This document shows positions 1 through 64,000 of a DNA stretch of 64,000 bases, piece after piece. Each line of letters begins with the position of its first letter. The first letter of the stretch is position 1. The stretch spans positions 18,917-82,916 of the forward strand of contig MFQZ01000010.1 of NCBI GenBank assembly GCA_001784435.1. The letters are read 5' to 3'. A program made the translations under genes and the position numbers. A model generated the notes under the pieces. The model was not told where the DNA came from and did not search any database. It worked only from the letters and a program-made list of their open reading frames with translations. Source of the DNA: Candidatus Magasanikbacteria bacterium RIFOXYC2_FULL_42_28 (GTDB lineage: Bacteria > Patescibacteriota > Patescibacteriia > Magasanikbacterales > GWA2-37-8).

Positions 1-270
1 TGAAAGCGAGTGGAATTTAGCAATTTCCGGTAAGGCATTGGCCACGCCCGGATTGGACAGTCCGACCGCGTTTAAAAAATAATCGTCCGTTCCCATCATG
101 GTGGGATTTTTGTGGCCTGGGCGAGGTTCCAGTGAGATTGATTTGGTAGTAACGCCGCCACAGCCGTTTTCAACCATGTGAGCCAAAGACGCGCCGGTAA
201 CGCCGAGAATGCCGGAGGCGAGGACTATTGGGTTAGAAAAGGTTTTATTTAGAAATGTTGTGTGTAGCAT
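1..270 (-). CDS. pyrD: dihydroorotate dehydrogenase, N-terminal part (gene runs off the window start)
   Basis: Minus-strand translation from ATG at 268-270 gives MLHTTFLNKTFSNPIVLASGILGVTGASLAHMVENGCGGVTTKSISLEPRPGHKNPTMMGTDDYFLNAVGLSNPG, the typical PyrD N-terminus. It lies upstream of the other pyr genes on the same strand. Confidence 0.6.
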   Translation of the reverse strand, partial: MLHTTFLNKTFSNPIVLASGILGVTGASLAHMVENGCGGVTTKSISLEPRPGHKNPTMMGTDDYFLNAVGLSNPGVANALPEIAKFHSLS

Positions 271-278
271 AAGTTGGC

Positions 279-388
279 AATGTCAAATTTCCAATTTCCA
301 ATGTCAAACCAATGTCAAAGCCAAAATGTCAAATTTGATATTGGGATTTTGGATTTGATTGGAAATTGGAAATTTGGATTTTGACATT
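279..388. repeat. palindromic MITE-like intergenic element, copy A (family P1, about 110 bp, imperfect about 30-bp terminal inverted repeats CAAATTTCCAATTTCCAATGTCAAA)
   Basis: Near-identical copies at 8098-8212, 25369-25478 and 48038-48150. Internal TTGACA/TGTCAA hexamers. Sits between the stop of the 391..1338 gene and the pyrD start. Confidence 0.85.
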
Positions 389-390
389 AT

Positions 391-1338
391 TTATACTTTC
401 TTTTCAAATAACCAAAGTATCACCGCCTTCTGCATATGCATGCGGTTCTCCGCTTGGTTGTAAATTACGGAATTTTTGTGGTCAATGGCATCGCGCGAAA
501 TTTCGTAGCCAACATGGCAGGGCATACAATGCATAATGCGCGCGTTGGGCGCATAAGTATCAACCATATTGGCATTGATTTGATAGGGCTTGAATGCAGC
601 CAAGCGACGATCATATTCAGCTTGGTATTCAGGAATAACTTTGCCATCTTTAAAAAATTCCATATCAATCCAAGTGTCGGTGTGAACATAATCTGTGCCA
701 GCGAGCGCTTCTTTTAAATTCAAAACTTTTTTTACTTTACCGGTTGCCTCGCACATTTGGTTTAATTCCGCGTCCACGCTTGGCGCGTTGGCTTCGGGTG
801 CGGCAATCGCAACTTCAATTCCTAATTTTGCGCAAGCAAGTTTTAAAGTATTGGAAACATTATTTTCAATTCCGAGCCAAGTAATCTTTTTTACGTTTTC
901 AATGCCATTAGAATATTCCGACATCGTTAAAATATCCGCGAGCGCTTGGCAAGGATGATATTTTTCCGAGCAAGCGTCGATCACTGGAATTTTATTAAAT
1001 GAAGCAGCAACTTCCACATCGCTGGCTTTCAAAGCGCGGAACATCAAAACTTGCCCATAGCGCATAATCGCTTGAATTTCATCGCGAAAATCGCAAAGTG
1101 ATAATTGCGTATTGCGTGAATCAATGTAAATCGCGTGTCCGCCGAGTTCGGTCATGCCGGCTTCAAACGATAGGCGAGTGCGAGTGGAAGTTTTTTGAAA
1201 AAGCATCAACAAAGTTTGGTTGTGCAAAATATCCACTGCTTCGCCAGCCGTTCGTTTAGCTTTTAATTTTTTCGCGATTGCTAAAATTTCTAGAATGTCT
1301 TCGCGAGTTTGTTCTTTTAGTGAGATTAAGTGACGCAT
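391..1338 (-). CDS. argF: ornithine carbamoyltransferase-family protein (OTCase/ATCase fold)
   Basis: STRTRLSFE carbamoyl-phosphate motif, HPCQ, DTWIDME (the OTCase DxWxSMG region) and HCMP (the OTCase HCLP motif rather than the ATCase HPLP). 315 aa. Confidence 0.75.
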   Translation of the reverse strand: MRHLISLKEQTREDILEILAIAKKLKAKRTAGEAVDILHNQTLLMLFQKTSTRTRLSFEAGMTELGGHAIYIDSRNTQLSLCDFRDEIQAIMRYGQVLMFRALKASDVEVAASFNKIPVIDACSEKYHPCQALADILTMSEYSNGIENVKKITWLGIENNVSNTLKLACAKLGIEVAIAAPEANAPSVDAELNQMCEATGKVKKVLNLKEALAGTDYVHTDTWIDMEFFKDGKVIPEYQAEYDRRLAAFKPYQINANMVDTYAPNARIMHCMPCHVGYEISRDAIDHKNSVIYNQAENRMHMQKAVILWLFEKKV

Positions 1339-1345
1339 ATTTTAT

Positions 1346-1434
1346 TAGTTCATAAATAATAGTTCATAGCCAATAATACAGATGATAAATTACCGAATCG
1401 CTCTATTGGCTTTGAACTATTGGCTATGAACTAT
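1346..1434. repeat. short intergenic repeats of the GTTCATAGCCAATAG family (two copies in inverted orientation)
   Basis: tagttcataaataatagttcatagccaat at 1346-1377 and its reverse complement ctattggctttgaactattggctatgaactatc at 1403-1434. Same motif at 2118-2150, 9101-9131 and 28353-28370. Confidence 0.7.
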
Positions 1435-2643
1435 CTTCACCGGCCACCCTTTTAATTTCCAACCATCAAACGGACTCCAACCGCACTTGGTTTTTAGATT
1501 TTTATTTTTCACAATTTTTTCTAAATCCAAATCCACAATTACCCAATCATTATTTGGTGGTAAATTGAATATTTTTTCAATGTTCAGACGGGTTAATTCC
1601 ACGATTTTTTGTATGGTAATTTTACCCTGATTATACTCGTTTAGCAAGAGCGGTAAATAGGTTTCAATGCCGGGAACGCCGGACGGAGATTGGGGGTATG
1701 GGAGGGCTTTTTCAGCTAAAGTATGGGGGGCATGGTCAGTACCGACAGTATCAATCGTGCCATCGTTTATAGCGCGCCACAAGGCATCTTGGTCGTGAGC
1801 TGTGCGTAAGGGTGGGTTCATTTGCGCTTTTGCGCCTAACAACTCGTAGGCGCTATCGTTGAGGAACAGGTGATGTGGTGTGGCTTCGGCAAAGACAGTT
1901 ACGCCGGCTTGCTTGGCACTGCGAATTAATTCCAGTTCTTCGGCTGTGCTTGCGTGTAAAACGTATAATTTGGTGTGATATTTTTTAGCAAATTCTGCTG
2001 CCTGCGTGACGGCTTTTATGGCAGCTTCGCGGGAGCGGATTTGGGAGTGGTGTTTTACGCTAAGGGATCCCTCCACTGCGGTCGGGATGACAGGGCTTCG
2101 CTGCGCTTCGCCCTGTAAACTATTAACTATGAACTGTTGGCTATTGGCTCGTATTATTTCATCATCCTCAGCGTGTACGGCTAATACCAAATTCAACTCT
2201 GCGCATTTTTTGAAAATTTTTTCTTGGGCGGAAATTTGTGACACTAATAGATCGCCAGTGGATGAGCCGACGAACATTTTGACGCCAATAATTTCATTCC
2301 TTACCTTATCAATTTCAGCCAGATTTTCCGCGGTGGCACCGAAATAAAAGTAGGGTCGGATTGGCTGGCAGGATTGCGCCAACAATTTATTGACGGCGGA
2401 TTTTTTTTGTTTTAATAATTCAAAAGTGCTTATCCCCGGCATGTTATTAGGCATATCCAATACTGTGGTAACGCCTCCGGCCACGGCCGCACCGGTCGTC
2501 CAATCTTCTTTATGTTCACCACCCGGCACGCGAAAATGGACGTGAGGGTCAATTAACGCTGGCAGTGCCAACAAATTTCGGTTAGAAAATTCCGCTGGAA
2601 AATCACATTCAATGTATTTATTATCCCAAGTTTTAATCTTCAT
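1417..2643 (-). CDS. pyrC: dihydroorotase, carrying an in-frame roughly 30-aa repeat-derived insertion
   Basis: DPHVHFR metal-binding N-terminus, DHAPH, AEDDEII and VLHASTAEELELI blocks typical of DHOase. Lies between the carbamoyltransferase and pyrI/pyrB. Confidence 0.85.
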   Translation of the reverse strand: MKIKTWDNKYIECDFPAEFSNRNLLALPALIDPHVHFRVPGGEHKEDWTTGAAVAGGVTTVLDMPNNMPGISTFELLKQKKSAVNKLLAQSCQPIRPYFYFGATAENLAEIDKVRNEIIGVKMFVGSSTGDLLVSQISAQEKIFKKCAELNLVLAVHAEDDEIIRANSQQFIVNSLQGEAQRSPVIPTAVEGSLSVKHHSQIRSREAAIKAVTQAAEFAKKYHTKLYVLHASTAEELELIRSAKQAGVTVFAEATPHHLFLNDSAYELLGAKAQMNPPLRTAHDQDALWRAINDGTIDTVGTDHAPHTLAEKALPYPQSPSGVPGIETYLPLLLNEYNQGKITIQKIVELTRLNIEKIFNLPPNNDWVIVDLDLEKIVKNKNLKTKCGWSPFDGWKLKGWPVKIVHSQ

Positions 2644-2647
2644 AAAT

Positions 2648-3121
2648 TTAGGCGCGGTGATATTCTTTTATATCTTCTTGTTTAAAAGTTCTTTCGCAGT
2701 AGTGGCATTTAAGTGACACACCCTGTTTATTTTTTTGAGTATGAAAAAGCGAATCCATCGATTCATTATTCGTAATACATTTTGGATTTGGGCAAACCAC
2801 CAGACCGGAAATTATTTCGGATAGTTCCACTTGATATTTTTTTACCACTTTGAAATCTTTAATTATGTTGATTACCGCGCTGGGAGAAAATATCGCGGTT
2901 AAGTTGGCTTTGCTTGGCGTAATTTCCCAATTGGCCAGTTTGATAATATCTTTTTTGCCACTGGTTTTGCTTGGTAGATGCATGCCGATGGTAACAACAT
3001 TGTCGTGATTTTCAACGCCTAAAATTGATAATATTTTTAGGGCCGAGCCGGCTTTGGCATGGTCAATCACCGTGCCGTTTTTAATGGCGGAAACAAGTAG
3101 GGTGCCAGTTTGTTGTATCAT
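2648..3121 (-). CDS. pyrI: aspartate carbamoyltransferase regulatory subunit
   Basis: C-terminal zinc domain CPNPKCITN...LKCHYCERTF. ATG at 3119-3121 (MIQQTG...) one nt after the pyrB stop. The ORF track's longer form overlaps pyrB and is not used. Confidence 0.85.
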   Translation of the reverse strand: MIQQTGTLLVSAIKNGTVIDHAKAGSALKILSILGVENHDNVVTIGMHLPSKTSGKKDIIKLANWEITPSKANLTAIFSPSAVINIIKDFKVVKKYQVELSEIISGLVVCPNPKCITNNESMDSLFHTQKNKQGVSLKCHYCERTFKQEDIKEYHRA

Positions 3122-3122
3122 A

Positions 3123-4043
3123 TTAAATAGCGTTAAGAACGAGCGCCAGTAGGGCCTGGCGGGCGTATAAACCGTTTTCCGCTTGCTCAAAATAGTAGGC
3201 ATGCGGAGTTTTATCAACGGCGTAGTCAATTTCATTGACGCGTGGTAGAGGATGCAATATTCGCAAATTCTTTTTAGCATTTTTTAAGTCCGCGACTGTC
3301 AATCGATAAACATCCTTCACGCGGTTGTATTCCATTTGGTCGGGAAATCTTTCGCCTTGAATCCGGGTCATGTATAAAACATCCAATTTGGGAATTATGT
3401 TTTCAAAACTTTCGTGTACACTAAATTTAATTCCTTTTTCACGAAGTTCAGTTAATAAATATTCAGGCATGGCCAAACTTGGTGGCGCGATAAAATACAA
3501 GCGCGCATTAAAATGGGTGAGTGCTTGCGCGAGCGAGTGCACGGTTCGGCCGTATTTGAGGTCACCCATCATGGCAATTGATAAATTATTTAATTTTCCT
3601 TGGGTTTCTTTAATGGACATTAAGTCCAAAAGCGTTTGGGTTGGGTGTTGGTTGGCGCCATCGCCACCGTTAATTACCGGTTTATCAGTGGCTTCGGCCG
3701 CGCGTCTGGCGGCACCTTCAAGTGGGTGGCGCATCGCAACAACATCTACATATTGACCGACAATTTTTATTGAATCGTAAAGTGTTTCGCCTTTTTTTGC
3801 AGAAGTGACGCCAGCATCGGCAAAGCCAACTACTTTTCCGCCCAGTCGTTGCATGGCGGTTTCAAATGAAAGGCGAGTGCGGGTGGATGGCTCAAAAAAA
3901 CAACTGCCCATGACTTTACCGGCAAGCAAATTCGGTTGTGGTTTCTTTTTTAATTCCAGCGCGAGTTTGACTATGGAATTTATTTCTGCCGGTGTCAATT
4001 CGTTTATCGAAATGATGTCACGGCCTTTTAGGGTGGAGAACAT
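3123..4043 (-). CDS. pyrB: aspartate carbamoyltransferase catalytic subunit
   Basis: [13 protein letters not shown] and HPLP motifs. Start taken as [16 protein letters not shown] (ATG at 4041-4043). The upstream in-frame ATG at 4115 would read through a hairpin plus T-run leader. Confidence 0.85.
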
Positions 4044-4053
4044 AAATTTGTTT

Positions 4054-4079
4054 AAAAAAAGTCCCGACTGAGTCGGGAC
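4054..4079 (-). promoter_or_regulatory. leader hairpin GTCCCGACTGAGTCGGGAC followed by U7, 11 nt before the pyrB ATG (attenuator-like; copy of the TCCCGAC-TNA-GTCGGGA palindrome)
   Basis: Perfect palindrome at 4061-4079 and an A7 run at 4054-4060 on the plus strand (a U-run on the pyrB sense strand). A possible promoter TTGCAA-17-TACACT lies further upstream on the minus strand (about 4135-4165). Confidence 0.5.
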
Positions 4080-4368
4080 TAAATAATAAATAATGAAAAT
4101 GCCAATCTTTGGCATCGTGAATGGATGTAAAAAAGGTATTGATCATATCGGGATTAGTGTAGCATTTTTGGAGTTGGTTTGCAAATGGATTTTTGGGTTT
4201 ATCCACACCTTATCTTGACAATATTATATAATTATGGCACAATATAACTAAGAAAAAGGCTTTTGGCAGGGGTTTATATATCACAACGTCGAAGGTCTTT
4301 TTTTGTTTTTATTCTTAGCTTCCACAAGAAATTTACAAAGTTGTATTTTGTCAATCATATTTTTTTGT

Positions 4369-5991
4369 TTATTTCATCTTCTCCCGCAACAACTTCTCCG
4401 CCACCACCGGATCCGCCGCCCCTTCGGTCGCTTTCATCACCATTCCTTTTAAAAACTGTAACAGCGGTTCTTTGCCCGCTTTAAATTTGGCTACCTGTTC
4501 GGGATGGGAAGCGATGACGTCGTCCACAATTTTGCCGAGCGCGCCCTCATCACTCATCTGGCCATAGCCCTTTTCTTCCATAATGTGCGTTGGGTCAATA
4601 TCGGTATTGGCATCTAACATTTCATTTAGGATTTTGGCAGCGTTCGTGGAATTAACACGTCCGGTGTAAAACAACGCCAGCAATTCCGAAAAATTTTCTG
4701 CCGATAATTTCAAAATCCGAATATCAATTTTGCGCTCGGCCATGGCACCCATCAATTTGGAGGTGAGCCAGTTACCGGTTAATTTTGCTAATGCTGATTT
4801 TTTATTATCTAAAATCTCCGAAGTAGTTTTTTTATTTTCGGGCTTGCCCGGCGTAGTCCCACTTGGTGGGACGGAGACGGGTAGAGAATGCAACCACTCC
4901 ACCAAATCCGAATAAACATCTTCGGCATAAGTCGCCCAGTGCGGGTCAGTGGCTAAAATCGCGGCGTCGGCATAAGAAAAACCGTATTCTTCGTGAAAGC
5001 GGGCGCGTTTTTGGGCTGGCAATTCCGGTAATTCAATATTACCGGCAATTTTGGCAGGATTAAAGGGTGGAATATCGGGCTCGGGAAAATAGCGATAATC
5101 AGCCGAAGTTTCTTTAATTCTTTGCATGACAGTTTCGCCTTTGTCATCACTCCAACCGCGGGTCTGTTGGGACCAGGCCTCACCTTTTTCAATCATTGCG
5201 GTTTGGCGTTTGATTTCAAAATCAATCGCTTTTTCAACTGCGCGGAAAGAATTAATATTTTTTACTTCCACTTTATTATTCAATTTATAATCACCGATTG
5301 GTTTAATAACCCCGGCTTCATCAACAAATTTTCCGGTTTCTTGCACCGACACATTGGCCTCACAACGCATTTGCCCTTTTTCCATGTCCGCGTTACTTAC
5401 GCCCAAATAGCGGAAAATTGTTTGTAATTCTTGGCAATAGGCCTTGGCTTCTATCCCGCTTTGAATATCCGGGTCGGAGACAATTTCCACGAGCGGGACG
5501 CCAGCGCGATTAAAATCCACGAGGGTTTCCCCCTCCTGCCCGAGGAGGGGCGAGGGGTGGTGGGAGGCGCCGTGGGTTAATTTGGCCGTGTCTTCTTCCA
5601 TGTGGACACGCGTGATGCCGATGCGGGCGGTGTCGCGGTGGTTTTTTGAAGTGATTAAATTTAAAACAATCGCGCCGTGTTCGCCGACCGGTTGATCAAA
5701 TTGGGAAATTTGATATGCTTTTGGCAAATCCGGATAAAAATAATGTTTGCGGTCAAATTTACTTTCGGTAGCGATTTTACAACCCAAAGCAGTGGCAATT
5801 TTAACAATATCGGTAAGAGCAGTGGCGTTTGGCACGGGTAAAGTCCCTGGGTGGGCGAGGCAGACGGGGCAAATGTTAGTGTTAGGCGCGCCGTGGTCCG
5901 GATCATTTTTACACGCGCAAAACATTTTGGATTTGGTTTTCAGTTCCACGTGGATTTCCAGGCCGATGATGGTGGTGTATTTGGGTGTCAT
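4369..5991 (-). CDS. gatB: aspartyl/glutamyl-tRNA amidotransferase subunit B
   Basis: N-terminal YTTIIGLEIHVELKT, NRAGVPLVEIVSDPD, DYRYFPEPDIPP and a C-terminal GatB/YqeY-like tail. Contains a roughly 14-aa GC-rich insertion (ASHHPSPLLGQEGE). Confidence 0.9.
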   Translation of the reverse strand: MTPKYTTIIGLEIHVELKTKSKMFCACKNDPDHGAPNTNICPVCLAHPGTLPVPNATALTDIVKIATALGCKIATESKFDRKHYFYPDLPKAYQISQFDQPVGEHGAIVLNLITSKNHRDTARIGITRVHMEEDTAKLTHGASHHPSPLLGQEGETLVDFNRAGVPLVEIVSDPDIQSGIEAKAYCQELQTIFRYLGVSNADMEKGQMRCEANVSVQETGKFVDEAGVIKPIGDYKLNNKVEVKNINSFRAVEKAIDFEIKRQTAMIEKGEAWSQQTRGWSDDKGETVMQRIKETSADYRYFPEPDIPPFNPAKIAGNIELPELPAQKRARFHEEYGFSYADAAILATDPHWATYAEDVYSDLVEWLHSLPVSVPPSGTTPGKPENKKTTSEILDNKKSALAKLTGNWLTSKLMGAMAERKIDIRILKLSAENFSELLALFYTGRVNSTNAAKILNEMLDANTDIDPTHIMEEKGYGQMSDEGALGKIVDDVIASHPEQVAKFKAGKEPLLQFLKGMVMKATEGAADPVVAEKLLREKMK

Positions 5992-6061
5992 ATTTTAATT
6001 AAAAACTGGCAGATTATTTCTACCAGTTTAACAGTTTTAGGAAGTTTTGGCAAATTTATTT

Positions 6062-6814
6062 TTAGACAGTGGGAGGGATAGAGTTGACCGGGTTGGCCTT
6101 TAAATTTTCGTATAAAATCAGGCCGGTGGCGATTAATAATGGTAATATTAAAAGTCCAATTATCCGATCAGCAAAACCATTGGCAATTTGCAACTGGATG
6201 ATACTGATATCCGGAAACCAAAATATTATTTGCTTTATAAGCCATTGTAAAAATCCGCCGATGACGGTAAATAATACCGTGGGGGCAAGTAGGCGCCAGA
6301 GTACGGCCCACCAGCGGTTGGTCGCCAGATTTTTGCTCATTTTCATGGCGGTCGTTCCTCGTTCGCCGTCAGCCACGAGCGCATATAAACTAAAATGATA
6401 CCAAACCATGAAAATTATTCCCGGGATAACAAACAATAATGCCCCAACCAAAGTGATTAGTCCGGTTAGAAAAGAAATCCATATTGCCGGTAATATTATT
6501 TTTCCGGCCAGATTTAAGTTGTTCTTAACGCCGGCGATAGGGGCGTTTTTTATAATTTGATCAAAAGTTTTAATCAGCCCGAGGTAAGCCCAAAATGATA
6601 CTAATAATCCAATTAGATATAGCATGGCTAAAATTATATCATCCCAAGTAACGTTGGTAATGGAATTTACCTCCAAACTGATAGTCGCGAACGCGAGCAT
6701 CGCCAAAATAACGGCGGGCGCGAGTGAAATGATTAGATATGCCCAGATCTGTTTAAAATGTTTCAAATACAACGCGGTGCTTTGTTTAATTATGTCGGTG
6801 GTGCTAATAAGCAT
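6062..6814 (-). CDS. polytopic membrane protein, unknown function
   Basis: 250 aa with at least six hydrophobic helices and no recognisable catalytic motif. Confidence 0.5.
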   Translation of the reverse strand: MLISTTDIIKQSTALYLKHFKQIWAYLIISLAPAVILAMLAFATISLEVNSITNVTWDDIILAMLYLIGLLVSFWAYLGLIKTFDQIIKNAPIAGVKNNLNLAGKIILPAIWISFLTGLITLVGALLFVIPGIIFMVWYHFSLYALVADGERGTTAMKMSKNLATNRWWAVLWRLLAPTVLFTVIGGFLQWLIKQIIFWFPDISIIQLQIANGFADRIIGLLILPLLIATGLILYENLKANPVNSIPPTV

Positions 6815-6819
6815 ACGAT

Positions 6820-7524
6820 TTAAGTTAAAATTTGTTTTAGAAGCGCGGTGGCCTCTGCTTTCATTATACCAATTTTTGCGTTTCCGTTCAACTGGTGGAT
6901 GGCTGTGCCACGCTTTATAAAAATTTTTTTAAGTTCAGTCCCAAAAAATTGGCGGTGAGATTTTTTTAAAAATGGCAGGTTTTCAAAAATTACGTTATCT
7001 TGTTTTTGCGCTCGGCCGGATAATCTTTGGGCCGAAGTGGTCGGATTGGTTTTTACTAAAATTAAATGGTCAGGGCGATGGGTTAGCGCCAAATTATTCC
7101 CGGGCAGAGCCGATATTTTTTTCATGGTGAAATTTTTGTGGGCTAGCGATTGGTAGGCGAGCGAGGTGGAGATACCGCGGTCTTGGATAATTACTCGGCC
7201 GTCTTTAAGCAAAGGAATAATAATTTTGGTGTAGAGAATTAAACGATCGAGCGCGTAGGCCTCGGCCACGGCTTCAACCGGGTAGGTCGTGCCGTTTTTG
7301 ATAAGTTCATCTCGAATTACCGCGCCTACGCCGGCGTAAGTTGGCTCGGCCGAAAAAATAAAATCATAGCCGTTAAGTTCGGATAATTTTGGGTATTCTC
7401 CGGTTTTTTTTAAATATTCTTTTAAATCAAAAATCGCGTTGCCTTGAGCAACTAAATATTTTTTCCAAGTTTCAATAACAGTGCTTTTGCCAGAGCCGTC
7501 GATGCCGTCAATCAATATTAACAT
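6820..7524 (-). CDS. tmk: thymidylate kinase
   Basis: P-loop LILIDGIDGSGKST, and DRGISTSLAYQS matching the dTMP kinase DRYxxSSLAYQG lid motif. Confidence 0.75.
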   Translation of the reverse strand: MLILIDGIDGSGKSTVIETWKKYLVAQGNAIFDLKEYLKKTGEYPKLSELNGYDFIFSAEPTYAGVGAVIRDELIKNGTTYPVEAVAEAYALDRLILYTKIIIPLLKDGRVIIQDRGISTSLAYQSLAHKNFTMKKISALPGNNLALTHRPDHLILVKTNPTTSAQRLSGRAQKQDNVIFENLPFLKKSHRQFFGTELKKIFIKRGTAIHQLNGNAKIGIMKAEATALLKQILT

Positions 7525-7530
7525 ATTGAA

Positions 7531-7628
7531 AATTCTAAGTTCTAAACTCTAAATTCTAATCGATTTGAATTTGTAATTTTAATATTTGGGTTTGTTTAGA
7601 TTTTAGTATTTAGAGTTTAGAGTTTCTC
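7531..7628. repeat. palindromic heptamer-based spacer (TTTAGAG/TTCTAAA family), copy 1
   Basis: aattctaagttctaaactctaaattctaat ... tttgtttagattttagtatttagagtttagagttt: two arms built of 7-mer repeats in inverted orientation. It extends a few nt into the folA 3-prime end. Confidence 0.7.
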
Positions 7629-8092
7629 GTATATATCACAAAATCAAAACCAGCGTGTGGTTCGCGGGCAATTTCTTTCCAAAGCGCGGGATTAATTATT
7701 GGAAAGAAGGTGTCGCCATCCGGAGATTGGTGGACGTGAGTAATATATAATGTATCCACGCGGTCAATTGTTTGTTTGTAAATACTCGCGCCACCACAGA
7801 TAAATACATCTTCGTTTTTTAATTGCGCGAAAGCGTCATCAAGCGAATTAAAGACGCGTACGCCGTCTGGCACTTGGTAATCTTTGTTTAAAGTCAGCAC
7901 CACTGTTTTTCGTCCTGGCAATGGCTTGCCTAAGTATCCTAAAATTGATTCATAAGTGGCTTGTCCCATTAAACAAGTTTTTCCCAAAGTGGTTTTTTTA
8001 AAAAACGCAAAATCTTCCGGAATATTCCACGGGATTTTGTTGTTTTTGCCAATGCAGTTATTGTCGGCGACGGCGGAAATGAGAGAGAACAT
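7610..8092 (-). CDS. folA: dihydrofolate reductase
   Basis: MFSLISAVADNNCIGKNNKIPWNIPEDFAFFKKTTLGKTCLMGQATYESI is the canonical DHFR N-terminus. ATG at 8090-8092. The ORF-track extension MEIGNLDFEIIN is translation of repeat copy B. Confidence 0.9.
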   Translation of the reverse strand: MFSLISAVADNNCIGKNNKIPWNIPEDFAFFKKTTLGKTCLMGQATYESILGYLGKPLPGRKTVVLTLNKDYQVPDGVRVFNSLDDAFAQLKNEDVFICGGASIYKQTIDRVDTLYITHVHQSPDGDTFFPIINPALWKEIAREPHAGFDFVIYTRNSKL

Positions 8093-8097
8093 GTTGA

Positions 8098-8212
8098 TAA
8101 TTTCAAAATCCAAATTTCCAATTTCCAATCAATGTCAAAGCCAAAATGTCAAATTTGATATTTGTAATTTGGATTTGATTTGACATTGGATATTGGAAAT
8201 TTGACATTTATT
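8098..8212. repeat. palindromic MITE-like element, copy B (family P1)
   Basis: aaatttccaatttccaatcaatgtcaaagccaaaatgtcaaatttgata...tttgacattggatattggaaatttgacattt. Sits between the thyA stop and the folA start. Confidence 0.85.
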
Positions 8213-8221
8213 TAGTAAATT

Positions 8222-9094
8222 TTAAACAGCAATTGGGAATGAGATTTTAGGATGGCTCTGATAACTCATCAATTCCGTATCCCCATATTGCCAATCAAAA
8301 ATATTCGTGAATTTTTCGGTTTTAATCTGGGGCAGGGGATAGGTATTTGGGTCGCGGGTAAGTTGTTCGCGTACGCCGTCAACATGATTTAAATATATAT
8401 GGGCATCTGCCAAAAAGCCGACCAATTTTCCTTCTTTTAAATTACATTCTTTGGCTAGTAAATGTAAAAGCAAAGCATAGCTTGAAATATTAAACGGCAA
8501 ACCAAGCATCGTGTCTACCGAGCGTTGATTCCAGAGTAAATTTAGTCGGCCGTTGATTACCGTCACTTGAAAACCATAATGGCAGGGTGGCAGAGCCATT
8601 TCACCAATTTGACAGGGGTTCCAAGCCATCACAATCATCCGACGATCGCTCGGATTGGTTTTAATAGTTTCAATTAATTTTTTTAATTGGTCAACACCGG
8701 TATCAGCATAATTGGAATCAAAATTTTCGTAAGGCGCGTTAAAATGTCGCCATTGAAAACCGTAAATCGGACCCAAATCGCGTTCGGCTGCCATTTTTTG
8801 TTTGGTGGCTTCGTCGTGGGCGTAAGGTACTTTTTTAGGTGAGCACCATTCATCCCAAATATGGCAGTTTTTGGCTTTGAGCCACTCTTTGTCCGTCAGG
8901 CCTTTGATAAAAAACTCCAATTCCGCGGCCATTACTTTAAATGGCATTTTTTTGGTTGTTAAAAGCGGATAACCGGTCGCCATGTCATGTTCAAAATACG
9001 CGCCGGCAATCGCGAGCGTGCCGGTGCCGGTGCGGTCGGTTTTGGTTTCGCCTTTTTCCAAAACGGTTTTGACGATGTTTAAATAGGATTGCAT
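8222..9094 (-). CDS. thyA: thymidylate synthase (ThyA type)
   Basis: MQSYLNIVKTVLEKGETKTDRTGTGT, HLLAKECN and the long-insert ThyA form. ATG at 9092-9094. The upstream extension translates the GTTCATAGCCAATAG repeat. Confidence 0.9.
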   Translation of the reverse strand: MQSYLNIVKTVLEKGETKTDRTGTGTLAIAGAYFEHDMATGYPLLTTKKMPFKVMAAELEFFIKGLTDKEWLKAKNCHIWDEWCSPKKVPYAHDEATKQKMAAERDLGPIYGFQWRHFNAPYENFDSNYADTGVDQLKKLIETIKTNPSDRRMIVMAWNPCQIGEMALPPCHYGFQVTVINGRLNLLWNQRSVDTMLGLPFNISSYALLLHLLAKECNLKEGKLVGFLADAHIYLNHVDGVREQLTRDPNTYPLPQIKTEKFTNIFDWQYGDTELMSYQSHPKISFPIAV

Positions 9095-9100
9095 ATTTTT

Positions 9101-9131
9101 TAGTTCATAGCCAATAGTTCTTAGCCAATAG
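9101..9131. repeat. GTTCATAGCCAATAG-family repeat
   Basis: tagttcatagccaatagttcttagccaatag, immediately upstream of the thyA start. Confidence 0.7.
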
Positions 9132-9148
9132 GACAGCGACAAGTTTGT

Positions 9149-9571
9149 TTATTTTCCCGTACTGCCAAAACTGCCTAGTCCACGTTGGGCTTCGGTTAAT
9201 TCATTTACTTCTTGCAGTTCGGCAATAGCAACAGGATAAATTATCAGTTGGGCGATTTTGTGGCCGGTTTCAATTTTATATGGTTCTTGTCCTAAATTTA
9301 TTAGTTGCACATTGTATTCACCACGATAACCAGCATCAAATACCCCGCCCATCGTATGGATGCCGCCGTTTTTTGGCAATGAACTTTTATCTTTCACAAT
9401 CGCCGCGTAGCCGGTCTCAAATTCCAGAGCAAATCCGACAAAAAATATTTTTCTCTCGCCCGGTTGCAAATTATAATCTTCCAAAGAATATAAATCCATA
9501 CCCACATCGCCCGGGTGGGCATAAGTGGGGAGGATAGCGTCGGGTTTTAGCCGTTTAATTTTAATTTGCAT
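9149..9571 (-). CDS. dut: dUTP diphosphatase
   Basis: AHPGDVGMDLYS and GGVFDAGYRGE dUTPase motifs. 140 aa. Confidence 0.85.
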   Translation of the reverse strand: MQIKIKRLKPDAILPTYAHPGDVGMDLYSLEDYNLQPGERKIFFVGFALEFETGYAAIVKDKSSLPKNGGIHTMGGVFDAGYRGEYNVQLINLGQEPYKIETGHKIAQLIIYPVAIAELQEVNELTEAQRGLGSFGSTGK

Positions 9572-10115
9572 ATTTTTTAACCAATGCGTCCAGCTGGGCG
9601 TGTAAATTTTCCATGGTGCCGTTATTATTGATGTGTTCGATCGCGTACTTTACCACGTCTAAAATACTTAATTCCGTAGAGCGTTTGTGGTCTTCTAAAA
9701 ATTGTTCGTAAGTTTTGGTGTTGTCGTCTGAATTTTCACCACGTTTTATCAGTCGCTCGTAGCGAGTTTCTGGTTCGGCAAAAATTTCTATTAAGACAAA
9801 ATTTGGTAATTGTGATAAATATTCAATATCAGCCATTCGACGGATTCCTTCCACCACCACTAAATTATTGGTAGCGGCTTGCGCGTCGCCGGCAATGGCT
9901 TTGGCCAAGGTATTTTCACCAAAAGTTGTGCGGATACATTCCGACATTTTAATCAAAAAATCACGCGATTGTTCCAGATAAATGCGATTTAGCAGGTCGC
10001 GCAAAATTGTGGAATAGCGGAAAGTATCGGCTTGATATTTTGTTTCTAAATATTTTGCCACCGTGCCCTTACCGCTTGATAGTAATCCGGTAAATCCTAA
10101 AATTATTTTATTCAT
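9561..10115 (-). CDS. P-loop nucleotide kinase, possibly a deoxynucleoside monophosphate kinase
   Basis: N-terminal Walker A ILGFTGLLSSGKGT, about 184 aa. It resembles T4 gp1-type dNMP kinases and sits inside the dTMP synthesis cluster. Specificity not established. Confidence 0.45.
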   Translation of the reverse strand: MNKIILGFTGLLSSGKGTVAKYLETKYQADTFRYSTILRDLLNRIYLEQSRDFLIKMSECIRTTFGENTLAKAIAGDAQAATNNLVVVEGIRRMADIEYLSQLPNFVLIEIFAEPETRYERLIKRGENSDDNTKTYEQFLEDHKRSTELSILDVVKYAIEHINNNGTMENLHAQLDALVKKYAN

Positions 10116-10121
10116 AAATTT

Positions 10122-10592
10122 TCACTTAGCCCAATCCGATACATACTGCCGGCATTTAATCCCGGCGGCGTCAAATAACCGACGGGCGGCGGTAAATGCG
10201 TCCACGTCGTGGTATTTATCACTTTCATAAATCACTTCTACTACCCCGTTTTGAATAATGGTTTTGGCGCACTCATTGCAGGGGAATAAGCAGGAATAAA
10301 CACGCCCGCCTTTGACTGACATGTTGGCGTTGTAAATCGCGTTTTCTTCGGCGTGGCACATATAGGCGTACTTGGTGTTCAAAAACGCGCCTTCACGCTC
10401 CCAAGGCAATTGATCAGCCTCAATACCGCGCGGGAAGCCGTTATAGCCCATACCTAAAACGACGTTATTTTTATCTACGACTATCGAGCCGACTTGTGAG
10501 GAAGGGTCCTTGGAGCGCTCGGCAATCACATGCGTCATGCGCATAAAACATTCGTCCCAGGAGATCGTATTTTCGCGAGGAGTAATAGGCAT
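10122..10592 (-). CDS. dCMP deaminase (cytidine/deoxycytidylate deaminase zinc-binding family)
   Basis: HAEENAI ... CLFPCNECAK zinc-ligand pattern. 156 aa. Confidence 0.8.
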   Translation of the reverse strand: MPITPRENTISWDECFMRMTHVIAERSKDPSSQVGSIVVDKNNVVLGMGYNGFPRGIEADQLPWEREGAFLNTKYAYMCHAEENAIYNANMSVKGGRVYSCLFPCNECAKTIIQNGVVEVIYESDKYHDVDAFTAARRLFDAAGIKCRQYVSDWAK

Positions 10593-10627
10593 ATATTTTA
10601 ATTAATTCAATACCGAAATTGTATCAA

Positions 10628-10660
10628 AAAACCGCGCCTTGGGCAAGGGGCGGTTTTAAG
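10628..10660 (-). terminator. intrinsic terminator after the PEP-utilizing-domain gene
   Basis: Minus-strand hairpin CCGCCCCTTG/CAAGGCGCGG followed by TTTTTTG. Confidence 0.6.
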
Positions 10661-10672
10661 TTGATAAATTTG

Positions 10673-11800
10673 TCAATGTTGTTGTAATATTTTTACAAAA
10701 CCTTTGTTGGCGTCTACTTCGATCATTTGGCCAGTCTTAATTTTTTTGGTAGCACCCTTAACACGTATTAGGGATGGCTTATTCAATTCTCTGCAAATTA
10801 TCGCCGCATGGCACAAGATTGTTCCTCGTTCCATAATTATTGCCCCTGCTTTTTTTATATATGGAATATATTCTAAAGTTGGCATGGTGCAAACCAAAAT
10901 TTCGCCTTTTTGGAATGATGGTACTTTCGTCCCGTTTACTATTCGAGCTTTTCCGATATATTTTCCGCTATTAGCAGATATGCCCTTGATTATCTTTGCT
11001 GGCTTTTTGCGGGTAAGAATGGTTGCTTTAGTGGCTTGCCAGATATCAAATTTCGCCAGGGTTCTGCCCTGAATGCGATTGTAATCGATGAATCTTATTT
11101 TATCCCCCGGCCAGACCATAAATTCAAAATAACCGCGTAGGTATTTGCGACTGTTAAAAGACGAACCCAATTGTTCTTTCAGTTGGCTGCGAGTTTTAGC
11201 ATGGGTAACTTTTAATGCCTGTACGGCCTTTTTTATAATTTTGATCGCGTATTTGTTATGTTTAGAAAAAATCCAGTTAGTGAAATTACTTGAAAAAAAG
11301 ATCGGCATTTTTTGACAATTCCCGATGCTAAGGCCACTAAGTCGTCCTTCGTTAATTTCTCCCCAAATGCCGTTGTTATTGATAATAAAAATAGCGGATA
11401 GTTTAATAATTTTAGAGCGAGGTCGTATTTCTACCCAATACTTATCTTCATCTAATTTTTTGTTTTTAAGCCAATTAATTGCATTATGAGTATTACGCCC
11501 GCTTAGCCGCAACTTTGGCAATCTTTGGTTTTTTGGTATGGCACGCAACATACACTGTTGGTTGCCCATATTGTTTACGGTATCTTTAAATAATGGTGTG
11601 CGTTCGTTGATGTCGCGCAGTGTCATTTTTTCTGGTTTGTCATAGGGTAAATTTATGAGTATATGCAATAAATCTAGACGATGACGTTTGGAGTTGTCTT
11701 CTATAAGCATACGTCTGCCGTTCGGTACTTGAATTTTTTTTAGCCATTCCGTAAACGGCGGCCAGGCATTTTTTTGAAGTTTTTGGTTGGAGTAAATCAT
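10673..11800 (-). CDS. PEP-utilizing enzyme mobile (phosphohistidine) domain protein with an uncharacterised roughly 230-aa N-terminal region
   Basis: C-terminal GTILCHAAIICRELNKPSLIRV matches the GGxTSHAAIxAREluP phosphohistidine motif of PPDK, PEP synthase and Bacillus-type pyruvate kinase. The start lies 3 nt after the pyk stop. Confidence 0.65.
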   Translation of the reverse strand: MIYSNQKLQKNAWPPFTEWLKKIQVPNGRRMLIEDNSKRHRLDLLHILINLPYDKPEKMTLRDINERTPLFKDTVNNMGNQQCMLRAIPKNQRLPKLRLSGRNTHNAINWLKNKKLDEDKYWVEIRPRSKIIKLSAIFIINNNGIWGEINEGRLSGLSIGNCQKMPIFFSSNFTNWIFSKHNKYAIKIIKKAVQALKVTHAKTRSQLKEQLGSSFNSRKYLRGYFEFMVWPGDKIRFIDYNRIQGRTLAKFDIWQATKATILTRKKPAKIIKGISANSGKYIGKARIVNGTKVPSFQKGEILVCTMPTLEYIPYIKKAGAIIMERGTILCHAAIICRELNKPSLIRVKGATKKIKTGQMIEVDANKGFVKILQQH

Positions 11801-11803
11801 AGC

Positions 11804-12850
11804 TTAATTGGTAACAGTAAGATGATTGGCCAATTTTGCTTGGTATTTTTCCACTTCATTAATAATTTTTTTGGCAGTTGCAATGGTATAAGCGGCTCGC
11901 TTGTTCAGTCCAGTTTCATAGCCAAAAATTATTCCGGCGGCACCGTCTAGTACAATGTTGGTTAAGTCGCAGATATCCGCGCGGGTAGGTATATAGTTAT
12001 GAATGGTGCTGGCCAGAATGTGGGTAGATATTAGAATTGGTTTAGAAAATTTTTTAGCGCGAGACATTATCTGTTTTTGCAGTAAGCCGATTTTTTCAAA
12101 TGGCATGTTGACGCCCATCTCTCCGCGATCGATCAGTATCATATCAAAAAAATTATCTTGACAAATAGCGTTGAGTTCTTCGGCAGTAATATTTTTTTCT
12201 ATTTTTATGATGTATTTGAGTCGATTAGTTTTAGGTGGAAATAGCAGTTTTATTTTTTCGATAAACGATTTGCTAATATATGAACAAGCGAGATAGTCGG
12301 GGTGCAGACCGTTAATTTGCTCCAAAGTTTTTTTATAAATTTCAACCATGTAATCTTCGTCATAGATAGCGTAGTTATTACCCAAATTTACAGTTTTGGA
12401 ATTTCTTATGATGCCACTATTGATTATTTGGATTTTTACGATATCAGACGATATGATGTCTTTTATTTGTACTGTAACTTCCCCGTCTCCGATTGCAATT
12501 ATTTGCCCCAGCGATACTTTTGAGCCGATGTGCGGGATATTTAATGGTATGAATTCAAGACAATCCGGAGAGTAATCAGCGGAACGTAAGATAAGTTCGC
12601 TCCCTTCTTGTACCGGGAAAGTCTGACCTTCAAAAAATCCTAGGCGATGTTTATTAAGTGGAAAATCAATAAATTTTTTAACGGACGCATTTAAACTATC
12701 GATAACCTTTTCCGCTTTTTGAACCGATTCGATGTAGTTGTCGATGGAACGGTGAGACAAATTAAATCGCAATACATCCGCTCCGGTTAGGATCATTTTA
12801 ATTATTTGTTCTTCGGTAATGTTGTGACCGACAGAAGCAATTATCAACAT
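11804..12850 (-). CDS. pyk: pyruvate kinase, short form (no C-terminal allosteric domain)
   Basis: IIASVGHNITEEQIIKMILTGADVLRFNLSH ... MILIDRGEMGVNMPFEKIGLLQKQI ... PTRADICDLTNIVLDGAAGIIFGYETG matches the PK catalytic-core signatures. 348 aa. Confidence 0.8.
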   Translation of the reverse strand: MLIIASVGHNITEEQIIKMILTGADVLRFNLSHRSIDNYIESVQKAEKVIDSLNASVKKFIDFPLNKHRLGFFEGQTFPVQEGSELILRSADYSPDCLEFIPLNIPHIGSKVSLGQIIAIGDGEVTVQIKDIISSDIVKIQIINSGIIRNSKTVNLGNNYAIYDEDYMVEIYKKTLEQINGLHPDYLACSYISKSFIEKIKLLFPPKTNRLKYIIKIEKNITAEELNAICQDNFFDMILIDRGEMGVNMPFEKIGLLQKQIMSRAKKFSKPILISTHILASTIHNYIPTRADICDLTNIVLDGAAGIIFGYETGLNKRAAYTIATAKKIINEVEKYQAKLANHLTVTN

Positions 12851-12861
12851 AACACGCTAAG

Positions 12862-12893
12862 TTTAAAAACCTCTGCCGAAAAGCAGAGGTCTT
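12862..12893. terminator. bidirectional intrinsic terminator (CCTCTGC-loop-GCAGAGG with T-runs on both sides) downstream of rplA
   Basis: aaaaacctctgccgaaaagcagaggtctttt. Confidence 0.65.
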
Positions 12894-12897
12894 TTGT

Positions 12898-13578
12898 TTA
12901 ACTGTTAGTGGCGACTTTTATCGCCGGTCCCATCGAAGAGCACAAGGTCAAGCTTTGCAGATAGGATCCCTTTATTCCATCTGGCTTGGCCTTGTTTAAA
13001 GCGTCCAGAAAGGCCGTTAAGTTTTCTTTGAGCTGAGCTTCCGTAAAACTGACTCGCCCGACCAATTGGTGGACATTGGCTCCGTCATCATTTTTGAAAG
13101 TAACTTTGCCTTTTTTTAATTCTTCAATCATTTTTTTCAAGTTCGGGCCGACCGTTTCGGTTTTGGGATTAGGCATCAAGCCCTTCGGGCCCAACACTTT
13201 CGCGGCCATGGCCAATTTCGCCATCATGTCCGGCGTGGTAACAGCAATTTCAAAATTAATTTTGCCAGTGTCTTTAATTTTTTTAATATCTTCTTCACCG
13301 TAAACAAAATCCGCGCCGGCTTCTTTGGCTTCTTTTTCTCTTTCCGGAGAGACGAACGCGGCGACGGTTTTAGTTTTACCAGTGCCGTGGGGTAATACCA
13401 CAGTAGCGCGTACCTGTTGTTCGCCTTTTTTAACGTCAATCCCCAAGTGGGCGTGGACTTCAATACCGGCGTCAAATTTGACTCCGGATGTTTCGCGGGC
13501 GAGCTTAATGGCTTCGTCCAACGGGTAAACCTTGTTTTTTTCCACCTTGGAAGCAAGGCCTTTCATTCTTTTTCCCAT
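12898..13578 (-). CDS. rplA: 50S ribosomal protein L1
   Basis: MGKRMKGLASKVEKNKVYPLDEAIKLARETSGVKFDAGIEVHAHLGID. Full-length L1, standing alone with no rplK next to it. Confidence 0.9.
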   Translation of the reverse strand: MGKRMKGLASKVEKNKVYPLDEAIKLARETSGVKFDAGIEVHAHLGIDVKKGEQQVRATVVLPHGTGKTKTVAAFVSPEREKEAKEAGADFVYGEEDIKKIKDTGKINFEIAVTTPDMMAKLAMAAKVLGPKGLMPNPKTETVGPNLKKMIEELKKGKVTFKNDDGANVHQLVGRVSFTEAQLKENLTAFLDALNKAKPDGIKGSYLQSLTLCSSMGPAIKVATNS

Positions 13579-13655
13579 ACATTATATATAGAGTGGTACA
13601 AACTCCAGCCCGCCGGATGGCGGGGGCCGGATCCCACCTGCTTACAGTATACAGG

Positions 13656-13684
13656 ATTTTAGCGGATTTGGCCAGATTTGTCAA
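13656..13684 (-). promoter_or_regulatory. candidate rplA promoter (TTGACA-17-TAAAAT on the minus strand), followed by a structured leader
   Basis: Reverse complement of 13656-13684 reads TTGACAAATCTGGCCAAATCCGCTAAAAT. The leader contains the hairpin GCCCGCCGGATGGCGGGGGC. Confidence 0.45.
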
Positions 13685-13794
13685 GGGTGGGGGTCTTGAC
13701 AAAAGGTCAAAAATGTGCATAGCCGAAAATCACTATTTTGACAATTTGGCGATTTTGCCGTTGATATGGTAAAATAACAACAACCTAAAAAAAT

Positions 13795-15930
13795 ATGGCT
13801 GATAAATTTAAACATATAATTTTTAATCCGCGCGTGCGATTGTGTTTGGGTATTTTTGTGTTTATGGCCGTGCTCGGTTGGGTCTATTCCGGGCAGTGGC
13901 AAGTTTGGCGTAATCCGGATTTTCCGCCGAAAGTGGAAACGGCCAAGGCCGCCACTTGGTATAACGCCAGTTGGTCGTATCGCAAAACTGTTACGATTGA
14001 TTATACGAAAGTTTCTACCACTTTGTCTAATTTTCCAGTGATGGTGAGTACTACCGATAGCAATTTATCATCTTACGCGTCTTCTACTGGCGCGGATATT
14101 TTGTTTACATCTGACGATGGCACTACCAAACTTAATCACGAAATTGAAAGTTATACGAGTGCAACCGGGAAATTAATTGCTTGGGTAAATGTGACGAGCT
14201 TGTCTAATTCGGCGAATACTGTTCTTTATATGTATTATGGCAATACGGGGGCAGCGGATCAGCAAAATATTACCGGGACGTGGGATTCAAATTATGTGGG
14301 CGTATGGCACATGAAAGAAAATCCGTCCGGTTCGGCGCCCCAGATGAAAGATAGCACGACTAATGCCAATCATGGCACTACTCAAGGTTCAATGCCTTCC
14401 GGATCCTTGGTAAACGCGCAGATTGGCGATGGTTTGGATTTTAATGGTTCCAGTTATTATGTCTCTCTTCCGGTTACATCCTCGCTTAATATCACCGGGG
14501 CGATTACTGTTGAGACCTGGGTTTACGCGGATGCTCTTTCGTCGGCTAGAAGGTTTGTGTCTAAAAACAACACCGTAACCAAATCTTGGGAACTTAATTT
14601 TGAATCAGCTGTTGGTGGTTTAACTACCATGAGAGTTTTTGATGGCGGAACAATAAAACGTACGCAAGAAGCGGCAGCAATGACGGTCGGATCTTGGTTC
14701 CATTATGTCGGTGTATTTGATCCCAGCACTGCCGTGATAATTTATAAAAACGGCTCACAAAGCGGAGCTCTAACTTCCGGAATTCCGGCAGCGCAGAACG
14801 ACAATCCCAATATCGCGGTATTATTTGCTCGCAGTCCCTATGCTGGCTGTGTAAATTGTTATTTAGATGGCAAAATGGATGAAGTGCGCGTTTCCAATGT
14901 GGCCCGCTCCGCCGGTTGGATTTTAACCGAATATAACAATCAATATTCACCGTCGACCTTTTATAGTATAGAAAGTACAGCACAAACCCCGCCGTTTTTT
15001 GATCAAATTTATTATAAATTTTTTAATAATGCCGATTCTACTGATGTGGGCTTAAAATTGGCGAATCAAAATTTACCAGCTACTTTATCGGCCACCGGCG
15101 ACCCGTTCCGTTTGCGCTTGGGTTTACACGTCACCGGTAGTCAAATTGACGCGAGTGGCCAAAGTTTTAAATTACAGTTTGCGGAAAAATCAGGGGATTG
15201 CGATGGCGTTTTTTCCGGTGAAAGTTATGCTGATGTAACCGGAGCGACTGCAATTGCGTATTATGATAATGCCACCCCTAATGATGGTGATAGTTTGACT
15301 ATAAACGCGGGCGACCCAAATATTGGTAATAATGTGATTGAACAGACATATGAAGAGGCCAATAATTTTACCAATTCTGTGGGCGCGATTGCAGTCGGTG
15401 AAGAGGGTTTGTGGGATTTTTCTTTATACGATAATGGCGCGCCGGCCGATACCTCGTATTGTTTGCGGGTGATTAAATCAGATGGTAATAATATTGATAG
15501 TTATACCGAAATACCGGAAATAATTACTGCATCGGGCGCGTCACCAGTGGTGTCGGTCTCGGTCCAAGACGGAATTATTAGTTATGGCTATCTGTCAGCC
15601 GGTTCCAGTACCACCACAATTGCTATTGGCGATTCTCAAACTGTCACCAATAATGGTAATGTGGATATAGATTTGGGCATAAAAGGTTCAACATCTACGC
15701 CTGGCAATTGGACATTGGCTTCGCAAGTAGGCCCCGATCAATATGTTCATGAATATTCAGTTGATGTCGGTGATACTTGGGTGCCACTTACTGCCGATTA
15801 TCAACTTTTGGTTCCCGGAGTGCCGCCAGATGCCGGTGGTGTTATTGATTTCCGAATTCAAGTGCCAAGTTCAACTTCGGATTATAGTACGCAAAATGTT
15901 GATGTTACTATTTTGGCGATTCAATCATAG
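13795..15930 (+). CDS. large secreted/surface protein: N-terminal signal-anchor, DUF2341-like and LamG/concanavalin-like regions, and a C-terminal roughly 130-aa beta-domain paralogous to the next gene
   Basis: WYNASWSYRKTVTIDYTKV...ADILFTSDDGTTKLNHEIESY is DUF2341-like. VETWVYADALSSARRFVSKN is LamG-like. C-terminal IKGSTSTPGNWTLASQVGPDQY aligns with the 16025..16531 protein. Confidence 0.6.
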   Translation: MADKFKHIIFNPRVRLCLGIFVFMAVLGWVYSGQWQVWRNPDFPPKVETAKAATWYNASWSYRKTVTIDYTKVSTTLSNFPVMVSTTDSNLSSYASSTGADILFTSDDGTTKLNHEIESYTSATGKLIAWVNVTSLSNSANTVLYMYYGNTGAADQQNITGTWDSNYVGVWHMKENPSGSAPQMKDSTTNANHGTTQGSMPSGSLVNAQIGDGLDFNGSSYYVSLPVTSSLNITGAITVETWVYADALSSARRFVSKNNTVTKSWELNFESAVGGLTTMRVFDGGTIKRTQEAAAMTVGSWFHYVGVFDPSTAVIIYKNGSQSGALTSGIPAAQNDNPNIAVLFARSPYAGCVNCYLDGKMDEVRVSNVARSAGWILTEYNNQYSPSTFYSIESTAQTPPFFDQIYYKFFNNADSTDVGLKLANQNLPATLSATGDPFRLRLGLHVTGSQIDASGQSFKLQFAEKSGDCDGVFSGESYADVTGATAIAYYDNATPNDGDSLTINAGDPNIGNNVIEQTYEEANNFTNSVGAIAVGEEGLWDFSLYDNGAPADTSYCLRVIKSDGNNIDSYTEIPEIITASGASPVVSVSVQDGIISYGYLSAGSSTTTIAIGDSQTVTNNGNVDIDLGIKGSTSTPGNWTLASQVGPDQYVHEYSVDVGDTWVPLTADYQLLVPGVPPDAGGVIDFRIQVPSSTSDYSTQNVDVTILAIQS

Positions 15931-16024
15931 TAGCGCTGTGGATAAGTATGCCTGCGGGAGGGGGTTGGAGATAAAAAAGTTATGTGGTATAATATAGTTG
16001 TTAATTTGTTTAAATTTATTTTTT

Positions 16025-16531
16025 ATGAAAAATAAAAAACTGGATTTGGTAATCGGGGTTTTATTTGTGGTTGCGCTCGCGTTCGGGGTGTCGGCGCAGG
16101 GGGCTGATACCGGTACGGTAACGGCCACGGTAACAGTGCAAAATGTTTCGGTTACAGTGACTGACGGTGCGGTTGATTATGGTACGATGACGGTTAGTGA
16201 TACTGCAGACACTTTATCTGGCGATTTAAACGATCCTCAATACGCTGTTAATAGTGGTAATGTGGCGGAAACTTTAAATATAAAAGGGTCTACTTCAACG
16301 CCAGGTGATTGGACTTTGGCTGGGAGCGTCGGAGCGAATACCTATAAACACGCGTTTTCTACCAGCACCGATCCTAATTGGGTGGCAATGTCTGTTAACT
16401 ATCAAACCGTTACAACTACTTTGGCCGTCGCCGCCACCTCTACTCTGTACCTTCAGTTGAGCACGCCGTCTAGTGTTAGCAGTTATGTGGCCAACAATGT
16501 TGACTTAACCGTACAAGCGGTTGCCAACTAG
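16025..16531 (+). CDS. small secreted protein, paralogue of the C-terminal domain of the preceding giant protein (WxL-like beta domain with a WTL motif)
   Basis: Signal peptide MKNKKLDLVIGVLFVVALAFGVSAQGA. NIKGSTSTPGDWTLAGSVGANTYKH aligns with the C-terminus of the 13795..15930 protein. Thr/Ser/Val-rich. Confidence 0.6.
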   Translation: MKNKKLDLVIGVLFVVALAFGVSAQGADTGTVTATVTVQNVSVTVTDGAVDYGTMTVSDTADTLSGDLNDPQYAVNSGNVAETLNIKGSTSTPGDWTLAGSVGANTYKHAFSTSTDPNWVAMSVNYQTVTTTLAVAATSTLYLQLSTPSSVSSYVANNVDLTVQAVAN

Positions 16532-16557
16532 TTTTAAATGGTTGTTAAAATAAAGAT

Positions 16558-17148
16558 ATGCGGAAATTTATTTTTCTGATATTGATTTGTCTTCTGGCAA
16601 CGCCACTTTTAGTTTCCGCGCGTATTGGAGTGGGTGTGGGATCTGGTAAAATTGAGGTAAAAGAAAAATTAAAACCTGGTCAGTCCTATGATTTGCCGAT
16701 TTTACCAGTTATTAATAATGGTGATGAATTAACAGAATACGAAGTGACAATTGAATATCATGAGGGCGTTCCCGAATTGCGTCCGGCGCGAGAATGGATT
16801 GAATTTACCCCGCGGACATTTTCTTTAGAACCGGGTCAGGTTAAAAATGTTAAAGTAGAATTGAATTTGCCGGTGAAGGCCGAACCCGGTAATTACTTTG
16901 CGTATTTAGAAGGTCATCCGCTGAAGAAAAGTATTGGCACCGGTGGAGCGGCGGTGGGAATCGCGGCCGCGGCTAAAATGTATTTTACCGTCGTGCCCGC
17001 CAATATTTTTGCCGCTTGGTATTATAAATTGAGCACCTGGTATGGCCATTATCACCCGTTTAACACAGCCGTACTTGGCTTATTAGCGTTTATTTTTGTA
17101 GTATATTGGGTAAAAAAGAATTTTAAATTTCAGATTGCGAAGAAATGA
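16558..17148 (+). CDS. secreted protein with a C-terminal transmembrane anchor
   Basis: N-terminal signal peptide and C-terminal TM VLGLLAFIFVVYWVKKNF. Its position after the paired WxL-like proteins parallels the DUF916/CscA slot of Firmicute Csc loci; this parallel is an inference. Confidence 0.5.
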   Translation: MRKFIFLILICLLATPLLVSARIGVGVGSGKIEVKEKLKPGQSYDLPILPVINNGDELTEYEVTIEYHEGVPELRPAREWIEFTPRTFSLEPGQVKNVKVELNLPVKAEPGNYFAYLEGHPLKKSIGTGGAAVGIAAAAKMYFTVVPANIFAAWYYKLSTWYGHYHPFNTAVLGLLAFIFVVYWVKKNFKFQIAKK

Positions 17149-17161
17149 TTTACTGTTCGTC

Positions 17162-18232
17162 ATGAAAAAAGTACTTGGCAAAATTATTTTATTCTCTCTC
17201 CCCCTACTGGTTATTTCATTAGGGGCTTTTTTTTCTTATTCGGATTTTGTTATTGCCGCTTCTACCGCTTCGGTTAGCGCGACAATTAAAATAGAAATTT
17301 GCGGTGATAGTGTAAAAGATGATGGTGAAGAGTGTGATGGTAGTGATTTGAACGGTCAGTCCTGTACTAATTTTAGTGGATTTACCGGTGGAACATTATC
17401 CTGCTCGGCCGGATGCTTATTTGTTACAACCGGTTGCACAACAGCTGTTACTCCGCCAGGTGGCGGTGGGGGAGGTGGTGGCGGTGGTGGCGGTGGGCCA
17501 ATCACGCCCGTAATCACGAGCGCGGTATTTGTAGGGCGCGCTTATCCGGGCAGTTCAGTGACACTTTTAAAAGATGGTCAACTGGCCGTGCGCACCGTGG
17601 CCGGGCCGGACGCTAATTTTCAAATGACTTTGGCCGGACTGTCCGCCGGAAATTATATTTTTTCGCTTTATACTACCGATAGTGTTGGCCGACAATCGTC
17701 AGCTTTGACTTTTCCGGTGTATGTTACGAGCGGGGCCACCACGCGCGTGTCCGGAATTTTTTTAGCGCCGACCATTGCGGCTGATAAAAGTGAAGTGAAA
17801 CATGGCGACACCCTGTCTATTTTTGGCCAGTCTTTACCGCAAAGCGAAATTACGGTACAAGTGAATTCCACGCAAGAATTTTTTGCTAAAGCCAGAGCCG
17901 ACAAAGACGGTGTGTATTTATATAATTTAGATACGGCATTTTTGGAAATCGGCGATCATAGCGCGCGTTCCAAATCCACGGTGGAAAATGAAATTAGTGC
18001 TTACAGTGATCGGGTGGCTTTTAAAGTTGGGACCAAATCAGTGAATGAAGTGGTGGATACAACTTATAAAAAAGCGGACTTAAACCGTGATGGTAGTATT
18101 AATTTGGTGGATTTTTCCGTGGCCGCATATTGGTATAAACGGAAGTCGCCGCCGACGAAGTATGATTTAAATAATGATGGTAAGATTGATTTGGTGGATT
18201 TTAGTATTATGGCGTATTATTGGACAGGATAA
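17162..18232 (+). CDS. dockerin-domain surface protein (Cys-rich N-terminal repeat, Gly13 linker, Ig-like modules, C-terminal dockerin)
   Basis: Dockerin calcium-binding repeats DLNRDGSINLVDFSVAAY and DLNNDGKIDLVDFSIMAYYW. CGDSVKDDGEECDGSD is a Myxococcus-type Cys-rich repeat. PPGGGGGGGGGGGGGP is the linker. Start taken at MKKVLGKIILF (ATG at 17162). Confidence 0.7.
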   Translation: MKKVLGKIILFSLPLLVISLGAFFSYSDFVIAASTASVSATIKIEICGDSVKDDGEECDGSDLNGQSCTNFSGFTGGTLSCSAGCLFVTTGCTTAVTPPGGGGGGGGGGGGGPITPVITSAVFVGRAYPGSSVTLLKDGQLAVRTVAGPDANFQMTLAGLSAGNYIFSLYTTDSVGRQSSALTFPVYVTSGATTRVSGIFLAPTIAADKSEVKHGDTLSIFGQSLPQSEITVQVNSTQEFFAKARADKDGVYLYNLDTAFLEIGDHSARSKSTVENEISAYSDRVAFKVGTKSVNEVVDTTYKKADLNRDGSINLVDFSVAAYWYKRKSPPTKYDLNNDGKIDLVDFSIMAYYWTG

Positions 18233-18309
18233 CGACGAAAGATTGAAGAATAAAGATTAAAGATTGCGAATTATTTTTTGTTAATCTTCAATCTTTAATC
18301 TTTAATAAT

Positions 18310-19188
18310 GTGTATTTGTCTAAATTTAAAAATTTAATTATTATCGCATTAGTTTTTGTGTTATTTCCGAATGTAGCATTTGCCGCATCGTTATATTTTA
18401 ATTCTCCTAAAACCGATTACACCGTCGGCGAGCAATTTACCGCCAGTGTTTTGGTGGATTCAGTTAGCGAGCCGATTAACGCGTTTGAGGGTAAATTGGT
18501 TTTTTCTGATGATCAGTTGGAGGTGAAAGAAATTTTTATCGGTAATTCTATTATAAATTTTTGGCTGGACGCGCCTAAGGCCGATAAGGGTGAGATCAGA
18601 TTTTCCGGCATTGTGCCGGGCGGGTTTCAAGGTGATAATGGGTTATTGTTTTCGGCAGTATTTAGGGTTTTGTCAACGGGGTCAGGAGCAATAAAATTTT
18701 CGGATTATAAATTATTATTAAATGATGGACTCGGAACAATGGCCGTAACCACGGTGGCTAATTTAAATTTAACTATTAAACCGCTCGCTATTGGCGCGAG
18801 CGCGCCCGACTATTTACCATTTCCCGATGGCACTTTGCCCGAAGAATTTACACCGGAATTGACGCGCTCGCCGGAAGAATTTGGCAATCAATGGTTTTTA
18901 GTTTTTGCGACTCAAGACAAGGGTTCGGGCATTGATTACTACGAGGTGTGTGAAGGTAGCCAAGATAATTGCGAAAAAACCGACAGCCCGTATATTTTAA
19001 AAGACCAAAATTTAGTTGGTAAAATTTTTGTAAAAGCGGTTGATAAGCGTGGCAACGGTCGTTTGGTTGTTTTAGAGCCGCCGGGCGGTTTGGTGTGGTA
19101 TGAAAAATACCAAAATTATGTTATAATATTATTAGTATCAATTGCTTCTATTTTGTTAGTCCTCAAAAAATATGCGCGGAGGGTTTAA
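18310..19188 (+). CDS. cohesin-like domain protein with a C-terminal TM anchor
   Basis: Signal peptide. AASLYFNSPKTDYTVGEQFTASVLVDSVSEPINAFEGKLVFSDDQLEV...GEIRFSGIV...GLLFSAVFRVLSTGSGAIKF fits the cohesin consensus. C-terminal TM VIILLVSIASILLVL. Confidence 0.6.
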   Translation: MYLSKFKNLIIIALVFVLFPNVAFAASLYFNSPKTDYTVGEQFTASVLVDSVSEPINAFEGKLVFSDDQLEVKEIFIGNSIINFWLDAPKADKGEIRFSGIVPGGFQGDNGLLFSAVFRVLSTGSGAIKFSDYKLLLNDGLGTMAVTTVANLNLTIKPLAIGASAPDYLPFPDGTLPEEFTPELTRSPEEFGNQWFLVFATQDKGSGIDYYEVCEGSQDNCEKTDSPYILKDQNLVGKIFVKAVDKRGNGRLVVLEPPGGLVWYEKYQNYVIILLVSIASILLVLKKYARRV

Positions 19189-20914
19189 ATATTTATTAGC
19201 GGTTTTATTTTTTCTTTTATTGCCGACGGGCGCGGGTGCGGCGTCTTTATATTTGTCGCCCGCATCCGGCTCCTACGCCTTGAACAGTAATATCGCGGTG
19301 AATGTTTACGTTAGTAGCGCCGACAAAGCCATGAACGCGGTTTCGGGCGCGTTGGATTTTCCGGCGGATAAATTACAAGTGACTTCGGTTTCCAAAGCCG
19401 GCTCGGTAATTAATCTGTGGGTGACGGAGCCGTCGTATTCCAATTCCAATGGCACGGTTAATTTTGAAGGCGTGGCGTTAAATCCCGGTTATACCGGCAG
19501 TGGTGGCAAAATTATTACCATAAATTTCAAAGTAAAATCGGCGGGCGCGGGCGCGGTTAGTTTTATTTTCGGTTCGGTGTTGGCCAACGATGGCCAAGGT
19601 ACGGAAATTTTAACTGGCAAAAGTGGCGCCGGGTTTACTTTGGGCGAAGGAAAACCATTACCACCACCGGTTGAGGCGCCGGTGCCAGCCGGTAAACCGG
19701 TCGCGCCCAATGTCAGTTCTGTAACTCATCCGGACCCGGATAAATGGTATTCAGTGAAAGACGCGAAATTTGCGTGGAGTTTACCGGTCGGTGTTTCTAA
19801 AGCGCGTTTGTTAGTTGACAGTAAAGCCGACTCTGATCCCTCGGTGGTATATTCTCCGGCAGTTGGCGAAAAAGAAATGAAAGATGTTGGCGATGGCGTT
19901 TGGTATTTTCACGCGCAATTAAATAATGCCAAAGGTTGGGGAGGCATCGCGCATTTCCGTTTTCAAATTGATTCGGCTAACCCCATTGATTTGAAAGTAG
20001 TGGAGGTTAAGCGTGAAGATCAAACTGACCCACGCGTATCATTTAAATTAACCGCGGTTGACGATGGTTCGGGAATTGATTATTATGAAATTCGGGTTGA
20101 TAACACCGCGCCGATAATTTGGAAAGATGCCGGCACGCCAATTTATGAAACAGTCTCGTTAAAATCCGGTGATCATATTTTGACCGTGCGCGTTTTTGAT
20201 CAAGCGGGTAATTCTGCTTTGGAATCATTAAATTTTTCTATTAAGTCATTGGCGCAACCGGTCATAGAAAATTATCCGGAAAATTTACGTACCGGTTCTC
20301 CGCTTGTGATAATCGGCAAGACCTACCCGAGCAGTCAGGTGACCGGATATTTACAAAAGGGCGCGACCGAGCCGGTGGCAATCTCTGTGATGAGTGATGT
20401 GAATGGGCGGTTTGTGTTCGCGCCCAGCGATGAATTACGTTCGGGAAATTATTTAGTGTGGTTTCAAGTAGTGAAAGATAATGGTGCGCGTAGTGCCACG
20501 ACCGACAAATTCGCGATCGCGGTTTCTGAGCCGGCGATTTTGCGTGTTGGGTCATTGGCGGTAAATGTTTTGGCCGTAATAATTCCATTAATTGCACTCG
20601 TTATAATGTTGGGTGGTGTGCTGTGGTATGGCGCCTATCGGTTTAAACAGACGCGCCAAAGTTTGCGTGTGAAGACCGATGAAGTTGGTTTGGCGCGTCG
20701 GGCGTTTGACGCCTTGCTTGTGAATTTACAATCCGAAATAGATGTATTAGAACGCACTCATTTGAAACGCAAATTGACCGTTGAAGAAACTGCGATTTTG
20801 GGGCAATTGAAAAATGATTTGGCGGAAGCTCAAAAATTTTTAGGATGCAAACCAAAACCGCTTTTTGTGCCAAAAGTTATTCTTGGCAAGAGTATTAAGC
20901 CAAAAAAACGCTAA
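19172..20914 (+). CDS. cohesin-like domain membrane protein (cohesin, Pro-rich linker, Ig-like modules shared with the dockerin protein, TM, cytoplasmic coiled-coil tail)
   Basis: AASLYLSPASGSYALNSNIAVNVYVSSADKAMNAVSGALDFPADKLQV...GKIITINFKVKSAGAGAVSF cohesin pattern. GKTYPSSQVTGYLQKG...GNYLVWFQV module is homologous to GRAYPGSSVTLLKDG...GNYIFSLYT of the 17162 protein. TM LAVNVLAVIIPLIALVIMLGGVLWYGAY. Confidence 0.6.
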   Translation: MRGGFKYLLAVLFFLLLPTGAGAASLYLSPASGSYALNSNIAVNVYVSSADKAMNAVSGALDFPADKLQVTSVSKAGSVINLWVTEPSYSNSNGTVNFEGVALNPGYTGSGGKIITINFKVKSAGAGAVSFIFGSVLANDGQGTEILTGKSGAGFTLGEGKPLPPPVEAPVPAGKPVAPNVSSVTHPDPDKWYSVKDAKFAWSLPVGVSKARLLVDSKADSDPSVVYSPAVGEKEMKDVGDGVWYFHAQLNNAKGWGGIAHFRFQIDSANPIDLKVVEVKREDQTDPRVSFKLTAVDDGSGIDYYEIRVDNTAPIIWKDAGTPIYETVSLKSGDHILTVRVFDQAGNSALESLNFSIKSLAQPVIENYPENLRTGSPLVIIGKTYPSSQVTGYLQKGATEPVAISVMSDVNGRFVFAPSDELRSGNYLVWFQVVKDNGARSATTDKFAIAVSEPAILRVGSLAVNVLAVIIPLIALVIMLGGVLWYGAYRFKQTRQSLRVKTDEVGLARRAFDALLVNLQSEIDVLERTHLKRKLTVEETAILGQLKNDLAEAQKFLGCKPKPLFVPKVILGKSIKPKKR

Positions 20915-20923
20915 GATTAGCAA

Positions 20924-21011
20924 AGCGCAATCTGTCAAGACCCGACGCTTAGCGTCGGTAATGGGACGCTGAGCGTCCCCCTTGACAGATTTTTTATTTG
21001 TGATATAATCA
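20924..21011 (+). promoter_or_regulatory. nested-hairpin terminator-like structure overlapping the rpsA promoter (TTGACA at 20982-20987, TATAAT at 21004-21009)
   Basis: Outer inverted repeat AATCTGTCAAG...CTTGACAGATT encloses two inner hairpins, GACGCTTAGCGTC and GGACGCTGAGCGTCC. The -35 hexamer is the 3-prime arm of the outer stem. Confidence 0.5.
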
Positions 21012-21098
21012 TTTCAGATTTAATTAAGCCCTTTTGGGCACTCGGCTCCCGATTTAATCGGGACGGGCTAAGCGCGTTTTTTTTGTTCTATAAATTAT

Positions 21099-22307
21099 AT
21101 GACTTTAAGTGACAAGACCAGTGTAAAGCCGGATTTTAAAACATTACTGCAAGACAACCCGATTAATTTTCCCAAAGTGGGGGATTTGGTTAAGGGTAAG
21201 GTATTGTCTGTGGACAAAGGCGAAATTCACGTTGATATTGAAGGATTGACCACCGGTGTGGTGCGGGGCGCGGAGTTGTTCGCGGAATCGCGCGAGCATG
21301 CTAATTTGAAAGTAGGCGACGAAGTGGAAGCGACGGTTACGGAAATGGAAAATGAAAATGGAGAATTGGAATTGTCGTTCCGCATCGCCGGTTTTCAACG
21401 CGCTTGGGATGCTGTTAAGAAATGGATGAAAGACGGCTTGACCATTAAAGCCAAAATTACCGGCGCTAACAAGGGAGGGCTCATGATGCAAGTAGAGGCC
21501 CTGGCCGGTTTTATGCCGGTATCGCAATTGTCTCCGGAAAATTACCCGCGCGTGGCCGGTGGGGACAAAAATCGTATTTTTGAAAAATTACAAGAATTGA
21601 TTGGCACTGATATGGAGGTTAAAGTAATTGACGCTGATGAAAAAGATGAAAAATTAATCGTGTCCGCGCGCGCGGTGTGGGAAGACAGCCAAAAAGCGGT
21701 ATTGGATTCTTACAAAGTGGGCGATACGGTGGACGGTGAAGTAAGCGCCCTGACATCATTTGGCGCGTTCTTGAAATTTGGCGAGGGCTTAGAAGGGTTG
21801 GTTCATATTTCCGAAATTGCTTGGCAGAGAATTGAACACCCGCGCGATTTGTTAAAAGTAGGAGACAGAGTCAAGGCCAAAATTATTCAATTGGATAAAT
21901 CCAAAATTTATTTGTCGTTGAAACGGTTAGTAGATGATCCGTGGAAACAGGTGGCGGAGAAATATAAAGTGGGCGACAAGGTAAAAGGAAAAATTATTAA
22001 AATTGAAGCGTTCGGTCTCATGGTCGCGCTTGATCAGAATATTCATGGTTTGGCGCATGTGTCGGAATTGTCCGACGCGCCTTTGGCCAATGTCGCTGAC
22101 AAATTTAAAATCAACCAAGAAGTGGAATTTGAAATCGTCAATATTGAGGCGATTGAACACCGCTTGGGTTTGCGCGTGGCCGGAGTAAAAGGAAAAGCGC
22201 CGAAAGCGCCAAAGGCGAAAAAGGGTGAAAAGAGCGAAAAAGCCGAAGAGACGCCCGAGGCCAAAGCGGAAACGAAATCGGAGTTAGAAGAAAAAAAGGC
22301 CGAGTAA
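21099..22307 (+). CDS. rpsA: 30S ribosomal protein S1 (four S1 domains, Lys/Glu-rich tail)
   Basis: Repeated S1-domain pattern GDLVKGKVLSVDKGEIHVDI, GDTVDGEVSALTSFGAFLKF..GLVHISEIAW and GDKVKGKIIKIEAFGLMVAL..HGLAHVSEL. Confidence 0.85.
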   Translation: MTLSDKTSVKPDFKTLLQDNPINFPKVGDLVKGKVLSVDKGEIHVDIEGLTTGVVRGAELFAESREHANLKVGDEVEATVTEMENENGELELSFRIAGFQRAWDAVKKWMKDGLTIKAKITGANKGGLMMQVEALAGFMPVSQLSPENYPRVAGGDKNRIFEKLQELIGTDMEVKVIDADEKDEKLIVSARAVWEDSQKAVLDSYKVGDTVDGEVSALTSFGAFLKFGEGLEGLVHISEIAWQRIEHPRDLLKVGDRVKAKIIQLDKSKIYLSLKRLVDDPWKQVAEKYKVGDKVKGKIIKIEAFGLMVALDQNIHGLAHVSELSDAPLANVADKFKINQEVEFEIVNIEAIEHRLGLRVAGVKGKAPKAPKAKKGEKSEKAEETPEAKAETKSELEEKKAE

Positions 22308-22315
22308 TTGCGTTT

Positions 22316-22350
22316 GTCATTCCGACCGCAGTGGAGGAATCCCTTAACGT
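22316..22350. repeat. GC-rich hairpin repeat (family H1: TGTCAT-YCC-GA...GA-GGR-ATCCC), intergenic copy
   Basis: tgtcattccgaccgcagtggaggaatccc. Near-identical copy with compensatory stem changes inside pyrC (2064-2096, opposite strand). Related copies at 29309-29341 and 60499-60586. Confidence 0.7.
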
Positions 22351-22367
22351 TAAAATACACTTCAAAT

Positions 22368-22396
22368 CCCTCCTGACAAAATCAGGGGGGATTTTT
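22368..22396 (+). terminator. intrinsic terminator after rpsA
   Basis: ccctcctgacaaaatcagggggg followed by attttt. Confidence 0.6.
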
Positions 22397-22423
22397 GACA
22401 AAAAGGGGGTTTTGGGGTATTAT
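22395..22423 (+). promoter_or_regulatory. candidate ftsH promoter TTGACA-17-TATTAT
   Basis: ttgacaaaaagggggttttggggtattat. Confidence 0.5.
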
Positions 22424-22458
22424 ATATTGAAGATAGCTGTAAATCTTAAATATTTTTT

Positions 22459-24291
22459 ATGCACAATTTTTTGAAAAATTTCTTAATGATATTCCTCGTG
22501 CTCGTGCTGGTAGCCGGGGTTTTGTCAATGACGCAAACCGGAGCGGACAAAAAGCCGGAACAAATTGATATTGCCAAATTGGCGGTTGAGATTAACGCCA
22601 ATGAAGTGAAAAAAGTGACGGTTTCCGGTGATATGCTCACGGTGGAGTTAAAAGATGCCAACGCCAAACCACAGACATTAAAAAAAGAGACCGGTGAGTC
22701 GTTTGGAGAATTAATGAAAAATTATGGTGTTACCGATACGGCACGTCAAAATTTGGTGGTGGAAATTAAAGACGAAAGTGGTTTCAAATTTTGGGCAATT
22801 AATTTATTGCCGATAATACTGCCACTGGTTATTATTATCGGATTTTTATATTTCATGACTAGGAGCGCGCAAGGGATGAATAACAAGGCGATGGGTTTTG
22901 GTCAAAGCAATCCGCGTCAAGCGAACGCGTCAGACAAAGATAAAAAAACTTTTGCCGATGTGGCCGGAGCGGTTGAAGCCAAAGAAGAATTAAGCGAAGT
23001 CGTGGATTTTTTGAAAGATCCGAAAAAATTTGCGGCTATGGGCGCGAAAATTCCCAAAGGCGTTTTGCTGATGGGCAATCCGGGCGTGGGTAAAACTCTT
23101 TTTGCTAAAGCCGTGGCCGGAGAAGCAGGCGTGCCGTTTTTTCACATGTCCGGTTCGGAATTTGTGGAAATGTTTGTGGGCGTGGGTGCGTCACGCGTGC
23201 GTGATTTATTTGGTAAAGCCAAAAAAGCGGCGCCGGCCATTGTGTTTATTGATGAGATTGACGCGGTGGGGCGCAGGCGCGGTGCCGGATTGGGCGGTGG
23301 GCATGACGAACGCGAACAAACTTTAAATCAAATTTTAGTGGAAATGGACGGGTTTGAACCGAATTTGGGCGTGATTGTAATGGCAGCGACTAATCGCCAT
23401 GATGTTTTGGATCCGGCCTTACTTCGCCCGGGTCGGTTTGATCGGCGTGTTACGATTGATATGCCGGATATTCGCGACCGTGAGGAAATTTTGAAAATTC
23501 ACGCAGCCAATAAGCCGTTGGCCAAAGAAGTATCTTTGAATCGGTTGGCGCAACGCACACCCGGATTTTCCGGCGCGGATTTGGCCAACTTGTTGAACGA
23601 AGCGGCGATCTTGGCAGTGCGGCGCAATAAAAAAATTATTGATGAAATTGAGGTATTGGAATCGGTAGAAAAAGTATTGCTTGGTCCGGAGCGCAAAAGT
23701 AGAATTATTTCTGACAAAGATAAAAAAATGACCGCGTATCACGAAGCCGGTCACGCGGTGGTGGGGTATTTTTTGCCCAATTGCGATCCGGTGCGCAAGG
23801 TGTCAATTATTTCGCGCGGGAGTGCCGGCGGTTATACTTTAAAAATGCCTTCCGAAGACAAACACTATCACACCTTGGCGCAATTTAAAGATGAACTTGC
23901 GATGATGATGGGTGGATATGTGGCCGAAAAAATGATTTATGGTGAAAACGAAATTTCTACCGGTCCGTCTTCGGATTTAAGAAACGCCACTTCCACCGCG
24001 CGCGCGATGGTAACCGCCTATGGTATGAGCGACAAATTAGGTCCGCGTACTTTTGGCAAGAGTGATGATATGATATTTTTGGGGCGCGAAATCCACGAAC
24101 AGGTGGATTATTCCGACAAAACCGCCGAAGTGATTGATTCGGAAGTATTGCGCTTGGTAAATGAAGCCCGCGAACGTGCGGAAAAATTATTGACGGAAAA
24201 GCGTCCGGAAATGGAAAAATTAGTGGTGGTGCTTATGGAAAAAGAAACAGTTGAGCAGGAGGAGATTGTGGCGGTGTTGGGAAGTAAATAG
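22459..24291 (+). CDS. ftsH: ATP-dependent zinc metalloprotease FtsH
   Basis: N-terminal TM, Walker [24 protein letters not shown], second region of homology, and zinc site HEAGHAVVG. Confidence 0.95.
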
Positions 24292-24310
24292 CGTTTTTTA
24301 AGTGATTTAT

Positions 24311-24342
24311 CCCCAGTTTATACTGGGGATTTTTTATTATTA
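24311..24342 (+). terminator. intrinsic terminator after ftsH
   Basis: atccccagtttatactggggat followed by tttttatt. Confidence 0.7.
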
Positions 24343-24395
24343 AAAAATGTGGTATAATATATCTATCTGGTGTTAAACAACCAATTATTAATTAT

Positions 24396-25361
24396 ATGCG
24401 CGAACCAAATTATAGTGAGGCTTTTTCCCATTCTTGGCAAATGGTGAAAGAGCACAAAATTTTGTGGGTGTTTGGTTTATTGTCGGTGTGTTTGGGGCAG
24501 TGGGGTTTGGCGAATTTTTTGGGCGGGTTGAATATGGTCGGGTTAAATCAATATGGTGCCTCTTGGCATAATTTTTCTTCACTATTTTTACTTTTGCAAA
24601 TTGCTGGCGAAGGTGTGATTCCGTTTTTGTTAGTTTTGTGGTTATTCGTCGTGGGCGCGGCGCTTTTTATTTTGATGATATTCGTGGCCGTGGTCGCGCG
24701 GGGCGCTTTAATTGCCGCGGTCGGGCATTGGTTTGCCAAAGATGGCAAGGTATCGCTGGCGCTCGTTTGGCGTCATGGCGTGAAAAATTTTTGGAAATTA
24801 TTAGTGTTGGTTATTTTAACCAGATTGTTTGAGGTTGCGCTATTGATTTCGGCGCTCGGGGTTTTTGCTCTTTGTGGCAATTCCACCGCCGGGTTTATCA
24901 GTCAAGCCTTTTTTGGCGCTTTGGCTTTGGCGGTCGGGATTGCTTTGGAGGCGGTGATGATTTTTGCCTCTGGGTATGTGGTGATTGATGGCGAGTCCGT
25001 GTCTAATTCTATTGCTCGCGCTTGGCGTTTATTTACTCGTCATATTTTGATTACTTTAGAATTGGGGGTATTATTGACGGTAGCAAGTTTACTGGTGGCT
25101 GTGGTAGTTATATTAGCCGGTTCTTTGGTGCTTATTCCCGCCATGATTGTCTGGTTGTTCGCCATTTTGACCGGCTTAAACGGGTTGTTTAGTTTTGGTT
25201 TTATTTTGGCCTGGGTTTTATTTGTGATGGTAATCGGTTTGGCCGCGGCGATTTTCAACGCTTTTAACACGAGCGTTTGGATGTATTTGTTTGTTAAGAT
25301 GCATCGCGAGAGTTATGTGGGGTGGGTGTTAAATACAGTGAAAAAGTTATTTAGTAAATAA
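24396..25361 (+). CDS. polytopic membrane protein, unknown function
   Basis: 321 aa, eight or more hydrophobic segments. Extended -10 promoter tgtggtataat at about 24345-24358. Confidence 0.5.
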   Translation: MREPNYSEAFSHSWQMVKEHKILWVFGLLSVCLGQWGLANFLGGLNMVGLNQYGASWHNFSSLFLLLQIAGEGVIPFLLVLWLFVVGAALFILMIFVAVVARGALIAAVGHWFAKDGKVSLALVWRHGVKNFWKLLVLVILTRLFEVALLISALGVFALCGNSTAGFISQAFFGALALAVGIALEAVMIFASGYVVIDGESVSNSIARAWRLFTRHILITLELGVLLTVASLLVAVVVILAGSLVLIPAMIVWLFAILTGLNGLFSFGFILAWVLFVMVIGLAAAIFNAFNTSVWMYLFVKMHRESYVGWVLNTVKKLFSK

Positions 25362-25368
25362 ACAAGTT

Positions 25369-25478
25369 AATGTCAAATTTCCAATTTCCAATGTCAAATC
25401 AAATCCAAAGCCAAAATATCAAATTTGACATTTGACATTGTCTTGGAAATTGGGAATTTGGATTTTGAAATTATCATT
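25369..25478. repeat. palindromic MITE-like element, copy C (family P1), ending exactly at the pilB ATG
   Basis: aatgtcaaatttccaatttccaatgtcaaatcaaatccaaagccaaaatatcaaatttgacatttgacattgtcttggaaattgggaatttggattttgaaattatcatt. Confidence 0.85.
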
Positions 25479-27197
25479 ATGTCTTTTCCGTCAATCAATG
25501 ATTTAACAAAAAAAGATGACGATCAAAACGCGCCCCAAACCGGCGCGGATTGGGATTCCACCAAGTCCAAATTTGATCGCAAGATGGGTGATATTCGGAT
25601 TAAAGAATTAGAGCAAGAAGCGTCTGCGTTTGCCACTGCGTCCGGTTTGCAGTATCTGGATTTGACCGGTTTCCCGGTGTCGCCCGAGGCCTTACGCGCG
25701 GTGCCGGAAGCAATCGCCCGTGAAAAAAATCTTGTTTGTTTTTATTATTCTCCGAGCGAATTGCGCGTCGGGGTACTTCTGCCTTTGGAGGAAAATGACG
25801 ATTTTATTTATCAATTGGGCGAACGTCATCACGCGCCGGTTATTACCTATCTGATTTCCGAGCATAGTTTAGAAAAAGTTTTAAAATTATACGCGACTTT
25901 ACCGATTGTCAAACCAATTACCAAAGATGTTAATATCACGGATGAGGAATTAAATAAATTTGGTTCTGATATTAAAGATTTGGCCGGTTTAGAAAAAAAA
26001 TTTCTTAATATTTCCATTACCGATATTTTGTCTTTAATGATTTCCGCGGCGATTAAATTAAACGCGTCGGATATTCACGTGGAAGCCGAAGAAAAAGGCA
26101 TTGCCGTGCGTTATCGCGTGGATGGGGTGTTACACGAAGTGGCCAATTTACCACATTCGGAATGGGAAAAATTTATTTCGCGCATTAAATTGTTGTCGGC
26201 GTTAAAAATCAATGTTAATAATCGTCCGCAAGACGGTCGGGTTACCATTAAACTTGATTCCGGCAGTTTGGATTTGCGCGTGTCCACGTTGCCAACCACT
26301 TACGGCGAATCAGTCGTGATGCGTATTTTGCACAGTGGCACCAAGGGGGTGATGTTTGATGAATTAGGTATTCGCGGAGCGGCGTATGTGCGTTTGAAGC
26401 GCGAAATTGAACGTCCGAACGGTATGATTGTCACCACCGGTCCGACCGGTTCCGGTAAAACTACTACTTTATACGCGATTTTGCGCACTTTGAATAAACC
26501 GGGGGTAAAAATTATTACGGTAGAAGATCCGGTGGAAATTAAAATGCAAGGTGTGGTGCAAAGTCAGGTAGATATTGCTCGTGATTATACTTTTGCCAAG
26601 GCCTTGCGCAGTATTTTGCGTCAGGACCCGGATATTTGTATGGTCGGTGAAATCCGCGATTTAGAATCAGCCGAAATTGCCATCCAGTCCGCTTTGACCG
26701 GTCATTTGCTTTTATCCACTATCCACACCAACAGCGCTTCGGGCGCGATTCCGCGTTTTATGTCAATGGGTGTGAAACCGTTTTTACTTGCGCCGGCTTT
26801 AAACGCGGTGATGGGTCAGCGGTTGGTGCGCCGGATTTGCGAAAAATGTATTGAAGAACAGGAGTTGGACAGCGAAATGTTAGAGCGAGTCGGGAAAATT
26901 ATCGCGTCCTTGCCGGCGGAAGAAAAAGCGCGCGTTACGGAAAAAGGATTAACATTTTATCATGGCAAAGGATGCCCGGAATGTAGTGGGCTGGGCTACA
27001 AAGGCCGAATCGGTATTTATGAAATTTTTGTAATGACCAAAGAAATTGAAAGTTTGATATTGGGCGGTGGCGCTTCGGAATACGAAATCCAAGAGTTGGC
27101 CGCGAAAGATGGGATGTTGACGATGGCGCAAGATGGAATTTTAAAAGCTTTAGATAAAATGACAAGTGTGGAAGAAGTTTTCCGCGTGTCAGAATAA
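25479..27197 (+). CDS. pilB: type II/IV secretion system ATPase (PilB/GspE family)
   Basis: T2SSE N-terminal domain, Walker A GPTGSGKTTTLYA, Asp and His boxes, C-terminal C4 zinc motif CEKC...CPEC. Start MSFPSIND (ATG at 25479). The upstream ORF-track extension is repeat-encoded. Confidence 0.85.
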   Translation: MSFPSINDLTKKDDDQNAPQTGADWDSTKSKFDRKMGDIRIKELEQEASAFATASGLQYLDLTGFPVSPEALRAVPEAIAREKNLVCFYYSPSELRVGVLLPLEENDDFIYQLGERHHAPVITYLISEHSLEKVLKLYATLPIVKPITKDVNITDEELNKFGSDIKDLAGLEKKFLNISITDILSLMISAAIKLNASDIHVEAEEKGIAVRYRVDGVLHEVANLPHSEWEKFISRIKLLSALKINVNNRPQDGRVTIKLDSGSLDLRVSTLPTTYGESVVMRILHSGTKGVMFDELGIRGAAYVRLKREIERPNGMIVTTGPTGSGKTTTLYAILRTLNKPGVKIITVEDPVEIKMQGVVQSQVDIARDYTFAKALRSILRQDPDICMVGEIRDLESAEIAIQSALTGHLLLSTIHTNSASGAIPRFMSMGVKPFLLAPALNAVMGQRLVRRICEKCIEEQELDSEMLERVGKIIASLPAEEKARVTEKGLTFYHGKGCPECSGLGYKGRIGIYEIFVMTKEIESLILGGGASEYEIQELAAKDGMLTMAQDGILKALDKMTSVEEVFRVSE

Positions 27198-27209
27198 ATT
27201 AAAAAATTT

Positions 27210-28352
27210 ATGATAGTACGTCACAGTGAGACCCGCACGCATTTTGAACCTTCGGTAAAATTTTATCGCACGATTGCTTTGTCGTTTTTATTTATTACGA
27301 TTGTTTTGCTTGGACTTATCATTTTTATTACTTCCAAAAAAGCGTCCATTGTTATTCTGGCTAAAGAAGACGCTAAAACAGCTAATTTGAGTATTAATGT
27401 TGGCGCGGGTGGCACTGTTGGCGCGATTAAAGGCGTGGTAACCACTTCGATTTTTACCGGAAGCGAAAAATTTTATCCGACGACATTTGATTCTTCTGAA
27501 TCAGTCGCGACCGGAGAGGTGATTATTTACAACAAAAGTAATGTCGACCAGGCGCTTGTCAAAACCACTCGATTTTTAACGCCGGAGCAAGTAATGTTTC
27601 GTTTAAGTGAGCGGGTTAATGTTCCAGCCGGCGGGCAGGTAATTGCCCCGGTGTATGCCGACCGGGCGGGCGCGAGCAGTGAAATTGGACCAGCGCCGTT
27701 TATTATCCCCGGGTTATCGGAAGACAGGCAGAAATTTATTTACGCCGAAAGCAAATCGGCTATGACCGGTGGCGTAAAAAAGAACGGAGTGTTGACGGCA
27801 ACTGATTTAGCCACGGCCGAAAAATCGTATCAAGAAAAAGTTAAACAAAAGTTTGTGAGCCAGGCGGTGGCGCCGGCCGAAGGGATGAGTTTGGTAGTGG
27901 TTGTACTTTCTACCAACGCTACTGCCGACCACAAAGTTGGTGATACTATCGCCGAATTTGTTTTAAGCGGTGAAAGTCGCGTGGTGGCGGTATGGTATGA
28001 AACAAGCGCGCTCAAAGAAATGGTGGCGCGTGAAATTGGGAGTCAGGTGGATTTGGAATTGGAAAAAGTTGTGACGGTTTCGGGCGAGCCCCAAATAACA
28101 TTGTCCGCCCAAGATGTTGACGCCGGCACCGCGCAATTGTCCGTATCGCAAGAAGCGCGCGTTACGCTTGATTCGGACGGTTCCAAAGTCGCGCCTCGTC
28201 AATTTTTAGATAAAACCAAAGAAGAAATTGAGCGGTATTTGTTGGGCTTAGGCCATGTTTCGGCCGTGGATGTTAAATTTTCCCCCAGTTGGATGCGTAA
28301 ATCGCCGAGTGTGCCGGATAATATTAAGGTGGTGGTGAAGCAGGTGAAGTGA
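27210..28352 (+). CDS. membrane-anchored protein of unknown function, adjacent to pilB
   Basis: Single N-terminal TM IALSFLFITIVLLGLIIFITS, then a roughly 330-aa extracytoplasmic region with no recognised motif. Confidence 0.5.
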   Translation: MIVRHSETRTHFEPSVKFYRTIALSFLFITIVLLGLIIFITSKKASIVILAKEDAKTANLSINVGAGGTVGAIKGVVTTSIFTGSEKFYPTTFDSSESVATGEVIIYNKSNVDQALVKTTRFLTPEQVMFRLSERVNVPAGGQVIAPVYADRAGASSEIGPAPFIIPGLSEDRQKFIYAESKSAMTGGVKKNGVLTATDLATAEKSYQEKVKQKFVSQAVAPAEGMSLVVVVLSTNATADHKVGDTIAEFVLSGESRVVAVWYETSALKEMVAREIGSQVDLELEKVVTVSGEPQITLSAQDVDAGTAQLSVSQEARVTLDSDGSKVAPRQFLDKTKEEIERYLLGLGHVSAVDVKFSPSWMRKSPSVPDNIKVVVKQVK

Positions 28353-28432
28353 TAGTTCATAGCCAATAGGGTGGGCGAGCGATTCGTTGTCTCCCCCTGC
28401 CCGAGGGGGAGAATAAGAGGGGGTGGGAGCGG
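28353..28432. repeat. composite repeat: GTTCATAGCCAATAG unit plus GC-rich hairpin family H2 (CTCCCCCTGCCCGAGGGGGAG-AATAAGAGGGGGTGGGAGCGG)
   Basis: The H2 unit recurs in-frame in gatB at 5527-5572. Confidence 0.7.
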
Positions 28433-28443
28433 TCGTTCGTCAT

Positions 28444-28471
28444 TGACAAAAAAGCATAGGCGTTTTATAAT
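28444..28471 (+). promoter_or_regulatory. near-consensus sigma-70-type promoter TTGACA-16-TATAAT driving the ncRNA candidate
   Basis: ttgacaaaaaagcataggcgttttataat. Confidence 0.6.
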
Positions 28472-28478
28472 GTATTTA

Positions 28479-28663
28479 TGGTGATTGGAACGGCTACCAA
28501 CCGTTACCCCGTAAGGGATCTCGACTAAGTCGTGGCTAAGCCAAATAAAAGTTAAACATTCGGGTGGAACCGTCAATTGTCATTGCGAGAAGGCCGTAGG
28601 CCGACGAAGCAATCTTTCAAACCATTGACCCCGATACCTATTTTTAGGTATGGGGGTATTTTT
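28479..28663 (+). ncRNA. small structured RNA candidate, about 185 nt, bounded by promoter and intrinsic terminator; possible SRP (4.5S)-like domain IV, but the identity is uncertain
   Basis: Contains GAGAAGGCCGUAGGCCGACGAAGCAAUC (compare the SRP helix-8 AGG...GGAAGCAG pattern) and ends with the CCCCGAUACCUA-loop-UAGGUAUGGGGG hairpin plus U7. No ORF. Confidence 0.4.
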
Positions 28664-28740
28664 TTAGAAAAAAGTATATATTCAAGTATATACGGGAATA
28701 TATATTTAAATATATACTTAAATAATGATAGGCGAAATTT

Positions 28741-29286
28741 ATGAAAAAAACTCCGATTTTAAAAGGTCCACGGATAATTTTACGCCCGCTAAAATTAAGC
28801 GAAGCCACTTACTATGTAAAATGGTTTCGTGACAAAGAAGTTGTCCAATATTTAGGCAATAAATTACTGAATATCAAAGCCAAAGGCGTGCGCGACTATT
28901 TTATAAAAGAAAATAACAAACCGGACGCGATATTGTGGGCGATAGAGGTGGTGGGTGTTGGGCATATTGGCAATGTTCATTTGGATTTGGATAACAATAA
29001 CAAACGGGCAAGTTTGGGGATAGTAATCGGCGACAAAAATTATTGGGGCGAGGGTTACGGAGCGGAGTGTTTGGAAATTTTAGGCGATTATGTTTTTAAA
29101 AAATTAAAATATAATCGATTACAACTGACGGTTTTTACCGCCAATAGGCGTGCCGTTCGCGCTTATAAAAAAGTCGGGTTTAAAATTGAAGGCACTTTGC
29201 GAAAAAATATTTATGCCTATGTGTTTAAAAAATATTGTGATGAATATGTGATGGCGATTTTAAAAGACGAGTGGTTTAAAAAATAA
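28741..29286 (+). CDS. GNAT family N-acetyltransferase (RimJ/RimL-like)
   Basis: GNVHLDLDNNNKRASLGIVIGDKNYWGEGYGAECLEIL...RRAVRAYKKVGFKIEG acetyl-CoA-binding motifs. Confidence 0.8.
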   Translation: MKKTPILKGPRIILRPLKLSEATYYVKWFRDKEVVQYLGNKLLNIKAKGVRDYFIKENNKPDAILWAIEVVGVGHIGNVHLDLDNNNKRASLGIVIGDKNYWGEGYGAECLEILGDYVFKKLKYNRLQLTVFTANRRAVRAYKKVGFKIEGTLRKNIYAYVFKKYCDEYVMAILKDEWFKK

Positions 29287-29308
29287 AAATTAATTTATTA
29301 ACCGACCG

Positions 29309-29341
29309 GATGGAGATTCCTCACATTCGTTCGGAATGACA
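29309..29341. repeat. GC-rich hairpin repeat (family H1), intergenic copy upstream of thrS
   Basis: ggatggagattcctcacattcgttcggaatgaca. Identical core at 60551-60586 inside folC. Confidence 0.7.
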
Positions 29342-29350
29342 TAAAAAAAT

Positions 29351-31096
29351 ATGGACAAAGAACAACTCGAACACCTGCGCCACTCCTGCGCGCACCTACT
29401 CGCCGCGGCGGTTTTGGAATTGTATCCAAACGCTAAACGCACCATTGGTCCGGCGATTGAAAACGGTTTTTATTATGATTTTGATTTCGGGGTGGAGAAA
29501 ATTTCGGAAACAGATTTGAAAAAAATAGAAGAAAAAATGCGCCAAATTGCTCCCACTTGGGAAAAATTTGAACGTCAAGAAGTTAGCGCTAGCGGAGCGA
29601 AAGCTGTTTTTAAAGACAATGAATATAAAATAGAATTAATCGAAGAATTTAGCGTTGACGGGCAAGCGCTTACTTTGTATAAATCCGGCGCTTATGTGGA
29701 TTTGTGCCGCGGTGGGCATAGCGAGAACCCGAGCAAAGAATTAAAACATTTTAAATTATTGTCGGTGGCGGGCGCGTATTGGCGCGGGAGTGAAAAAAAT
29801 AAAATGTTGACGCGTATTTACGGCACTTGTTTTCCGACTAAAAATGAATTGTATGAGCACTTACATCAATTGGAAGAAGCCAAAAAGCGCGATCATCGTA
29901 AAATCGGCGCCGAGCAGGAATTATTTTGTTTTGATGATCGCGTGGGTAAGGGCCAAGTTTTGTGGTTGCCAAACGGCACGATAATTCGTAATGAAGTGGA
30001 AAAATTAACTATAGAAAAAGAATCTGAAGGCGACTATCTGCGCGTGCGTACGCCGCACCTCGCCAAAGAAGAATTATTTTTGACTTCCGGGCATTTGCCG
30101 TATTACAAAGACAGCATGTATCCGCCCATGGTAATGGACGATGGCAACTACTATCTGAAAGCGATGAATTGCCCGCATCACCACACCATTTATAATTTTA
30201 AACCGCACAGTTATCGCGAGTTGCCGCTCCGTTTGGTAGAATATGGTGAATGTTTTCGCAATGAATTGTCCGGCACTTTGGCTGGGTTACTCCGCGTGCG
30301 TGCGATGGCGATGAATGACGCGCATATTTATTGCCGTAAAGAGCAAATTAAAGACGAATTTAAAAGCGTGATGGAACTGGTGATGGAATATTTCCGAATT
30401 TTCAAATTGGAAAATTATTGGTTTCGTCTTTCCAAATGGAGTCCGGATCATTTGGATAAATATATCAACGAACCGGAAAATTGGCAATTTAGCGAGGGGG
30501 TGATTCGGGAGGTGTTACAAGAAATGAAAGTAAAATTTGTGGAAGCCGCGGACGAGGCGGCGTTTTACGGACCGAAGGTAGACGTGATGTTTAAGTCGGT
30601 TATCGGACGCGAAGAAACCATGTCCACTATTCAATTGGATTTCGCGGCGAAAAAGCGTTTTGATTTAAAATACACCGATTCTGATGGCAAAGAAAATAAC
30701 GAGGTGTTTGTGATTCACCGTGCGCCACTGTCAACCCACGAACGGTTTATGGCGTTTTTAATTGAGCATTTTGCCGGTGTTTGGCCGGTCTGGCTCTCAC
30801 CCGTGCAAGTACTCTTCGCGCCGGTGGCGAGCGCGCACGTGGAAGGCGCGAAAAAATTAGCCGGTGAATTTAAAGTTGCCGGCATTCGCGTAGAGACCGA
30901 TGACGCGGACGAAACTGTTGGCAACAAAGTGCGCAAAGCCGTTGGCCGGAAAATTCCGTATATTGTCGTAGTGGGGGATAAGGAACTCGCGGGTGGCGAA
31001 TTAATGGTGCGCGTGCGCGGAGAAGAAAAACCGGCGAAATTTGTGAAAGAAGAATTTTTGGCAAAGGTGGTGGGGGAGATTAAAGCGCGGACGTAA
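29351..31096 (+). CDS. thrS: threonyl-tRNA synthetase (no N-terminal TGS domain; editing-type N2 domain present)
   Basis: HSCAHLLAAAV editing-domain motif, class II core, and HRAPLSTHERFMAFLIEHFAGVWPVWLSP. Confidence 0.9.
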   Translation: MDKEQLEHLRHSCAHLLAAAVLELYPNAKRTIGPAIENGFYYDFDFGVEKISETDLKKIEEKMRQIAPTWEKFERQEVSASGAKAVFKDNEYKIELIEEFSVDGQALTLYKSGAYVDLCRGGHSENPSKELKHFKLLSVAGAYWRGSEKNKMLTRIYGTCFPTKNELYEHLHQLEEAKKRDHRKIGAEQELFCFDDRVGKGQVLWLPNGTIIRNEVEKLTIEKESEGDYLRVRTPHLAKEELFLTSGHLPYYKDSMYPPMVMDDGNYYLKAMNCPHHHTIYNFKPHSYRELPLRLVEYGECFRNELSGTLAGLLRVRAMAMNDAHIYCRKEQIKDEFKSVMELVMEYFRIFKLENYWFRLSKWSPDHLDKYINEPENWQFSEGVIREVLQEMKVKFVEAADEAAFYGPKVDVMFKSVIGREETMSTIQLDFAAKKRFDLKYTDSDGKENNEVFVIHRAPLSTHERFMAFLIEHFAGVWPVWLSPVQVLFAPVASAHVEGAKKLAGEFKVAGIRVETDDADETVGNKVRKAVGRKIPYIVVVGDKELAGGELMVRVRGEEKPAKFVKEEFLAKVVGEIKART

Positions 31097-31107
31097 AATT
31101 AATAAAA

Positions 31108-31143
31108 TAAAAAAACACCGAAGCGATTTGCTTCGGTGCTTTA
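31108..31143. terminator. bidirectional intrinsic terminator between thrS and the GC-rich island
   Basis: aaaaaaacaccgaagcgatttgcttcggtgcttt. Confidence 0.7.
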
Positions 31144-31241
31144 GTTTAAAATACTAAAGGGATGGGCGGCATGGTGAGCGAGAACCTGCCGTCCCATCCG
31201 CAGGCGCGCGGGGGGGGGGTGGGTATCTCGGGAACGGGGGG

Positions 31242-31579
31242 CTATCGGCGGTAGCGCACGGAGACGCGCCGCCCCTTCCACTGTGTGGGGTGGGCGCCGC
31301 GCCTGCTTTCAGCAAGGCACTGCACCTGCCCCCAGCCAGCGCAGTTCTTCAGGAACAGGGCTTCGTTGCCGAAGCCAATGATGAGCTCCTTGGCAGTAGG
31401 CACCTGGCCCTCCCACTTGTCCAGGAAGATCGAGTGGCCGCCGCTGGCGACGACCACGGCGCTGACGACCTCTACCTCCACGCCCCCCCACACTTTTCTT
31501 TGGCGAACTTCTCGCCCCCGTTACAGGCTGAGAGGATGGCGATGGTCAGGGCGATGATGGGGCTGTTGTTGTTGTTCAT
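31242..31579 (-). pseudogene. GC-rich lipoprotein gene interrupted by a frameshift in a G7 homopolymer (phase-variation candidate or disrupted foreign gene)
   Basis: ATG at 31577-31579 is preceded by GGAGA. MNNNNSPIIALTIAILSAC has a signal peptide and LSAC lipobox. The frame is then lost at GGGGGGG (31483-31489). With one extra G it continues as VEVEVVSAVVVASGGHSIFLDKWEGQVPTAKELIIGFGNEALFLKNCAGWGQVQCLAE... to the stop at 31242. Codon third positions are strongly GC-biased, unlike the host genes. Confidence 0.55.
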
Positions 31580-31702
31580 GTTGGCATATCTCCAAAATGG
31601 CCCACGCAGGGCCGTGTGTCAGCCGGATTCAGGGTCGGCTTATCCCCAGGGTGGTCATGCCACCTCTCTTTAGTATTTTAATGTTATTTTAAATGAGCTT
31701 TA

Positions 31703-31738
31703 GAAATTAATCTTTTTGTCTATCTTAGGCAAAAAGAT
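31703..31738. repeat. perfect 12-bp inverted repeat TTAATCTTTTTG-N11-CAAAAAGATTAA at the AT-rich edge of the GC island
   Basis: ttaatctttttgtctatcttaggcaaaaagattaa. Confidence 0.6.
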
Positions 31739-31791
31739 TAATAATCTTAGCACATTTTTGGCGTTTTGTCAAGACCACGCCGCTCGCGCTT

Positions 31792-32556
31792 TCATTTTTT
31801 TAATCTTGCCATGATTGATTTTAAAAATTTATCCGGATGGATTTCTATTTCTTTTATTGCGCTTCTTTCTTTGTATCCGATAATTTTGTCATTTTCGTCA
31901 ACTATTATTGTTTTTGGTTTTGATCCTGGCAAAATAATTTCTTTATCTTTGCCAATAAATTTAATTTCTTCATTTTTAATTACGAGTGCTTGTTCGTCGG
32001 TTAATAATCTGACGAGTAGCGGTTGTTGTTTGGCTTTTTCTTTTATCGCATCCAACATGTCGGGAGTGTAATGTGCCTTGATCAAAAATGGCACCCAGTT
32101 CATGGCGGTAAAATTAGTAATGCCGTACCTGTCTTTGCCTTTTTCAATCCAGGTGGACATAATAATTGACGGGCAAGCGATATACGATCCGGCACTCACG
32201 CCAATGTAAATCACGCCTTGGGCGATCAAATCTTTTGCAACTTCGGCAAAGCCACTTTTACGCACGCATTTTAACAAATAGAAAGTATTGCCGCCGCCCA
32301 TAAAAATAATATCATACCCGGTCAATATTTTTTTCAATTGAGTTTTTGTTTTTCCGGCGATATCAATTTCAGCATAATTCCAACCCAGCTCGTTGAAGCG
32401 GGCGCGATGACGTATTAAATAATTACCCGATGTGGATTTTTGTCCGGCGGTAATAATAAAAGCGATTTTGCAATCCTTTAATTTTTTGGGCAAATATTTA
32501 TCAATGTTTTTGCTGGTGATAAATTGGGTGCTGCTGGCGAGGATAAGGGTAGACAT
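31792..32556 (-). CDS. peptidase S51 family protein (dipeptidase E / cyanophycinase-like)
   Basis: IIFMGGGNTFYLL ... GVIYIGVSAGSYIAC is the catalytic Ser-nucleophile elbow of S51 peptidases. Confidence 0.7.
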   Translation of the reverse strand: MSTLILASSTQFITSKNIDKYLPKKLKDCKIAFIITAGQKSTSGNYLIRHRARFNELGWNYAEIDIAGKTKTQLKKILTGYDIIFMGGGNTFYLLKCVRKSGFAEVAKDLIAQGVIYIGVSAGSYIACPSIIMSTWIEKGKDRYGITNFTAMNWVPFLIKAHYTPDMLDAIKEKAKQQPLLVRLLTDEQALVIKNEEIKFIGKDKEIILPGSKPKTIIVDENDKIIGYKERSAIKEIEIHPDKFLKSIMARLKK

Positions 32557-32561
32557 AAAAA

Positions 32562-32939
32562 TTAAAAATAACTCAACCCATCGCGACTTTCGCGTTTAGT
32601 CATTTCGGCTTGATACGCCGGGTCGTAAATTTGGATAATTTTAAATTTTCCGGAAGTGGTAGCGGTGTTATCGGCGTTGCACTTAATTGTTTGTTCCACG
32701 ATGAAAACATGGCCCCAGTATAACCATTTGCCGCCGATATCCTGTACCAAAAAACAGCGCGTCGTCGGCCGGTGGTAAATTCTGGCGTCGGGCTTATCCT
32801 TAAATTCAAAAATTTTATCAGCCACTGTCGCTAATTGAATCGGCTTGGTGCGATGTTTTTCTAAATTCAAAATTTCGGCCGGAAAACCTTGTTCGGCAGT
32901 GATGCGTAGTGCATCGTTTATTTCTAGATAAGATCCCAT
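32562..32939 (-). CDS. hypothetical protein
   Basis: 125 aa, no recognised motif. Co-directional with the cupin genes. Confidence 0.4.
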   Translation of the reverse strand: MGSYLEINDALRITAEQGFPAEILNLEKHRTKPIQLATVADKIFEFKDKPDARIYHRPTTRCFLVQDIGGKWLYWGHVFIVEQTIKCNADNTATTSGKFKIIQIYDPAYQAEMTKRESRDGLSYF

Positions 32940-32944
32940 AGTTT

Positions 32945-33469
32945 TTATCTTAGTGTTTTTAAAGATTTCAGTTTTTTGCCTTTTCCGGAAGCGATTTCTT
33001 GTCGGCTTTGATTAAGTTCGTCTACGATATTTCTTTCTTGTGCGCGTAAATTTTCCGTCTCATCCGGCCGTTTATAATCATCTTCCAATCGATAAGTAGT
33101 CCCAATTTCCGGCGTAGATACCTCAAATATATCACAATCGGTAATCGCTTGGTAGCGGTGTCTTTGGCCAATTTTAACAGTGTAGCCGTTGTTTGGCATC
33201 ATTTCAATCGTTTCCATTTCACCGCGCGTGTTTTCAATAATTAAATTACACCGGCCACTCACGATAAAACCAGTTTCTTCTTTTTTGTCGTGAATTTGTA
33301 AACTCAAACGTTTGCCAGCATTGATGTGTAAAATTTTTCCAACATAAGGAAGATTTGCTTGAGTAAAAATGAGTTCATATCCCCACGGTTTCTCAACTTT
33401 TAAAATATAAGGGGTATTAACAAATTTGCTTTTATCAAATTGATTTAGGTCAATCATATATTTATTCAA
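32945..33469 (-). CDS. cupin-domain protein (mannose-6-phosphate isomerase type II C-terminal-like)
   Basis: VGKILHINAGKRLSLQIHDKKEETGFIVSGRCNLII ... HRYQA. Two-His and Glu cupin motifs. Confidence 0.55.
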   Translation of the reverse strand: MNKYMIDLNQFDKSKFVNTPYILKVEKPWGYELIFTQANLPYVGKILHINAGKRLSLQIHDKKEETGFIVSGRCNLIIENTRGEMETIEMMPNNGYTVKIGQRHRYQAITDCDIFEVSTPEIGTTYRLEDDYKRPDETENLRAQERNIVDELNQSRQEIASGKGKKLKSLKTLR

Positions 33470-34073
33470 TTACCGGTAATCCAGCCAAATCTTCGGAAAT
33501 AATTTTTTTATAGCGTGGATTTTTTTTCAAGGTTGGCGTGTTGTCGTGTTCCACTACATAATAGGCAAACCCTTGCATCTTTTTAACCATTTCATAATCA
33601 GCGTGCCCGGGCATAGAGGCCTCGTCTTTTTTATCGCTAAAATTTACCGGACTGTCGTCGGCGGTAACAAAATAGGTGGCGCCAACATTGGCCACTAAAT
33701 GTCCATAACTGGAAGGAATGAATAATTTTTCGCCCGGCTTGGCCAGCACGGCTTTAAATTCGGCTACTTCGTCGGGGATCATTTTGCCGTCGGCGCCAAC
33801 AACTAACTTTTGCAGGAGGGCGATACCAGAGCCAAAAATAAACCAATAGGTTTCATTTAAATTGCCAATGTGATAGTGCCCATAAGTTTTAATATATTCA
33901 CCAGAAATAGTTCCCGGTTCCCAGACAGTAATATTGCGCTGGTCGCTTCCACCCCGAATCATATAATAATGAATCGCTGGTCCCGCGCCGTTCGGGTCCA
34001 TTAAAACTTCCTGCATTTTTTCGTGAGTGCGCGCGGCGTAGTGTTTTGGTACTTCGGAGAAATTTGTGTTCAT
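33462..34073 (-). CDS. cupin-type glucose-6-phosphate isomerase candidate (archaeal cPGI family)
   Basis: TISGEYIKTYGHYHIGNLNETYWF fits the cPGI signature TxxPxxxGxExxxTxGHxHx(6-11)ExY. About 200 aa, as in the archaeal enzymes. Confidence 0.5.
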   Translation of the reverse strand: MNTNFSEVPKHYAARTHEKMQEVLMDPNGAGPAIHYYMIRGGSDQRNITVWEPGTISGEYIKTYGHYHIGNLNETYWFIFGSGIALLQKLVVGADGKMIPDEVAEFKAVLAKPGEKLFIPSSYGHLVANVGATYFVTADDSPVNFSDKKDEASMPGHADYEMVKKMQGFAYYVVEHDNTPTLKKNPRYKKIISEDLAGLPVIE

Positions 34074-34163
34074 AATATTAAAAATTTATTTAATTCCACT
34101 TAACGGCGTATATGATGTTTGTCTTGATACGACAGAACATCGGCACATCATTGCCAGATTTTC

Positions 34164-34637
34164 TTATTTTAGTAGATATATATTCTTATCGCCATATTTA
34201 AATTGGGTGTGATTATTTTTGATGTAATTTTTAGCTACATAGGGTAGACCAAAAGCCAATGTAATCCATATTGCCAAAAATAATAGGATAAGTGCGGCTT
34301 CGTTCCTACCACCCCTTAGTCCCATTTCCTCTTTCATTTTTTCATAATTTTGGAGTTGTGTTTTTGCTAATTTTTCTGCGATTATTACAGCTATGATTGT
34401 TTCAACAAGAATAATCAAAATACTATAATAACTAAAAATTGTAGCTGCTACTAAAAATATTAAAACAAAAATAATAGTTCCGACAAGCACTTTTTTCCCT
34501 TGTGCGGTTTCGCCAAGCAGCTTGCAGTTTCGATAGTAAAGTATTGCTGGTAATATGGGGCCTAAAAAAAATGCTATGAAAGTCCAGTTTTTTGGGTTAT
34601 AAAGAATCTCTTTTTGGTTTAGTTTTTCTTCGTTCAT
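34164..34637 (-). CDS. small membrane protein, unknown function
   Basis: 157 aa, four hydrophobic helices. Flanked by very AT-rich spacers. Confidence 0.45.
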   Translation of the reverse strand: MNEEKLNQKEILYNPKNWTFIAFFLGPILPAILYYRNCKLLGETAQGKKVLVGTIIFVLIFLVAATIFSYYSILIILVETIIAVIIAEKLAKTQLQNYEKMKEEMGLRGGRNEAALILLFLAIWITLAFGLPYVAKNYIKNNHTQFKYGDKNIYLLK

Positions 34638-34871
34638 ATTGTTTAAATTAAATTATTGTAATGATAATAAATTTGTGAATTTTAGATAAATTATGTATGT
34701 TCAAATTTTTTGAGAAATTTAGAATTCGCAGCATGGTTGTGGGTCAAGACTTATCTTGTATATTATTATACTATACATATATAACCATAAGCAATAGTAA
34801 GAACAGATATAATAATTTGACATATTTTCATAAAAACTGTATAAATACATATATAAAATATTCAAAATAAT

Positions 34872-35342
34872 ATGAACAACACCCAATTAGACCGCGTTTT
34901 ACGAATTTTAGCCAGAACTGGTGACCGCTGTTTGGTTTTTGACCGAGAAAATGATCAGGGAGTGATGGTGATGGCCTTGGACGAATATGAGAAATTTTTA
35001 AATGGCGGGACGGGCGTTTCGGAATTATCCGAGGGCGATATGTTAGAGAAGATTAATCGCGATATCGCGGTTTGGCGTGAAAATCATGAGTCCGAAAGTG
35101 GTAAAAGCGATGTTTTTGACTGGGATTTTGAAAAGAAAGAAGAACCAAAAATGGAATTTTCAGAGCCCGAAGAAGAGGAGGAAGACGGCTTTGCCGAAAG
35201 TGCGTTTGAAAACGAAAAACCGCTTGATTTAGCGGAAAAAGTGGATGAAATTGAAGTGGAAAAAGTAGATAACGAGGTGGATTTATCCGGTGTGCCAAGC
35301 GACGGCGAAGAAGAGAAATTCTACTTGGAACCGGTTGAATAG
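34872..35342 (+). CDS. acidic hypothetical protein (Glu/Asp-rich C-terminal half)
   Basis: 156 aa. The C-terminus is rich in E and D. No recognised motif. Confidence 0.4.
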   Translation: MNNTQLDRVLRILARTGDRCLVFDRENDQGVMVMALDEYEKFLNGGTGVSELSEGDMLEKINRDIAVWRENHESESGKSDVFDWDFEKKEEPKMEFSEPEEEEEDGFAESAFENEKPLDLAEKVDEIEVEKVDNEVDLSGVPSDGEEEKFYLEPVE

Positions 35343-35571
35343 GGAAATATCCACAGTTTTTCAACTTTACCCCCTTGCCAAAACAAAATAAATAGTGTAT
35401 AATATTATCGCTAATTACTTTATAAGCAGTTAGCGATTTGTTTGTCAATTTTTTCAGCCCCCTAAGGGCTGATCCGCCTCTGGCGGATAAGTTATTTAAA
35501 TAATATTAAAAGCGGCTGGATATAAATCTGACCCGACCACTCGGGGCAGTGCCGTAGGTAATCATAAGCAT

Positions 35572-36765
35572 ATGGCAGAGTTCTCAAGAACAAAGCCCCA
35601 CGTTAACATTGGTACCATTGGCCACGTTGACCATGGAAAAACCACTCTCACTGCCGCGATTTTGCAGGTTTTAACTGCGCACGGTATGACCGCCCAAAAG
35701 AAGGGTGTTGATGATTTGGATAAAGCGCCCGAATCCAAGGCGCGCGGTATTACGATTTCTACCGCTCATGTGGAATACGAATCCGCTGCTCGCCACTATG
35801 CGCACGTTGACTGTCCGGGACACGCCGATTATGTTAAAAACATGATTACCGGCGCGGCTCAGATGGATGGTGCCATTTTGGTGGTTTCCGCTGCTGATGG
35901 TCCGATGCCTCAAACTCGCGAGCACATTTTGTTAGCTCGTCAGGTCGGCGTCCCTTACATTGTCGTATTTTTGAACAAAGTGGACATGGTGGATGATCCA
36001 GAATTGATTGATTTGGTTGAAGCCGAAGTCCGTGATTTATTGACAAAAAATAAATATCCTGGCGACACCACCCCGATTATCCGTGGCTCCGCCTTGAAAG
36101 CCTTGCAGGCTCCGTCGGATGAAGCCGCCTCTAAACCGGTTTTGGATTTGATTAAAGCGGTTGACGAATATATTCCAACTCCACAACGCCCAGTTGACAA
36201 GCCATTTTTGATGCCGGTGGAAGACGTTTTCTCCATTGAAGGTCGTGGTACTGTAGTTACTGGTCGTATTGAACGCGGTACTGTCCACATCAACGATGAA
36301 ATTTCGATCGTTGGTTTGCGCGAGGAACCAATGAAAACTGTCGTAACCGGTATTGAAATGTTTAATAAATCTTTGAAAGAAGGTTTGGCTGGGGACAACG
36401 CCGGTATCTTATTGCGTGGCACCAAGAAAGAAGAAGTGGAACGCGGTATGGTTTTGGCCAAGACCGGTTCTGTTACTCCTCACACTGAATTTGACGCCAA
36501 TGTTTATATTTTGACCAAAGAAGAAGGTGGTCGCCATAAGCCATTTTTCAAAGGCTACAAGCCACAATTCTATATCCGCACCACCGATGTTACGGGTGAT
36601 GTGACAGAATTGCCAGCTGGTGTTGAAATGGTTATGCCGGGCGATACCGTCAATATCAAAGTTAAATTGATCACCCCGGTTGCCATGGAAGAGCAAATGA
36701 ACTTCGCGATTCGCGAAGGCGGTCGCACGGTTGGTGCGGGCGTGGTAACTAAGATTAATAAATAA
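35572..36765 (+). CDS. tuf: elongation factor Tu
   Basis: [22 protein letters not shown] and SALKAL G-domain motifs. 397 aa. Own promoter (TTGCCA...TATAAT at about 35375-35405) and hairpin-rich 5-prime UTR. Confidence 0.97.
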
Positions 36766-36827
36766 TTATTTGAGGGGAGCGTAAGATTTTACGCTCCCCT
36801 TGATATTTAATAAATTGTTCTTTAATT

Positions 36828-37181
36828 ATGCCTACTGCTCACAAAACTGCCACTGCCAGCAAAAAGGAGGAAACGGTCGCTACTCGAATCCGGATTAAAA
36901 TTCGCGCTTACGATAATAAGATTATCGACATCGCGTCCAAAACCATAATTGATACCGCGACGCGCAACGGCGCTAAAGTTGTTGGGCCGGTACCGCTTCC
37001 GACCGAAAAGACCAAATTTACCGTCAATCGTTCCACTTTTGTGCATAAAGACGCGCGCGAACAATTTGAAATGCGGGTGCACAAACGCTTATTGGATATT
37101 ATGGACGCGGCGCCTAAATGCGTGGATGCTTTAATGAGTTTAAATTTGCCGGCGGGTGTGGATGTGGAGATAAAAATGTAG
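36828..37181 (+). CDS. rpsJ: 30S ribosomal protein S10
   Basis: [72 protein letters not shown]. Confidence 0.9.
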
Positions 37182-37245
37182 GAACCCCGAATTTTGTTCA
37201 CGAATCAACACGAACAATCTTAAAATACGGCTAATAGTATTGGCT

Positions 37246-37275
37246 CTTGACAAATATTTAATTTTCTGGTAAAGT
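37246..37275 (+). promoter_or_regulatory. internal promoter (TTGACA-17-TAAAGT) inside the 360-nt rpsJ-rplC spacer, giving rplC a long structured leader
   Basis: ttgacaaatatttaattttctggtaaagt. The leader ends with the palindrome TCCCGACTTAGTCGGGA (37526-37542), 2 nt before the rplC ATG. Confidence 0.45.
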
Positions 37276-37544
37276 GCTGACAACATTACCGACGTTAAAG
37301 TAAATAAGATTTGTTTCGGAATTTTCGAGGCAAAAAACATTTATTCGAACGAAAGTAATTTTGAGGAAATAAAGTGATTTAAAAATTTACAATTGGCCAA
37401 TCTTGATCACAAGAAAGGCTGGAAACGTGAATTGCAAACAGTATTTTTAGGGGGGAATTATCAGTAATTTAGACAGATTAGTTTGCAGTTAGCGTTTCTA
37501 GTTTTTTTGTTAAATTAACGGTTAATCCCGACTTAGTCGGGACA

Positions 37545-38255
37545 ATGACACGTATGAAAATAATTATTGGGAAAAAAATTGCCATGACCCAGGTGTTTTC
37601 AGCGACGGGCGAAGTGGTGCCGGTTACGCGCATTAGTGCCGGTCCTTGCCCAGTTGTTCAAGTTAAAACCAAAGGGACTGATAATACCGACGCCATTCAG
37701 TTAGGATTTGGCGAAAAGAAAGAGTATTTGATAAAAAAACCGCAGTTAGGTCATTTGAAAGATTTGTCTAATTTACGTGATTTACATGATTTTTCGGTTG
37801 ATAAAGTGGGAGAAGTAAAGCGCGGTGATTTGGTTACCGTCGATACTTTTGTTGAGGGTGAAAGAGTGGCGGTGGTGGGACAGTCCAAAGGTAAAGGTTT
37901 TCAAGGTGTGGTTCGCCGTCATCATTTCCGTGGTGGCCCAGCGACGCATGGTCATAAAGACAATTTGCGCGCTCCCGGATCCATTGGCGCTGGTGGTGTG
38001 CAACGCGTTTTTAAAGGTATGCGTATGGCCGGTCATATGGGCGCGGATAGAGTTACTGTCAAAAATTTAGAAGTGGTTAAAATTGATTCCGTTAATAATG
38101 AGTTATATTTAAAAGGCGCTGTTCCGGGTGGACGTGGGGGGTTGTTATTTATTAGTGCCCCGGGCGAGTTGAAAGTGGCGGTAACCAAAGTAGCCGAAGT
38201 TCCAGTCGTGGCCGAGCAACCGGCAGTAGAAATGGTTGCCGAAGCGCAATCCTAA
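37545..38255 (+). CDS. rplC: 50S ribosomal protein L3
   Basis: KIIIGKKIAMTQVFSATGEVVPVTRISAGPCPVVQVKT. Confidence 0.9.
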   Translation: MTRMKIIIGKKIAMTQVFSATGEVVPVTRISAGPCPVVQVKTKGTDNTDAIQLGFGEKKEYLIKKPQLGHLKDLSNLRDLHDFSVDKVGEVKRGDLVTVDTFVEGERVAVVGQSKGKGFQGVVRRHHFRGGPATHGHKDNLRAPGSIGAGGVQRVFKGMRMAGHMGADRVTVKNLEVVKIDSVNNELYLKGAVPGGRGGLLFISAPGELKVAVTKVAEVPVVAEQPAVEMVAEAQS

Positions 38256-38268
38256 AATTGATTAGCGT

Positions 38269-38895
38269 ATGAAAACAAAATTGTATAATTTAGTCGGAAA
38301 AGTTGTTGGTGATGTTGAATTGTCCGACGCAATTTTTGATGTAAAAGTTAAACCAACTTTAGTACACGCGGTTTATGTCGCGATTACCAATCGCGCGCGC
38401 GAGAGCTGGGCCGATACCAAAGGTAAAGGCGAAGTGCGCGGTGGTGGTAAAAAACCGTGGCAACAAAAAGGTACCGGTCGCGCTCGTCATGGCTCTATTC
38501 GTTCGCCGATTTGGAAAGGTGGCGGTGTTACTTTCGGTCCGAAAACTGAACGTAACTACGATGTTAAAATTAATTTGAAAGAAAAACGCGCGGCTACCAA
38601 GATGTGTTTTGCCGATAAATTTCGCGCTGATGGTATTTTCGTGGTGGAGAACTTTGATTTTACGGAAGCGAAAACCAGATTGGCAGTCGAGTTGCTCAAA
38701 GGTTTGGGAATTACCGGCAAAAGAGTTTTGTTTTTAACCGATGGTAAAAGCGAAGTCGTACGGCGCGTCGCCACTAATTTGCCGAAAACAGAAATAATGA
38801 ACGCGGTTGACGCCAATGTGGTTGCTTTGTTAAAAGCGCAATCCGTGATTATGAGTCAGGCCGGAGCGGAAGCAATTGGTAAAATTTTAAAATAA
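38269..38895 (+). CDS. rplD: 50S ribosomal protein L4
   Basis: GGGKKPWQQKGTGRARHGSIRSPIWKGGGVTFGPK. Confidence 0.9.
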   Translation: MKTKLYNLVGKVVGDVELSDAIFDVKVKPTLVHAVYVAITNRARESWADTKGKGEVRGGGKKPWQQKGTGRARHGSIRSPIWKGGGVTFGPKTERNYDVKINLKEKRAATKMCFADKFRADGIFVVENFDFTEAKTRLAVELLKGLGITGKRVLFLTDGKSEVVRRVATNLPKTEIMNAVDANVVALLKAQSVIMSQAGAEAIGKILK

Positions 38896-38913
38896 TACTA
38901 TTTAATCCATAAT

Positions 38914-39393
38914 ATGGGATTACTTGACCGCTGGACAAAAAGACAAGAGCAGAAAAAGTTGGAGCAAACCAAGCCACCGGTTGTTTTGAAATCTGACAAA
39001 ACTAGTAAGGATGCCGTTGTTGTTAAAGGTAAAGAAAAATCTGAAAAAGTCGTTAAAAAAACCGTGGTTGCGCCGAAAGAAAAGTCAACGCCAACAGCAA
39101 AAATTTCGATGACCGCCGATCGGATTTTAATTAGACCGCTCGTTACGGAAAAAGGCGCGATTGCCCAAAGCCAAAATAAATATGGTTTTGTGGTGGAGCG
39201 CTCGGCAACAACTGATGTTATCAAACGCGCTATTGCCGAGGCCTATGGCGTTACCCCGCTCAAAGTTAATTTGATTAATGTGAGTGGCAAGTGGGTGCGT
39301 TTTGGACAATCTTTTGGCCGTCGGGGCGACTATAAAAAAGCAATTGTCACTTTGCCAAAAGGCAAGAGCATTACTATCCACGAAGGAGTTTAA
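38914..39393 (+). CDS. rplW: 50S ribosomal protein L23 with a roughly 65-aa Lys-rich N-terminal extension
   Basis: ADRILIRPLVTEKGAIAQSQNKYGFVVERSATTDVIKRAIAEAYGVTPLKVNLINV. Confidence 0.85.
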   Translation: MGLLDRWTKRQEQKKLEQTKPPVVLKSDKTSKDAVVVKGKEKSEKVVKKTVVAPKEKSTPTAKISMTADRILIRPLVTEKGAIAQSQNKYGFVVERSATTDVIKRAIAEAYGVTPLKVNLINVSGKWVRFGQSFGRRGDYKKAIVTLPKGKSITIHEGV

Positions 39394-39398
39394 TAAAT

Positions 39399-40244
39399 AT
39401 GCCAATTACGATTTATAAACCAACTAATCCGGGCCGACGCAATAGCAGTGTTGACTCTTTTTTCGATATTACCAAATTTGAACCGGAAAAATCCTTGATT
39501 AAAATTTTAAAAAAGAATTCCGGTCGTAACAACACCGGTGTAATTACCGTGCGTCATCAAGGCGGTGGCGTGAAAAAATATTATCGTTTAGTTGATTTTA
39601 GACAAAATAAATTTGATATGCCGGGTACGGTGGCATCTATCGAGTATGACCCAAACCGTGGTCCGCGTGTGTCTTTGATTAATTATGCCGATGGTGTTAA
39701 GGCCTATGTGTTGTGTCCGGAAGGTTTGAAAGTTGGCGATGTCGTGATGTCGTCTGATAAAGTGATTGAAGCCAAAGTTGGTAATCGTTTACAATTACAA
39801 TATATTCCGGTTGGTTTGTTTATCTACAACATTGAATTAACCCGAGGTAAGGGTGGACAATTGGTACGCGGTGCCGGATTGTCAGCGCAATTGGTTGGTG
39901 TGGAAGGTAAGTACTCGTTAGTGAAATTACCATCGGGGGAAATCCGTAAGATTGATAAAGAATGTTGCGCCAATATTGGCGTGATGGGCAATGCCGATCG
40001 CCGTTTGATTCGCTGGGGTAAAGCTGGACGTATGCGTAAACGTGGTATTAAACCGACTGTTAAAGGTAAAAATATGAATCCGAACGACCACCCGCATGGT
40101 GGTGGTGAGGGCCACAGTCCGATTGGTCAAAAACGCGGTCCGCAGTCAGTTTATGGTAAGACTGTGATGGGTGTTAGAACCAGAAAACCGGGCAAGTGGA
40201 GCGATGTTACCGTCGTGCAATCGCGCAAAACCAAAAAGAAATAA
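39399..40244 (+). CDS. rplB: 50S ribosomal protein L2
   Basis: YRLVDFRQNK...GNADRRLIRWGKAGRMRKRGIKPTVKGKNMNPNDHPHGGGEG. Confidence 0.95.
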   Translation: MPITIYKPTNPGRRNSSVDSFFDITKFEPEKSLIKILKKNSGRNNTGVITVRHQGGGVKKYYRLVDFRQNKFDMPGTVASIEYDPNRGPRVSLINYADGVKAYVLCPEGLKVGDVVMSSDKVIEAKVGNRLQLQYIPVGLFIYNIELTRGKGGQLVRGAGLSAQLVGVEGKYSLVKLPSGEIRKIDKECCANIGVMGNADRRLIRWGKAGRMRKRGIKPTVKGKNMNPNDHPHGGGEGHSPIGQKRGPQSVYGKTVMGVRTRKPGKWSDVTVVQSRKTKKK

Positions 40245-40321
40245 TTAAATAAATAATTTAATAATAAATCACCAATCACCGTTCAGATCCGTGTTGATTT
40301 GTGAAAAAAATTCGTGGTACT

Positions 40322-40663
40322 ATGTCAAGAAGTTTAAAAAAAGGACCTTACGTTGACCCGCGCGTTTTGGAAAAAGTTGCCAAAATGAAAAATAGCGGTA
40401 AGCATGACCCAATTAAAACTTGGTCGCGCGCTTGTGTGATTGCTCCGGAAATGGTGGGCGTAACTTTTGGGGTTCATAATGGCAAAGATTTTGTTAATGT
40501 GTTTGTGCAAGAAGATATGGTCGGACACCGGTTGGGAGAGTTTTCTCCTACCCGCAAATTTGTCCGCCATGGTGGTAAGATGGCCAAAGAAGAAGAATCG
40601 GCCGCTACCGCCAAATCTACCGCTCCGGCCGCTGCCGCTAAACCGGCCGCCGGCAAAAAATAA
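40322..40663 (+). CDS. rpsS: 30S ribosomal protein S19 (Ala/Lys-rich C-terminal extension)
   Basis: [19 protein letters not shown]...[42 protein letters not shown] at 40322; the ORF track starts at an upstream GTG. Confidence 0.9.
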
Positions 40664-40672
40664 TATACTAAT

Positions 40673-41065
40673 ATGAGCCAGGAAATTGTCGCAAAATTAA
40701 GATATTTTCGCCAAGGGCCGCGTAAAATGCGCCTCGTGGTGGATATGATTCGAGGACGCAATGTCGCGCGCGCTTTGCAAATTTTGGAATTAACCAACAA
40801 AAAATCCGCTCGCGCCATTTTAAAGTTGCTCCAATCGGCCGTGGCCAACGCTAAACATAATTTTAGTTTGAACGAAGACAATTTGCGTATTAGTAAAATT
40901 ACGGTTGATGGTGGTCCGGTTTTAAAACGGTGGATGCCAAAAGCGCACGGTCGCGCCACTCCGATTCGCGAACGCACGAGTCATATCAATTTATATTTAT
41001 CCGAGTTTGTTAAGAAAGAAAAGATAAATAAAAAGAAAGTGAAAGAAATAAAAGTTAAAAAATAA
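40673..41065 (+). CDS. rplV: 50S ribosomal protein L22
   Basis: AKLRYFRQGPRKMRLVVDMIRGRNVARALQILELTNKKSA. Confidence 0.9.
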   Translation: MSQEIVAKLRYFRQGPRKMRLVVDMIRGRNVARALQILELTNKKSARAILKLLQSAVANAKHNFSLNEDNLRISKITVDGGPVLKRWMPKAHGRATPIRERTSHINLYLSEFVKKEKINKKKVKEIKVKK

Positions 41066-41102
41066 TTATTTAGTATTTAGTGTTTAGAATTTAGTGTTTA
41101 AA
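41066..41102. repeat. heptamer-based spacer repeat (TTTAGTG/TTTAGAA family), copy 2
   Basis: atttagtatttagtgtttagaatttagtgtttaaaaa, between rplV and rpsC. Confidence 0.65.
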
Positions 41103-41106
41103 AAGT

Positions 41107-41829
41107 ATGGGTCACAAAGTACATCCGAAAATTCATCGCACTCCCTTGGTAAATTCTTGGGATTCAAAATGGTTTGGACGCAAAGAACAGTTGCCCGGTC
41201 TTTTGAAGCAGGAAGTACAAATTCGCGAGTATTTGGATGTTAAATTAAAAGACGCCGGTATTGATTCTGTTTCCGTGGAACGCACTCCGAAAGAAGTGAC
41301 CATTACCATTCTCGCGGCCAAACCGGGTGTGGTCATCGGTCGTTCTGGACAGGGCTTGGAAGTTTTAAAAAAAGATATTGAAAAGAAAATTTTACAATTT
41401 AAACATCGCGTTAAATTAAATATTTTACCGGTTAATCAACCCGCGCTTTCGGCTCGGATTGTCGGCGCCGGTATTGTTTCGGAAATTGAACGTCGTATGC
41501 CTTTTCGGCGCGTGATGAAACAGGCGATTGAAAAAGTAATGGCCGCCGGAGCGCAAGGCGTAAAAATTAAAATGTCCGGTCGTTTGAACGGCGTGGAAAT
41601 TGCCCGCCAAGAAGTGCTCGGCGCCGGCAAAATGTCTTTGATTACTTTTCGCAGTAATGTTGATTATGCGATTGTGGAAGCGCAGACGCTTTACGGTAAA
41701 ATTGGTGTTAAAGTTTGGGTTTATCGCGGTGAAGTATTTAGTCGTTTAGATAAATTTGGTCAAGCGACCGAGAAGGCCGCCGCTAAGCCGGCCGGTCGTA
41801 AATCCGACAATGACTTGTTCCGCGATTAA
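41107..41829 (+). CDS. rpsC: 30S ribosomal protein S3
   Basis: [23 protein letters not shown]...KH domain...[12 protein letters not shown]. Confidence 0.95.
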
Positions 41830-41849
41830 GAAGTTATTCTAATTATTGT

Positions 41850-42263
41850 ATGTTATTTCCTAAAAAAGTAAATCATCGTAAATGGCACAAAGGCACCCGC
41901 CGTAGTTTGGGTGTGGCGACGCGTATTAAGACAATTGATTATGGTGATTTTGCTTTGAAAAGTTTACAACATGGTTGGGTAGGGAGTCGCGAGCTAGAAT
42001 CCGCTCGTCGAGTTTTGACGCGCTATGTTCGTCGCGGTGGTCAAATTTGGATCAGAGTTTTTCCGGATAAGCCGGTTACTAAAAAAGGTAACGAGACCCC
42101 GATGGGCGGTGGTAAGGGTTCACCCGATCATTTTGTGGCGGTAGTTAAACCCGGTACGATTTTATTTGAAATGTCCGGTATTACGCCTGAAACCGCCAAA
42201 GCGGCTTTGGAAATGGCGGCTTACAAATTACGAGTCAAGACCAAATATATTCAAAAGATCTAA
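41850..42263 (+). CDS. rplP: 50S ribosomal protein L16
   Basis: [25 protein letters not shown]...[34 protein letters not shown]. Confidence 0.95.
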
Positions 42264-42320
42264 CCCCTAAACCAGATGCTGCGGCATCGGTTCAGGGTAG
42301 AATAATGTTAATAATTTTGT

Positions 42321-42503
42321 ATGGATTTTGAGGAATTAAAAAATAAAAGTGTTAAAGATTTGCAAGATTTGCTGTCTGATTTGGGCGCGCAGGCGCGTGG
42401 TTTGCGTTTTCGAGCTTTGAGCCGAGAATTAAAACAGGTGCACCGTGTTGCCGAAGTCCGCAAGACCATCGCTCGCATTAAAACTTTACTAAAACAAAAG
42501 TAA
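42321..42503 (+). CDS. rpmC: 50S ribosomal protein L29
   Basis: 60 aa, ELKNKSVKDLQDLLSDLGAQARGLRFRALSRELKQVHRVAEVRKTIARI. Confidence 0.85.
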   Translation: MDFEELKNKSVKDLQDLLSDLGAQARGLRFRALSRELKQVHRVAEVRKTIARIKTLLKQK

Positions 42504-42512
42504 TAGAACGAT

Positions 42513-42782
42513 ATGGAACAGACAATTAAAACAACCAAAATCACCCGTTCGTTTGTGGGTACAGTTCTGTCCACTTCCGCCCAGAAAACTTTGGTGGTAA
42601 AAGTGGATACGATGAAAATGCACACCAAGTATCACAAACAGTACCGAGTGAGTCGCAAGTATCACGCTCATGATGAGAAGAGTGTCGCCAAAGTTGGTGA
42701 TGTGGTTGAGATTAGCGCTTGCCGGCCGTTGTCCGCTTTGAAACACTGGCGTTTGGTTAGAATTGTTAAATCAAGCAAATAA
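42513..42782 (+). CDS. rpsQ: 30S ribosomal protein S17
   Basis: RSFVGTVLSTSAQKTLVVKVDTMKMHTKYHKQYRVSRKYHAHDEKSVAKVGDVVEISACRPLS. Confidence 0.9.
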   Translation: MEQTIKTTKITRSFVGTVLSTSAQKTLVVKVDTMKMHTKYHKQYRVSRKYHAHDEKSVAKVGDVVEISACRPLSALKHWRLVRIVKSSK

Positions 42783-42791
42783 TTTTATTGT

Positions 42792-43163
42792 ATGATCCAG
42801 CATCGCGCAATGTTAGCGGTGGCCGATAATACCGGCGCCAAGAAAATTCAATGTATCCGTGTTTTGGATGGTTATAAAAAACGTTATGCCCGTATTGGGG
42901 ATGTTATTACTGGCGTGGTAAAAGAAGCGGCCCCGCGCGGTTTGGTTAAAAAAAGCGAAGTGGTGCATTGCGTTATTGTGCGTATCCGAAAAGAAACCAG
43001 ACGCAGTGACGGCACTTATATCCGTTTTTCAGAAAATGCGGTGGTGGTGATTGATCGCAAGACCCGCGAACCAAAGGGCTCACGTATTTTTGGCCCGGTC
43101 GCGCGCGAATTGCGCACGCGCGGTTTTCAAAAAATTATTTCTTTGGCACCGGAAGTTTTATAA
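42792..43163 (+). CDS. rplN: 50S ribosomal protein L14
   Basis: [27 protein letters not shown]. Confidence 0.95.
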
Positions 43164-43202
43164 AGAGTTTATAAAGTCAGAAAGTTTATAAAGTTAAAAG
43201 TT

Positions 43203-43511
43203 ATGAAAATTAAAGTTAATGACAAAGTAAGAGTAATGTCCGGCAAGAACCGTGGCAAAGAAGGTAAAGTTATTCAGGTTTTTCCGGTTGTCGGCAAAGT
43301 TGTGATTGAGGGTGTCAACATTATGAAAAAACATCTACGCACGCAAAAACAGGGCCAAAAAGGTCAAGTGATTGAATTGGCCGCGCCTTTGTTTGTTTCC
43401 AAAGTAACTTTAATTTGTCCGAAATGTGGCAAAACCAGCCGAGTCGGTTATAAAATAGAAGCCGGTAATAAGAAACGCATTTGCCGCGCCTGTAAAGAAT
43501 TTATTGAATAG
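43203..43511 (+). CDS. rplX: 50S ribosomal protein L24 with a C-terminal C4 zinc-ribbon extension
   Basis: MKIKVNDKVRVMSGKNRGKEGKVIQVFPVVGKVVIEGVNIMKKH, then CPKCGKTSRVGYKIEAGNKKRICRAC. Confidence 0.85.
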   Translation: MKIKVNDKVRVMSGKNRGKEGKVIQVFPVVGKVVIEGVNIMKKHLRTQKQGQKGQVIELAAPLFVSKVTLICPKCGKTSRVGYKIEAGNKKRICRACKEFIE

Positions 43512-44058
43512 TATGACCAATAATTTATTACAAAAATATCACAAAGTTGTCGCGCCCGCTCTGAAGGCGGAGTTTGGATTTAAAAATATCATGCAAGCGC
43601 CTAAAATTTTAAAAGTAGTTATTAATGTCGGGGTGGGACGTTTTGTAAAAGAGCCGGCCTATATTGAAAGCGCCGAAAAAACTCTGCGCGCCATTACCGG
43701 TCAAAAATCAGTGCGCACGAAATCCAAAAAAGCCATTTCTAACTTTAAAATTAGAGAAGGTCAGGAGATCGGCGTGATGGTTACTTTGCGCCACAAAAAG
43801 ATGTATGAATTTTTAGAAAAATTATTGTCAGTAACTTTTGCCCGCACTCGTGATTTTCGCGGTATTTCCGATAAATCATTTGATCGGGGCGGTAATTATA
43901 CCTTAGGTTTTAAAGAGCACACCGCTTTTCCGGAAATTAAAACCAGCGAAGTTGATAAAATTCACGGTCTGGAAATCATTATCAATACCAGCGCCAAAAA
44001 CGCGGCCGAAGGTCGGGCGCTCCTCTTTGGGCTGGGCTTTCCTTTTGTAACTAAATAA
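43504..44058 (+). CDS. rplE: 50S ribosomal protein L5
   Basis: NIMQAPKILKVVINVGVGRFVKEP...GMVTLRHKKMYEFLEKLL. Confidence 0.95.
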   Translation: MNSMTNNLLQKYHKVVAPALKAEFGFKNIMQAPKILKVVINVGVGRFVKEPAYIESAEKTLRAITGQKSVRTKSKKAISNFKIREGQEIGVMVTLRHKKMYEFLEKLLSVTFARTRDFRGISDKSFDRGGNYTLGFKEHTAFPEIKTSEVDKIHGLEIIINTSAKNAAEGRALLFGLGFPFVTK

Positions 44059-44062
44059 TTTT

Positions 44063-44248
44063 ATGGCTACTGAAGCTCAAATTTCAAAATCAAAAAAAGT
44101 CCCGAAATTTTCTACCCGGATTGTTCGTCGTTGCTGGAAATGTGGACGCAAACGCGCGTTTATTCGCCGGTTTGGTTTGTGTCGTATTTGTTTCCGCGAA
44201 CTGGCCAATGATGGCAAGATTCCCGGTATTAGAAAATCCAGTTGGTAA
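44063..44248 (+). CDS. rpsZ: 30S ribosomal protein S14, zinc-binding type Z
   Basis: 61 aa with CWKCGRKRAFIRRFGLCRICFRELA. Confidence 0.9.
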   Translation: MATEAQISKSKKVPKFSTRIVRRCWKCGRKRAFIRRFGLCRICFRELANDGKIPGIRKSSW

Positions 44249-44280
44249 CCCGCTAAATAATAAACTAATACACTTAAGTT

Positions 44281-44670
44281 ATGATGACCGATCCTATCGC
44301 TGACATGCTTACGCGCATCCGCAATGCTTATAGCGTTAAAGCTAAAGAAGTGGAAGTATCTCACTCCAAAGTGAAAAAATCCATTGCTGATATTTTGGTG
44401 CGCGAAGGTTATATTACTGGCGTGGAAGAACGTCGCGAGAAGCATTCTTTTTTGGTGCTTAATTTGAAATATAATAATGGTCAGCCGGCGCTCCACAGCA
44501 TTAAACGCGTGAGTCGCCCTTCTTCTCGTCGTTATGTCGGGAAAGATGATATCGGTCAAGTTTTAAATGGCTATGGTTTCTTAATTGTTACGACCCCCAA
44601 AGGTATTATGACCGGATCCGAGGCGCGCAAAGCCGGCGTGGGTGGCGAAGTGATTTGTGAAATTTATTAA
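44281..44670 (+). CDS. rpsH: 30S ribosomal protein S8
   Basis: MMTDPIADMLTRIRNAYSVKAKEVEVSHSKVKKSIADILVREGYI. Confidence 0.95.
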   Translation: MMTDPIADMLTRIRNAYSVKAKEVEVSHSKVKKSIADILVREGYITGVEERREKHSFLVLNLKYNNGQPALHSIKRVSRPSSRRYVGKDDIGQVLNGYGFLIVTTPKGIMTGSEARKAGVGGEVICEIY

Positions 44671-44694
44671 AAGTATTTTTAGAGTTTAAATAAT

Positions 44695-45243
44695 ATGTCT
44701 CGTGTCGGAAAAAAAATAAGAACAATCCCTGCTGGTGTTATCGTAACTGTGGAAAAGGGACAATTGAAAGTTGCTGGCCCGAAAGGCGAGTTGAAATTAA
44801 AGTTACATCCGCACATTACCGTCGTGGCGACCGATGGCCAAGTGACAGTAACAGTGGCCAATGTCGATGATTCCAAAGACCGCGCCTTGTGGGGTACTTT
44901 TTCCAGTTTAATTGGCAATATGATCACCGGAGTGACGGTAGGATTTAAAAAGAATTTGAATATTAGCGGTGTTGGTTTCAAGGCCGCGATGAAGGGCGCG
45001 GATTTATCTTTGGAAGTTGGTTTTTCTCATCCGGTAGAGGTGAAAGCGGTACCCGGTATTAAATTTTCCGTTGAAAAAGATAATATCTCCGTGGAAGGAT
45101 TTGACAGACAGTTAGTGGGAGAATTGGCCGCGCGTATTCGCAGTATTAGAAAAGTTGAGCCATACAAAGGCAAGGGTATAAAATACGTCGGTGAAATTGT
45201 CCGTCGTAAGGCCGGCAAGACCGCTGCCAAAGCGGCGGCTTAA
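44695..45243 (+). CDS. rplF: 50S ribosomal protein L6
   Basis: MSRVGKKIRTIPAGVIVTVEKGQLKVAGPKGEL. Confidence 0.95.
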   Translation: MSRVGKKIRTIPAGVIVTVEKGQLKVAGPKGELKLKLHPHITVVATDGQVTVTVANVDDSKDRALWGTFSSLIGNMITGVTVGFKKNLNISGVGFKAAMKGADLSLEVGFSHPVEVKAVPGIKFSVEKDNISVEGFDRQLVGELAARIRSIRKVEPYKGKGIKYVGEIVRRKAGKTAAKAAA

Positions 45244-45254
45244 AAATTAATTTT

Positions 45255-45626
45255 ATGAAAAGATTAACCAGACAAAATACTAAATTACGCGATGTGCGTC
45301 ACGCGCGGGTGCGAGCGGTTATTTCGGGCACGGCCACGCGACCGCGTTTGTCGGTTTTTCGCAGTCATACCGGTATGGTCGCCCAACTGATCGATGATTC
45401 CACCGGTAAAACTTTGTGTTACGCCGACAGTCGCAAAATTAAGAAAGAAAAAGTAGGCGAACGTACCACCAAGGTGAGCGTCGGGTATTTGGTAGGCCAA
45501 AAATTGGCCGAACTCGCTAAAGAAAAAAAGATTACCCAAGCGGTATTTGATCGCGGTGGCTATCGTTATCATGGCCGTGTGGCCGCTTTAGCTGACGGCG
45601 CGCGCGCCGGTGGTTTGGAGTTTTAA
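45255..45626 (+). CDS. rplR: 50S ribosomal protein L18
   Basis: RPRLSVFRSHTGMVAQLIDDSTGKTLCYADS...DRGGYRYHGRVAALADGARAGGLEF. Confidence 0.95.
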   Translation: MKRLTRQNTKLRDVRHARVRAVISGTATRPRLSVFRSHTGMVAQLIDDSTGKTLCYADSRKIKKEKVGERTTKVSVGYLVGQKLAELAKEKKITQAVFDRGGYRYHGRVAALADGARAGGLEF

Positions 45627-45639
45627 TTTTTAAAAAAGT

Positions 45640-46242
45640 ATGACGAACGATACTAATACTAACAATCAAGCCGGCGGTAATTCCGCGCCTCGTAAATCAG
45701 GCGGTTTTGGCGGTCGCGGTCGGGGCGGTAAAGGTGGACGTCCGGAAAGAGAAAAAAGTGAATTTGATTCCAATATTTTGGATTTGTCCCGCGTTACGCG
45801 CGTTACCGAAGGTGGTAAGCAGTTAAGTTTTCGCGCTTTGGTAGTAGTTGGTGATCGTCGCGGTCGAGTGGGGTTTGGTTTGGAAAAAGGTAAGGATGTG
45901 CAAATTGGGGTGGATAAAGCCACTCGTCAGGCCAAAAAACATTTGATTAAAGTGCCGATGCAAAATGAAACTATTCCGCATCGAATAATTTGTAAATTTA
46001 AGGCGGCCAAAGTTATGTTGGGTCCGGCTCCGCGCGGTTCCGGTATTATCGCCGGTGGCGCGGTGCGCGTGGTGCTTGAATTAGCGGGCGTGCCCAATGT
46101 TACTTCTAAAATTTTAGGCCACACTAAAAATAAAGTGGCGATTGTGAAAGCGACTTTTGGCGCTTTGGAACAATTGTTCCCGGTGCGAGTTAAAGCCGAC
46201 CTGGCGCCAAAAAAGGCGACAGTGGAAAAAATTAAAGAATAA
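45640..46242 (+). CDS. rpsE: 30S ribosomal protein S5 with a Gly/Arg-rich N-terminal extension
   Basis: DLSRVTRVTEGGKQLSFRALVVVGDRRGRVGFGLEKGKDVQIGVDKA. rplO follows 5 nt later, leaving no room for rpmD. Confidence 0.95.
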   Translation: MTNDTNTNNQAGGNSAPRKSGGFGGRGRGGKGGRPEREKSEFDSNILDLSRVTRVTEGGKQLSFRALVVVGDRRGRVGFGLEKGKDVQIGVDKATRQAKKHLIKVPMQNETIPHRIICKFKAAKVMLGPAPRGSGIIAGGAVRVVLELAGVPNVTSKILGHTKNKVAIVKATFGALEQLFPVRVKADLAPKKATVEKIKE

Positions 46243-46247
46243 ATTTT

Positions 46248-46688
46248 ATGGCATTATTAATCCATACTTTAAAACCGGCTCACGGCGCCAAACATTCTAA
46301 AAAGAAAGTTGGACGCGGTAACGCCTCCGGACACGGTACTTATTCCGGTCATGGCGGTAAAGGCCAAACAGCCCGCTCCGGTGGCGGTCGTGGTTTGAAA
46401 TTAAAAGCGTTTAAACGCCAAATGCAAGCTACTCCGAAATTGGGCGGTTTTAAGAGTTTTAAGACCAAGCCGACCGAAGTTTATTTAGCTGATTTGGAAT
46501 TAAAATTCAATGCTGGCGATACAGTTACTTTGGTGACCTTGCTTGAGAAAAAATTAATCAAAACCAAAGATCGCGCCGCGAAAATCTTAAGCACGGGCGA
46601 GCTGACCAAAAAATTAACCATAGAAGGAGTAAAATGCACCGCTACGGCTACTGAAGCGATTAAGAAAGCGGGTGGCACAGTCGCGTAA
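46248..46688 (+). CDS. rplO: 50S ribosomal protein L15
   Basis: KKKVGRGNASGHGTYSGHGGKGQTARSGGG. Confidence 0.95.
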   Translation: MALLIHTLKPAHGAKHSKKKVGRGNASGHGTYSGHGGKGQTARSGGGRGLKLKAFKRQMQATPKLGGFKSFKTKPTEVYLADLELKFNAGDTVTLVTLLEKKLIKTKDRAAKILSTGELTKKLTIEGVKCTATATEAIKKAGGTVA

Positions 46689-46699
46689 AATTAAACGCT

Positions 46700-47974
46700 A
46701 TGTGGGATAAAATTACCCAAGTTTGGAAAATTAAAGATGTTCGCAACAACATCTTATTTGTGTTAGGCATGTTGACGATTTTTCGTTTGGTGGCTCATAT
46801 TCCAATTCCGGGCGTGAACCTGGAAAATTTGCGGTATTTTTTTGAAAGCAACCAAGTGCTGGGCATGTTGAATTTGTTTTCCGGTGGCACGATGGAAAAT
46901 TTTTCGATTGTGATGTTGGGAGTGGCGCCATATATTACTTCGTCCATTATTTTTCAATTACTCGCGATGATTGTGCCAAAGTTGGAAGAAATGACCAAAG
47001 AAGGCGAAAGTGGCCAGCAAAAAATCAACATGTATACGCGCTATTTGGCGGTGCCGTTGGCGTTTTTACAGTCCTTTGGCATGATTAAATTGTTAAATAA
47101 TTCGTCTCGTCCGATTTTAGGGGACATTAGCGGTTTTCAAATTTTCATTATCATGTTAACGATTACCGCCGGCACGATGTTTTTGGTTTGGATTGGTGAA
47201 CTAATTACCGAAAAGAAAGTTGGCAATGGTATTTCATTGTTGATTTTTGCCGGTATCGTTTCTAGCATTCCGACCGTTTTGCGCAACGCGTTTGTTAACT
47301 ACACTCCTTCCGATTTTTATACTTTTGTCGCGTTCGCGGCAGTGGTGCTTGCGACAGTTGTCGGGGTGGTATTTATTAGCGAGGGCCAGCGCAATATCCC
47401 GGTTAATTATGCCAAACAAGTGCGCGGTAATCGCGTTTATGGCGGTTCTTCCACCCACTTGCCTTTGCGCGTTAACATGGCCGGCGTGATTCCGATTATC
47501 TTTGCGATTTCTTTAGTGATGTTTCCGCCGATGGTCGCTCAATTTTTTACCGGTAGCGCCTCACCATGGCTCGCGCAATTAGCGGTATCAACTATTCAAA
47601 TTTTCCAAAATCAAACTGTTTACGCGGTTTTGTATTTCTTGTTAGTATTTGGTTTTACTTTTTTCTATACCGCTGTTATTTTTCATCCGCAAAAAATTTC
47701 CGAGAATTTACAGCGTCAAGGTGGTTTTATTCCGGGTATTCGTCCGGGTACAGAGACCGAAGCGTATTTAAAATCCACGATGAGTCGCATCAATTTAATC
47801 GGCGCGTTGTTTTTGGGAGCGATTGCCATATTACCACTCGTAGTTACCGGATTTTCCGGTTCGCAAGTGTTCCAAGTGGGCGGTACTTCGATGTTAATCG
47901 TGGTAGCCGTAGCCATTGAAACAGCCAAACAAATTGAGGCGCAGGTGACGATGCATGAATATGATCGAATTTAA
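46700..47974 (+). CDS. secY: preprotein translocase subunit SecY
   Basis: 424 aa, ten TM segments, LFSGGTMENFSIVMLGVAPYITSSIIFQLL plug/TM2 signature. Confidence 0.95.
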   Translation: MWDKITQVWKIKDVRNNILFVLGMLTIFRLVAHIPIPGVNLENLRYFFESNQVLGMLNLFSGGTMENFSIVMLGVAPYITSSIIFQLLAMIVPKLEEMTKEGESGQQKINMYTRYLAVPLAFLQSFGMIKLLNNSSRPILGDISGFQIFIIMLTITAGTMFLVWIGELITEKKVGNGISLLIFAGIVSSIPTVLRNAFVNYTPSDFYTFVAFAAVVLATVVGVVFISEGQRNIPVNYAKQVRGNRVYGGSSTHLPLRVNMAGVIPIIFAISLVMFPPMVAQFFTGSASPWLAQLAVSTIQIFQNQTVYAVLYFLLVFGFTFFYTAVIFHPQKISENLQRQGGFIPGIRPGTETEAYLKSTMSRINLIGALFLGAIAILPLVVTGFSGSQVFQVGGTSMLIVVAVAIETAKQIEAQVTMHEYDRI

Positions 47975-48007
47975 ATGTTTAGTAGTTTACTAGTTTAATT
48001 GTTTATT

Positions 48008-48037
48008 ACCAAGGCCGGCTAAGTAGCTGGCTTTTTT
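48008..48037 (+). terminator. intrinsic terminator after secY
   Basis: accaaggccggctaagtagctggc followed by ttttttaat. Confidence 0.65.
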
Positions 48038-48150
48038 AATGTCAAATTTCCAATTTCCAATGTCAAATCAAATCCAAAGCTCAAATTACAAATTTGGCAT
48101 TTTAATTTTGACATTGATTTGACATTGGAAATTTAGATTTTGAAATTATT
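48038..48150. repeat. palindromic MITE-like element, copy D (family P1)
   Basis: aatgtcaaatttccaatttccaatgtcaaatcaaatccaaagctcaaattacaaatttggcattttaattttgacattgatttgacattggaaatttagattttgaaattatt. Confidence 0.85.
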
Positions 48151-48163
48151 GGACGATATTGCC

Positions 48164-48189
48164 AAACGGCTAGTATTTATGCTATAATT
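48164..48189 (+). promoter_or_regulatory. candidate adk promoter (TTGCCA ... TATAAT, 19-nt spacer)
   Basis: ttgccaaacggctagtatttatgctataat. Confidence 0.4.
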
Positions 48190-48211
48190 TCAACATAATT
48201 AACCACTTTTC

Positions 48212-48874
48212 ATGAAGAAAATAATAATTCTATTCGGCCCACCTGGGTCGGGCAAAGGCACACAGGCCAAGTTATTGGCGCAAAAAACCGGTTATACTCA
48301 TATCTCCACCGGTGATTTATTGCGTTCTTTGGGCGCGCGTGAAGATTTAAGCGCGGAGGAGATTAGGGCGCTTCATATTATGCAAGCCGGTGAACTCGTG
48401 CCCGACAAAGTTATTTATGATTTGGTATTTGCGGTTATTGAAAATAATTTAAAAAATGGTACCGGCGTGATTTTAGATGGGGCCATTCGTAATTTGGAGC
48501 AGGCGCGCGCGTATCAGGATTTTTTTGTTAAAAATAATTGGGAGAATGAAATTTTGGCGCTGACTTTGGTTTTAACAGACGAAGAATCAGCTCGTCGTTT
48601 AACCACGCGTCTCGTGTGTCAAAAATGCGGTGAGATCTATCGTAACGATGGTAAAAATTCAGTTTGTAAAAAATGTGGCGCGCAATTGACCGTGCGCCCT
48701 GATGATGATTTTGGGTCTGTGAAAAAACGCCTGAAAGCGCAAGGAAATGCCGCCCTGGCCCCAATTTTGGCTTTTTACGAGGCGTTGGGGGTGTTGCGCT
48801 ATGTTGGCGGCTTAGGCACCATTGATAAGGTAAAAACAGCGTTAGAAGAGGTTTTAGAAGTAGCGGACAAGTAG
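48212..48874 (+). CDS. adk: adenylate kinase (zinc-lid type)
   Basis: IILFGPPGSGKGTQAKLLA, with lid cysteines CQKCGEIY...CKKCGAQL. Confidence 0.95.
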   Translation: MKKIIILFGPPGSGKGTQAKLLAQKTGYTHISTGDLLRSLGAREDLSAEEIRALHIMQAGELVPDKVIYDLVFAVIENNLKNGTGVILDGAIRNLEQARAYQDFFVKNNWENEILALTLVLTDEESARRLTTRLVCQKCGEIYRNDGKNSVCKKCGAQLTVRPDDDFGSVKKRLKAQGNAALAPILAFYEALGVLRYVGGLGTIDKVKTALEEVLEVADK

Positions 48875-48885
48875 TATATTTTTTG

Positions 48886-48925
48886 AATTTGTTTAGGATT
48901 TAGTGTTTAGAATTTAGAGTTTATT
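48886..48925. repeat. heptamer-based spacer repeat, copy 3
   Basis: aatttgtttaggatttagtgtttagaatttagagtttatt, between adk and map. Confidence 0.65.
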
Positions 48926-48931
48926 AATCGT

Positions 48932-49744
48932 ATGGCTTATATCAAAACCAGACAAGAAATAAATTTAATTTTACAGGGCGGTAAAAAGATGGGCAAAATT
49001 TTGGAGGACTTGGGAAAATTAGCCAAACCCGGAATATCGGCGTATGAGTTGGATTTGATTTCGGAAAAAATGATTATCGCGTCCGGTGGGGTGCCGGCGT
49101 TTAAGGGCTATCAAGGTCGGAAATCCGATCCGCCATTTCCATCCACCACTTGCATGTCCGTTAACGAAGAATTAGTGCACGGCGTGGCGCGGAAAAATTT
49201 AATTTTAAAAGAGGGTGATATTTTTAGTTTGGATATTGGAATGGAATACCCTGTGAATAAAAAAAATAAATCGGGATATTTTACCGATACGGCGATTACT
49301 TTAATTGTGGGTGATAAAAAACCAATTCCCGAGGTGGAAAAATTATTGCGGGTTACGAAAGAAGCATTGGAAGTGGGGATTAAGGCGGCAGTGCCGGGCG
49401 CGCCCGTGTCGGCGATTGGTAAGGCAATTGAGCAATACGTCAATTCACAGGGCAAATACGGCATTGTACGCGACCTCGTGGGCCATGGCGTGGGTCACGC
49501 GGTGCACGAGGACCCGAGAGTGCCGAATTATTATGATAAACGCTTGGATCATTTTATATTAAAACCTGGCATGGTAATCGCCATTGAACCGATGATATCT
49601 TTGGGCGGTTATGAAATTGTGACGGCTGATGACGGTTGGACAATTTCAATGGCCGACTCGTCGCTGTGCGCTCATTTTGAACATACGCTGGTGATTACGG
49701 AAAAAGGAAATAAGGTCGCAACAAGGCGACCGAGTGAAAAATAA
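48932..49744 (+). CDS. map: methionine aminopeptidase type I
   Basis: pita-bread fold motifs. FKGYQGRKSDPPFPSTTCMSVNEELVHGV, DIGMEY, GHGVGHAVHEDP. Confidence 0.95.
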   Translation: MAYIKTRQEINLILQGGKKMGKILEDLGKLAKPGISAYELDLISEKMIIASGGVPAFKGYQGRKSDPPFPSTTCMSVNEELVHGVARKNLILKEGDIFSLDIGMEYPVNKKNKSGYFTDTAITLIVGDKKPIPEVEKLLRVTKEALEVGIKAAVPGAPVSAIGKAIEQYVNSQGKYGIVRDLVGHGVGHAVHEDPRVPNYYDKRLDHFILKPGMVIAIEPMISLGGYEIVTADDGWTISMADSSLCAHFEHTLVITEKGNKVATRRPSEK

Positions 49745-49745
49745 T

Positions 49746-50129
49746 ATGAATATTCTCGCTCTTGATTATGGACAAAAAAATATCGGTTTGGCGTGGTGTG
49801 ATACCGGCATTGGCGCGCCATTGCCGTTTGGGGTTATTAAGGGTGGAGATTTTGCCGAATTAGTAAAAGTTATTAAAACCGAAAATATCGATAAAGTAAT
49901 TATTGGTTTGCCTTTGGGAATGGACGGTAAAGAAAAAGCCAATACGGCGCGCGTGCGTGAATTTGGCGAGCAATTAAAAAAACAAATTACCGCGTCGGTA
50001 GAATTTTTTGATGAGCGGTTTTCTTCGCAACAAGCGGACCGCAGTGAAGGAGGAGTATCAAGAGACGAGAAGTCGGCGATGATTATTTTAGAAAGCTATT
50101 TAGCCAGTGTAAAAAATTCCAAACTCTAA
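49746..50129 (+). CDS. ruvX: YqgF/RuvX Holliday-junction-resolvase-like putative pre-16S rRNA nuclease
   Basis: MNILALDYGQKNIGLAWCD...KVIIGLPLGMDGKE. RNase H-like fold motifs. ATG at 49746. Confidence 0.75.
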   Translation: MNILALDYGQKNIGLAWCDTGIGAPLPFGVIKGGDFAELVKVIKTENIDKVIIGLPLGMDGKEKANTARVREFGEQLKKQITASVEFFDERFSSQQADRSEGGVSRDEKSAMIILESYLASVKNSKL

Positions 50130-50242
50130 ATACTAAACTCTAAACAAATCCAAATGTTTTAAACTCAAAGTTTTGTTCATTTGAATTTAAAGTTTTGAAC
50201 TTGTTTAGAATTTAGGGTTTAGTATTTAGTGTTTTATGTTGT
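50121..50242. repeat. long palindromic heptamer-array spacer (copy 4): CTAAATACTAAACTCTAAACAAATCCAAA ... TTTGAACTTGTTTAGAATTTAGGGTTTAGTATTTAG
   Basis: The two arms are reverse complements built from TTTAGAG/TTTAGTA/TTTAGAA 7-mers. Lies between ruvX and recO. Confidence 0.7.
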
Positions 50243-50772
50243 GTATTGTTTTATCCCGTCGTGATATCCGCGAATTTGATCAGCTGATTACCTTTTACTC
50301 GCGTGACCAAGGCAAAATTGAAGTTTTGGCGCGCGGGATTAAAAAAATTTTAAGTAAAAATTCCGCGTCGCTTGCTCCCGGCAATGTTGTGGAAGCGGAA
50401 ATTATCGCTGGTAAAGAAAATTATATTCTGGGCGGGGTGGAACTATGGCAAAGTTTTAATGAGCACCGCCATAATTTACAAAGCCGACTTTTTTTACAAT
50501 GGAGTTTGTCTTTCGCGTCGGTGTTTTGCGCCAAAGAATTACCGGACGCGATGATGTTTAAATTGTTATATCGTTGGCTCAAATTTTTAAACCGTTCGGC
50601 TTCGCCGACAATATTAGCCGCCGATCACTTTGCCCGGCGGGTGCTGGAATTGTCCGGTTTTGATCCTAATCATGATAAAAAAATAACCAATCATAAGTCA
50701 TTATATACTTTCGCGATTTATCACGCCGAAAAGCATTTAGGTGATTGGGGAAATATGTTAATAATTTACTAA
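50236..50772 (+). CDS. recO: DNA repair protein RecO (short form)
   Basis: N-terminal OB-fold pattern IVLSRRDIREFDQLITFYSRDQGKIEVLARGIKK matches the RecO N-domain. 178 aa. Confidence 0.6.
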   Translation: MLCIVLSRRDIREFDQLITFYSRDQGKIEVLARGIKKILSKNSASLAPGNVVEAEIIAGKENYILGGVELWQSFNEHRHNLQSRLFLQWSLSFASVFCAKELPDAMMFKLLYRWLKFLNRSASPTILAADHFARRVLELSGFDPNHDKKITNHKSLYTFAIYHAEKHLGDWGNMLIIY

Positions 50773-50891
50773 GGCCTAATTTACTAATTAACTAATAAAA
50801 TTTCAAATTATTAAATTTATAAATTAGGCATTGGAAATTTTATTAGATATTAGCGAATTAGTTAATTTAAATCGTATATTAAACCTATTAT

Positions 50892-52184
50892 ATGTCAACA
50901 TTTATCAAAGATTTATCTATCAAAGTCGGAGAGTTAGTAACTATCTCTGGTTGGCTGTATAACAAGCGTGGAAGTGGGCCGTTACAATTTTTAGAATTGC
51001 GTGATGGCACTGGTTGGACACAAGCGGTCGCGGCGAAAAAGGATTTGTCAGAGGCGGTTTGGTCGGCGACTGAAAGTGTTGGCCAAGAATCATCGGTAGA
51101 AGTTACCGGTGTCGTGGCTAAACACCCGAAAAAGGAAAATGTTTTTGAATTACAAGTAACCGATTTTAAAATTTTACAAAACGCGGTTGATTACCCAATC
51201 GCGCTTAAAGACCACGGGCCGGATTTTTTAATGGACAATCGGCATTTGTGGTTGCGTAGCAAAAAACAATGGGCAATTTTGCGCGTACGTGATGCGATTA
51301 TCATGGCGATTAATGAATATTTGCATCAGGAAAATTTTATCAAGACTGATTCACCAGTATTTACGCCCAATGCTTGTGAGGGTACAACTACATTGTTTAA
51401 AGTACCATATTTTGATTTGGGCGATGCGTTTCTTTCTCAGTCCGGTCAACTATATATTGAAGCGGCGATTATGTCAGTTGGGCGTTGTTATGATTTTGGG
51501 CCGGTATTCCGTGCAGAAAAATCAAAAACCAAACGTCATTTAACCGAATTTTGGATAATGGATGCCGAAGCCGCATTTGTGGAGCACGAAGAGCATCTGA
51601 AAATTCAAGAGGGTTTGGTACGTCATATTATTCGCTATTGTTTAACTCATTGCGTTGAAGAATTAGCAGTGTTGGAGCGTGATACGGCCAAATTAAAATT
51701 AGCCGACGCGCCGTTTACGCGTTACACTTATGACGAAGCGATTAAAAAATTAAATGAATTGGGTAGTGATATTAAATATGGCGAGGATTTGGGCAATGAT
51801 GACGAAGGAATTTTGACCAAAGACAGCGTCGTGCCGGTGTTTATTGAAAAATGGCCAAAATCAATTAAGCCATTTTATATGAAGCGCGATCCGGAAAACG
51901 CGGATAGAGTTTTAAACGATGATTTAATCGCGACCGACGGTGGGGGAGAATTAATCGGTGGCAGTCAGCGCGAAGATGATCACGATTTGTTATTGGAAAG
52001 AATCAAAGCCGAAGGATTAAATGTTGCCGATTATCAGTGGTATTTGGATTTGCGCAAATTTGGCAGCGTGCCCCATTCTGGCTTTGGCATTGGTTTAGAG
52101 CGCGCCGTGCGTTGGATTTGCGGGGTAGAGCATATTCGCGAGTGTATTCCGTTTCCGCGGACAATTGGGAGGTTGAGACCGTAA
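50892..52184 (+). CDS. asnS: class IIb aminoacyl-tRNA synthetase, asparaginyl-tRNA synthetase-like (archaeal-type AspRS not excluded)
   Basis: N-terminal OB anticodon-binding domain. Motif 2 FRAEKSKTKRHLTEFWIMDAEAAF. Motif 3 GFGIGLERAV. 430 aa. Confidence 0.7.
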   Translation: MSTFIKDLSIKVGELVTISGWLYNKRGSGPLQFLELRDGTGWTQAVAAKKDLSEAVWSATESVGQESSVEVTGVVAKHPKKENVFELQVTDFKILQNAVDYPIALKDHGPDFLMDNRHLWLRSKKQWAILRVRDAIIMAINEYLHQENFIKTDSPVFTPNACEGTTTLFKVPYFDLGDAFLSQSGQLYIEAAIMSVGRCYDFGPVFRAEKSKTKRHLTEFWIMDAEAAFVEHEEHLKIQEGLVRHIIRYCLTHCVEELAVLERDTAKLKLADAPFTRYTYDEAIKKLNELGSDIKYGEDLGNDDEGILTKDSVVPVFIEKWPKSIKPFYMKRDPENADRVLNDDLIATDGGGELIGGSQREDDHDLLLERIKAEGLNVADYQWYLDLRKFGSVPHSGFGIGLERAVRWICGVEHIRECIPFPRTIGRLRP

Positions 52185-53201
52185 TTATTTTATATTTAAA
52201 ATCGCCACCTCTGGCATTAAGCCAAAGCGAATAGGCGCGGCGCTTTCGCCAGCTCCGACCGTGGTAAAAATCGGAATGTTGTTGTAGTATTTTAGTCCGC
52301 GATAAAAATTTCGGTGCATTTTGATTTCCGCGCTCACTACCGGCCCCAGGCCCGGCAAATGAATTTGTCCGCCATGCGTGTGGCCGGTCAAAACTAAGTC
52401 CGGTTTTTTAAGTTCCGTTGGCCAGTGTAAGACGCCGTCGGGGTTATGAGTTAAGAAAATCAAGGGCGTGGTTTTATCCCAATTTTTTAATTCGTCAAAA
52501 TTAATTTGTCCGCCCCATAAATCATCCAGTCCAAAAATACAAATATCGCGATTCGGTAATTTGAGACGTTCCAATTTATTTTTTAAAAGCGGAATTTTTA
52601 ATTTGGCCATTTGGTCGGCTAATACCGGCGCGCGGTTTTCAAACATCATTACGCCTGGCCGGCCGGCACCATATTCGTGGTTGCCCATTACATAATATAT
52701 TGGGAAGCGACCGACCAGTTGCCCGAATGGCGCCATAAAGGCGCTTTCGTTTTCGTCCGTGCCTTCATTATCAATCAAGTCGCCCCCTAACAGTACCAAA
52801 TCCGGGTTCTCGGCAGTAATTTTGTCCACAATTTTTTGCGACCATTTGGTTTTTTTAAGCGACATGCCGAGTTGCAAATCAGCCACAAAAGCAATTTTTA
52901 ATCCGGCGAGCGCGCTTATTTTTATTTTTTTGCGGTGGATAAATAAAAAGTGCGGGGTGGCAAAGGCGACAATTAGTAATATCAGCCCCAGTATCTCCAA
53001 ATATCCGGAAATCATATTAGCCAATAAAAAAATGGCGCCCACAATAAACAGGGTGATAACATGGTAAATCCGCATACGGTAATGACCCAGCCGAACGGTC
53101 GGATGTTTGCGCTCGCGGTATAAAAATATAAACGCGATAATAGCGGTGACAAAGTAGGTATAAGTTAAAATTTGCGCGATATTCATACTAAAATAGGGCA
53201 T
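52185..53201 (-). CDS. membrane-anchored metallophosphoesterase (calcineurin-like)
   Basis: Three N-terminal TM helices. GDLIDNEG, GNHEYG and GHTHGGQI metal-binding motifs. Confidence 0.8.
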   Translation of the reverse strand: MPYFSMNIAQILTYTYFVTAIIAFIFLYRERKHPTVRLGHYRMRIYHVITLFIVGAIFLLANMISGYLEILGLILLIVAFATPHFLFIHRKKIKISALAGLKIAFVADLQLGMSLKKTKWSQKIVDKITAENPDLVLLGGDLIDNEGTDENESAFMAPFGQLVGRFPIYYVMGNHEYGAGRPGVMMFENRAPVLADQMAKLKIPLLKNKLERLKLPNRDICIFGLDDLWGGQINFDELKNWDKTTPLIFLTHNPDGVLHWPTELKKPDLVLTGHTHGGQIHLPGLGPVVSAEIKMHRNFYRGLKYYNNIPIFTTVGAGESAAPIRFGLMPEVAILNIK

Positions 53202-53294
53202 TAATTATTATATACCATAAGGTGTTTTTTGACAATATTAGAGCTTGATTTTTTGTCTAATTTATGCTATAATAACAGTATAATGATCTTAAAT

Positions 53295-53501
53295 ATGCGC
53301 AATTGGAGCACGGATTTGAAGGAATTAAAGAAGGATAAAAAGCAATATACCATTTGGCGCTTGGAGCAATTGGTGAATTTTGGTTTGGGTAAAGAAAAAT
53401 TAAGTCGGAAACAACTAGTGGATAATTGGTCGGTTTTACATCTTGATCCAAAAAAGAAAAAATATCTAAAACTTTTGCTATGGGGACAAAGAGTATCCTA
53501 A
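53295..53501 (+). CDS. small protein encoded upstream of, and overlapping, the AbiEii-like toxin gene; candidate antitoxin (short AbiEi-like or unrelated family)
   Basis: 68 aa from the ATG at 53295 (MRNWSTDLKELKK...). Promoter TTGATT-17-TATAAT at 53248-53276. Its 3-prime end overlaps the toxin start by 22 nt. Confidence 0.4.
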   Translation: MRNWSTDLKELKKDKKQYTIWRLEQLVNFGLGKEKLSRKQLVDNWSVLHLDPKKKKYLKLLLWGQRVS

Positions 53502-54142
53502 GCGCGAGACAAACTAAGTTGTTAAATTTAATTGGCGCGCAAAAACAAATCACCAATCATTTTTATCTGGGTGGCGGCACGGCGTTGGCTGAATTTTATT
53601 TGCATCATCGCTATTCCGAGGACTTGGATTTTTTTGCCGAAGAAGAATTTGACGCGCAGTCGGTTTCGGTATTTCTGAAAGACATTTCTAAAGAAATGAA
53701 GATAAAAAAAGTTGATTTTGAACAAAGTTTTAATCGAAATTTATTTTTTTTAGATTTTGGCGGTGAGGTTATTAAGACCGAATTTACCTATTATCCGTTC
53801 CCAAGAATTGAGAAGCGTTTAAAAGTAGGGGAATTGGCAGTGGATAGTTTGTTGGATATCGCGGTAAATAAAATTTTTACAATTTACCAAAAACCGCGCG
53901 CTCGAGATTTTATTGATTTGTATTTTATTATCAAAAAAGAAAAGTGGACGGTGGCGGATTTAGTAAAAAAAGCGAAAGTGAAATTTGATTGGCATGTTGA
54001 TTTACTGCAACTGGGGTCACAGTTTTTGCAGGTTGAAACGGTAAAAGATTATCCACGCCTGATAAAAAAAATAAAGCCGGATGTATGGCAGGAATTTTTT
54101 ATTGATGAGGCGAAGGGGTTGGATGCGAAGATTTTAGAGTAA
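53480..54142 (+). CDS. nucleotidyltransferase AbiEii/AbiGii toxin family protein (type IV toxin-antitoxin / abortive infection)
   Basis: FYLGGGTALAEFYLHHRYSEDLDFF is the DUF1814/AbiEii signature (GGTAL...HRxSxDLDF). Confidence 0.7.
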   Translation: MGTKSILSARQTKLLNLIGAQKQITNHFYLGGGTALAEFYLHHRYSEDLDFFAEEEFDAQSVSVFLKDISKEMKIKKVDFEQSFNRNLFFLDFGGEVIKTEFTYYPFPRIEKRLKVGELAVDSLLDIAVNKIFTIYQKPRARDFIDLYFIIKKEKWTVADLVKKAKVKFDWHVDLLQLGSQFLQVETVKDYPRLIKKIKPDVWQEFFIDEAKGLDAKILE

Positions 54143-54162
54143 AAAGATGTGTCAATATAAAA

Positions 54163-54193
54163 TAGAGATACCATAAATGGCATCTCTATTTTT
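54163..54193 (+). terminator. intrinsic terminator after the AbiEii gene
   Basis: agagataccataaatggcatctct followed by attttttg. It abuts the 3-prime end of tRNA-Leu on the other strand. Confidence 0.7.
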
Positions 54194-54195
54194 TG

Positions 54196-54279
54196 TGCCG
54201 CGAGAGAGAATCGAACTCTCATGACCTTGCGATCGCTGGATTTTGAGTCCAGTGCGTCTACCAGTTCCGCCATCGCGGC
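54196..54279 (-). tRNA. tRNA-Leu (anticodon CAA), type II with long variable arm
   Basis: GCCGCGATGGCGGAACTGGTAGACGCACTGGACTCAAAATCCAGCGATCGCAAGGTCATGAGAGTTCGATTCTCTCTCGCGGCA. 7-bp acceptor stem, CUCAAAA anticodon loop, GTTCGATTC T-loop. CCA is not encoded. Confidence 0.9.
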
Positions 54280-54340
54280 TAATATTCACAAATTATACTA
54301 TTTCTTTGCCACTTTGTCAACAATATGGTATAATATGGCC

Positions 54341-55126
54341 ATGTCCAAGATAATTTCTATTGTTAACCAAAAAGGCGGGGTGGGGAAGACCACCACGGCA
54401 GTAAACTTAGCGGCGGCACTGTCCGAGGCCGGTAAATTTGTGCTGTTAATTGATTTAGACCCACAGGGCAATGCCACTTCAGGCTTGGGGATAAAACCGG
54501 ACGAATTGCAACATGGTTTGTACAATGTTTTGATGGGTCAGGCGCGCGGGCATGATGTGGTGTTAAATACCGCTCATGCGGGTTTGCGTGTGATGCCGGC
54601 GACCGCGGATTTGGCCGGAGCGAATGTGGAGTTGGTAAGTATGGAAGGGCGCGAAAGTAAATTGTCCGATATTGTTTCCGAACTGCGCCATGCCTATGAT
54701 TATATCGTTATCGATTGCCCGCCGTCACTCGGAATTTTAACTTTGAATGGCCTCGTCGCGGCTGAACATATTTTAATTCCGGTGCAGGCTGAATATTACG
54801 CGCTTGAAGGTTTGGGACAATTATTAAAAACGATTGAATTAGTCAAAGGACAAATTAAACCGAATTTAGAAATTTTGGGCGCGGTGATTACGATGTTTGA
54901 TGGGCGCAACCGTTTGTCCGGCGAAATTTTACAAGAATTATATAAATTTTTTCCTGATAAAATTTTCCGCAGTGTCATTCCACGCACCGTGCGTTTGGCA
55001 GAAGCGCCGAGTTTTGGAAAAAGTGTAATTCATTATGAGCCGAACGGCAAGGCAGCGAAAGCGTATGGGAGGCTAGCCAAAGAATTGTTAAGTTTTTTTG
55101 GAGAAAAAAATATTGAAATTGAATAA
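54341..55126 (+). CDS. parA: ParA/Soj chromosome partitioning ATPase (likely leaderless mRNA)
   Basis: MSKIISIVNQKGGVGKTTTAVNLAAAL deviant Walker A. TATAAT at 54329-54334 places the transcription start at about the ATG (54341). The ORF-track extension overlaps the tRNA. Confidence 0.9.
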   Translation: MSKIISIVNQKGGVGKTTTAVNLAAALSEAGKFVLLIDLDPQGNATSGLGIKPDELQHGLYNVLMGQARGHDVVLNTAHAGLRVMPATADLAGANVELVSMEGRESKLSDIVSELRHAYDYIVIDCPPSLGILTLNGLVAAEHILIPVQAEYYALEGLGQLLKTIELVKGQIKPNLEILGAVITMFDGRNRLSGEILQELYKFFPDKIFRSVIPRTVRLAEAPSFGKSVIHYEPNGKAAKAYGRLAKELLSFFGEKNIEIE

Positions 55127-55134
55127 TTTTTTAT

Positions 55135-55986
55135 ATGGCCTTAGGTAGAGGACTAAGCGCGTTAATTTCGCCCCATGGCAAAAGCGCGTCCATAACCAGT
55201 AAAACTGAAGCGGGCTCTGACCCAAAAATTTGGCATATTCCGGTTAATAATATTTTGCCCAATCCGGGCCAACCGCGCCGGCATTTCGCGCCCGAAGAAT
55301 TACAAGAGTTGTCCGCGTCCATTAAAGAATATGGCGTGCTACAGCCGATTTTGGTGACGGAAAGAACCGATGGTGGCTACGAACTGGTAGCGGGTGAGCG
55401 GCGTTTGCGCGCCACTAAACTAACCGGCTTGCCGACGATTCCAGCGATAATTAAAAAATTGGCGGATCAGGCCAAATTGGAGATTGCGCTCGTTGAAAAT
55501 ATTCAGCGCGAAAATTTGAATCCGTTGGAAGAAGCATTCGCGTATCAACGTTTGTGTGAAGAATTTAATTTAACCCAGCAAGCCGTGGCTGATAAAGTCG
55601 GCAAAAGCCGGCCGTATGTCGCTAACGCCATTCGGCTGTTGGATTTGCCGGAAGTGGCCAAAAAAGCGTTGTCCGAAGGTAAAATCAGTTATAGCCAAGG
55701 GCGGACGCTTTTGACTTTGCCGGAAGTGGCGCAACAATTAGATTTGCTCGCGTCAATGTTAGGTCAAAAAATTACGGTGCGCGAGTTGGAACGAACCGTC
55801 GCTCAAAAAACCGCCGGTAAATTTTCTCGGCGCGATCCGAATTTGATGTTTTTGGAAGATAAATTACGGAGCGCGCTTGGCGCCAAGGTGGCGATTACCA
55901 AAAAAGGCAACAGTGGCACAGTCGTGATTACTTATCACTCGGACGAAGAATTGAAAAATATTGTTAAGCAGATTGGTGGGGAATGA
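55135..55986 (+). CDS. parB: ParB/Spo0J partitioning protein
   Basis: LQPILVTERTDGGYELVAGERRLRATKLTGLPTIPAIIKK ParB box, plus HTH. Confidence 0.9.
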   Translation: MALGRGLSALISPHGKSASITSKTEAGSDPKIWHIPVNNILPNPGQPRRHFAPEELQELSASIKEYGVLQPILVTERTDGGYELVAGERRLRATKLTGLPTIPAIIKKLADQAKLEIALVENIQRENLNPLEEAFAYQRLCEEFNLTQQAVADKVGKSRPYVANAIRLLDLPEVAKKALSEGKISYSQGRTLLTLPEVAQQLDLLASMLGQKITVRELERTVAQKTAGKFSRRDPNLMFLEDKLRSALGAKVAITKKGNSGTVVITYHSDEELKNIVKQIGGE

Positions 55987-56031
55987 TAAAAAATCAAAAC
56001 AAAAACGCTCCGTTGGAATGGGAGCGTTTTT

Positions 56032-57537
56032 TTAATTTATATCTTTTGGTTTGAGAAAACTTTTTAGCCAGGAACCTTGCGCTGTACTTAATGATGATTT
56101 AATGCGCGTTTTGGCCAAGTGGGTTTTGACAAATTTTAACCAATCCGGTGACGGGCCTTTGCGGTTTTTATCCGTGACTATTTCCACGACATCGCCCGAG
56201 CGCAGAGGGGTGTCCAAACTGACCATTTGATCATTTACCTTGGCACCGTTGCATTTATTACCCACTTCCGAGTGAATGCTGTAAGCAAAATCTACCGGCG
56301 TGGCGTCTTCGGGTAAATCGATAACATCGCCTTTGGGCGTAAAGGCAAAAATGCGATTTTTGAAAAAATCCACCTTCATTTCTTCCAGGTCTTTGATATT
56401 AGTCAAAATTTCTTTTTGGAGTCGGGCTAATTCTTCGGCCCAGCGCAGATCTTTGGCCGGCAGGCGCGCGCCTTTTTCATCGTAGTGCCAATGCGCCGCG
56501 ATACCGTATTCGGATTCTTCATGCATTGCTTTGGTGCGGATTTGAAATTCTACCACCTTACCATCGTCCGTAAAGACAGTGGTGTGGAGCGAGCGGTAAC
56601 CGTTTGGTTTGGGCTGGGCGATGTAATCTTTTATTCGGCCTTTTAGGGGCGACCAATTGTGGTGGATTACTCCAAGCGCGGCGTAACAGTCCGCTAAATT
56701 TTCTACAATAATACGTAAAGCCACGACATCGTGAATGCCGGTTACTTCCCAATTTTTACGTTGTAATTTTTGGTATAAACTGTAGAGTTGTTTTTCGCGG
56801 CCGTGAACATCCACCCATTTTATATTGGATTCATTTAATTTTTCTTTAGTGATTTTAATTGTTTGATTGAGGTAGGTATTTTTTTCGGTGATGGCTTTAT
56901 CGCGAATTTCTTTTACTTCACGATATTCTTTGGGGTGCAGGTAGGGGAACGACAAATCTTCCAGTAGTCCTTTAAATTCGCCAATGCCCAAACGGTTGGC
57001 AATGGGCGCGTAAATTTCCAAACTTTCCGAGGCAACCCGTTGGCGTTTTTTTTCGGGCAGGCCATCGAGTGTGGAAAGATTGTGAATGCGGTCGGCAAAT
57101 TTAATAAGCATCACCCGAATATCTTCGGCCATGGCCATAAACATTTTGCGCAGATTTTCGATGTAGCGTTCTACCCCGCGATATTTTAATTTTCCTAATT
57201 TGGTAATTCCCCGAATCATGTTGCTAATGTCGGCGCCGAATTCTTTTTCAATATCTTCCAAAGTGCGCTCGGTGTCTTCGGGCACATCGTGTAAAAGCGC
57301 GGCGGCCACTATTTGGGGATCAATTTCCATTTGCGCTAAAATATGAGCGGCCGCGAGTGGGTGTTGGATATAGGGCACGCCGGTTTTGCGCATCTGGCCG
57401 GCGTGGGCCGAGTCGGCAAAAGCATACGCTCGCCGTACCAAATCAATTTGGGTTTTATTACAATAAGACAACAATATTTTGATTAAGTCGTCTATTTTTA
57501 GGATCCCGGTTGGGACAATAACGTTTTTGGTAATCAT
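56032..57537 (-). CDS. rel: bifunctional (p)ppGpp synthetase/hydrolase Rel (HD and synthetase domains plus TGS; no C-terminal ACT domain)
   Basis: HD motif LHDVPEDT, RelA/SpoT synthetase block YRSLHTTV, and the TGS region. Start MITKNVIV (ATG at 57535-57537); the track's start at 57594 is further upstream. Confidence 0.85.
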   Translation of the reverse strand: MITKNVIVPTGILKIDDLIKILLSYCNKTQIDLVRRAYAFADSAHAGQMRKTGVPYIQHPLAAAHILAQMEIDPQIVAAALLHDVPEDTERTLEDIEKEFGADISNMIRGITKLGKLKYRGVERYIENLRKMFMAMAEDIRVMLIKFADRIHNLSTLDGLPEKKRQRVASESLEIYAPIANRLGIGEFKGLLEDLSFPYLHPKEYREVKEIRDKAITEKNTYLNQTIKITKEKLNESNIKWVDVHGREKQLYSLYQKLQRKNWEVTGIHDVVALRIIVENLADCYAALGVIHHNWSPLKGRIKDYIAQPKPNGYRSLHTTVFTDDGKVVEFQIRTKAMHEESEYGIAAHWHYDEKGARLPAKDLRWAEELARLQKEILTNIKDLEEMKVDFFKNRIFAFTPKGDVIDLPEDATPVDFAYSIHSEVGNKCNGAKVNDQMVSLDTPLRSGDVVEIVTDKNRKGPSPDWLKFVKTHLAKTRIKSSLSTAQGSWLKSFLKPKDIN

Positions 57538-57578
57538 AAGGGAGTTTGTTCGTTTAATCGTATCATTTTTTTGGCATC

Positions 57579-57607
57579 TTGACAAATGCCTCAAAATGTG
57601 CTATAAT
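57579..57607 (+). promoter_or_regulatory. consensus promoter TTGACA-17-TATAAT facing away from rel, sharing a palindromic CTTGACAAG -35 with the rel promoter (TTGTCA-17-TACGAT on the minus strand)
   Basis: cttgacaaatgcctcaaaatgtgctataat. Downstream there are only about 60 nt before a strong terminator and no ORF. Confidence 0.5.
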
Positions 57608-57664
57608 ACCTATTGTGATGTTAAGGTTAATACTTTTTTGATATTTGTGTTTGCCATTCACATT

Positions 57665-57693
57665 AAAAAACCGACCTTTGGGCCGGTTTTTGA
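57665..57693. terminator. bidirectional intrinsic terminator (topA 3-prime end / end of the short plus-strand transcript)
   Basis: aaaaaaccgacctttgggccggtttttg. Confidence 0.7.
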
Positions 57694-57703
57694 ATTGTTT
57701 TAT

Positions 57704-59851
57704 TTATTCGGCATCAGAAGCTTTTTTCTTTTTACCCCAACCGCCCTTGCGGGGCGCGCGCGCGACATAAGTCGGGCATTCTTTATTTTCGCATTTTATT
57801 TTACCGGCTGGAGTAACCGATAATAATCCTTGGCAGGACGGACACTTATCGCCATTCGGTTTATTCCAGAGCGCGAATTTACAATCCGGATATTTGTTGC
57901 AAGAATAAAAGATTTTGCCGAATCTACTGCGCCGTTCCAGCATTTCACCATCCGCGCATTTGGGGCAGTGAATATCAATTTTAATTTCCGGCACTTTTAC
58001 TTTTAAAATATATTTACAATCCGGATACCCCGAGCAAGCGGTGAACGCGCCAAATCGTCCCATCCGGCGTACCAGTGGTTTGGCGCATTCTGGGCAGGGC
58101 TCGCCGGTAGGCACCGCGCCGATATCGCTTTTCTTTAATTCTTCGTCTTTAATTGTTAAGTTGGCTTTAAATGGTCCGTAAAAATCCGCGATGAGCGGTT
58201 GCCATTCTTTTTTCCCATGCGCCACTTCATCAAATTCATTTTCCATTTTGGCGGTAAATTCCAAATCCACAATGTTCGGGAAATGTTTGACAAGTAAGTC
58301 ATTTACTAAAAACGCAATTTCTTTGGGCGCTAATTTTTTATTCGGATCACGCTCAACATAACCGCGATCTTCAATCGTCGCGATGGTAGGCGCGAAAGTG
58401 GACGGTCGGCCGATGCCGTGCAATTCCAAAACTTTAACCAAAGTCGCGTCCGAATAACGCGCCGGTGGTTCGGTAAAATGTTGTTCGGGTTTTAATTCGT
58501 CCAAATTTACCACTTCTTTTTCTTCCAGTCGTGGCAAAATATTTTCTTTGGTTCGTTCCGGGTATAATTTCAAAAAGCCGTCAAAATCAATCGTTGTGCC
58601 GGTAGCGTGGAAAGTGTATTTATTATTAGAAACAACATCCACGGCCAAGTTGGATAAAATCGCGTTTTGCATTTGGGTCGCGACTGCTCGGCGCCAAATT
58701 AAATCATACAGGCGATATTGATTATTATCTAAAAAGTTTTTGACAATTTCCGGCGTGCGGGCCACATCGGTTGGGCGAATTGCTTCGTGGGCTTCTTGCG
58801 CGTTTTTACTGCGATTGGTGTAGAAGCGGGGTTTTTCCATTTGATATTTCGCGCCGTAATCCGCGCCGATTAAAGCGTGCGCTTCAGTTAAAAATTTCTC
58901 AGCTAAATTGACCGAGTCAGTACGCATGTAAGTAATCAAACCGACTGAACCCTCGGAACCCAATTCCACACCTTCGTATAATTGTTGCGCCAAGCGCATC
59001 GTTTGCTTAGCGGAAAATCCCAAACGGCCATTGGCATCTTGTTGCAAAGTGGAAGTGGTAAACGGAGGAGCGGGCGCGCGTTTGGATTTCTTGGTTTCAA
59101 CAGAAGCCACTTGATAAGTCGCGCCTTTCAAATCAGTAACAATTTCTTGCGCGCGCTTTTCGCCGGTGATACTCATTTTTTCTAATTTTTCATCTGGCAA
59201 AGATAAAAGTTTGGCGTTAAAAGCCTCTTTTTTGTCATTGGAAAAAATCGCTTCAATGGACCAGTATTCTTCCGATTTGAAAGCCAGAATTTCGCGTTCG
59301 CGCTCAACAATCAAACGGACAGCCACGGACTGCACGCGTCCGGCCGACAATCCTTTGGTCACTTTGCGCCACAAAAACGGCGACAATTCATAGCCCACTA
59401 ATCGGTCCAAAATTCGGCGCGCCTGTTGCGCGTTCACGAGCGGCATATTGAGCGGTTGGGGGTGTTTTAGTGCTTCTTCAATCGCGGTTTTAGTAATTTC
59501 GTGAAATACGATGCGTTCAGCGTCAGTCGGTTCCACTCCTAAAATATTAGCCAAGTGCCAAGAGATGGCCTCGCCTTCGCGGTCCGAATCAGTCGCGAAT
59601 AAAATTTTATTGCATTTTTTGGCCGCGTCTTTTAATTCTTTGGCCACTTTTGATTTTAATCGGCTGACGACATAGCGCGGTTCAAAATTGTGTTCAATAT
59701 CCACGCCCATCTCATTTTTTGGCAAATCACGCACATGCCCGAATGAAGATTTAATGACAAAACCATCGCCCAAGAATTTGGTGATGGTTTTGGCTTTAGT
59801 GGGTGATTCCACGATAACGAGCGTGGTTCCGGTCTTTTTTGCTTTGGTCAT
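57704..59851 (-). CDS. topA: DNA topoisomerase I with C-terminal C4 zinc ribbons
   Basis: TOPRIM N-terminus LVIVESPTKAKTI, active-site region, and three or more CxxC...CxxC zinc fingers at the C-terminus. Confidence 0.95.
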   Translation of the reverse strand: MTKAKKTGTTLVIVESPTKAKTITKFLGDGFVIKSSFGHVRDLPKNEMGVDIEHNFEPRYVVSRLKSKVAKELKDAAKKCNKILFATDSDREGEAISWHLANILGVEPTDAERIVFHEITKTAIEEALKHPQPLNMPLVNAQQARRILDRLVGYELSPFLWRKVTKGLSAGRVQSVAVRLIVEREREILAFKSEEYWSIEAIFSNDKKEAFNAKLLSLPDEKLEKMSITGEKRAQEIVTDLKGATYQVASVETKKSKRAPAPPFTTSTLQQDANGRLGFSAKQTMRLAQQLYEGVELGSEGSVGLITYMRTDSVNLAEKFLTEAHALIGADYGAKYQMEKPRFYTNRSKNAQEAHEAIRPTDVARTPEIVKNFLDNNQYRLYDLIWRRAVATQMQNAILSNLAVDVVSNNKYTFHATGTTIDFDGFLKLYPERTKENILPRLEEKEVVNLDELKPEQHFTEPPARYSDATLVKVLELHGIGRPSTFAPTIATIEDRGYVERDPNKKLAPKEIAFLVNDLLVKHFPNIVDLEFTAKMENEFDEVAHGKKEWQPLIADFYGPFKANLTIKDEELKKSDIGAVPTGEPCPECAKPLVRRMGRFGAFTACSGYPDCKYILKVKVPEIKIDIHCPKCADGEMLERRSRFGKIFYSCNKYPDCKFALWNKPNGDKCPSCQGLLSVTPAGKIKCENKECPTYVARAPRKGGWGKKKKASDAE

Positions 59852-59904
59852 GGTTTTCTTCTATATATGTAATTAGCCCATAATACCCCAATTTGGGCAT
59901 TTTG

Positions 59905-61323
59905 TCAATTTTGGGCGGAAATTGGTCGCAATTGTCCGCTAAAGTAGATACTGCCGGTGACTAGCAAAATGTCGCCTGTGTTGAGGGTTTTGTGGATGGT
60001 TTTGTAGGCCTGGATGGGGTTTGGAGATGTTTTGATTTTGGTTTTTGGACAGTCAATTTTGAATAGTTTTGTAAGTTCATTTGGGCTGATTGCCGGTCGC
60101 GCGCCTGGGGCGGTCGTTTGGGAGCAGGTGATGGATATTGGTTTTAGAGTTGATAATTGTTTGACCATTTGTTTGATATTTTTGTCAGCGGAAAAGCCTA
60201 CTAATAGATGCAATGGTCTGTTTTGGCGAAGTTGTTTTAAAGTCGCGACCGTGGTTTTCATTTTATCCGGATTATGCGCGCCGTCTAGAATTATTAACGG
60301 ATTTTTGTGGACAATTTCAAAACGCAGTGGTTGTTTGGCATTTGCCAATCCTTTTTTAATCGCGCTGTCTTTTATTTTTAACGCACGTGCAATTTTAATA
60401 CATAAAATTGCATTGATTATTTGATGTTCGCCCGGGGCGGTTAAAGTGTAGGTTTGATTTTTGTATTTAAAGGTGGTGCTGTATTCGTCAACACCATTTG
60501 TCATCCCGAGCGAGGCTCGCGCCGACGAGGGATCTCCATTAGCGACCGATTGGGATGGAGATTCCTCACATTCGTTCGGAATGACAGGTGAGTGTCGTAA
60601 AATTTGGTAACGCGGTTTATTTATCGTAAATAATTTTGTATTGGTTAGTTTACATTCTTTTTTAATTATTTTTAAGATTTTCGGATCGGTTTCGGCCGTG
60701 AATACTTTGCATCCGGTTTTAATAATGCCAGATTTTTCATAAGCGATTTCTGATTTGTTGTTGCCGATAATTCCAACATGATCCAGTCCGATATTTGTAA
60801 TGACCGCGATATCTTTGTGGGGAATAATATTGCTGGAATCATACCGTCCACCCGCGCCGACCTCGGTTACTAGCCACTCCACTTTTTTATCAGCAAAATA
60901 TTTTAATCCCAGCGCTTCGGTAAATTCAAATAATGATAAATTATCGTAGGGTGTTTTTTTAGTGTAGATTTTATATTTATTTTTTAACCAATTTACCAAA
61001 AACGCAAATTCAGCACGCGAAATTTCGCGGTTGTTAATTTTCCAACGCTCGGTAATGTAGGTCGGGTGTGGGGAAGTGGATAGGCCAACGCGTTTACCCG
61101 AAGCAACTAAAATTGATTGTAAATAAGTCGCGACCGAGCCCTTGCCACTTGTGCCAGTGATATGAATATAATGGGGGATTTTACGTTCGGGATTGCCGAT
61201 TAAATCCAAAAAAAATTGCAGACGTTTTAAATACCAGTCGCAATGATTAGAGTCGGTCAAATATTCTTTGCGTGGGAGTTTGGCAAAATCCAGTAAGAAT
61301 TGTTCGGCTTCTTTGAAGTTCAT
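59905..61323 (-). CDS. folC: folylpolyglutamate synthase / dihydrofolate synthase (Mur ligase family), carrying an in-frame roughly 30-aa repeat-derived insertion
   Basis: ITGTSGKGSVATYL P-loop, VGLSTSPH, EVGAGGRYDSSNII. Insertion RHSPVIPNECEESPSQSVANGDPSSARASLGMTNG is encoded by hairpin repeats. Confidence 0.8.
   Translation of the reverse strand: MNFKEAEQFLLDFAKLPRKEYLTDSNHCDWYLKRLQFFLDLIGNPERKIPHYIHITGTSGKGSVATYLQSILVASGKRVGLSTSPHPTYITERWKINNREISRAEFAFLVNWLKNKYKIYTKKTPYDNLSLFEFTEALGLKYFADKKVEWLVTEVGAGGRYDSSNIIPHKDIAVITNIGLDHVGIIGNNKSEIAYEKSGIIKTGCKVFTAETDPKILKIIKKECKLTNTKLFTINKPRYQILRHSPVIPNECEESPSQSVANGDPSSARASLGMTNGVDEYSTTFKYKNQTYTLTAPGEHQIINAILCIKIARALKIKDSAIKKGLANAKQPLRFEIVHKNPLIILDGAHNPDKMKTTVATLKQLRQNRPLHLLVGFSADKNIKQMVKQLSTLKPISITCSQTTAPGARPAISPNELTKLFKIDCPKTKIKTSPNPIQAYKTIHKTLNTGDILLVTGSIYFSGQLRPISAQN
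60499..60586. repeat. tandem inverted pair of family-H1 GC-rich hairpin repeats located inside the folC reading frame
   Basis: tgtcatcccgagcgaggctcgcgccgacgagggatctcc ... ggagattcctcacattcgttcggaatgaca. Confidence 0.7.
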
Positions 61324-61335
61324 ACCAAAATTAAA

Positions 61336-61358
61336 CCATCCCGACTTAGTCGGGATGG
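61336..61358. promoter_or_regulatory. palindrome CCATCCCGACTTAGTCGGGATGG 12 nt upstream of the folC ATG
   Basis: Same TCCCGAC-TNA-GTCGGGA core as at 4061-4079, 37526-37542 and (variant) 21047-21063. Confidence 0.6.
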
Positions 61359-61365
61359 ATTTTTT

Positions 61366-62025
61366 CTATTGTTTTTTTGTGGCTATTTCCGGCAGTTCCA
61401 ACGCCCATTTTTTTGTAGCCAATTCCAGTAATTTTTTACCGGCTAAATAGGTGAGCATGATGCCAATAGCCATTAAGCCGCGTTCTTTCCAGACCACTGG
61501 AATAAGTCCAATCCAGGCCACGGCCGGCAATTTTATAATGTAGGCAAATAGCACTCCACCGACAGCATGGGCGGTAAAAGTGGCGCCGAGCGCGCGGGCG
61601 ATGACAAATTTATCATGCCAAAAATAGGCGACCATTGGAATAAGCCAATACAAAGCGTAATACCAGGCCTCTCGTCCTTCTGGCGTTGCCCAAAATCCGA
61701 TCATTGCCACGGCTGGCACAAGTAAAATCGCACGGCTTTTTTTGGCAAAATATAGGGTGGCGAAAAGCATCGGGAACAGGCGGATGAGTGTGCCGGCGCT
61801 CGCGTCAAAGCCGTGTATGGCCCAGTTGACGAGTTGCATCACAAGCACGACGAGCACGCCCCAGATTGAACCCAAAAACGCGCCCATCACCGGCCCGTAA
61901 AAATCAAATAAAGTGAATTTTAAATTAACACCGACCATTTTGGTGAATGGTATTTGCATGATGATAAGGCCGAGGGCGATTAGGATGGCGAGGAGGAGAT
62001 TGTGTTTGATGTTTTTGGTGAACAT
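61366..62025 (-). CDS. small polytopic membrane protein, possible substrate-capture (ECF S-component-like) protein
   Basis: 219 aa, six predicted TM helices. Co-directional and adjacent to folC. The function is an inference from size and context only. Confidence 0.35.
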   Translation of the reverse strand: MFTKNIKHNLLLAILIALGLIIMQIPFTKMVGVNLKFTLFDFYGPVMGAFLGSIWGVLVVLVMQLVNWAIHGFDASAGTLIRLFPMLFATLYFAKKSRAILLVPAVAMIGFWATPEGREAWYYALYWLIPMVAYFWHDKFVIARALGATFTAHAVGGVLFAYIIKLPAVAWIGLIPVVWKERGLMAIGIMLTYLAGKKLLELATKKWALELPEIATKKQ

Positions 62026-62129
62026 AAAAAATAGATATTAAAATATTAAGATATTGGATATTGGACGATTTTTTACAACATAATTTTGTATTATATCTAT
62101 CGTTAATTTATCACAGTCGGCATTTTTGG

Positions 62130-63224
62130 TCAAATCCTCCCATAATTCGCTCCATCCATTTTTCTGATTACGCTTTTTAATTCTAACATCGTCAATAGTC
62201 CGTTGACTTCGTGGCTCGGCAGTCCGGCAGTTTGGATAATGGTATCAATATTTTTGGATTCGGTTTCTAACAAATTATAAATAATTTTTTCTTTGTCAGT
62301 CAGGAGTGGTAGAGCGGTTTGGGTAACTTCCGCTTCGGCGCTGGCGATGTTTAGCGTTTCTAAAATGTCATTGGCGCTTGCGGTTAAGTGCGCACCTAAT
62401 TTTATCATTTCGTTTCCGCCGGCGCCCTGTTCGGAATTGTAGAGGTGAGGCACGGCAAAAACTTCGCGGTTGTAATCAAGCGCCAGTCGCGCGGTAATTA
62501 AAGCGCCGGATTGGATGGGTGCTTCGACCACGAGTGTGCCGAGGGTTAGTCCGGCGATAATGCGATTGCGCATCGGGAAATTGGCTTTGGAAATAAACGC
62601 GTCCGGCGAATATTCCGAAAGCACGGCGCCCCCTTCGGCAATAATTTTTTCCGCGAGATATTTGTGGGTGGGCGGGGACACCATTTCGGTCGCGCAACAA
62701 GTGCCCAAAACGGCGATGGTAGTTCCTTTGACATCTAATGTGGCTTGGTGCGCCACGCCGTCAATGCCGAGCGCCAGGCCACTGACAATAACCACACCTT
62801 GCGTGGCCAATGCTTTCGTGAGTTCGCGCGCCGCTAATTCGCCGTAGGGGGTAGAGTGGCGTGTGCCGACGACAGCGACGGCTGGCCGTTCCCAATCGGG
62901 CAGAGTGCCACGATAAAACAGAGCGAGTGGGGCATCGGGAATTTGCCATAACAGCGGGGGATAGCCCGGGTCGGTAAGCGCGAGCGCGGAGAGGCCGTTT
63001 TTTTCCAGGGCGGTAATAATTTTATCAATGGAATTTTGTTCGCGCCAATTTAAATAATCAACAATGATTTGTTCTTCCCAACCCACCCGTTTTAAATCCG
63101 TCAATTCCCATTTTTGCCAATCCTCCAAATTCAAAAAGCCGCCTTTTAATTTGTTAAAGCGGCCACGGGAAAGTTTGGGGAAGTGGACGAGGTAGATGAG
63201 AGGGTTCATTGCGATAATTTTCAA
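62130..63224 (-). CDS. dprA: DNA processing protein DprA/Smf
   Basis: Rossmann-like block AVVGTRHSTPYGELAARELTKALATQGVVIVSGLALGIDGVAHQATL. Confidence 0.85.
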   Translation of the reverse strand: MKIIAMNPLIYLVHFPKLSRGRFNKLKGGFLNLEDWQKWELTDLKRVGWEEQIIVDYLNWREQNSIDKIITALEKNGLSALALTDPGYPPLLWQIPDAPLALFYRGTLPDWERPAVAVVGTRHSTPYGELAARELTKALATQGVVIVSGLALGIDGVAHQATLDVKGTTIAVLGTCCATEMVSPPTHKYLAEKIIAEGGAVLSEYSPDAFISKANFPMRNRIIAGLTLGTLVVEAPIQSGALITARLALDYNREVFAVPHLYNSEQGAGGNEMIKLGAHLTASANDILETLNIASAEAEVTQTALPLLTDKEKIIYNLLETESKNIDTIIQTAGLPSHEVNGLLTMLELKSVIRKMDGANYGRI

Positions 63225-63241
63225 TTATCAATTTACAATTT

Positions 63242-63781
63242 TCAATTTAAAAGCGTGACAATTTTTTCAACGGCCGCTGCAATCATTTTTTCAACTATTG
63301 GTTTTTCTTCTTTGGTAAATTTTGCCAGTACAAAATCGGCCGTATCCATTTTTCCTAACATTTCTCCGGCTACGCCAATTCGTACGCGCGTAAAATTTTT
63401 GGTACCGAGTTTTTCAATGATTGAAATCACGCCATTATGCCCGGCCGGGCCACGATCGGCTTGAACGCGTATCGTGCCTAATGGCAAATCTTTGTCGTCG
63501 TGGATGACAATTAAATCAGTCGCCAGATTAAGTTTATGTTTATTAACAATATATTGAACGGTCACACCCGATTCGTTCATAAATGTTTGCGGTTTTACCA
63601 ATTCAATTTTTTCTTTGCCAACTAATTCGCTAATATACAAAGCACTGGCCTTGGAACTTTCCGACCATTTTTCGTCTAAGTTTAATGCCTTAACTAATTT
63701 GTCTAATACCAACCACCCGACATTATGGCGGGTATTTTCGTATTTTTTACCGGGATTGCCCAGGCCGACGATAAGTTTCAT
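63242..63781 (-). CDS. pth: peptidyl-tRNA hydrolase
   Basis: MKLIVGLGNPGKKYENTRHNVGW ... HNG active-site His. Confidence 0.95.
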   Translation of the reverse strand: MKLIVGLGNPGKKYENTRHNVGWLVLDKLVKALNLDEKWSESSKASALYISELVGKEKIELVKPQTFMNESGVTVQYIVNKHKLNLATDLIVIHDDKDLPLGTIRVQADRGPAGHNGVISIIEKLGTKNFTRVRIGVAGEMLGKMDTADFVLAKFTKEEKPIVEKMIAAAVEKIVTLLN

Positions 63782-63793
63782 AAAATTTATTTT

Positions 63794-64000
63794 TTATTCT
63801 TCGGTTTCATCTTTATTTTTTTCTGGCGCATTCAATTGATTATTTAAAATTTCGTATTGCTCTATTAATTTTTTTGCTTCGGCGTTGATTTCATTTAATT
63901 CCGCCAAAATCTTGTTGATCCATTTTGCGGCTTGACGAATGCCATTTGGATTTTGTCGTAAGTTGTCGCCGGCGACCCAGTGATTGTCATATCCTTCAGT
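63794..64000 (-). CDS. C-terminal fragment of an upstream gene (continues beyond the window end); possibly ribosomal protein L25/Ctc given its position before pth
   Basis: In-frame minus-strand translation ...TEGYDNHWVAGDNLRQNPNGIRQAAKWINKILAELNEINAEAKKLIEQYEILNNQLNAPEKNKDETEE, stopping at 63794-63796. Confidence 0.3.
   Translation of the reverse strand, partial: TEGYDNHWVAGDNLRQNPNGIRQAAKWINKILAELNEINAEAKKLIEQYEILNNQLNAPEKNKDETEE

What the first reader, a model, noticed from the sequence alone, without database searches (positions are those of the whole stretch)
2062..2150. REP-like GC-rich hairpin repeats inserted in-frame inside essential genes (pyrC here; also folC 60499-60586 and gatB 5527-5572)
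A family of short hairpin repeats (H1: TGTCAT-YCC-GA..GA-GGR-ATCCC; H2: CTCCCCCTGCCCGAGGGGGAG...GGGGGTGGGAG) occurs in intergenic DNA at 22316-22350, 29309-29341 and 28390-28432. The same units also lie inside the coding frames of pyrC, folC and gatB, where they add about 30, 35 and 14 residues without breaking the frame. The pyrC copy (tgtcatcccgaccgcagtggagggatccc, minus sense) and the intergenic copy at 22316 (tgtcattccgaccgcagtggaggaatccc) differ by compensatory changes (ATTCC/GGAAT against ATCCC/GGGAT), which implies selection on the stem. In pyrC the hairpin unit is fused to a GTTCATAGCCAATAG-family unit, the same juxtaposition seen intergenically at 28353-28432. This suggests a composite mobile or duplicative repeat that can insert in multiples of three and be tolerated in surface loops of housekeeping enzymes.
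Basis: seen in the sequence. Interest (0 to 1): 0.7.

Follow-up and report, generated by a model that had tools for sequence, protein, structure and literature searches.

The report
In-frame hairpin repeats in CPR genes
Short GC-rich hairpin repeats that normally sit between genes have also been copied, in frame, into floppy surface loops of three housekeeping enzymes of a tiny uncultured bacterium; this is a new example of the 'selfish DNA inside genes' known from Rickettsia, and the repeat belongs to a very widespread hairpin family for which I found no description.

Summary
The window is from a Candidatus Magasanikbacteria (Patescibacteria/CPR) genome. H1 (TGTCAT-YCC-GA…GA-GGR-ATC) occurs six times: three intergenic, one in pyrC, two as an inverted doublet in folC. 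One folC copy matches an intergenic copy at 34/34 nt. H2 occurs once in gatB and once between genes.

The extra coding segments are lineage-specific. PyrC has +20 aa, against a 28-aa segment in most of the 120 orthologues. FolC has +33 aa. GatB has +10 aa, which an 87%-identical relative lacks; that relative carries an H1 at another site that is empty here. In the AlphaFold models the inserts are the only segments of three or more residues with pLDDT below 50.

H1 belongs to a hairpin family found in many phyla. Stem triplets are perfectly complementary in 130 of 143 copies, with eight Watson-Crick triplet pairs. Copies usually form head-out inverted doublets of about 60-100 nt and show no target-site duplication. 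There is no Rfam match and no transposase in the window.

This is REP/REPIN- and RPE-like DNA, retained in genes only where it stays in frame in a permissive loop. The 'composite mobile unit' idea is not supported, and the copying enzyme is unknown. I rate it a new member of a known kind.

The parts
1417..2643 (-). pyrC (dihydroorotase, 408 aa), host gene
   Evidence: Pfam Amidohydro_1/DHOase. Catalytic H34, H36, K122, H157, H230 and D303 are invariant in the alignment. Foldseek match to DHOase 7uof, TM 0.84.
2059..2118 (-). Net 20-codon insertion in pyrC (LQGEAQRSPVIPTAVEGSLS, aa 176-195)
   Evidence: Most of the 120 orthologues have a 28-aa segment here; the window has 48 aa. AF2 pLDDT is below 50 only at aa 178-191. 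Coordinates.
2061..2092 (-). H1 copy in pyrC: TGTCATCCCGACCGCAGTGGAGGGATCCCTTA
   Evidence: An orthologous H1 lies at the same site in L004, with the compensatory ATTCC/GGAAT stem.
2091..2115 (-). Separate GC hairpin CAGGGCGAAGCGCAGCGAAGCCCTG, containing two GCGAAGC motifs and encoding QGEAQRSP
   Evidence: DNA fold -7.2 kcal/mol, z -2.7. Similar 'GEAQR/GEAPK' peptides are inserted at another site in FolC of P0147 and P0164.
2119..2148 (-). Unit of the TAGTTCATAGCCAATAG family inside pyrC (core CAGTTCATAGTTAATAG at 2120-2136; encodes NSQQFIVNS)
   Evidence: 3 mismatches. The pyrC orthologues in L009 and L010 have CAGTTCATAGCCAATAG and CAGTTCACAGCCAATAG at the same site, with TAG changed to CAG, which removes the stop. 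It adds no length.
4369..5991 (-). gatB (540 aa), host gene
   Evidence: Pfam GatB_N/GatB_Yqey. PDB 3AL0_B, E 3e-108.
5533..5562 (-). 10-codon insertion in gatB (HHPSPLLGQE) made of H2 (element span 5527-5572)
   Evidence: Absent from the 87%-identical P0242/L007 and from most orthologues. H2 resembles the intergenic copy. The 8-bp stem is seen.
4834..4878 (-). Second gatB expansion (VSVPPSGTTPGKPEN) containing the small perfect hairpins GTCCCAC-CAA-GTGGGAC and CGGGC-AA-GCCCG
   Evidence: 13 extra aa relative to the consensus. At this site L007 additionally carries a 16-codon canonical H1, TGTCATTCTGAGCGAAGCGAAGAATC, that the window lacks.
59905..61323 (-). folC (472 aa), host gene
   Evidence: Pfam Mur_ligase_M/C and FOL3_C.
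60493..60591 (-). 33-codon insertion in folC (SPVIPNECEESPSQSVANGDPSSARASLGMTNG, aa 245-277)
   Evidence: Absent from more than 40 orthologues. AF2 pLDDT is below 50 only at aa 246-277. Coordinates.
60499..60535 (+). H1 copy a of the folC doublet (TGTCATCCCGAGCGAGGCTCGCGCCGACGAGGGATCTCC)
60553..60586 (-). H1 copy b of the folC doublet. Together with copy a it forms an 88-nt head-out inverted doublet.
   Evidence: Identical at 34/34 nt to 29308-29341. The doublet folds at -20.2 kcal/mol, z -3.2.
22315..22348 (+). Intergenic H1 copy, 8 nt after the stop codon of the gene at 21099-22307 and ahead of a T-run hairpin
29308..29341 (-). Intergenic H1 copy between the genes at 28741-29286 and 29351-31096
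28579..28613 (+). Intergenic H1-like copy with a TGC/GCA stem and a longer loop
28390..28432 (+). Intergenic H2 copy
28353..28369 (+). Intergenic consensus TAGTTCATAGCCAATAG unit, immediately after the stop codon of the gene at 27210-28352. Related arrays lie at 1346-1433 and 9101-9131.

Best explanation
The segments are copies of short dispersed palindromic DNA repeats of the REP/REPIN kind, sitting inside genes.

Shown here:
- The same repeat families lie between genes and inside pyrC, folC and gatB.
- The coding copies are extra, in-frame, stop-free stretches that most orthologues lack.
- They coincide with the low-confidence loop segments of otherwise well-predicted enzyme models.
- Close relatives differ in which sites are filled.
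- The same few loops have been hit by different repeat families in other Magasanikbacteria.
- H1 is a hairpin with the architecture (T)GTC-AT-NNN-GA-[loop, canonically GCGAAGC]-GA-N'N'N'-AT-C. Its stem covaries across hundreds of copies from many phyla.
- H1 usually forms head-out inverted doublets of about 60-100 nt with no target-site duplication.

Inferred:
- New copies arise by a copy mechanism that acts on the hairpin and leaves no duplication. That could be a single-strand-DNA (HUH/Y1, RAYT-like) enzyme encoded elsewhere, or recombination and gene conversion between copies.
- Insertions land anywhere.
- In a genome that is about 90% coding, selection removes all coding copies except those that keep the frame, carry no stop and fall in permissive surface loops.
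- The inserted peptide itself has no function, because H1 is read in several frames and in both orientations.
For: Repeat identity and excess over chance.

Lineage specificity:
- PyrC segment is 48 aa against 28 aa in most of the 120 orthologues.
- The FolC insert is absent from more than 40 orthologues.
- The GatB insert is absent from the 87%-identical L007, while L007 has an H1 where the window is empty.
- L008 FolC has an extra H1 at a second site that is empty in the window.

Loops: the inserts coincide with the only segments of three or more residues with pLDDT below 50, in models of mean pLDDT 87-88. The DHOase fold and catalytic residues are kept.

Hotspots hit by H1-, H2- and other repeat-derived peptides in other orthologues.

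Hairpin constraint:
- 130 of 143 canonical copies have perfectly complementary triplets, in 8 Watson-Crick types.
- At the Y/R pair, 133 of 135 copies are Watson-Crick and 2 are T-G.
- The orthologous pyrC copies differ by ATC>ATT (synonymous) paired with GGA>GAA (Gly>Glu).

Doublets and duplications: 158 head-out against 27 tail-out doublets, with no target-site duplication.

Coding copies in unrelated genomes.

Several reading frames are used.

The GCGAAGC DNA mini-hairpin is unusually stable and is underestimated by nearest-neighbour models (PMC13037366).
Against: - No transposase of any kind is among the genes called in the 64 kb. Genes lying between H1 pairs in other genomes are ordinary. 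The copying agent is therefore unknown.
- Single H1 hairpins fold weakly by standard parameters (-3 to -5 kcal/mol, z not significant).
- The sister genomes L004 and L008 have inserts at the same pyrC and folC sites. Those events are old, and later differences may come from gene conversion rather than new insertion.
- The TAGTTCATAG-like unit, and some H2-like peptides in orthologues, occupy the loop without changing its length. That fits patch replacement better than simple insertion.
- Only 6 H1 and 2 H2 copies are in the window; the genome-wide census was not possible.
- Filled and empty sites are too diverged to define exact junctions.
Confidence: 0.75

Rival explanations
1. There is no transposition. 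The coding copies arise by gene conversion or templated repair from intergenic copies, or by hairpin-primed local synthesis, at loops where any sequence is tolerated. The elements are 'duplicative' only through the host's recombination machinery.
For: - The 34/34-nt identity between a folC arm and an intergenic copy contrasts with the sister genome, whose orthologous arm has a different loop.
- The pyrC loop holds TAGTTCATAG-like or H2-like sequence without a length change in P0041, P0034 and P0043.
- There is no target-site duplication and no transposase.
- The same intergenic position is occupied by different repeat families in relatives.
Against: - Gene conversion needs a pre-existing homologous tract. 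It cannot by itself explain first arrival at empty sites such as the GatB sites.
- Identical 27-nt variants occur in unrelated high-GC organisms and in viral contigs, which points to spread of a defined element.
- The strong preference for head-out doublets (158 against 27) looks like a defined unit.
Confidence: 0.3
2. The coding hairpins are kept because they do something in cis, such as mRNA stabilisation or processing, translational pausing for folding, or priming or protein binding on single-stranded DNA. They are functional elements rather than tolerated passengers.
For: - Stem complementarity is kept in coding copies even at the cost of an amino-acid change.
- The hairpin architecture is strongly conserved across phyla.
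- Intergenic copies sit just downstream of genes.
- GCGAAGC-type mini-hairpins are implicated at replication and priming sites (PMC13037366).
Against: - Most orthologues of the same enzymes lack any insert.
- Different families, orientations and frames occupy the same loop.
- There is no clear excess of T-G over C-A mismatches that would mark an RNA-level constraint (6 against 3).
- Nothing ties the position within the gene to a domain boundary in PyrC.
Confidence: 0.1
3. The extra segments are ancient native loops of these proteins, and their resemblance to intergenic DNA is coincidental.
For: Sister genomes carry inserts at the same pyrC and folC positions. The GatB loop varies in length even in solved structures.
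Against: - DNA identity to intergenic copies is 34/34 and 30/32 nt.
- The inserts are absent from the great majority of orthologues.
- An 87%-identical GatB lacks the insert.
- The inserted peptides are translations of a repeat found in many phyla.
Confidence: 0.03
4. The inserts are an assembly or binning artefact, that is, chimeric joins at repeats.
For: Repeats can mislead short-read assemblers.
Against: - The exact PyrC protein is encoded on 6 contigs; the three places shown are from separate ENA, JGI and Logan assemblies.
- Reading frames are intact on both sides.
- Relatives from other samples show inserts at the same sites.
Confidence: 0.01

Closest known systems
Rickettsia palindromic elements (RPE; Ogata et al. 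2000, as summarised in PMC3733652)
   Same: Palindromic repeats found both between genes and in frame inside housekeeping genes that stay functional. The inserts are tolerated as extra peptide segments. The host is a small, reduced genome.
   Different: The sequences are unrelated and the phylum is different (Patescibacteria). The units here are shorter (about 30-nt singles, about 88-nt doublets). The H1 family is not lineage-restricted; it is found in many phyla.
Intragenic GTAG- and CGTC-tagged REPs (Di Nocera et al. 2013, PMC3733652)
   Same: Imperfect palindromes of 20-40 nt with a conserved tag at one end. They are mostly extragenic and often form inverted dimers. A minority lie inside ORFs and encode 20-30 aa, sometimes twice in one gene.
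   Different: The tag here is (T)GTCAT, not GTAG or CGTC. No REPtron or RAYT was seen. The core is a GA/AG-flanked mini-hairpin.
REPINs mobilised by RAYTs (Bertels and Rainey 2011, PMC3116915)
   Same: Two REP-like hairpins in inverted orientation form the preferred unit. There is no target-site duplication. Near-identical copies occur within one genome.
   Different: REPIN-RAYT systems are described as vertically inherited and lineage-specific, with one cognate RAYT gene. Here identical variants occur in unrelated organisms and in viral contigs, and no RAYT was found.
Enterobacterial small mobile sequences and MITEs found intragenically (Delihas 2007-2011: PMC2759123, PMC2229807, PMC3184786)
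   Same: Non-autonomous small repeats that sometimes contribute coding sequence.
   Different: By established knowledge, MITEs have terminal inverted repeats plus target-site duplications. No duplication is seen here.

Membership tests
REP / REPIN (RAYT-associated) | Short (20-40 nt) imperfect palindrome repeated in the genome, mainly extragenic | tested here: met
   Six H1 copies in the window. In related Magasanikbacteria loci 19 of 29 copies are intergenic (with gene calls from 21, 22, 31, 33). Stem covariation.
REP / REPIN (RAYT-associated) | Conserved GTAG or CGTC tetranucleotide tag at one end | tested here: not met
   The invariant 5' end is TGTCAT. PMC3733652 contains neither the string GTCAT nor ATGAC, so no such tag is described there.
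REP / REPIN (RAYT-associated) | Inverted doublets as the predominant unit | tested here: met
   The folC doublet spans 60499-60586. Across loci there are 158 head-out against 27 tail-out doublets, 60-100 nt long.
REP / REPIN (RAYT-associated) | A cognate Y1 (RAYT) transposase gene flanked by the repeats | tested here: inconclusive
   None in the 64-kb window. Genes between H1 pairs in 10 other loci are ordinary. The rest of the genome could not be searched.
MITE | Terminal inverted repeats | tested here: met
   In doublets the two H1 arms act as inverted ends of about 25-30 nt.
MITE | Target-site duplication flanking the element | tested here: not met
   Flanks of 157 doublets show direct-repeat matches only at chance level.
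MITE | A parent IS with the same ends | not tested
   No IS was seen in any locus inspected. No systematic search was possible.
Rickettsia palindromic elements (RPE) | In-frame insertion in ORFs that remain intact | tested here: met
Rickettsia palindromic elements (RPE) | Sequence membership in RPE-1 to RPE-8 of Rickettsia | not tested
   No RPE sequences were available for comparison. The host phylum and unit length differ.
Any curated RNA family (Rfam 15) | Covariance-model match at the gathering score | tested here: not met
   The whole window gave only one tRNA. A canonical doublet in L014 gave only sub-threshold miRNA-hairpin look-alikes.
Intein / self-splicing intron | Splicing domains or a catalytic RNA core; segment removed from the product | tested here: not met
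   The inserts are 30-99 nt, which is too short. There are no Pfam or NCBIfam hits to the peptides and no Rfam intron hit. Removal from RNA or protein cannot be tested with these tools.

The most novel reading that the evidence does not exclude
H1 may be a pan-bacterial family of single-strand-DNA mini-hairpin elements that has not been described. Its architecture is TGTCAT-NNN-GA-GCGAAGC-GA-N'N'N'-ATC, usually as head-out doublets. It is distinct from GTAG and CGTC REPs and spreads without target-site duplication. Spread would occur across phyla, including through viruses, by an enzyme not yet identified. In gene-dense CPR genomes it would be a major, recurrent source of loop insertions and length variation in essential proteins.
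Probability: 0.3. Interest if true: 0.75.

Novelty: new member of a known kind. Interest (0 to 1): 0.5.

Why it matters
- It extends the Rickettsia 'selfish DNA in protein-coding genes' phenomenon to the Candidate Phyla Radiation. With about 90% coding density, an element there has almost nowhere else to land.
- It shows that a few permissive loops act as recurrent landing pads across a clade. That explains part of the odd length variation of CPR proteins, and also spurious 'hypothetical protein' calls such as VILSEAKDL or ILRFAQDD peptides.
- The hairpin family is very widespread and strongly covarying, yet absent from Rfam and from the literature I could search. Naming it would improve annotation and would give a handle for finding the enzyme that copies it.

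Tried and rejected
- Rfam on the whole window (gathering scores) and on a canonical doublet (E up to 10) gave nothing relevant.
- Pfam and NCBIfam scans of the repeat-encoded peptides gave no family.
- The transposase search found only ordinary genes. It covered the Pfam families of all called genes across the window and the ORFs lying between H1 pairs in 10 loci.
- Target-site duplications were tested on 157 doublets and none was found.
- Filled-versus-empty junction analysis between the window and its sisters (L007, L008) failed to define exact ends, because the flanks are too diverged.
- GC-island scanning for further coding inserts was too unspecific.
- The split OTCase gene in L004 is caused by an in-frame stop, not by a repeat.
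- Literature string searches for the DNA core and for the typical peptides gave 0 papers. Searches combining CPR or Patescibacteria with repeats found nothing relevant.
- BLAST of a canonical doublet against PLSDB plasmids and INPHARED phages gave no match at that sensitivity.
- Single-hairpin folding energies are not significant with standard parameters.
- Orientation relative to GC skew is 3 against 3 in the window, so it is uninformative.
Full report
**Source and context.** The window comes from a Candidatus Magasanikbacteria (Patescibacteria/CPR) genome from Rifle groundwater. The exact PyrC protein is encoded on 6 contigs; the three places shown are from separate ENA, JGI and Logan assemblies. 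The FolC and GatB proteins are named 'Candidatus Magasanikbacteria bacterium RIFOXYC2_FULL_42…' in NCBI. GC content is about 42% and about 90% of the window is coding. The genes are ordinary housekeeping ones: the pyrimidine operon, gatB, thymidylate genes, the ribosomal-protein operon, secY, topA and folC. No transposase family appears among them.

**Observation check.**
- TGTCATYCCGA occurs exactly five times, and a sixth time with one mismatch. Shuffles give 1.73 matches, and none of 100 reached 6.
- A structure-constrained pattern, GTCAT-NNN-GA-N4-26-N'N'N'-AT, finds the same six copies, against 0-1 in shuffles.
- Three copies are intergenic (22315, 28579, 29341). One is in pyrC (2061-2092). 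Two are in folC (60499-60535 on the plus strand, 60553-60586 on the minus strand).
- The folC copy b is identical to the intergenic copy at 29308-29341 over 34 nt (E 1.5e-11). The pyrC copy matches the 22315 copy at 30/32 nt (E 1.4e-5), and the two differences are the compensatory pair ATCCC/GGGAT against ATTCC/GGAAT.
- H2 occurs in gatB (5527-5572) and between genes (28390-28432). The two copies are about 75-80% alike, with 2 matches against 0.13 expected.
- The TAGTTCATAGCCAATAG family has 8 matches against 0.11 expected, one of them inside pyrC.

**Are the coding segments extra and lineage-specific?**

PyrC:
- The stretch between the conserved HAED and IRSR motifs is 28 aa in most of the 120 orthologues and 48 aa here.
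- The extra 20 aa are LQGEAQRSPVIPTAVEGSLS (nt 2059-2118).
- The closest relative (P0002/L004, 72% identity) has an H1 at the orthologous position, plus a second tandem H1 instead of the window's GC hairpin.

FolC:
- 33 aa (245-277; nt 60493-60591) are absent from more than 40 orthologues.
- The 81%-identical sister (P0122/L008) has an H1 doublet at the same site, but with different loop sequences.
- That sister also has a further H1 at a second site that is empty in the window.

GatB:
- Ten codons (5533-5562) are absent from the 87%-identical P0242/L007.
- L007 in turn carries a 16-codon canonical H1 (TGTCATTCTGAGCGAAGCGAAGAATC) at a site that is empty in the window.

Presence and absence therefore differ in both directions between close relatives. 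The pyrC and folC events predate the split from the nearest sisters.

**Where the inserts sit in the proteins.**
- The PyrC model has mean pLDDT 87.2 and pTM 0.89. Its only segment of three or more residues with pLDDT below 50 is residues 178-191, inside the insert.
- The FolC model has mean pLDDT 87.9 and pTM 0.88. Its only such segment is residues 246-277, which is the insert, lying between two beta strands.
- The PyrC model superposes on solved dihydroorotases (7uof, TM 0.84), and the metal-binding residues are invariant in the alignment.
- In GatB the site is a loop that also varies in length relative to the Thermotoga structure 3AL0.
- 'Surface loop' is inferred from the low confidence and the flanking secondary structure. 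It was not measured.

**Anatomy of H1.**
- The window's copies share an invariant TGTCAT and a 5-bp stem AT-YCC/GGR-AT. The stem is closed by GA…GA around a variable loop. A 3' tail defines two subfamilies: …ATCCCTTAACG and …ATCTCCATCC.
- Single hairpins fold weakly under nearest-neighbour parameters. The folC doublet forms a long hairpin (-20.2 kcal/mol, z -3.2). The separate GC hairpin in pyrC (CAGGGCGAAGCGCAGCGAAGCCCTG) scores z -2.7.
- The canonical loop in relatives is GCGAAGC. This is the DNA 'mini-hairpin', whose stability standard models underestimate (PMC13037366).

**A very widespread family.**
- I scanned one genome per GTDB species for TGTCATNNNGAGCGAAGCGANNNATC. By my arithmetic about one chance hit is expected: 20 fixed bases against about 1.2e12 positions.
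Hits came from Acidobacteriota, Nitrospirota, Bacteroidota, Chloroflexota, Bacillota, Gemmatimonadota, Planctomycetota, Verrucomicrobiota, Omnitrophota, Gracilibacteria, Saccharimonadales and others.
- In 130 of 143 copies the two free triplets are perfectly complementary, using eight different Watson-Crick triplet pairs.
The free Y/R pair was T/A 79, C/G 54, T/G 2 and C/A 0.
- Across 320 loci there are 692 structure-constrained copies. Head-out inverted doublets (TGTCAT outermost, 60-100 nt) outnumber tail-out ones 158 to 27. There is no target-site duplication (example at L014 1069-1154).
- The exact 27-nt cores of the window's variants recur in contigs of 51-61% GC, which are unrelated organisms. 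The canonical core occurs in 83 IMG/VR stretches.
- Rfam, Pfam and NCBIfam have nothing for it. String searches of the paper library returned nothing.

**Coding copies elsewhere.**
- In an unbiased sample of copies from loci under 50% GC, 7 of 35 lie well inside long open frames. Examples are a GMP-synthase-like ORF just before its SGGVDS motif and ORFs of 956 and 623 codons.
- Canonical copies also lie inside long ORFs in other phyla.
- Among 120 orthologues of each of the three enzymes, insertions of 6 aa or more cluster at a few sites:
  - PyrC columns 169-176;
  - FolC columns 236-245 and column 333 (26 of 120);
  - GatB columns 139-144 (13 of 120) and column 362.
- Many of these insertions are recognisable translations of H1 (VIP…E.SL, CH.E…, …LGMT, …ND), of H2 (PLL.KEG, PPPARGG) or of other repeats.
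- Different families, orientations and frames hit the same loops. This argues for structural permissiveness rather than a target preference or a useful peptide.

**The TAGTTCATAG unit.**
- The pyrC stretch CAGTTCATAGTTAATAG (2120-2136) is a real family member. At the same site the orthologues in L009 and L010 have CAGTTCATAGCCAATAG and CAGTTCACAGCCAATAG, with TAG changed to CAG.
- The family is abundant between genes in those genomes.
- It does not lengthen the protein. It looks like a replacement patch rather than a simple insertion.
- The units in pyrC are therefore a mosaic of independent families, not one composite element. The intergenic juxtaposition at 28353-28432 involves H2, not H1.

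**Mechanism.**
- Best supported (0.75): these are REP/REPIN-like dispersed palindromes that are occasionally copied into genes. They are retained only when in frame, free of stops and in permissive loops.
- The copying step is inferred. The doublet unit and the lack of duplications fit an HUH/Y1-type or recombinational route and argue against a DDE-type MITE.
- The main rival (0.3) is spread purely by gene conversion or templated repair. It is favoured by the 34/34-nt identity at a site whose sister copy differs, and by the replacements that leave length unchanged. It does not explain arrival at empty sites or the cross-phylum identity.
- A cis-regulatory role for the coding hairpins (0.1), native ancient loops (0.03) and an assembly artefact (0.01) are less likely, for the reasons given under the rival explanations.

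**Comparison with what is known.**
- In-frame palindromic repeats are known from Rickettsia (RPEs). GTAG- and CGTC-tagged REPs occur inside genes of Opitutus, Thauera and others, often as dimers encoding 20-30 aa (PMC3733652).
- REPINs are inverted REP doublets (PMC3116915).
- The present case works like these. It fails the GTAG/CGTC tag criterion, has no demonstrated RAYT, and fails the duplication criterion for MITEs.

**Verdict.** I file this as a new member of a known kind, in a new phylum and with a distinct hairpin family. Interest is 0.5: the phenomenon is not new in principle. The CPR setting, the recurrent hotspots and the apparently undescribed pan-bacterial hairpin family are worth following up.

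Noticed in passing
window 266-401, 8086-8208, 25356-25478, 48025-48149: AT-rich intergenic palindromes of 110-123 nt built from words such as AATGTCAAATTTCCAATTTCCAAT. In other Magasanikbacteria, FolC orthologues carry 'NFQF/SNFQ' peptides at the folC hotspot. These look like translations of this word, so AT-rich repeats may also enter genes.
   Followed up: partly
window 7529-7625, 48877-48926, 50110-50235: A further intergenic repeat family based on TTTAGAGTTTAGAATTTAG, present in direct and inverted copies.
   Followed up: no
window 1346-1433, 9101-9131, 28353-28369; L010 whole locus: TAGTTCATAGCCAATAG units form inverted tandem arrays between genes and overlap gene ends. One supplies the last residues and the stop codon of PyrC (…IVHSQ*). 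L010 has 17 copies in 6.7 kb.
   Followed up: partly
window 31100-31790: A strikingly GC-rich stretch (local runs above 75% GC) with no called gene. It has no Rfam hit even at E up to 1, and no tRNA or tmRNA. It may be an unrecognised structured RNA.
   Followed up: partly
window 28440-28665: A consensus TTGACA-N17-TATAAT promoter, followed by about 180 nt and a T-run terminator hairpin. The stretch contains the H1-like copy at 28579-28613. It looks like a small-RNA transcription unit or a leader for the gene at 28741.
   Followed up: no
window 61330-61365: A terminator-like hairpin, CCATCCCGAC-TAA-GTCGGGATGG, followed by T-rich sequence upstream of folC. Its stem resembles the perfect-stem H1 variant GTCATCCCGAC-GAAA-GTCGGGAT seen in L004.
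   Followed up: no
FolC orthologue alignment, after core column 333 (proteins P0121-P0240): A second FolC hotspot where 26 of 120 orthologues carry unrelated insertions of 6-33 aa. The window has no insert of 6 aa or more there.
   Followed up: partly
L017 3562-4217: In a Bacteroidaceae MAG, six canonical H1 cores recur at a 105-nt period inside a 301-codon open frame. This is either a tandem array or a repeat protein built from the element.
   Followed up: no
IMG/VR loci L254-L333 (e.g. IMGVR_UViG_2808606664_000001): The canonical H1 core occurs in 83 stretches of viral contigs. One 46.7-kb contig holds at least 9 copies, which makes viruses a possible vehicle for cross-phylum spread.
   Followed up: no
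L170, L178, L185, L226, L227, L230, L154: The exact 27-nt cores of the window's H1 variants (…GAACGAATGTGA… and …GACCGCAGTGGA…) occur in contigs of 51-61% GC. These organisms are unrelated to the 42%-GC window.
   Followed up: partly
L004 1894-2841: The OTCase-family gene downstream of pyrC is split into 251-aa and 47-aa ORFs by an in-frame stop in a diverged stretch. No repeat is involved. It is either a pseudogene or a sequencing error.
   Followed up: partly
L005 12671-12705 and L009 14238-14272: An H1 variant with a nested hairpin in its loop (GTCATCCTGAGTCCCGCCACTGCGGGGCGAAGGAT) lies inside the pyrK-like gene (DHODB_Fe-S_bind family). That gene is 319 and 309 aa in these loci, against 265 aa in the window, so it is probably another in-frame insertion.
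   Followed up: partly

What the first reader, a model, noticed from the sequence alone, without database searches (positions are those of the whole stretch)
10673..12850. Split Bacillus-type pyruvate kinase: truncated PK core translationally coupled to a separate PEP-utilizing-domain protein with a novel N-terminal region
The pyk gene (348 aa) ends after the catalytic A domain and lacks the C-terminal allosteric domain. Three nucleotides later begins a 375-aa protein whose last roughly 130 aa are a phosphohistidine PEP-utilizing mobile domain (GTILCHAAIICRELNKP). Bacillus and Geobacillus PKs carry this extra PEPut domain fused at the C-terminus. Here it is on a separate polypeptide behind an uncharacterised 230-aa region, which suggests a two-subunit kinase or a phosphotransfer partner that could link PEP status to another process.
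Basis: partly seen in the sequence, partly recalled or inferred. Interest (0 to 1): 0.5.

Follow-up and report, generated by a model that had tools for sequence, protein, structure and literature searches.

The report
PK-like barrel paired with phosphohistidine carrier
Two tightly coupled genes in a candidate-phyla-radiation bacterium encode a stripped-down, active-site-altered pyruvate-kinase-like barrel and a protein that looks like the first two domains of PEP synthase. Together they are probably an undescribed two-part phosphate relay next to the cell's DNA-precursor genes, not a broken Bacillus-type pyruvate kinase.

Summary
**Observation: confirmed.** On the minus strand, a 348-aa PK-barrel protein (11804-12850, no C-domain) is followed after 3 nt by a 375-aa protein (10673-11800). 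The second protein ends in a PEP-utilizer swivel domain with His331.

**Interpretation: only partly right.**
- The short PK is not a split gene. It is the normal form of a Magasanikbacteria family of about 340 aa.
- No member of that family keeps the canonical Mg-ligand Asp. The motif is DRGE[ML]G or NRGKLG.
- The family scores far below NCBIfam pyruvate-kinase cut-offs.
- It sits in conserved synteny directly upstream of a dTTP-synthesis cluster.
- The "novel" N-terminal region has an ATP-grasp fold with no sequence-level match. The whole 375-aa protein is collinear with the nucleotide-binding and swivel domains of PPDK and PEP synthase.

**Linkage.**
- The pair recurs in 14 further loci, with gaps of -14 to +14 nt, and once as a single fused ORF.
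- 24 of 36 species-level loci have the PK-like gene alone.
- Elsewhere in CPR and DPANN the same module is fused to a canonical PPDK_N domain.

**Best reading (about 0.45).** A two-component phosphohistidine relay running PEP/pyruvate (PK-like barrel), then His331, then the ATP-grasp-like site, with a nucleotide as the likely co-substrate.

**Status.** Uncharacterised. I class it as a new variant of the dikinase / PEP-utilising kind.

The parts
11804..12850 (-). PK-like barrel protein, 348 aa. It has A and B domains and no C-terminal allosteric domain. The active site is non-canonical (DRGEMG: the Mg-ligand Asp is replaced by Glu244, and there is a new invariant Asp241).
   Evidence: PF00224 at 150 bits. 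NCBIfam PK models score 100-169 bits against cut-offs of 306-686. It aligns to M. tuberculosis and Plasmodium PKs at E about 1e-29. Active-site table.
11801..11803 (-). 3-nt spacer (GCT) between the PK-like stop codon (TAA) and the ATG of the next gene. This is compatible with translational coupling.
   Evidence: Sequence read directly. Gaps in the 14 other pairs are -14 to +14 nt.
11015..11800 (-). Domain X (aa 1-262) of the 375-aa protein. It is an ATP-grasp-like fold with no Pfam or PDB sequence match. Conserved polar residues: E34, D35, K38, R41, R86, R98, E148, Y224, E226, D239, N241, R242.
10676..10999 (-). Phosphohistidine swivel domain (aa 268-375; PF00391 at aa 296-367).
10808..10810 (-). 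Codon of His331 (CAT), the predicted phospho-carrier histidine. It is invariant in the family.
   Evidence: Aligned with the conserved His of PEP synthase 8a8e. Invariant in alignment A1. Codon position read.
12869..12890 (.). GC-rich hairpin with T-runs on both strands, lying between rplA and the PK-like gene. It is a terminator-like boundary.
10635..10652 (.). Hairpin followed by TTTTTT on the minus strand, just after the 375-aa gene. It is a terminator-like boundary of the two-gene unit.
6820..10592 (-). Context: the conserved downstream pyrimidine deoxynucleotide cluster. Members are dCMP deaminase (10122-10592), a PRK08356-like P-loop kinase (9561-10115), dUTPase (9149-9571), ThyA (8222-9142), DHFR (7610-8128) and Tmk (6820-7524).
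   Evidence: Pfam and NCBIfam. Most of this gene order recurs downstream of the PK-like gene in about 30 of the 36 Magasanikbacteria loci; the rest are mostly cut short or rearranged.

Best explanation
**What the proteins are.**
- The 348-aa protein is the native form of a Magasanikbacteria-specific member of the pyruvate-kinase family. It has A and B domains, no allosteric C domain, and a remodelled metal site.
- The 375-aa protein is collinear with the first two domains of PEP synthase and PPDK. It has a sequence-orphan ATP-grasp-like domain (X) followed by a swivel domain carrying His331.

**Proposed mechanism.** The two form a two-component phosphohistidine relay.
1. The PK-like barrel exchanges a phosphoryl group between PEP/pyruvate and His331.
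2. The swivel domain carries the phosphate to or from the conserved Arg/Lys/Glu/Asp site of domain X.
3. A nucleotide is the most likely co-substrate at that site.

In effect this would be a split PPDK/PEP-synthase-like enzyme built on a PK barrel instead of a PEP-utilizers_C barrel. The likely physiological direction is from PEP to nucleotide, feeding the adjacent dNTP pathway.

**Shown.**
- Domain identities and folds.
- Gene coupling, recurrence and one fusion.
- Interchangeability of the PK-like barrel and PPDK_N as neighbours of the X-swivel module.

**Inferred.**
- Physical interaction between the two proteins.
- His331 phosphorylation by the PK-like barrel.
- The nucleotide substrate and the direction of transfer.
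For: 2. **Phosphotransfer-type site in X.** Over 120 representatives the conserved polar residues are K38, R41, R86, R98, R100, E148, E226 (100%), D239, N241 and R242. His331 is invariant.
3. **Coupling.** There are 15 ordered pairs with gaps of -14 to +14 nt. One natural fusion, P0290/L055, lies in the same synteny and has no in-frame start codon in its linker. Hairpins bound the pair.
4. **Co-inheritance.** The tree of the copy next to PK (c1) is broadly congruent with the PK-like tree.
5. **Modularity.** 18 longer family members carry a canonical PPDK_N upstream of X-swivel: 12 as PPDK_N-X-swivel and 6 with two to six swivel modules. One locus has PPDK_N as a separate upstream gene. No PPDK_N ORF exists in the 64-kb window or in any Magasanikbacteria locus. 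The PK-like barrel is therefore the only candidate phospho-donor or acceptor module in cis.
6. **Altered PK-like active site.** No family member keeps the canonical Asp295. L021, L022 and L048, all with partners, have also lost the Lys269 and Arg119 equivalents. This argues against a purely classical ADP-dependent PK.
7. **Recurrent nucleotide context.**
   - The dTTP cluster.
   - CYTH, deoxyribosyltransferase-like, phosphopentomutase-like, dCTP deaminase and PRTase genes.
   - PfkB, PNP, PRTase and AdoHcyase arrays.
   - NUDIX neighbours and an NTPase_I-T fusion.
   - YfbR-like HD and NUDIX genes.
8. **Precedent for two-component swivel dikinases.** HpeHI is one (PMC12167813).
Against: - 24 of 36 species-level loci have the PK-like gene with no X-swivel gene within 8 kb. 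The PK-like protein must therefore have a partner-independent role, or the partner is encoded elsewhere; this was not testable.
- The X-swivel family occurs without any PK-like gene in other lineages.
- The AF2 model of the natural fusion folds every domain (pLDDT 88) but has pTM of only 0.55. No confident PK/X-swivel interface was obtained. The MSA was unpaired and no PAE was available.
- I know of no PK-family barrel shown to phosphorylate a swivel histidine. The retained B (lid) domain could hinder access.
- Domain X has no detectable sequence homology to PPDK_N (hhalign probability 0.4%). Nucleotide binding rests on fold and conserved charges only.
- Conserved synteny within one class-level lineage may partly be inheritance; rplA is equally conserved next to the pair.
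Confidence: 0.45

Rival explanations
1. Same complex, opposite direction: a split PEP synthase. Domain X binds ATP and loads His331. The PK-like barrel binds pyruvate and receives the phosphate to make PEP.
For: - The order ATP-grasp then swivel is that of PPS and PPDK.
- The swivel domain's best matches are PPS.
- The PK and PEP-utilizers_C barrels belong to the same PEP/pyruvate barrel superfamily (from my own knowledge, not tested here).
Against: - In other lineages a bona fide PPDK_N sits upstream of X-swivel, and one PPDK_N can serve up to six swivel modules. X would then be redundant as the ATP site.
- No gluconeogenic context was seen. The pair sits by a dNTP cluster.
Confidence: 0.15
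2. Functionally independent neighbours. The PK-like protein is the lineage's PEP-dependent (d)NDP kinase or pyruvate kinase, completing dTMP to dTDP to dTTP. The X-swivel protein is a separate dikinase subunit whose partner is encoded elsewhere.
For: - The PK-like gene is retained directly upstream of the dTTP cluster in 24 loci without the partner.
- PKs phosphorylate all (d)NDPs and replace Ndk in mycoplasmas (PMC6609329, citing Pollack 2002).
- In the window copy most PK catalytic residues are present.
- X-swivel works with other partners elsewhere.
Against: - The pair shows tight, ordered coupling in 15 loci, one fusion, and congruent trees.
- The canonical Mg-ligand Asp is absent from the whole family. 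It is replaced by Lys in the large partner-less clade, together with K269R, N74S, D112N and T327S. This is hard to reconcile with classical PK chemistry.
- No alternative donor module lies within 64 kb.
Confidence: 0.25
3. Regulatory module. The swivel protein senses PEP or nucleotide status and modulates the PK-like enzyme. This would resemble the fused PEPut domain of B. subtilis PykA, which inhibits catalysis and links PK to replication.
For: - PEPut regulates PykA activity by up to 16-fold through the TSH motif and the Cat-PEPut contact (PMC9009071).
Against: - There is no TSH motif; the sequence is LCH or LSH.
- A 260-aa domain with a conserved catalytic-looking site is more than a sensor needs.
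- The same module is fused to PPDK_N in multi-module enzymes.
Confidence: 0.1

Closest known systems
Pyruvate phosphate dikinase / PEP synthase (PPDK_N ATP-grasp, PEP-utilizers swivel, PEP-utilizers_C barrel)
   Same: - The 375-aa protein is structurally collinear with domains 1-2 (Foldseek 1kbl, 1dik, 2ols).
- The conserved swivel His aligns.
- A PEP/pyruvate-type barrel is encoded alongside.
   Different: - The barrel is a PK-family barrel with a B domain, on a separate polypeptide and encoded upstream. It is not PEP-utilizers_C.
- The ATP-grasp domain has no sequence match to PF01326.
- The protein is 375 aa, against about 800-870 aa.
Two-component small-molecule dikinase HpeHI and rifampin phosphotransferase (RPH)
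   Same: - A swivel-His protein works with a separately encoded or fused partner domain (PMC12167813, PMC4844700).
- Relatives of the 375-aa protein are fused behind a PPDK_N domain in the RPH order of donor, middle domain, swivel.
   Different: - In this window the partner is a PK-like barrel, which implies PEP rather than ATP.
Bacillus/Geobacillus pyruvate kinase with C-terminal PEPut domain (PykA)
   Different: - In PykA the PEPut domain follows a complete A/B/C PK on one chain and carries TSH.
- Here there is no C domain in any family member, the proteins are separate, an ATP-grasp-like domain precedes the swivel, the motif is LCH, and the swivel is closer to PPS.
Canonical pyruvate kinase acting as nucleoside-diphosphate kinase (mycoplasmas, apicoplast PyKII)
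   Same: A PK-family enzyme is placed where an NDP to NTP step is needed, directly upstream of the dCMP deaminase/dUTPase/ThyA/DHFR/Tmk cluster. PK phosphorylates all (d)NDPs (PMC6609329).
   Different: - There is no C domain.
- The Mg-ligand Asp is replaced by Glu or Lys.
- The protein scores below the NCBIfam PK cut-offs.

Membership tests
Pyruvate kinase (EC 2.7.1.40; TIGR01064/PF00224+PF02887) | PK barrel (A and B domains), PF00224 | tested here: met
   PF00224, E=1e-43, 150 bits, aa 3-313. Aligns to PK structures at E about 1e-29.
Pyruvate kinase (EC 2.7.1.40; TIGR01064/PF00224+PF02887) | C-terminal alpha/beta (allosteric) domain, PF02887 | tested here: not met
   No hit was found. The protein ends about 35 aa after the barrel. 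All 98 relatives also lack it; the full-length ones are about 320-360 aa.
Pyruvate kinase (EC 2.7.1.40; TIGR01064/PF00224+PF02887) | Score above the curated equivalog cut-off | tested here: not met
   TIGR01064 scores 168.6 bits against a cut-off of 306.4. The other PK models score 37-169 bits against cut-offs of 432-686.
Pyruvate kinase (EC 2.7.1.40; TIGR01064/PF00224+PF02887) | Catalytic constellation R72, N74, S76, D112, R119, K269, E271, D295, T327, E363 (rabbit numbering, mapped from motifs I know) | tested here: not met
   The window copy keeps R, N, S, D, R, K, E, T and E. D295 is Glu244 in the motif DRGEMG. No family member has Asp there: it is Glu or Lys. Some members also lose K269 and R119.
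Pyruvate kinase (EC 2.7.1.40; TIGR01064/PF00224+PF02887) | PEP + ADP to pyruvate + ATP activity | not testable with these tools
   Needs an enzyme assay.
Bacillus-type PK with fused PEPut domain | PEPut domain fused after a complete PK (A/B/C), with a TSH motif | tested here: not met
   The polypeptides are separate, there is no C domain, and the motif is LCH. The Geobacillus PK extra C-terminal domain matches at only 33 bits, against 61 bits for PPS.
PEP synthase / PPDK (dikinase) | Swivel phosphohistidine domain PF00391 with the conserved His | tested here: met
   PF00391 at 68.7 bits. His331 aligns with the conserved His of PPS 8a8e.
PEP synthase / PPDK (dikinase) | N-terminal PPDK_N ATP-grasp domain (PF01326) | tested here: inconclusive
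   No sequence or profile match was found. The fold is ATP-grasp and is collinear with the PPDK/PPS nucleotide-binding domain.
PEP synthase / PPDK (dikinase) | C-terminal PEP-utilizers_C TIM barrel (PF02896) on the same chain | tested here: not met
   It is absent; the protein ends with the swivel domain. A PK-family barrel is encoded upstream instead.
RPH / HpeHI-type small-molecule dikinases | Canonical PPDK_N ATP-grasp component, fused or adjacent | tested here: not met
   There is no PPDK_N ORF in the 64-kb window or in any Magasanikbacteria locus. It is present in relatives from other lineages.
RPH / HpeHI-type small-molecule dikinases | RIF-binding-domain-like acceptor domain preceding the swivel | tested here: not met
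   Domain X matches ATP-grasp domains (9goj HpeI, 5hv6_B RPH-AD, Ddl, PurK), not the RIF-binding domain. PMC4844700 describes the RIF-binding domain as a distinct fold with no structural homologues.

The most novel reading that the evidence does not exclude
CPR and DPANN organisms may possess a modular, histidine-relay nucleotide-phosphorylating system. In this reading each ATP-grasp-like X domain binds a particular (deoxy)nucleoside mono- or diphosphate. Its own swivel His delivers phosphate taken either from PEP through a PK-derived barrel (Magasanikbacteria) or from ATP through a PPDK_N domain (other lineages, with up to six modules per donor). The system would run the PPDK/PPS nucleotide half-reaction in reverse, converting NMP to NTP. 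That would bypass or supplement NMP kinases and Ndk in minimal genomes. It would also mean the gene routinely annotated as glycolytic pyruvate kinase in Magasanikbacteria is not one.
Probability: 0.2. Interest if true: 0.85.

Novelty: new variant of a known kind. Interest (0 to 1): 0.6.

Why it matters
- **A new hybrid, if the relay is real.** It would be the first case of a pyruvate-kinase-family barrel serving as the PEP/pyruvate module of a swivel-histidine enzyme. That is a hybrid between two textbook ways of handling PEP.
- **An uncharacterised family.** It would define a compact family with about 260 clusters at 50% identity among 1.8 billion representative proteins. The family has no Pfam model for its main domain and was found in CPR bacteria and at least one archaeal-type locus, probably DPANN.
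- **Annotation.** Metabolic reconstructions of Magasanikbacteria count this gene as pyruvate kinase, the ATP-yielding last step of glycolysis. The missing C domain, the replaced Mg ligand and the fixed position next to dTTP-synthesis genes all suggest that annotation needs testing.
- **Nucleotide supply in minimal genomes.** The module's repeated association with nucleotide-salvage genes points to an unrecognised route of nucleotide phosphorylation in organisms with minimal genomes.

Tried and rejected
- **Sequence homology of domain X to PPDK_N.** My by-eye motif matching (GxGE loop, E...N-R) was not supported. hhalign of a 120-sequence X profile against a 12-sequence PPDK_N profile gave probability 0.4%. 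A2 against P0108 gave 0.7%. Profile searches of PDB and Pfam were empty.
- **JGI name for P0101.** The name "swiveling domain / nucleoside diphosphate kinase" was not borne out. Pfam finds only PF00391.
- **Complex modelling.**
  - A first unpaired MSA was misaligned by MAFFT.
  - A corrected unpaired MSA around the natural fusion gave well-folded domains but pTM 0.55. This is inconclusive about an interface.
- **Database scans.** The genome and metagenome scans first failed because the alignments were too divergent. They were repeated with narrower alignments.
- **Literature.** Searches found no description of this pair or family in CPR.
- **Rfam.** The only hit in the window is the tRNA. There is no riboswitch near the pair.
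- **Context of P0230.** The neighbourhood of this PPDK_N-X-swivel fusion is not nucleotide-related, so the nucleotide association is recurrent but not universal.
- **Not tested.** Whether the genome also carries a canonical pyk, ndk, ppsA or ppdK. Only 64 kb of the contig was available.
Full report
**1. Observation**

The window comes from a Candidatus Magasanikbacteria (CPR) genome: the 375-aa protein is 100% identical to a RIFOXYC2_FULL_42 protein.

The minus strand carries, in order:
- rplA (12898-13578)
- a hairpin
- a 348-aa ORF (11804-12850)
- a 3-nt spacer
- a 375-aa ORF (10673-11800)
- a hairpin followed by a T-run
- dCMP deaminase, a P-loop kinase, dUTPase, ThyA, DHFR and Tmk

Pfam finds only the PK barrel in the first protein, with no PK_C domain. 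It finds only the PEP-utilizers swivel domain, at aa 296-367, in the second.

**2. The "truncated PK" is a native, non-canonical family**

- All 98 relatives lack a C domain. The full-length ones are about 320-360 aa, three shorter entries look partial, and where a source names the organism they are Patescibacteria.
- Every NCBIfam pyruvate-kinase model scores far below its curated cut-off. TIGR01064, for example, scores 169 bits against a cut-off of 306.
- I mapped the standard PK catalytic motifs onto 40 family members.
  - No member has the canonical Mg-ligand Asp of the ARGDLG motif.
  - The clade containing the window has DRGE[ML]G.
  - A large sister clade has NRGKLG, together with N74S, D112N, K269R and T327S.
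  - Three members that do have downstream partners (L021, L022, L048) have lost the equivalents of catalytic Lys269 and Arg119.
- The window copy keeps R28, N30, S32, D62, R69, K216, E218, T276 and E312, so PEP/pyruvate chemistry remains plausible. Classical pyruvate kinase is not established.

**3. The 375-aa protein**

- A 14-sequence alignment gave a confident AF2 model, with pLDDT 87 and pTM 0.84.
- Foldseek independently ranks PPDK first (1kbl, E 5.6e-11). Its alignments to PPDK and PPS (2ols) span 327-525 columns and so cover both domains. It also lists Ddl, MdnC, PurK and PurD at E about 1e-4.
- The protein is therefore collinear with the nucleotide-binding and swivel domains of PPDK and PPS.
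- At the sequence level domain X is an orphan. It has no Pfam or PDB profile hit, and hhalign against PPDK_N gives probability 0.4%.
- Over 120 representatives the conserved polar residues are E34, D35, K38, R41, R86, R98, R100, E148, Y224, E226, D239, N241 and R242. This looks like a phosphate/metal-binding constellation. His331 is invariant.

**4. Linkage to the PK-like gene**

- A species-level genome scan returned 36 PK-like loci, most titled Magasanikbacteria or unclassified MAGs. My HMM scan found an X-swivel gene immediately downstream, as one or two tandem copies, in 10 to 12 of them and none within 8 kb in 24.
- Adding metagenome loci gives 15 ordered pairs with gaps of -14 to +14 nt.
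- One representative, P0290 (729 aa), is a PK::X-swivel fusion. Its locus L055 has the same synteny, and its linker has no in-frame ATG, GTG or TTG.
- The tree of the PK-adjacent copy (c1) is broadly congruent with the PK-like tree. A second paralogue clade (c2) is closer to relatives from other lineages.
- The order rplA, PK-like, [0-2 X-swivel], dCMP deaminase, P-loop kinase, dUTPase, ThyA, DHFR, Tmk recurs, in whole or in large part, in about 30 of the 36 loci.
- Occasional insertions in that cluster are CYTH, deoxyribosyltransferase-like, phosphopentomutase-like, dCTP deaminase or PRTase genes.
- The window also carries pyrB, pyrI and a dihydroorotase-like gene further along the same strand.

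**5. The wider family**

- A profile of domain X finds only 260 cluster representatives in 1.84 billion proteins.
- Of the longer members:
  - 18 have a canonical PPDK_N upstream of X-swivel. Twelve are PPDK_N-X-swivel and six have two, three or six swivel modules behind one PPDK_N.
  - One has the PK barrel.
  - One has NTPase_I-T plus a methyltransferase.
  - One has X-X-swivel.
- Separate-gene contexts include:
  - PPDK_N + X-swivel (L002)
  - PfkB + X-swivel + AdoHcyase (L005)
  - PRTase-PNP-PfkB followed by four swivel proteins (L008)
  - methyltransferase/TatD (L001, L010)
  - NUDIX (L059)
- No PPDK_N ORF occurs in the window or in any Magasanikbacteria locus.
- The X-swivel unit is therefore the constant module. 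The PK-like barrel occupies the position that PPDK_N holds elsewhere.

**6. Mechanism**

- The most economical reading is a two-component phosphohistidine relay: PEP/pyruvate at the PK-like barrel, His331 as carrier, and the ATP-grasp-like site as the second active site.
- A nucleotide is the likely co-substrate, based on the ATP-grasp fold, the conserved charges and the recurrent nucleotide contexts.
- The direction of transfer cannot be decided computationally: PEP to nucleotide, or a PPS-like transfer from nucleotide to PEP.
- The main counter-evidence is this:
  - The PK-like gene persists alone in two thirds of species loci.
  - An AF2 model of the natural fusion folds all domains (pLDDT 88) but gives pTM 0.55, so no confident interface. 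The MSA was unpaired and no PAE was available.
- A partner-independent role for the PK-like protein as a PEP-dependent (d)NDP kinase fits its position. It also fits the known NDP-kinase activity of PKs in ndk-less mycoplasmas (PMC6609329). It fits poorly with the Asp-to-Lys clade.

**7. Comparison with known systems**

- The pair works like PPDK/PPS, and like the two-component dikinase HpeHI (PMC12167813) and RPH (PMC4844700).
- It fails membership tests for each of them:
  - no PF01326 match
  - no PEP-utilizers_C barrel
  - no RIF-binding-type domain
  - no C domain and no canonical metal ligand for PK
  - no fused TSH-bearing PEPut as in B. subtilis PykA (PMC9009071)
- Literature searches found no description of this pair.

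**8. Verdict**

- "Split Bacillus-type PK" is rejected.
- "Phosphotransfer partner" is plausible and now has a concrete architecture.
- I class it as a new variant of the dikinase / PEP-utilising kind.
- Interest is about 0.6, and it is directly testable by simple phosphotransfer assays.

Noticed in passing
L025-L029, L031-L034, L036-L040, L046 (PK-like genes at about 8001-9020 in most of these loci): A large clade of the PK-like family has Lys in place of the canonical Mg-ligand Asp (NRGKLG). It also has K269R, N74S, D112N and T327S. This clade has no X-swivel neighbour, yet it keeps the same position directly upstream of the dTTP cluster. Classical pyruvate-kinase chemistry seems unlikely there.
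   Followed up: partly
L021, L022, L048 (PK-like genes): These PK-like proteins have one or two X-swivel partners. They have lost the equivalents of catalytic Lys269 (now Asn) and Arg119 (now Ser, Ala or Cys).
   Followed up: partly
L008/L009 1-8568 (Buchananbacteria-type contig): The gene order is PRTase, PNP, PfkB, then 337-aa, 354-aa, 320-aa (no Pfam hit), 313-aa and 373-aa genes, then AdoHcyase. Four different swivel-domain proteins lie in tandem beside purine-salvage genes, and only the last has the X domain of this family. The 320-aa orphan among them could be a missing donor module.
   Followed up: no
P0285 / L058 6001-13947; also P0225, P0227, P0228, P0255: These are giant multi-module proteins with one PPDK_N followed by two, three or six [domain + swivel] modules. 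For P0285 the locus does not translate to the protein under table 11. That suggests an alternative genetic code or a gene-calling artefact.
   Followed up: partly
P0222 / L059 5456-8211: This is an archaeal-type locus, probably DPANN, with tRNA intron endonuclease, XPG/FEN1 and TYW2 genes. A NUDIX gene overlaps the start of a fusion of NTPase_I-T (DUF84), a methyltransferase, domain X and the swivel domain. A small methyltransferase also overlaps the start of the X-swivel gene in L001.
   Followed up: partly
window 9561-10115 (-): A PRK08356-like P-loop kinase (AAA_17, 68 bits, below its cut-off) is conserved in every dTTP cluster between dCMP deaminase and dUTPase. Its 3' end overlaps the start of the dUTPase gene by 11 nt. 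Its substrate is unknown; it is presumably a (d)NMP kinase.
   Followed up: no
window 391-4115 (-): Pyrimidine de novo genes lie on the same strand. They are a second carbamoyltransferase (391-1338), a dihydroorotase-like amidohydrolase (1417-2643), PyrI (2648-3280) and PyrB (3123-4115). The longest pyrI ORF overlaps pyrB by about 160 nt, so the PyrI start is probably further downstream.
   Followed up: no
window 13795-20914 (+) and 25425-27197 (+): A divergently transcribed cluster encodes large secreted or surface proteins. These include LamG + DUF2341 (711 aa), two small Thr/Ser-rich proteins with no Pfam hit, and dockerin/EF-hand, Big and cohesin-like proteins. A T2SSE-type ATPase follows. 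The cluster may be a CPR surface or pilus apparatus.
   Followed up: no
window 54195-54279 (-): tRNA-Leu(CAA) is the only RNA gene detected in the window. It is overlapped by the 5' end of the mechanical ORF 54221-55126 (+), whose true start is probably downstream.
   Followed up: no
P0219 (624 aa): One family member has two tandem X domains before a single swivel domain (X-X-swivel).
   Followed up: no

Follow-up and report, generated by a model that had tools for sequence, protein, structure and literature searches.

What do six consecutive genes for exported proteins, carrying modules as different as laminin-G, cohesin and dockerin, build at the surface of a reduced-genome bacterium? The initial annotation of the window (the whole 64,000-nucleotide stretch of DNA analysed here) likened them both to Firmicute Csc/WxL loci and to a cellulosome scaffold, and suggested surface display or host attachment in a reduced-genome, probably episymbiotic, bacterium. 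The organism is indeed a Patescibacterium, nearest to a Magasanikbacteria MAG, and the display or attachment role is a reasonable reading. We put the probability at roughly 55% that the six genes together encode one appendage of a monoderm Patescibacterium: a pilus put together by donor-strand exchange, with the help of a chaperone but without an usher. The product would most likely be a thin fibre on the cell surface, with a sticky tip that varies between loci and a cohesin-dockerin tie to the cell membrane.

The six genes and their conservation

The six open reading frames all lie on the plus strand, as first described, between the ribosomal protein L1 gene (rplA, 12898-13578, minus strand) and a gene for an S1-domain protein (21099-22307) that is followed by ftsH. 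P1 (13795-15930, 711 aa) and P3 (16558-17148, 196 aa) are present as previously called; they are joined by P4 (17162-18232, 356 aa, with an alternative TTG at 17135), P5 (18310-19188, 292 aa, GTG start) and P6 (19172-20914, 580 aa). P2 is a real open reading frame, but the 169 aa first given to it counted from 16022, one codon early; its ATG lies at 16025 and the protein has 168 aa (16025-16531). A hydrophobicity scan found an N-terminal hydrophobic segment in each of P1-P6, in agreement with the signal peptides claimed for all of them, and also located the three predicted C-terminal TM segments, in P3 (aa 167-189), P5 (aa 271-289) and P6 (aa 466-491). Start and stop codons overlap or almost abut throughout the cassette, and the overlap of the P6 start with the P5 stop suggests that these two are co-translated in one operon. 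A consensus scan, itself weak evidence, picked out plus-strand promoter-like sites 5' of P1 (TTGGCG-18-TAAAAT with TG, 13746..13775) and 5' of P2 (TGGAGA-16-TATAAT with TG, 15966..15993).

This arrangement is not due to chance, since the gene order (a large protein ending in the pilin domain, its small paralogue of ~170 aa, P3 with ~200 aa, the dockerin protein with its Cys-rich module, and one or more membrane cohesin proteins) recurs in 57 species-level genomes other than the window, mostly labelled Patescibacteria; the cassette is conserved across the Patescibacteria. Scanning genomes for the P2 family brought up the 57 loci, which lie in MAGs mostly under Patescibacteria labels: Magasanik-, Davies-, Roizman-, Levy-, Pace-, Moran-, Nealson-, Falkow- and Wildermuthbacteria, together with WWE3, WS6/Dojka, Saccharibacteria and Microsyncoccus. 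Twelve records are labelled Gammaproteobacteria, Pseudomonadales or Bdellovibrionales, probably by mistake. In the tally of loci, 60/60 have the pilin domain and 57 have P3; the Cys module of P4 is present in 49, the dockerin in 44 and the cohesin in 43, with missing parts falling mostly at contig ends. The full set of components is not found everywhere: the small pilin is absent in L055, and some loci, of the S8-protease type, have neither P4 nor cohesin. We found no published description of the six-gene cassette.

A pilin-like domain and a candidate chaperone

P1 begins with a leader bearing a conserved post-TM motif (aa 1-52), and Pfam matched both of the regions noted earlier, DUF2341 (aa 99-162; nt 14089-14280; E 2e-10) and LamG (Laminin_G_3; aa 217-376; nt 14443-14922; E 2e-20). 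At its C-terminus lies a pilin-like domain (aa 586-711; nt 15550-15927) that has no donor-strand motif. The paralogy proposed between this end of P1 and P2 is borne out by BLASTP (P1 586-709 versus P2 42-167, 39% identity, E 1e-25), and the aligned domain includes the shared IKGSTSTPG(N/D)WTLA. In P2, a signal peptide (aa 1-27) is followed by a candidate N-terminal donor strand, DTGTVTATVTVQN (aa 28-40; nt 16106-16144), and an Ig-like core (aa 43-167). The AlphaFold model of P2 (pLDDT 88) folds the Ig core and leaves residues ~21-43 unfolded, and it is these residues that contain the most conserved stretch of the family. When the whole PDB was searched with Foldseek, the top matches of P2 were CupE, FimA, PapE, FimF/G, CsuA/B and PapA (probability ≤0.98). 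By these matches, the domain common to P1 and P2 looks like a chaperone-usher pilin.

The same division runs through the family. A search of 1.84 billion representatives with the P2 family returned 2100 clusters, in which small members (~170 aa) were matched from the N-terminus and large members only at the extreme C-terminus, from profile position ~20-40. The strand motif upstream of the pilin domain was found in 0/48 large homologues, and the N-terminal cargo of the large proteins is hypervariable across loci (LamG, Gly-rich, S8 protease, BNR, fn3 and others). We infer that P2 is a candidate major pilin of chaperone-usher-like type and P1 a candidate two-domain tip adhesin without a donor strand.

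P3 consists of an N-terminal signal peptide, a beta-sandwich (aa 29-145; nt 16642-16992) that ends in a flexible conserved loop and last strand (aa 122-145), an amphipathic helix and the TM segment (nt 17056-17124). The fold belongs to the PapD-like superfamily, and its structural matches include fimbrial chaperones, although WxLIP matches it equally well. PapD is also the JGI annotation of three P3 homologues; PapD models stay below threshold, with weak PapD_N matches in 10/40 homologues. P3 shows the highest conservation in the cassette: the best 120 of its 254 homologues are 48-99% identical to it. Comparison of the window with its closest relative shows that the P2 core and P3 were replaced together, at 57% and 67% identity as against 89-91% for P1 and P4. 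We regard P3 as a candidate membrane-anchored PapD-like chaperone with one Ig domain.

A possible, if unlikely, alternative is WxL-like surface display with no polymer, in which P1 and P2 would be wall-bound through their common C-terminal beta-domain, P3 would be the WxLIP analogue that stabilises them from the membrane by strand insertion, and P4-P6 would be an adjacent scaffold. The Firmicute WxL clusters are parallel in architecture (PMC10599100): a small domain-only WxL protein, a large WxL protein whose host-binding N-terminal part varies, and an Ig-like partner that ends in a TM (WxLIP = DUF916 + DUF3324 + TM), with strand insertion predicted between the partner and the common domain (PMC10599100), and our cassettes, too, usually hold one small and one large protein. 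The pair of giant and small paralogues with a membrane-anchored Ig-like partner, on which the Csc/WxL likeness was first based, is real and conserved across loci; membership in the WxL/DUF916 families did not hold up. The cassette has neither a WxL motif nor a WxL Pfam match (none in P1, P2 or the 23 P2-family members) and no DUF916/DUF3324 signal; WxLIP_PGBD was matched by 1/40 P3 homologues at E 0.11, as against the 10/40 for PapD_N; P3 has one Ig domain instead of the DUF916-DUF3324 pair; and the top structural matches of P2 are polymerising pilins. The cassette further lacks an LPXTG partner, WxL clusters have no cohesin-dockerin pair, and P2 is set apart by its conserved free N-terminal strand.

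Dockerin, cohesins and a shared strand motif

P4 has an N-terminal signal peptide, the strand motif VSATIKI (aa 38-44; nt 17273-17293), a six-Cys module (aa 47-92; nt 17300-17437) and a Gly13 linker (aa 100-112), the last two read directly in the translation as described before, then Ig-like modules (Pfam Big_6) and a dockerin (aa 305-351; nt 18074-18214). The dockerin claim was well founded: Dockerin_1 scores 30.8 bits against a cut-off of 22.9 and is found in 31/44 P4 homologues, both DxNxDGxIxxxD loops are readable, and the domain has a match of known structure in the cellulosomal dockerin 2y3n_B (E 0.0013). As for the two cohesins, P6 carries one by Pfam (aa 36-146; nt 19277-19609; 27.0 bits, cut-off 24.1), while the P5 domain (aa 34-148; nt 18409-18753) is sub-threshold at 16.9 bits and counts as a cohesin only as the paralogue of that in P6 (32% identity, E 9e-19); at the family level, Pfam Cohesin is present in 29/53 partner proteins. 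Both proteins start with a signal peptide. P5 continues with an Ig-like domain before its TM; P6 has Ig modules of the Big_13/OmpL47 type (Pfam Big_13; NCBIfam barrel_OmpL47), the TM segment (nt 20567-20644) and a cytoplasmic tail (aa 492-580) conserved in 14 loci. P6 and P4 have Ig-like modules in common, as proposed (E 1e-5).

Immediately behind the signal peptide, the motif [VI]xA[TS][VI]x[VIL] is found in 40/58 of the small pilins and in 26/49 of the P4 homologues, as against 1/1157 other ORFs. P4 has the P2-type strand motif at an equal distance from the signal peptide and no pilin domain, and is a candidate terminator or anchor adaptor. This extremely conserved strand, lying outside the fold of P2 itself, shared with P4 and absent from P1, also argues against WxL-like display, since such an asymmetry is needed by a polymer and not by a static wall-binding domain.

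The sharing of this strand bears as well on the rather improbable reading that two physically unlinked modules merely travel together, P1-P3 as adhesin, helper and chaperone, and P4-P6 as a cohesin-dockerin scaffold that recruits P4, whose Cys-rich module would bind a ligand. These genomes often encode cohesin and dockerin proteins at other sites as well; one locus (L001) has additional cohesin+VWA and cohesin+dockerin genes ~8 kb upstream, and P1-P3 occur without P4 or cohesin in L008, L013, L041, L036 and L059. Against it stand the strict adjacency and order in ~40 loci of very divergent lineages, the tight spacing of the genes and the strand motif on P4. The anchor role proposed for P4 draws on three observations across loci: a cohesin protein adjoins the cassette in every locus with a dockerin-bearing P4 except four contig-truncated ones, short P4 types pair with short cohesin proteins and long with long in the loci compared, and in L027, where P4 ends in a TM in place of the dockerin, the downstream cohesin gene is absent. 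The genes for cohesin and dockerin belong integrally to a cassette of five parts.

The modules are genuine, and some large proteins carry carbohydrate-associated domains (LamG, BNR and, in 1/47, CHB_HEX_C_1, the chitobiase/hexosaminidase C-terminal accessory domain), yet a miniature cellulosome-like complex that binds or degrades polysaccharides is very improbable. Pfam scans of the six window proteins, the 44 P4-family proteins and the 53 cohesin-partner proteins gave no glycoside-hydrolase domain; each cassette has a sole dockerin-bearing protein, without an enzyme domain; and the cassette is kept across lineages despite very different tip domains, proteases included. The cellulosome-scaffold reading is therefore not supported, and the recurrence of the gene order in 57 genomes speaks for one system that is not a cellulosome. 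What is shared with cellulosomal anchoring, where a type I dockerin meets an anchoring scaffoldin on the cell surface, is the Pfam-level cohesin and dockerin, the two canonical Ca2+-binding F-hand loops of P4 and a cell-fixed cohesin carrier. Here, however, a TM helix takes the place of SLH modules or sortase in holding the carrier, only one protein docks and it combines an N-terminal pilin-type strand motif with a Cys-rich module, and both partners are encoded within a pilus-like operon.

Proposed assembly and comparison with known fibres

In the donor-strand-exchange pilus that we favour, all parts would be exported by Sec, in keeping with the hydrophobic leaders observed on all six. P1 would form the tip, with its variable N-terminal adhesin (here DUF2341 + LamG) set on an incomplete C-terminal Ig pilin domain that would accept a strand and have none to donate. 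P2 would be the polymerising subunit, its conserved strand TVTATVTVQN filling the groove of the previously assembled subunit, so that the fibre would grow from its base. The single PapD-like Ig domain of P3, held at the membrane by the C-terminal helix, would cap and prime subunits ahead of exchange, as PamC/PamD do in the CPR Pam pilus. Insertion of the P4 strand would stop polymerisation, and the C-terminal dockerin would then bind the P5/P6 cohesin domains and tether the finished fibre to the cell. Its likely role would be attachment to a host cell or substrate, with specificity coming from the swappable tip domain. The pilin-like beta-domain, the P2/P4 strand motif and the PapD-like P3, taken together, point to such a fibre and not to a static complex; the N-terminal motif of P2 and P4 could also bind a non-pilin partner, such as P3 or a cohesin.

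Among Gram-negative bacteria, the chaperone-usher pili (Fim, Pap, Csu, Cup) offer the same logic: subunits of pilin fold carry an N-terminal extension, the tip adhesin has two domains of which the C-terminal one is a pilin domain (as in FimH/PapG), the chaperone is PapD-like and a special subunit ends the fibre. The cassette differs in having no usher, in a bacterium without an outer membrane, and P3 is a one-domain, membrane-anchored protein where PapD has two Ig domains. Homology to the chaperone-usher parts is statistically unsupported, because hhalign gave P3 a non-significant probability of 10% against E. coli chaperones and P2 a non-significant 27% over 12 residues against E. coli pilins, the aligned part being only the P2 strand, laid onto the N-terminal extension of FimA. 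The Pfam Fimbrial model likewise stayed below threshold in the window proteins and the P2 family.

Usher-less donor-strand fibres of monoderms and archaea are known among the Tafi, TasA and archaeal bundling pili. In tafi, the tip protein TafC joins laminin-G to a pilin-like domain, and the anchor is TafF (PMC11821415). P1 matches TafC weakly, through its LamG part (29.7 bits versus a cut-off of 410); the pilin-like domain is N-terminal in TafC and C-terminal in P1, and the cassette has no dedicated signal peptidase (TafD/SipW), DUF5305 gene or Tat signals.

Further parallels come from the Pam pili of Candidatus Mycosynbacter amalyticus, in which donor-strand exchange joins the subunits, a TM anchors the PapD-like chaperones, the tip pilin has no donor strand of its own, and a terminator fixed in the membrane inserts its N-terminal strand (bioRxiv 10.64898/2026.03.03.709456). 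The pam operon adjoins ATP synthase genes, and the Pam paper does not mention cohesin, dockerin or LamG (bioRxiv 10.64898/2026.03.03.709456). Both systems are CPR-specific, Sec-exported and usher-less, with Ig-like pilins linked (here, as we propose) through donor-strand exchange; the PapD/FimC-like chaperones PamC/D with their C-terminal TM helix would correspond to P3, the acceptor-only tip PamT to the C-terminal domain of P1, and the terminator PamR, with its N-terminal strand and membrane tie, to P4 with P5/P6. In contrast, Pam pilins are two-domain proteins of 39-55 kDa with the inter-domain linker as donor strand, while P2 is a single domain of ~14 kDa whose strand is N-terminal; the chaperones of the Pam system are two-domain proteins and P3 has one domain; and PamR has its own TM helix, where here a dockerin protein and cohesin membrane proteins would share the anchoring.

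Gene content and conservation of the cassette

The six genes P1 to P6 (window 13795-20914) follow one another on the plus strand with short or overlapping junctions, flanked on the 5' side by the gene for ribosomal protein L1 (12898-13578, minus strand) and on the 3' side by a gene for an S1-domain protein (21099-22307). The initial annotation, which described a surface cluster here, was correct in all details that could be checked except for the start of P2, which lies at 16025 and not one codon earlier at 16022. Each of the six proteins starts with a hydrophobic leader, and a C-terminal TM segment ends, or is contained in, P3, P5 and P6. P1 (13795-15930, 711 aa) exceeds the Pfam gathering scores for the two domains that had been suspected in it, DUF2341 (41.5 bits, cut-off 23.4) and LamG (Laminin_G_3, 73.8 bits, cut-off 27.6), and its last ~125 residues are 39% identical to P2 (16025-16531, 168 aa; E 1e-25). 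In Pfam, P4 (17162-18232, 356 aa) carries Big_6 and Dockerin_1 and P6 (19172-20914, 580 aa) carries Cohesin and Big_13, with Ig-like modules common to the two proteins; for P2 and P3 (16558-17148, 196 aa) neither Pfam nor NCBIfam gave a match. None of the cassette parts has a second copy elsewhere in the window, and a search of 12800-21300 against Rfam found no RNA element.

We favor, at slightly better than even odds (roughly 0.55), a reading of this cluster as the genes for a donor-strand pilus that is assembled with a chaperone and without an usher: P1 would be the tip adhesin, P2 the rod subunit, P3 a membrane-anchored chaperone, P4 a terminator donating its own strand, and P5 and P6 the cohesin anchors of P4. 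The analysis established which domains are present, the paralogies, how the cassette is conserved and ordered, the folds of the monomers, where the motif occurs and the mosaic divergence; polymerisation, chaperoning by P3, insertion of the P4 strand, binding of cohesin to dockerin and a role in attachment are inferences.

Scanning for the P2 family with one genome per species yielded 57 loci, most of them in metagenome-assembled genomes labeled as Patescibacteria (Magasanik-, Davies-, Roizman-, Levy-, Pace-, Moran-, Nealson-, Falkow- and Wildermuthbacteria, WWE3, WS6/Dojkabacteria, Saccharibacteria and Microsyncoccus). Twelve cassette records are titled uncultured Gammaproteobacteria, Pseudomonadales or Bdellovibrionales (L006, L012, L018, L021, L025, L026, L032, L035, L038, L050, L057 and L059); these labels on automated bins are probably wrong, and the cassette is otherwise restricted to Patescibacteria. 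(In L026 the pilin-like domain and P3 seem to be fused in one ORF, but a masked run of N produces this appearance and the fusion is not a natural one.)

When all ORFs of 60 fetched loci were searched with iterative HMMs, the pilin-like domain was present in every locus (110 ORFs, as a rule a large and a small protein in each locus), P3 in 57, the Cys-rich module of P4 in 49, a dockerin in 44 and a cohesin in 43, contig ends accounting for most of the missing parts. The gene order of the window recurs across these loci and is nearly constant: the large protein comes first, then the small one, P3, the Cys-rich dockerin protein and finally one or more cohesin membrane proteins. The type of cohesin protein co-varies with the type of P4 across loci, and two subtypes can be told apart. 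In the short one, P4 has ~170-250 aa and there is a single cohesin protein, ~340 aa long, with TM segments at its N-terminus; in the long one, P4 has ~350 aa and includes Ig modules, and there are two cohesin proteins, ~300 and ~590 aa long, whose TMs are C-terminal. The cassette studied here belongs to the long subtype, and the window is syntenic with L004, a metagenome-assembled Magasanikbacteria genome. The cassette is thus one conserved system; a looser reading, in which P1-P3 and P4-P6 are two modules that merely lie side by side, we regard as quite improbable.

Several loci depart from the common layout. In L008 (10007-14132), L013 (677-5090) and L041 (6814-10433), the small pilin precedes a large subtilase protein (Peptidase_S8 with a fervidolysin prodomain), and P4 and the cohesin are replaced after P3 by an ORF of ~180-208 aa with an N-terminal TM and a common 'VTINPL' motif. 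The cluster of Ca. Microsyncoccus archaeolyticus PMX.50, from an enrichment culture (L055, 8930-14768), has genes for the large protein, for P3 and P4 and for a pair of cohesin proteins, with no small pilin gene among them, so that either its rod subunit is encoded elsewhere or no polymer is made in this version. In the related metagenomic genome L001 (1-4132 and 13267-14764), a 16S rRNA gene lies directly 3' of the cassette, and cohesin+VWA and cohesin+dockerin proteins as well as an N_methyl (type IV pilin-like) gene are encoded ~8 kb upstream; these extra cohesin and dockerin genes point to a wider cohesin-dockerin network in these genomes.

Pilin-like subunits and the candidate chaperone

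P2 itself has few close homologues, none of them annotated, while a profile search of 1.84 billion representative proteins gathered ~2100 clusters (at 50% identity) for its domain family, which has no Pfam model. These clusters are of two kinds: proteins of ~170 aa matched from the N-terminus and proteins of 290-1600 aa matched only at the extreme C-terminus, the latter matches beginning at about profile position 20-40, so that they leave out the signal peptide and the greater part of the N-terminal strand. P2 consists of one Ig domain (~140 residues) with a strand at its N-terminus. In its AlphaFold2 model (alignment of 23 sequences, pLDDT 88), a beta-sandwich core is predicted with confidence from residue 44 onward, and residues ~21-43 are left without structure. 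This unstructured stretch, TGTVTATVTVQNVSV, is the most conserved part among 58 family members.

The strand is unevenly distributed in a way that suggests a polymer. The motif [VI]xA[TS][VI]x[VIL] directly follows the signal peptide in 40 of the 58 small proteins (VTATVTV) and in 26 of 49 P4 homologues (VSATIKI in the window; family consensus V-N-A-T-I/V-K-I-S-V-C-G-N), against a background of one in 1157 other ORFs of the same loci; it precedes the shared domain in none of 48 large proteins. Three classes therefore emerge: P1 has the acceptor domain alone, P2 has the strand as well as the acceptor domain, and P4 has the strand alone. By analogy, these would correspond to the tip, rod and terminator of donor-strand-exchange pili. 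At their N-termini the large proteins carry a hypervariable cargo (LamG/DUF2341, Gly_rich_2, DUF7483, subtilases, BNR, fn3, CHB_HEX_C and others), as expected of an exchangeable adhesin or effector tip. Their hydrophobic segment is followed by a conserved leader, W[IL]FSGWPxIWQNPxIPPxIxxAxA, which in P1 reads VYSGQWQVWRNPDFPPKVETAKA (window 13795-13950, plus strand, P1 residues 1-52) and is shared by L006, L010, L014, L035, L040, L043, L055 and others. A regular expression for it picked out 16 ORFs in the fetched loci, every one a large pilin-domain protein, the rest of whose N-termini are unrelated; the leader may serve as a long signal peptide of a specialised kind or as a signal that initiates assembly.

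Structural comparison points in the same direction. A Foldseek search with the P2 model against all PDB chains returned chaperone-usher pilins at the top (CupE, FimA rods, PapE, FimF/G, CsuA/B and PapA), with probabilities up to 0.98, E-values of only ~1e-2 and TM scores of ~0.4. Aligned with hhalign to 13 E. coli K-12 fimbrial subunits, the P2 family matched in its N-terminal strand only, to the N-terminal extension of FimA (a probability of 27%, for 12 residues). PDB sequence searches with P1, P2, P3, P6 and the P2-family and P3-family profiles gave nothing significant.

P3, the putative chaperone, is the most conserved cassette protein, with 254 homologues, of which the 120 listed are 48-99% identical to it. 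Its model (alignment of 40 sequences, pLDDT 84.5) consists of one beta-sandwich (residues 29-145), in which the loop before the last strand is of low confidence yet conserved, followed by an amphipathic helix and a TM helix. Three homologues carry the JGI label 'P pilus assembly chaperone PapD', and among 40 homologues PapD_N appears below threshold in ten and WxLIP_PGBD in one. Against five E. coli K-12 chaperones, hhalign placed 106 columns of the P3 family in register with the PapD N-domain at a probability of only 10%. Since the profile-profile probabilities are only 10% and 27%, the resemblance of P2 and P3 to chaperone-usher proteins is one of fold and architecture, with homology unproven.

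The main competing explanation, a static display complex of the WxL kind, draws on this same protein, since WxLIP is a good structural match to P3 and WxL clusters have the same layout of small protein, large protein and TM partner (PMC10599100), a likeness that the initial annotation had stressed. The sequences lack any such signal: the profile of the C-terminal WxL domain (PF13731), which in WxL clusters has dual Trp-x-Leu motifs in both the small and the large protein, matched neither P1 nor P2 (E<=1) nor any of 23 P2-family members, and P3 does not have the WxLIP arrangement of DUF916/PGBD, DUF3324 and a C-terminal TM. We consider this explanation unlikely.

A donor-strand pilus is also consistent with the way in which the cassette diverges. 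Between the window and L004, its closest relative, P1, P4 and FtsH are 89-91% identical, compared with 57% for the P2 core and 67% for P3, and the divergence forms a mosaic (window 16150-17181 against L004 10129-11190): nucleotide identity is lost exactly where the signal peptide and strand of P2 end and picks up again where P4 begins. Because both are divergent between matching flanks, the sequences suggest that the exposed P2 core and P3 were swapped as one block by recombination, and such joint replacement is what would be expected of a subunit and its cognate chaperone.

The dockerin protein and its predicted cohesin partners

The proposal that P4 bears a bona fide dockerin was borne out: Dockerin_1 (PF00404) scores 30.8 bits against a cut-off of 22.9, the duplicated Ca2+-binding loops of the form DxNxDGxIxxxD can be read in the translation (DLNRDGSINLVD and DLNNDGKIDLVD), and the region matches the solved dockerin 2y3n_B with E 0.0013. 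Dockerin_1 was also matched in 31 of 44 P4 homologues. On the cohesin side the picture is more graded, in that P6 scores above the Cohesin (PF00963) cut-off (27.0 bits against 24.1), while P5 (18310-19188, 292 aa) on its own falls below it (16.9 bits), yet is a clear paralogue of P6, with an N-terminal domain 32% identical to its counterpart (E 9e-19). Across the loci, 29 of 53 cassette cohesin proteins matched Cohesin (best E 2.4e-12). The predicted pairing of P4 with the cohesins, which would be specific and Ca2+-dependent, rests on their co-occurrence and on the co-variation of their types across loci.

The first 100 residues of P4 found nothing in a homologue search, and matches of P4 to scFv antibodies are an artefact of its Gly13 run. 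The essential 'dockerin' protein SEML1_0315 of Southlakia epibionticum is a stand-alone gene of 927 aa with unrelated neighbours and does not belong to this cassette (PMC10633639); in the available part of the supplements of that study, cohesin or dockerin accessions were not found.

The cellulosome scaffold to which the cluster had been likened is essentially excluded for want of an enzyme-borne dockerin, no glycoside-hydrolase domain having been found in the six cassette proteins or in the 44 P4-family and 53 cohesin-partner proteins scanned; the cohesin-dockerin modules alone are in common. A variant in L027 (4242-5852) fits a different role, in which the dockerin and the cohesin with its TM act together as a membrane anchor: its P4 of 536 aa keeps the N-terminal strand motif and the Cys-rich module, lacks the dockerin and has a C-terminal TM helix (aa 506-524) in the dockerin's place, with no cohesin gene downstream.

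Relation to known surface fibres and surrounding sequence

Patescibacteria account for a large share of bacterial diversity and most are thought to be host-attached; to our knowledge, type IV pili alone had been implicated in their attachment before a 2026 preprint. The source organism's lineage is monoderm, and no usher-like gene occurs in the cassette or the window, so that the cassette may be said to work like chaperone-usher pili without being a member of them. The two-domain periplasmic PapD-family chaperone of those pili (PF00345 and PF02753) likewise contrasts with P3, which has one domain and is membrane-anchored.

The closest functional precedent, by analogy, would be a CPR fibre, the Pam pilus of Ca. 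Mycosynbacter amalyticus. A June 2026 preprint describes Pam pili as Sec-exported, usher-less donor-strand fibres; their PapD/FimC-like chaperones are held by a TM helix at the C-terminus, the tip pilin acts only as an acceptor, and the terminator, itself anchored in the membrane, inserts an N-terminal strand (bioRxiv 10.64898/2026.03.03.709456). This precedent makes a donor-strand model plausible in this phylum, and P3 (PamC/PamD), the C-terminal domain of P1 (PamT) and P4 with P5/P6 (PamR) may be counterparts in role. The parts set appears to be a different one. Pam pilins are described as having two domains and a mass of 39-55 kDa (nine-strand NTD, linker donor strand and truncated Ig CTD), and their chaperones have two domains as well, whereas P2 is a single domain; the preprint makes no mention of cohesin, dockerin or LamG (bioRxiv 10.64898/2026.03.03.709456). 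Haloarchaeal tafi combine a LamG-bearing tip with a membrane anchor and need a signal peptidase of their own as well as a DUF5305 protein (PMC11821415). Both the TafD-type peptidase and the TafG-type DUF5305 protein are missing here, no S24/S26 peptidase or DUF5305 gene having been found in the cassette, and assignment of P1 to TafC fails at 29.7 bits against an NCBIfam cut-off of 410, in the LamG region only.

We found no description of the cassette in a collection of 8 million papers and preprints, including work on cohesins, dockerins and PapD in Patescibacteria/CPR, and the only CPR donor-strand study found was the Pam preprint, which concerns a different operon. We suggest tentatively, at somewhat less than even odds, that the cassette represents a second type of pilus, not described before and widespread in the Candidate Phyla Radiation: an usher-less fibre of chaperone-usher-like build with a one-domain, membrane-anchored PapD-like chaperone, an exchangeable tip payload (lectins, proteases, Gly-rich fibres) and a strand-donating dockerin cap plugged into membrane cohesins. 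Donor-strand pili are already known, now also in CPR; what is potentially unprecedented is the cohesin-dockerin joint as pilus anchor. If true, this would be the first use of such a pair for that purpose and would give a role to many of the puzzling non-cellulosomal cohesins and dockerins of Patescibacteria. A fibre of this kind, with its hypervariable tip domains and its presence in many CPR lineages, would be a prime candidate for host or substrate recognition, and would provide an example of a donor-strand pilus tethered through a cohesin-dockerin joint.

Between P6 and the S1-domain gene, at 20982-21009, the sequence matches the sigma-70 promoter consensus perfectly (TTGACA-16-TATAAT, with TG extending the -10 element); this promoter-like site would mark the end of the cassette transcription unit. 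The rest of the window encodes a T2SSE-type secretion/pilus ATPase, DprA, SecY, a ribosomal protein cluster, FtsH, topoisomerase I, GatB, thymidylate synthase/DHFR and two carbamoyltransferase paralogues, together with a single tRNA, Leu-CAA, at 54195-54279.
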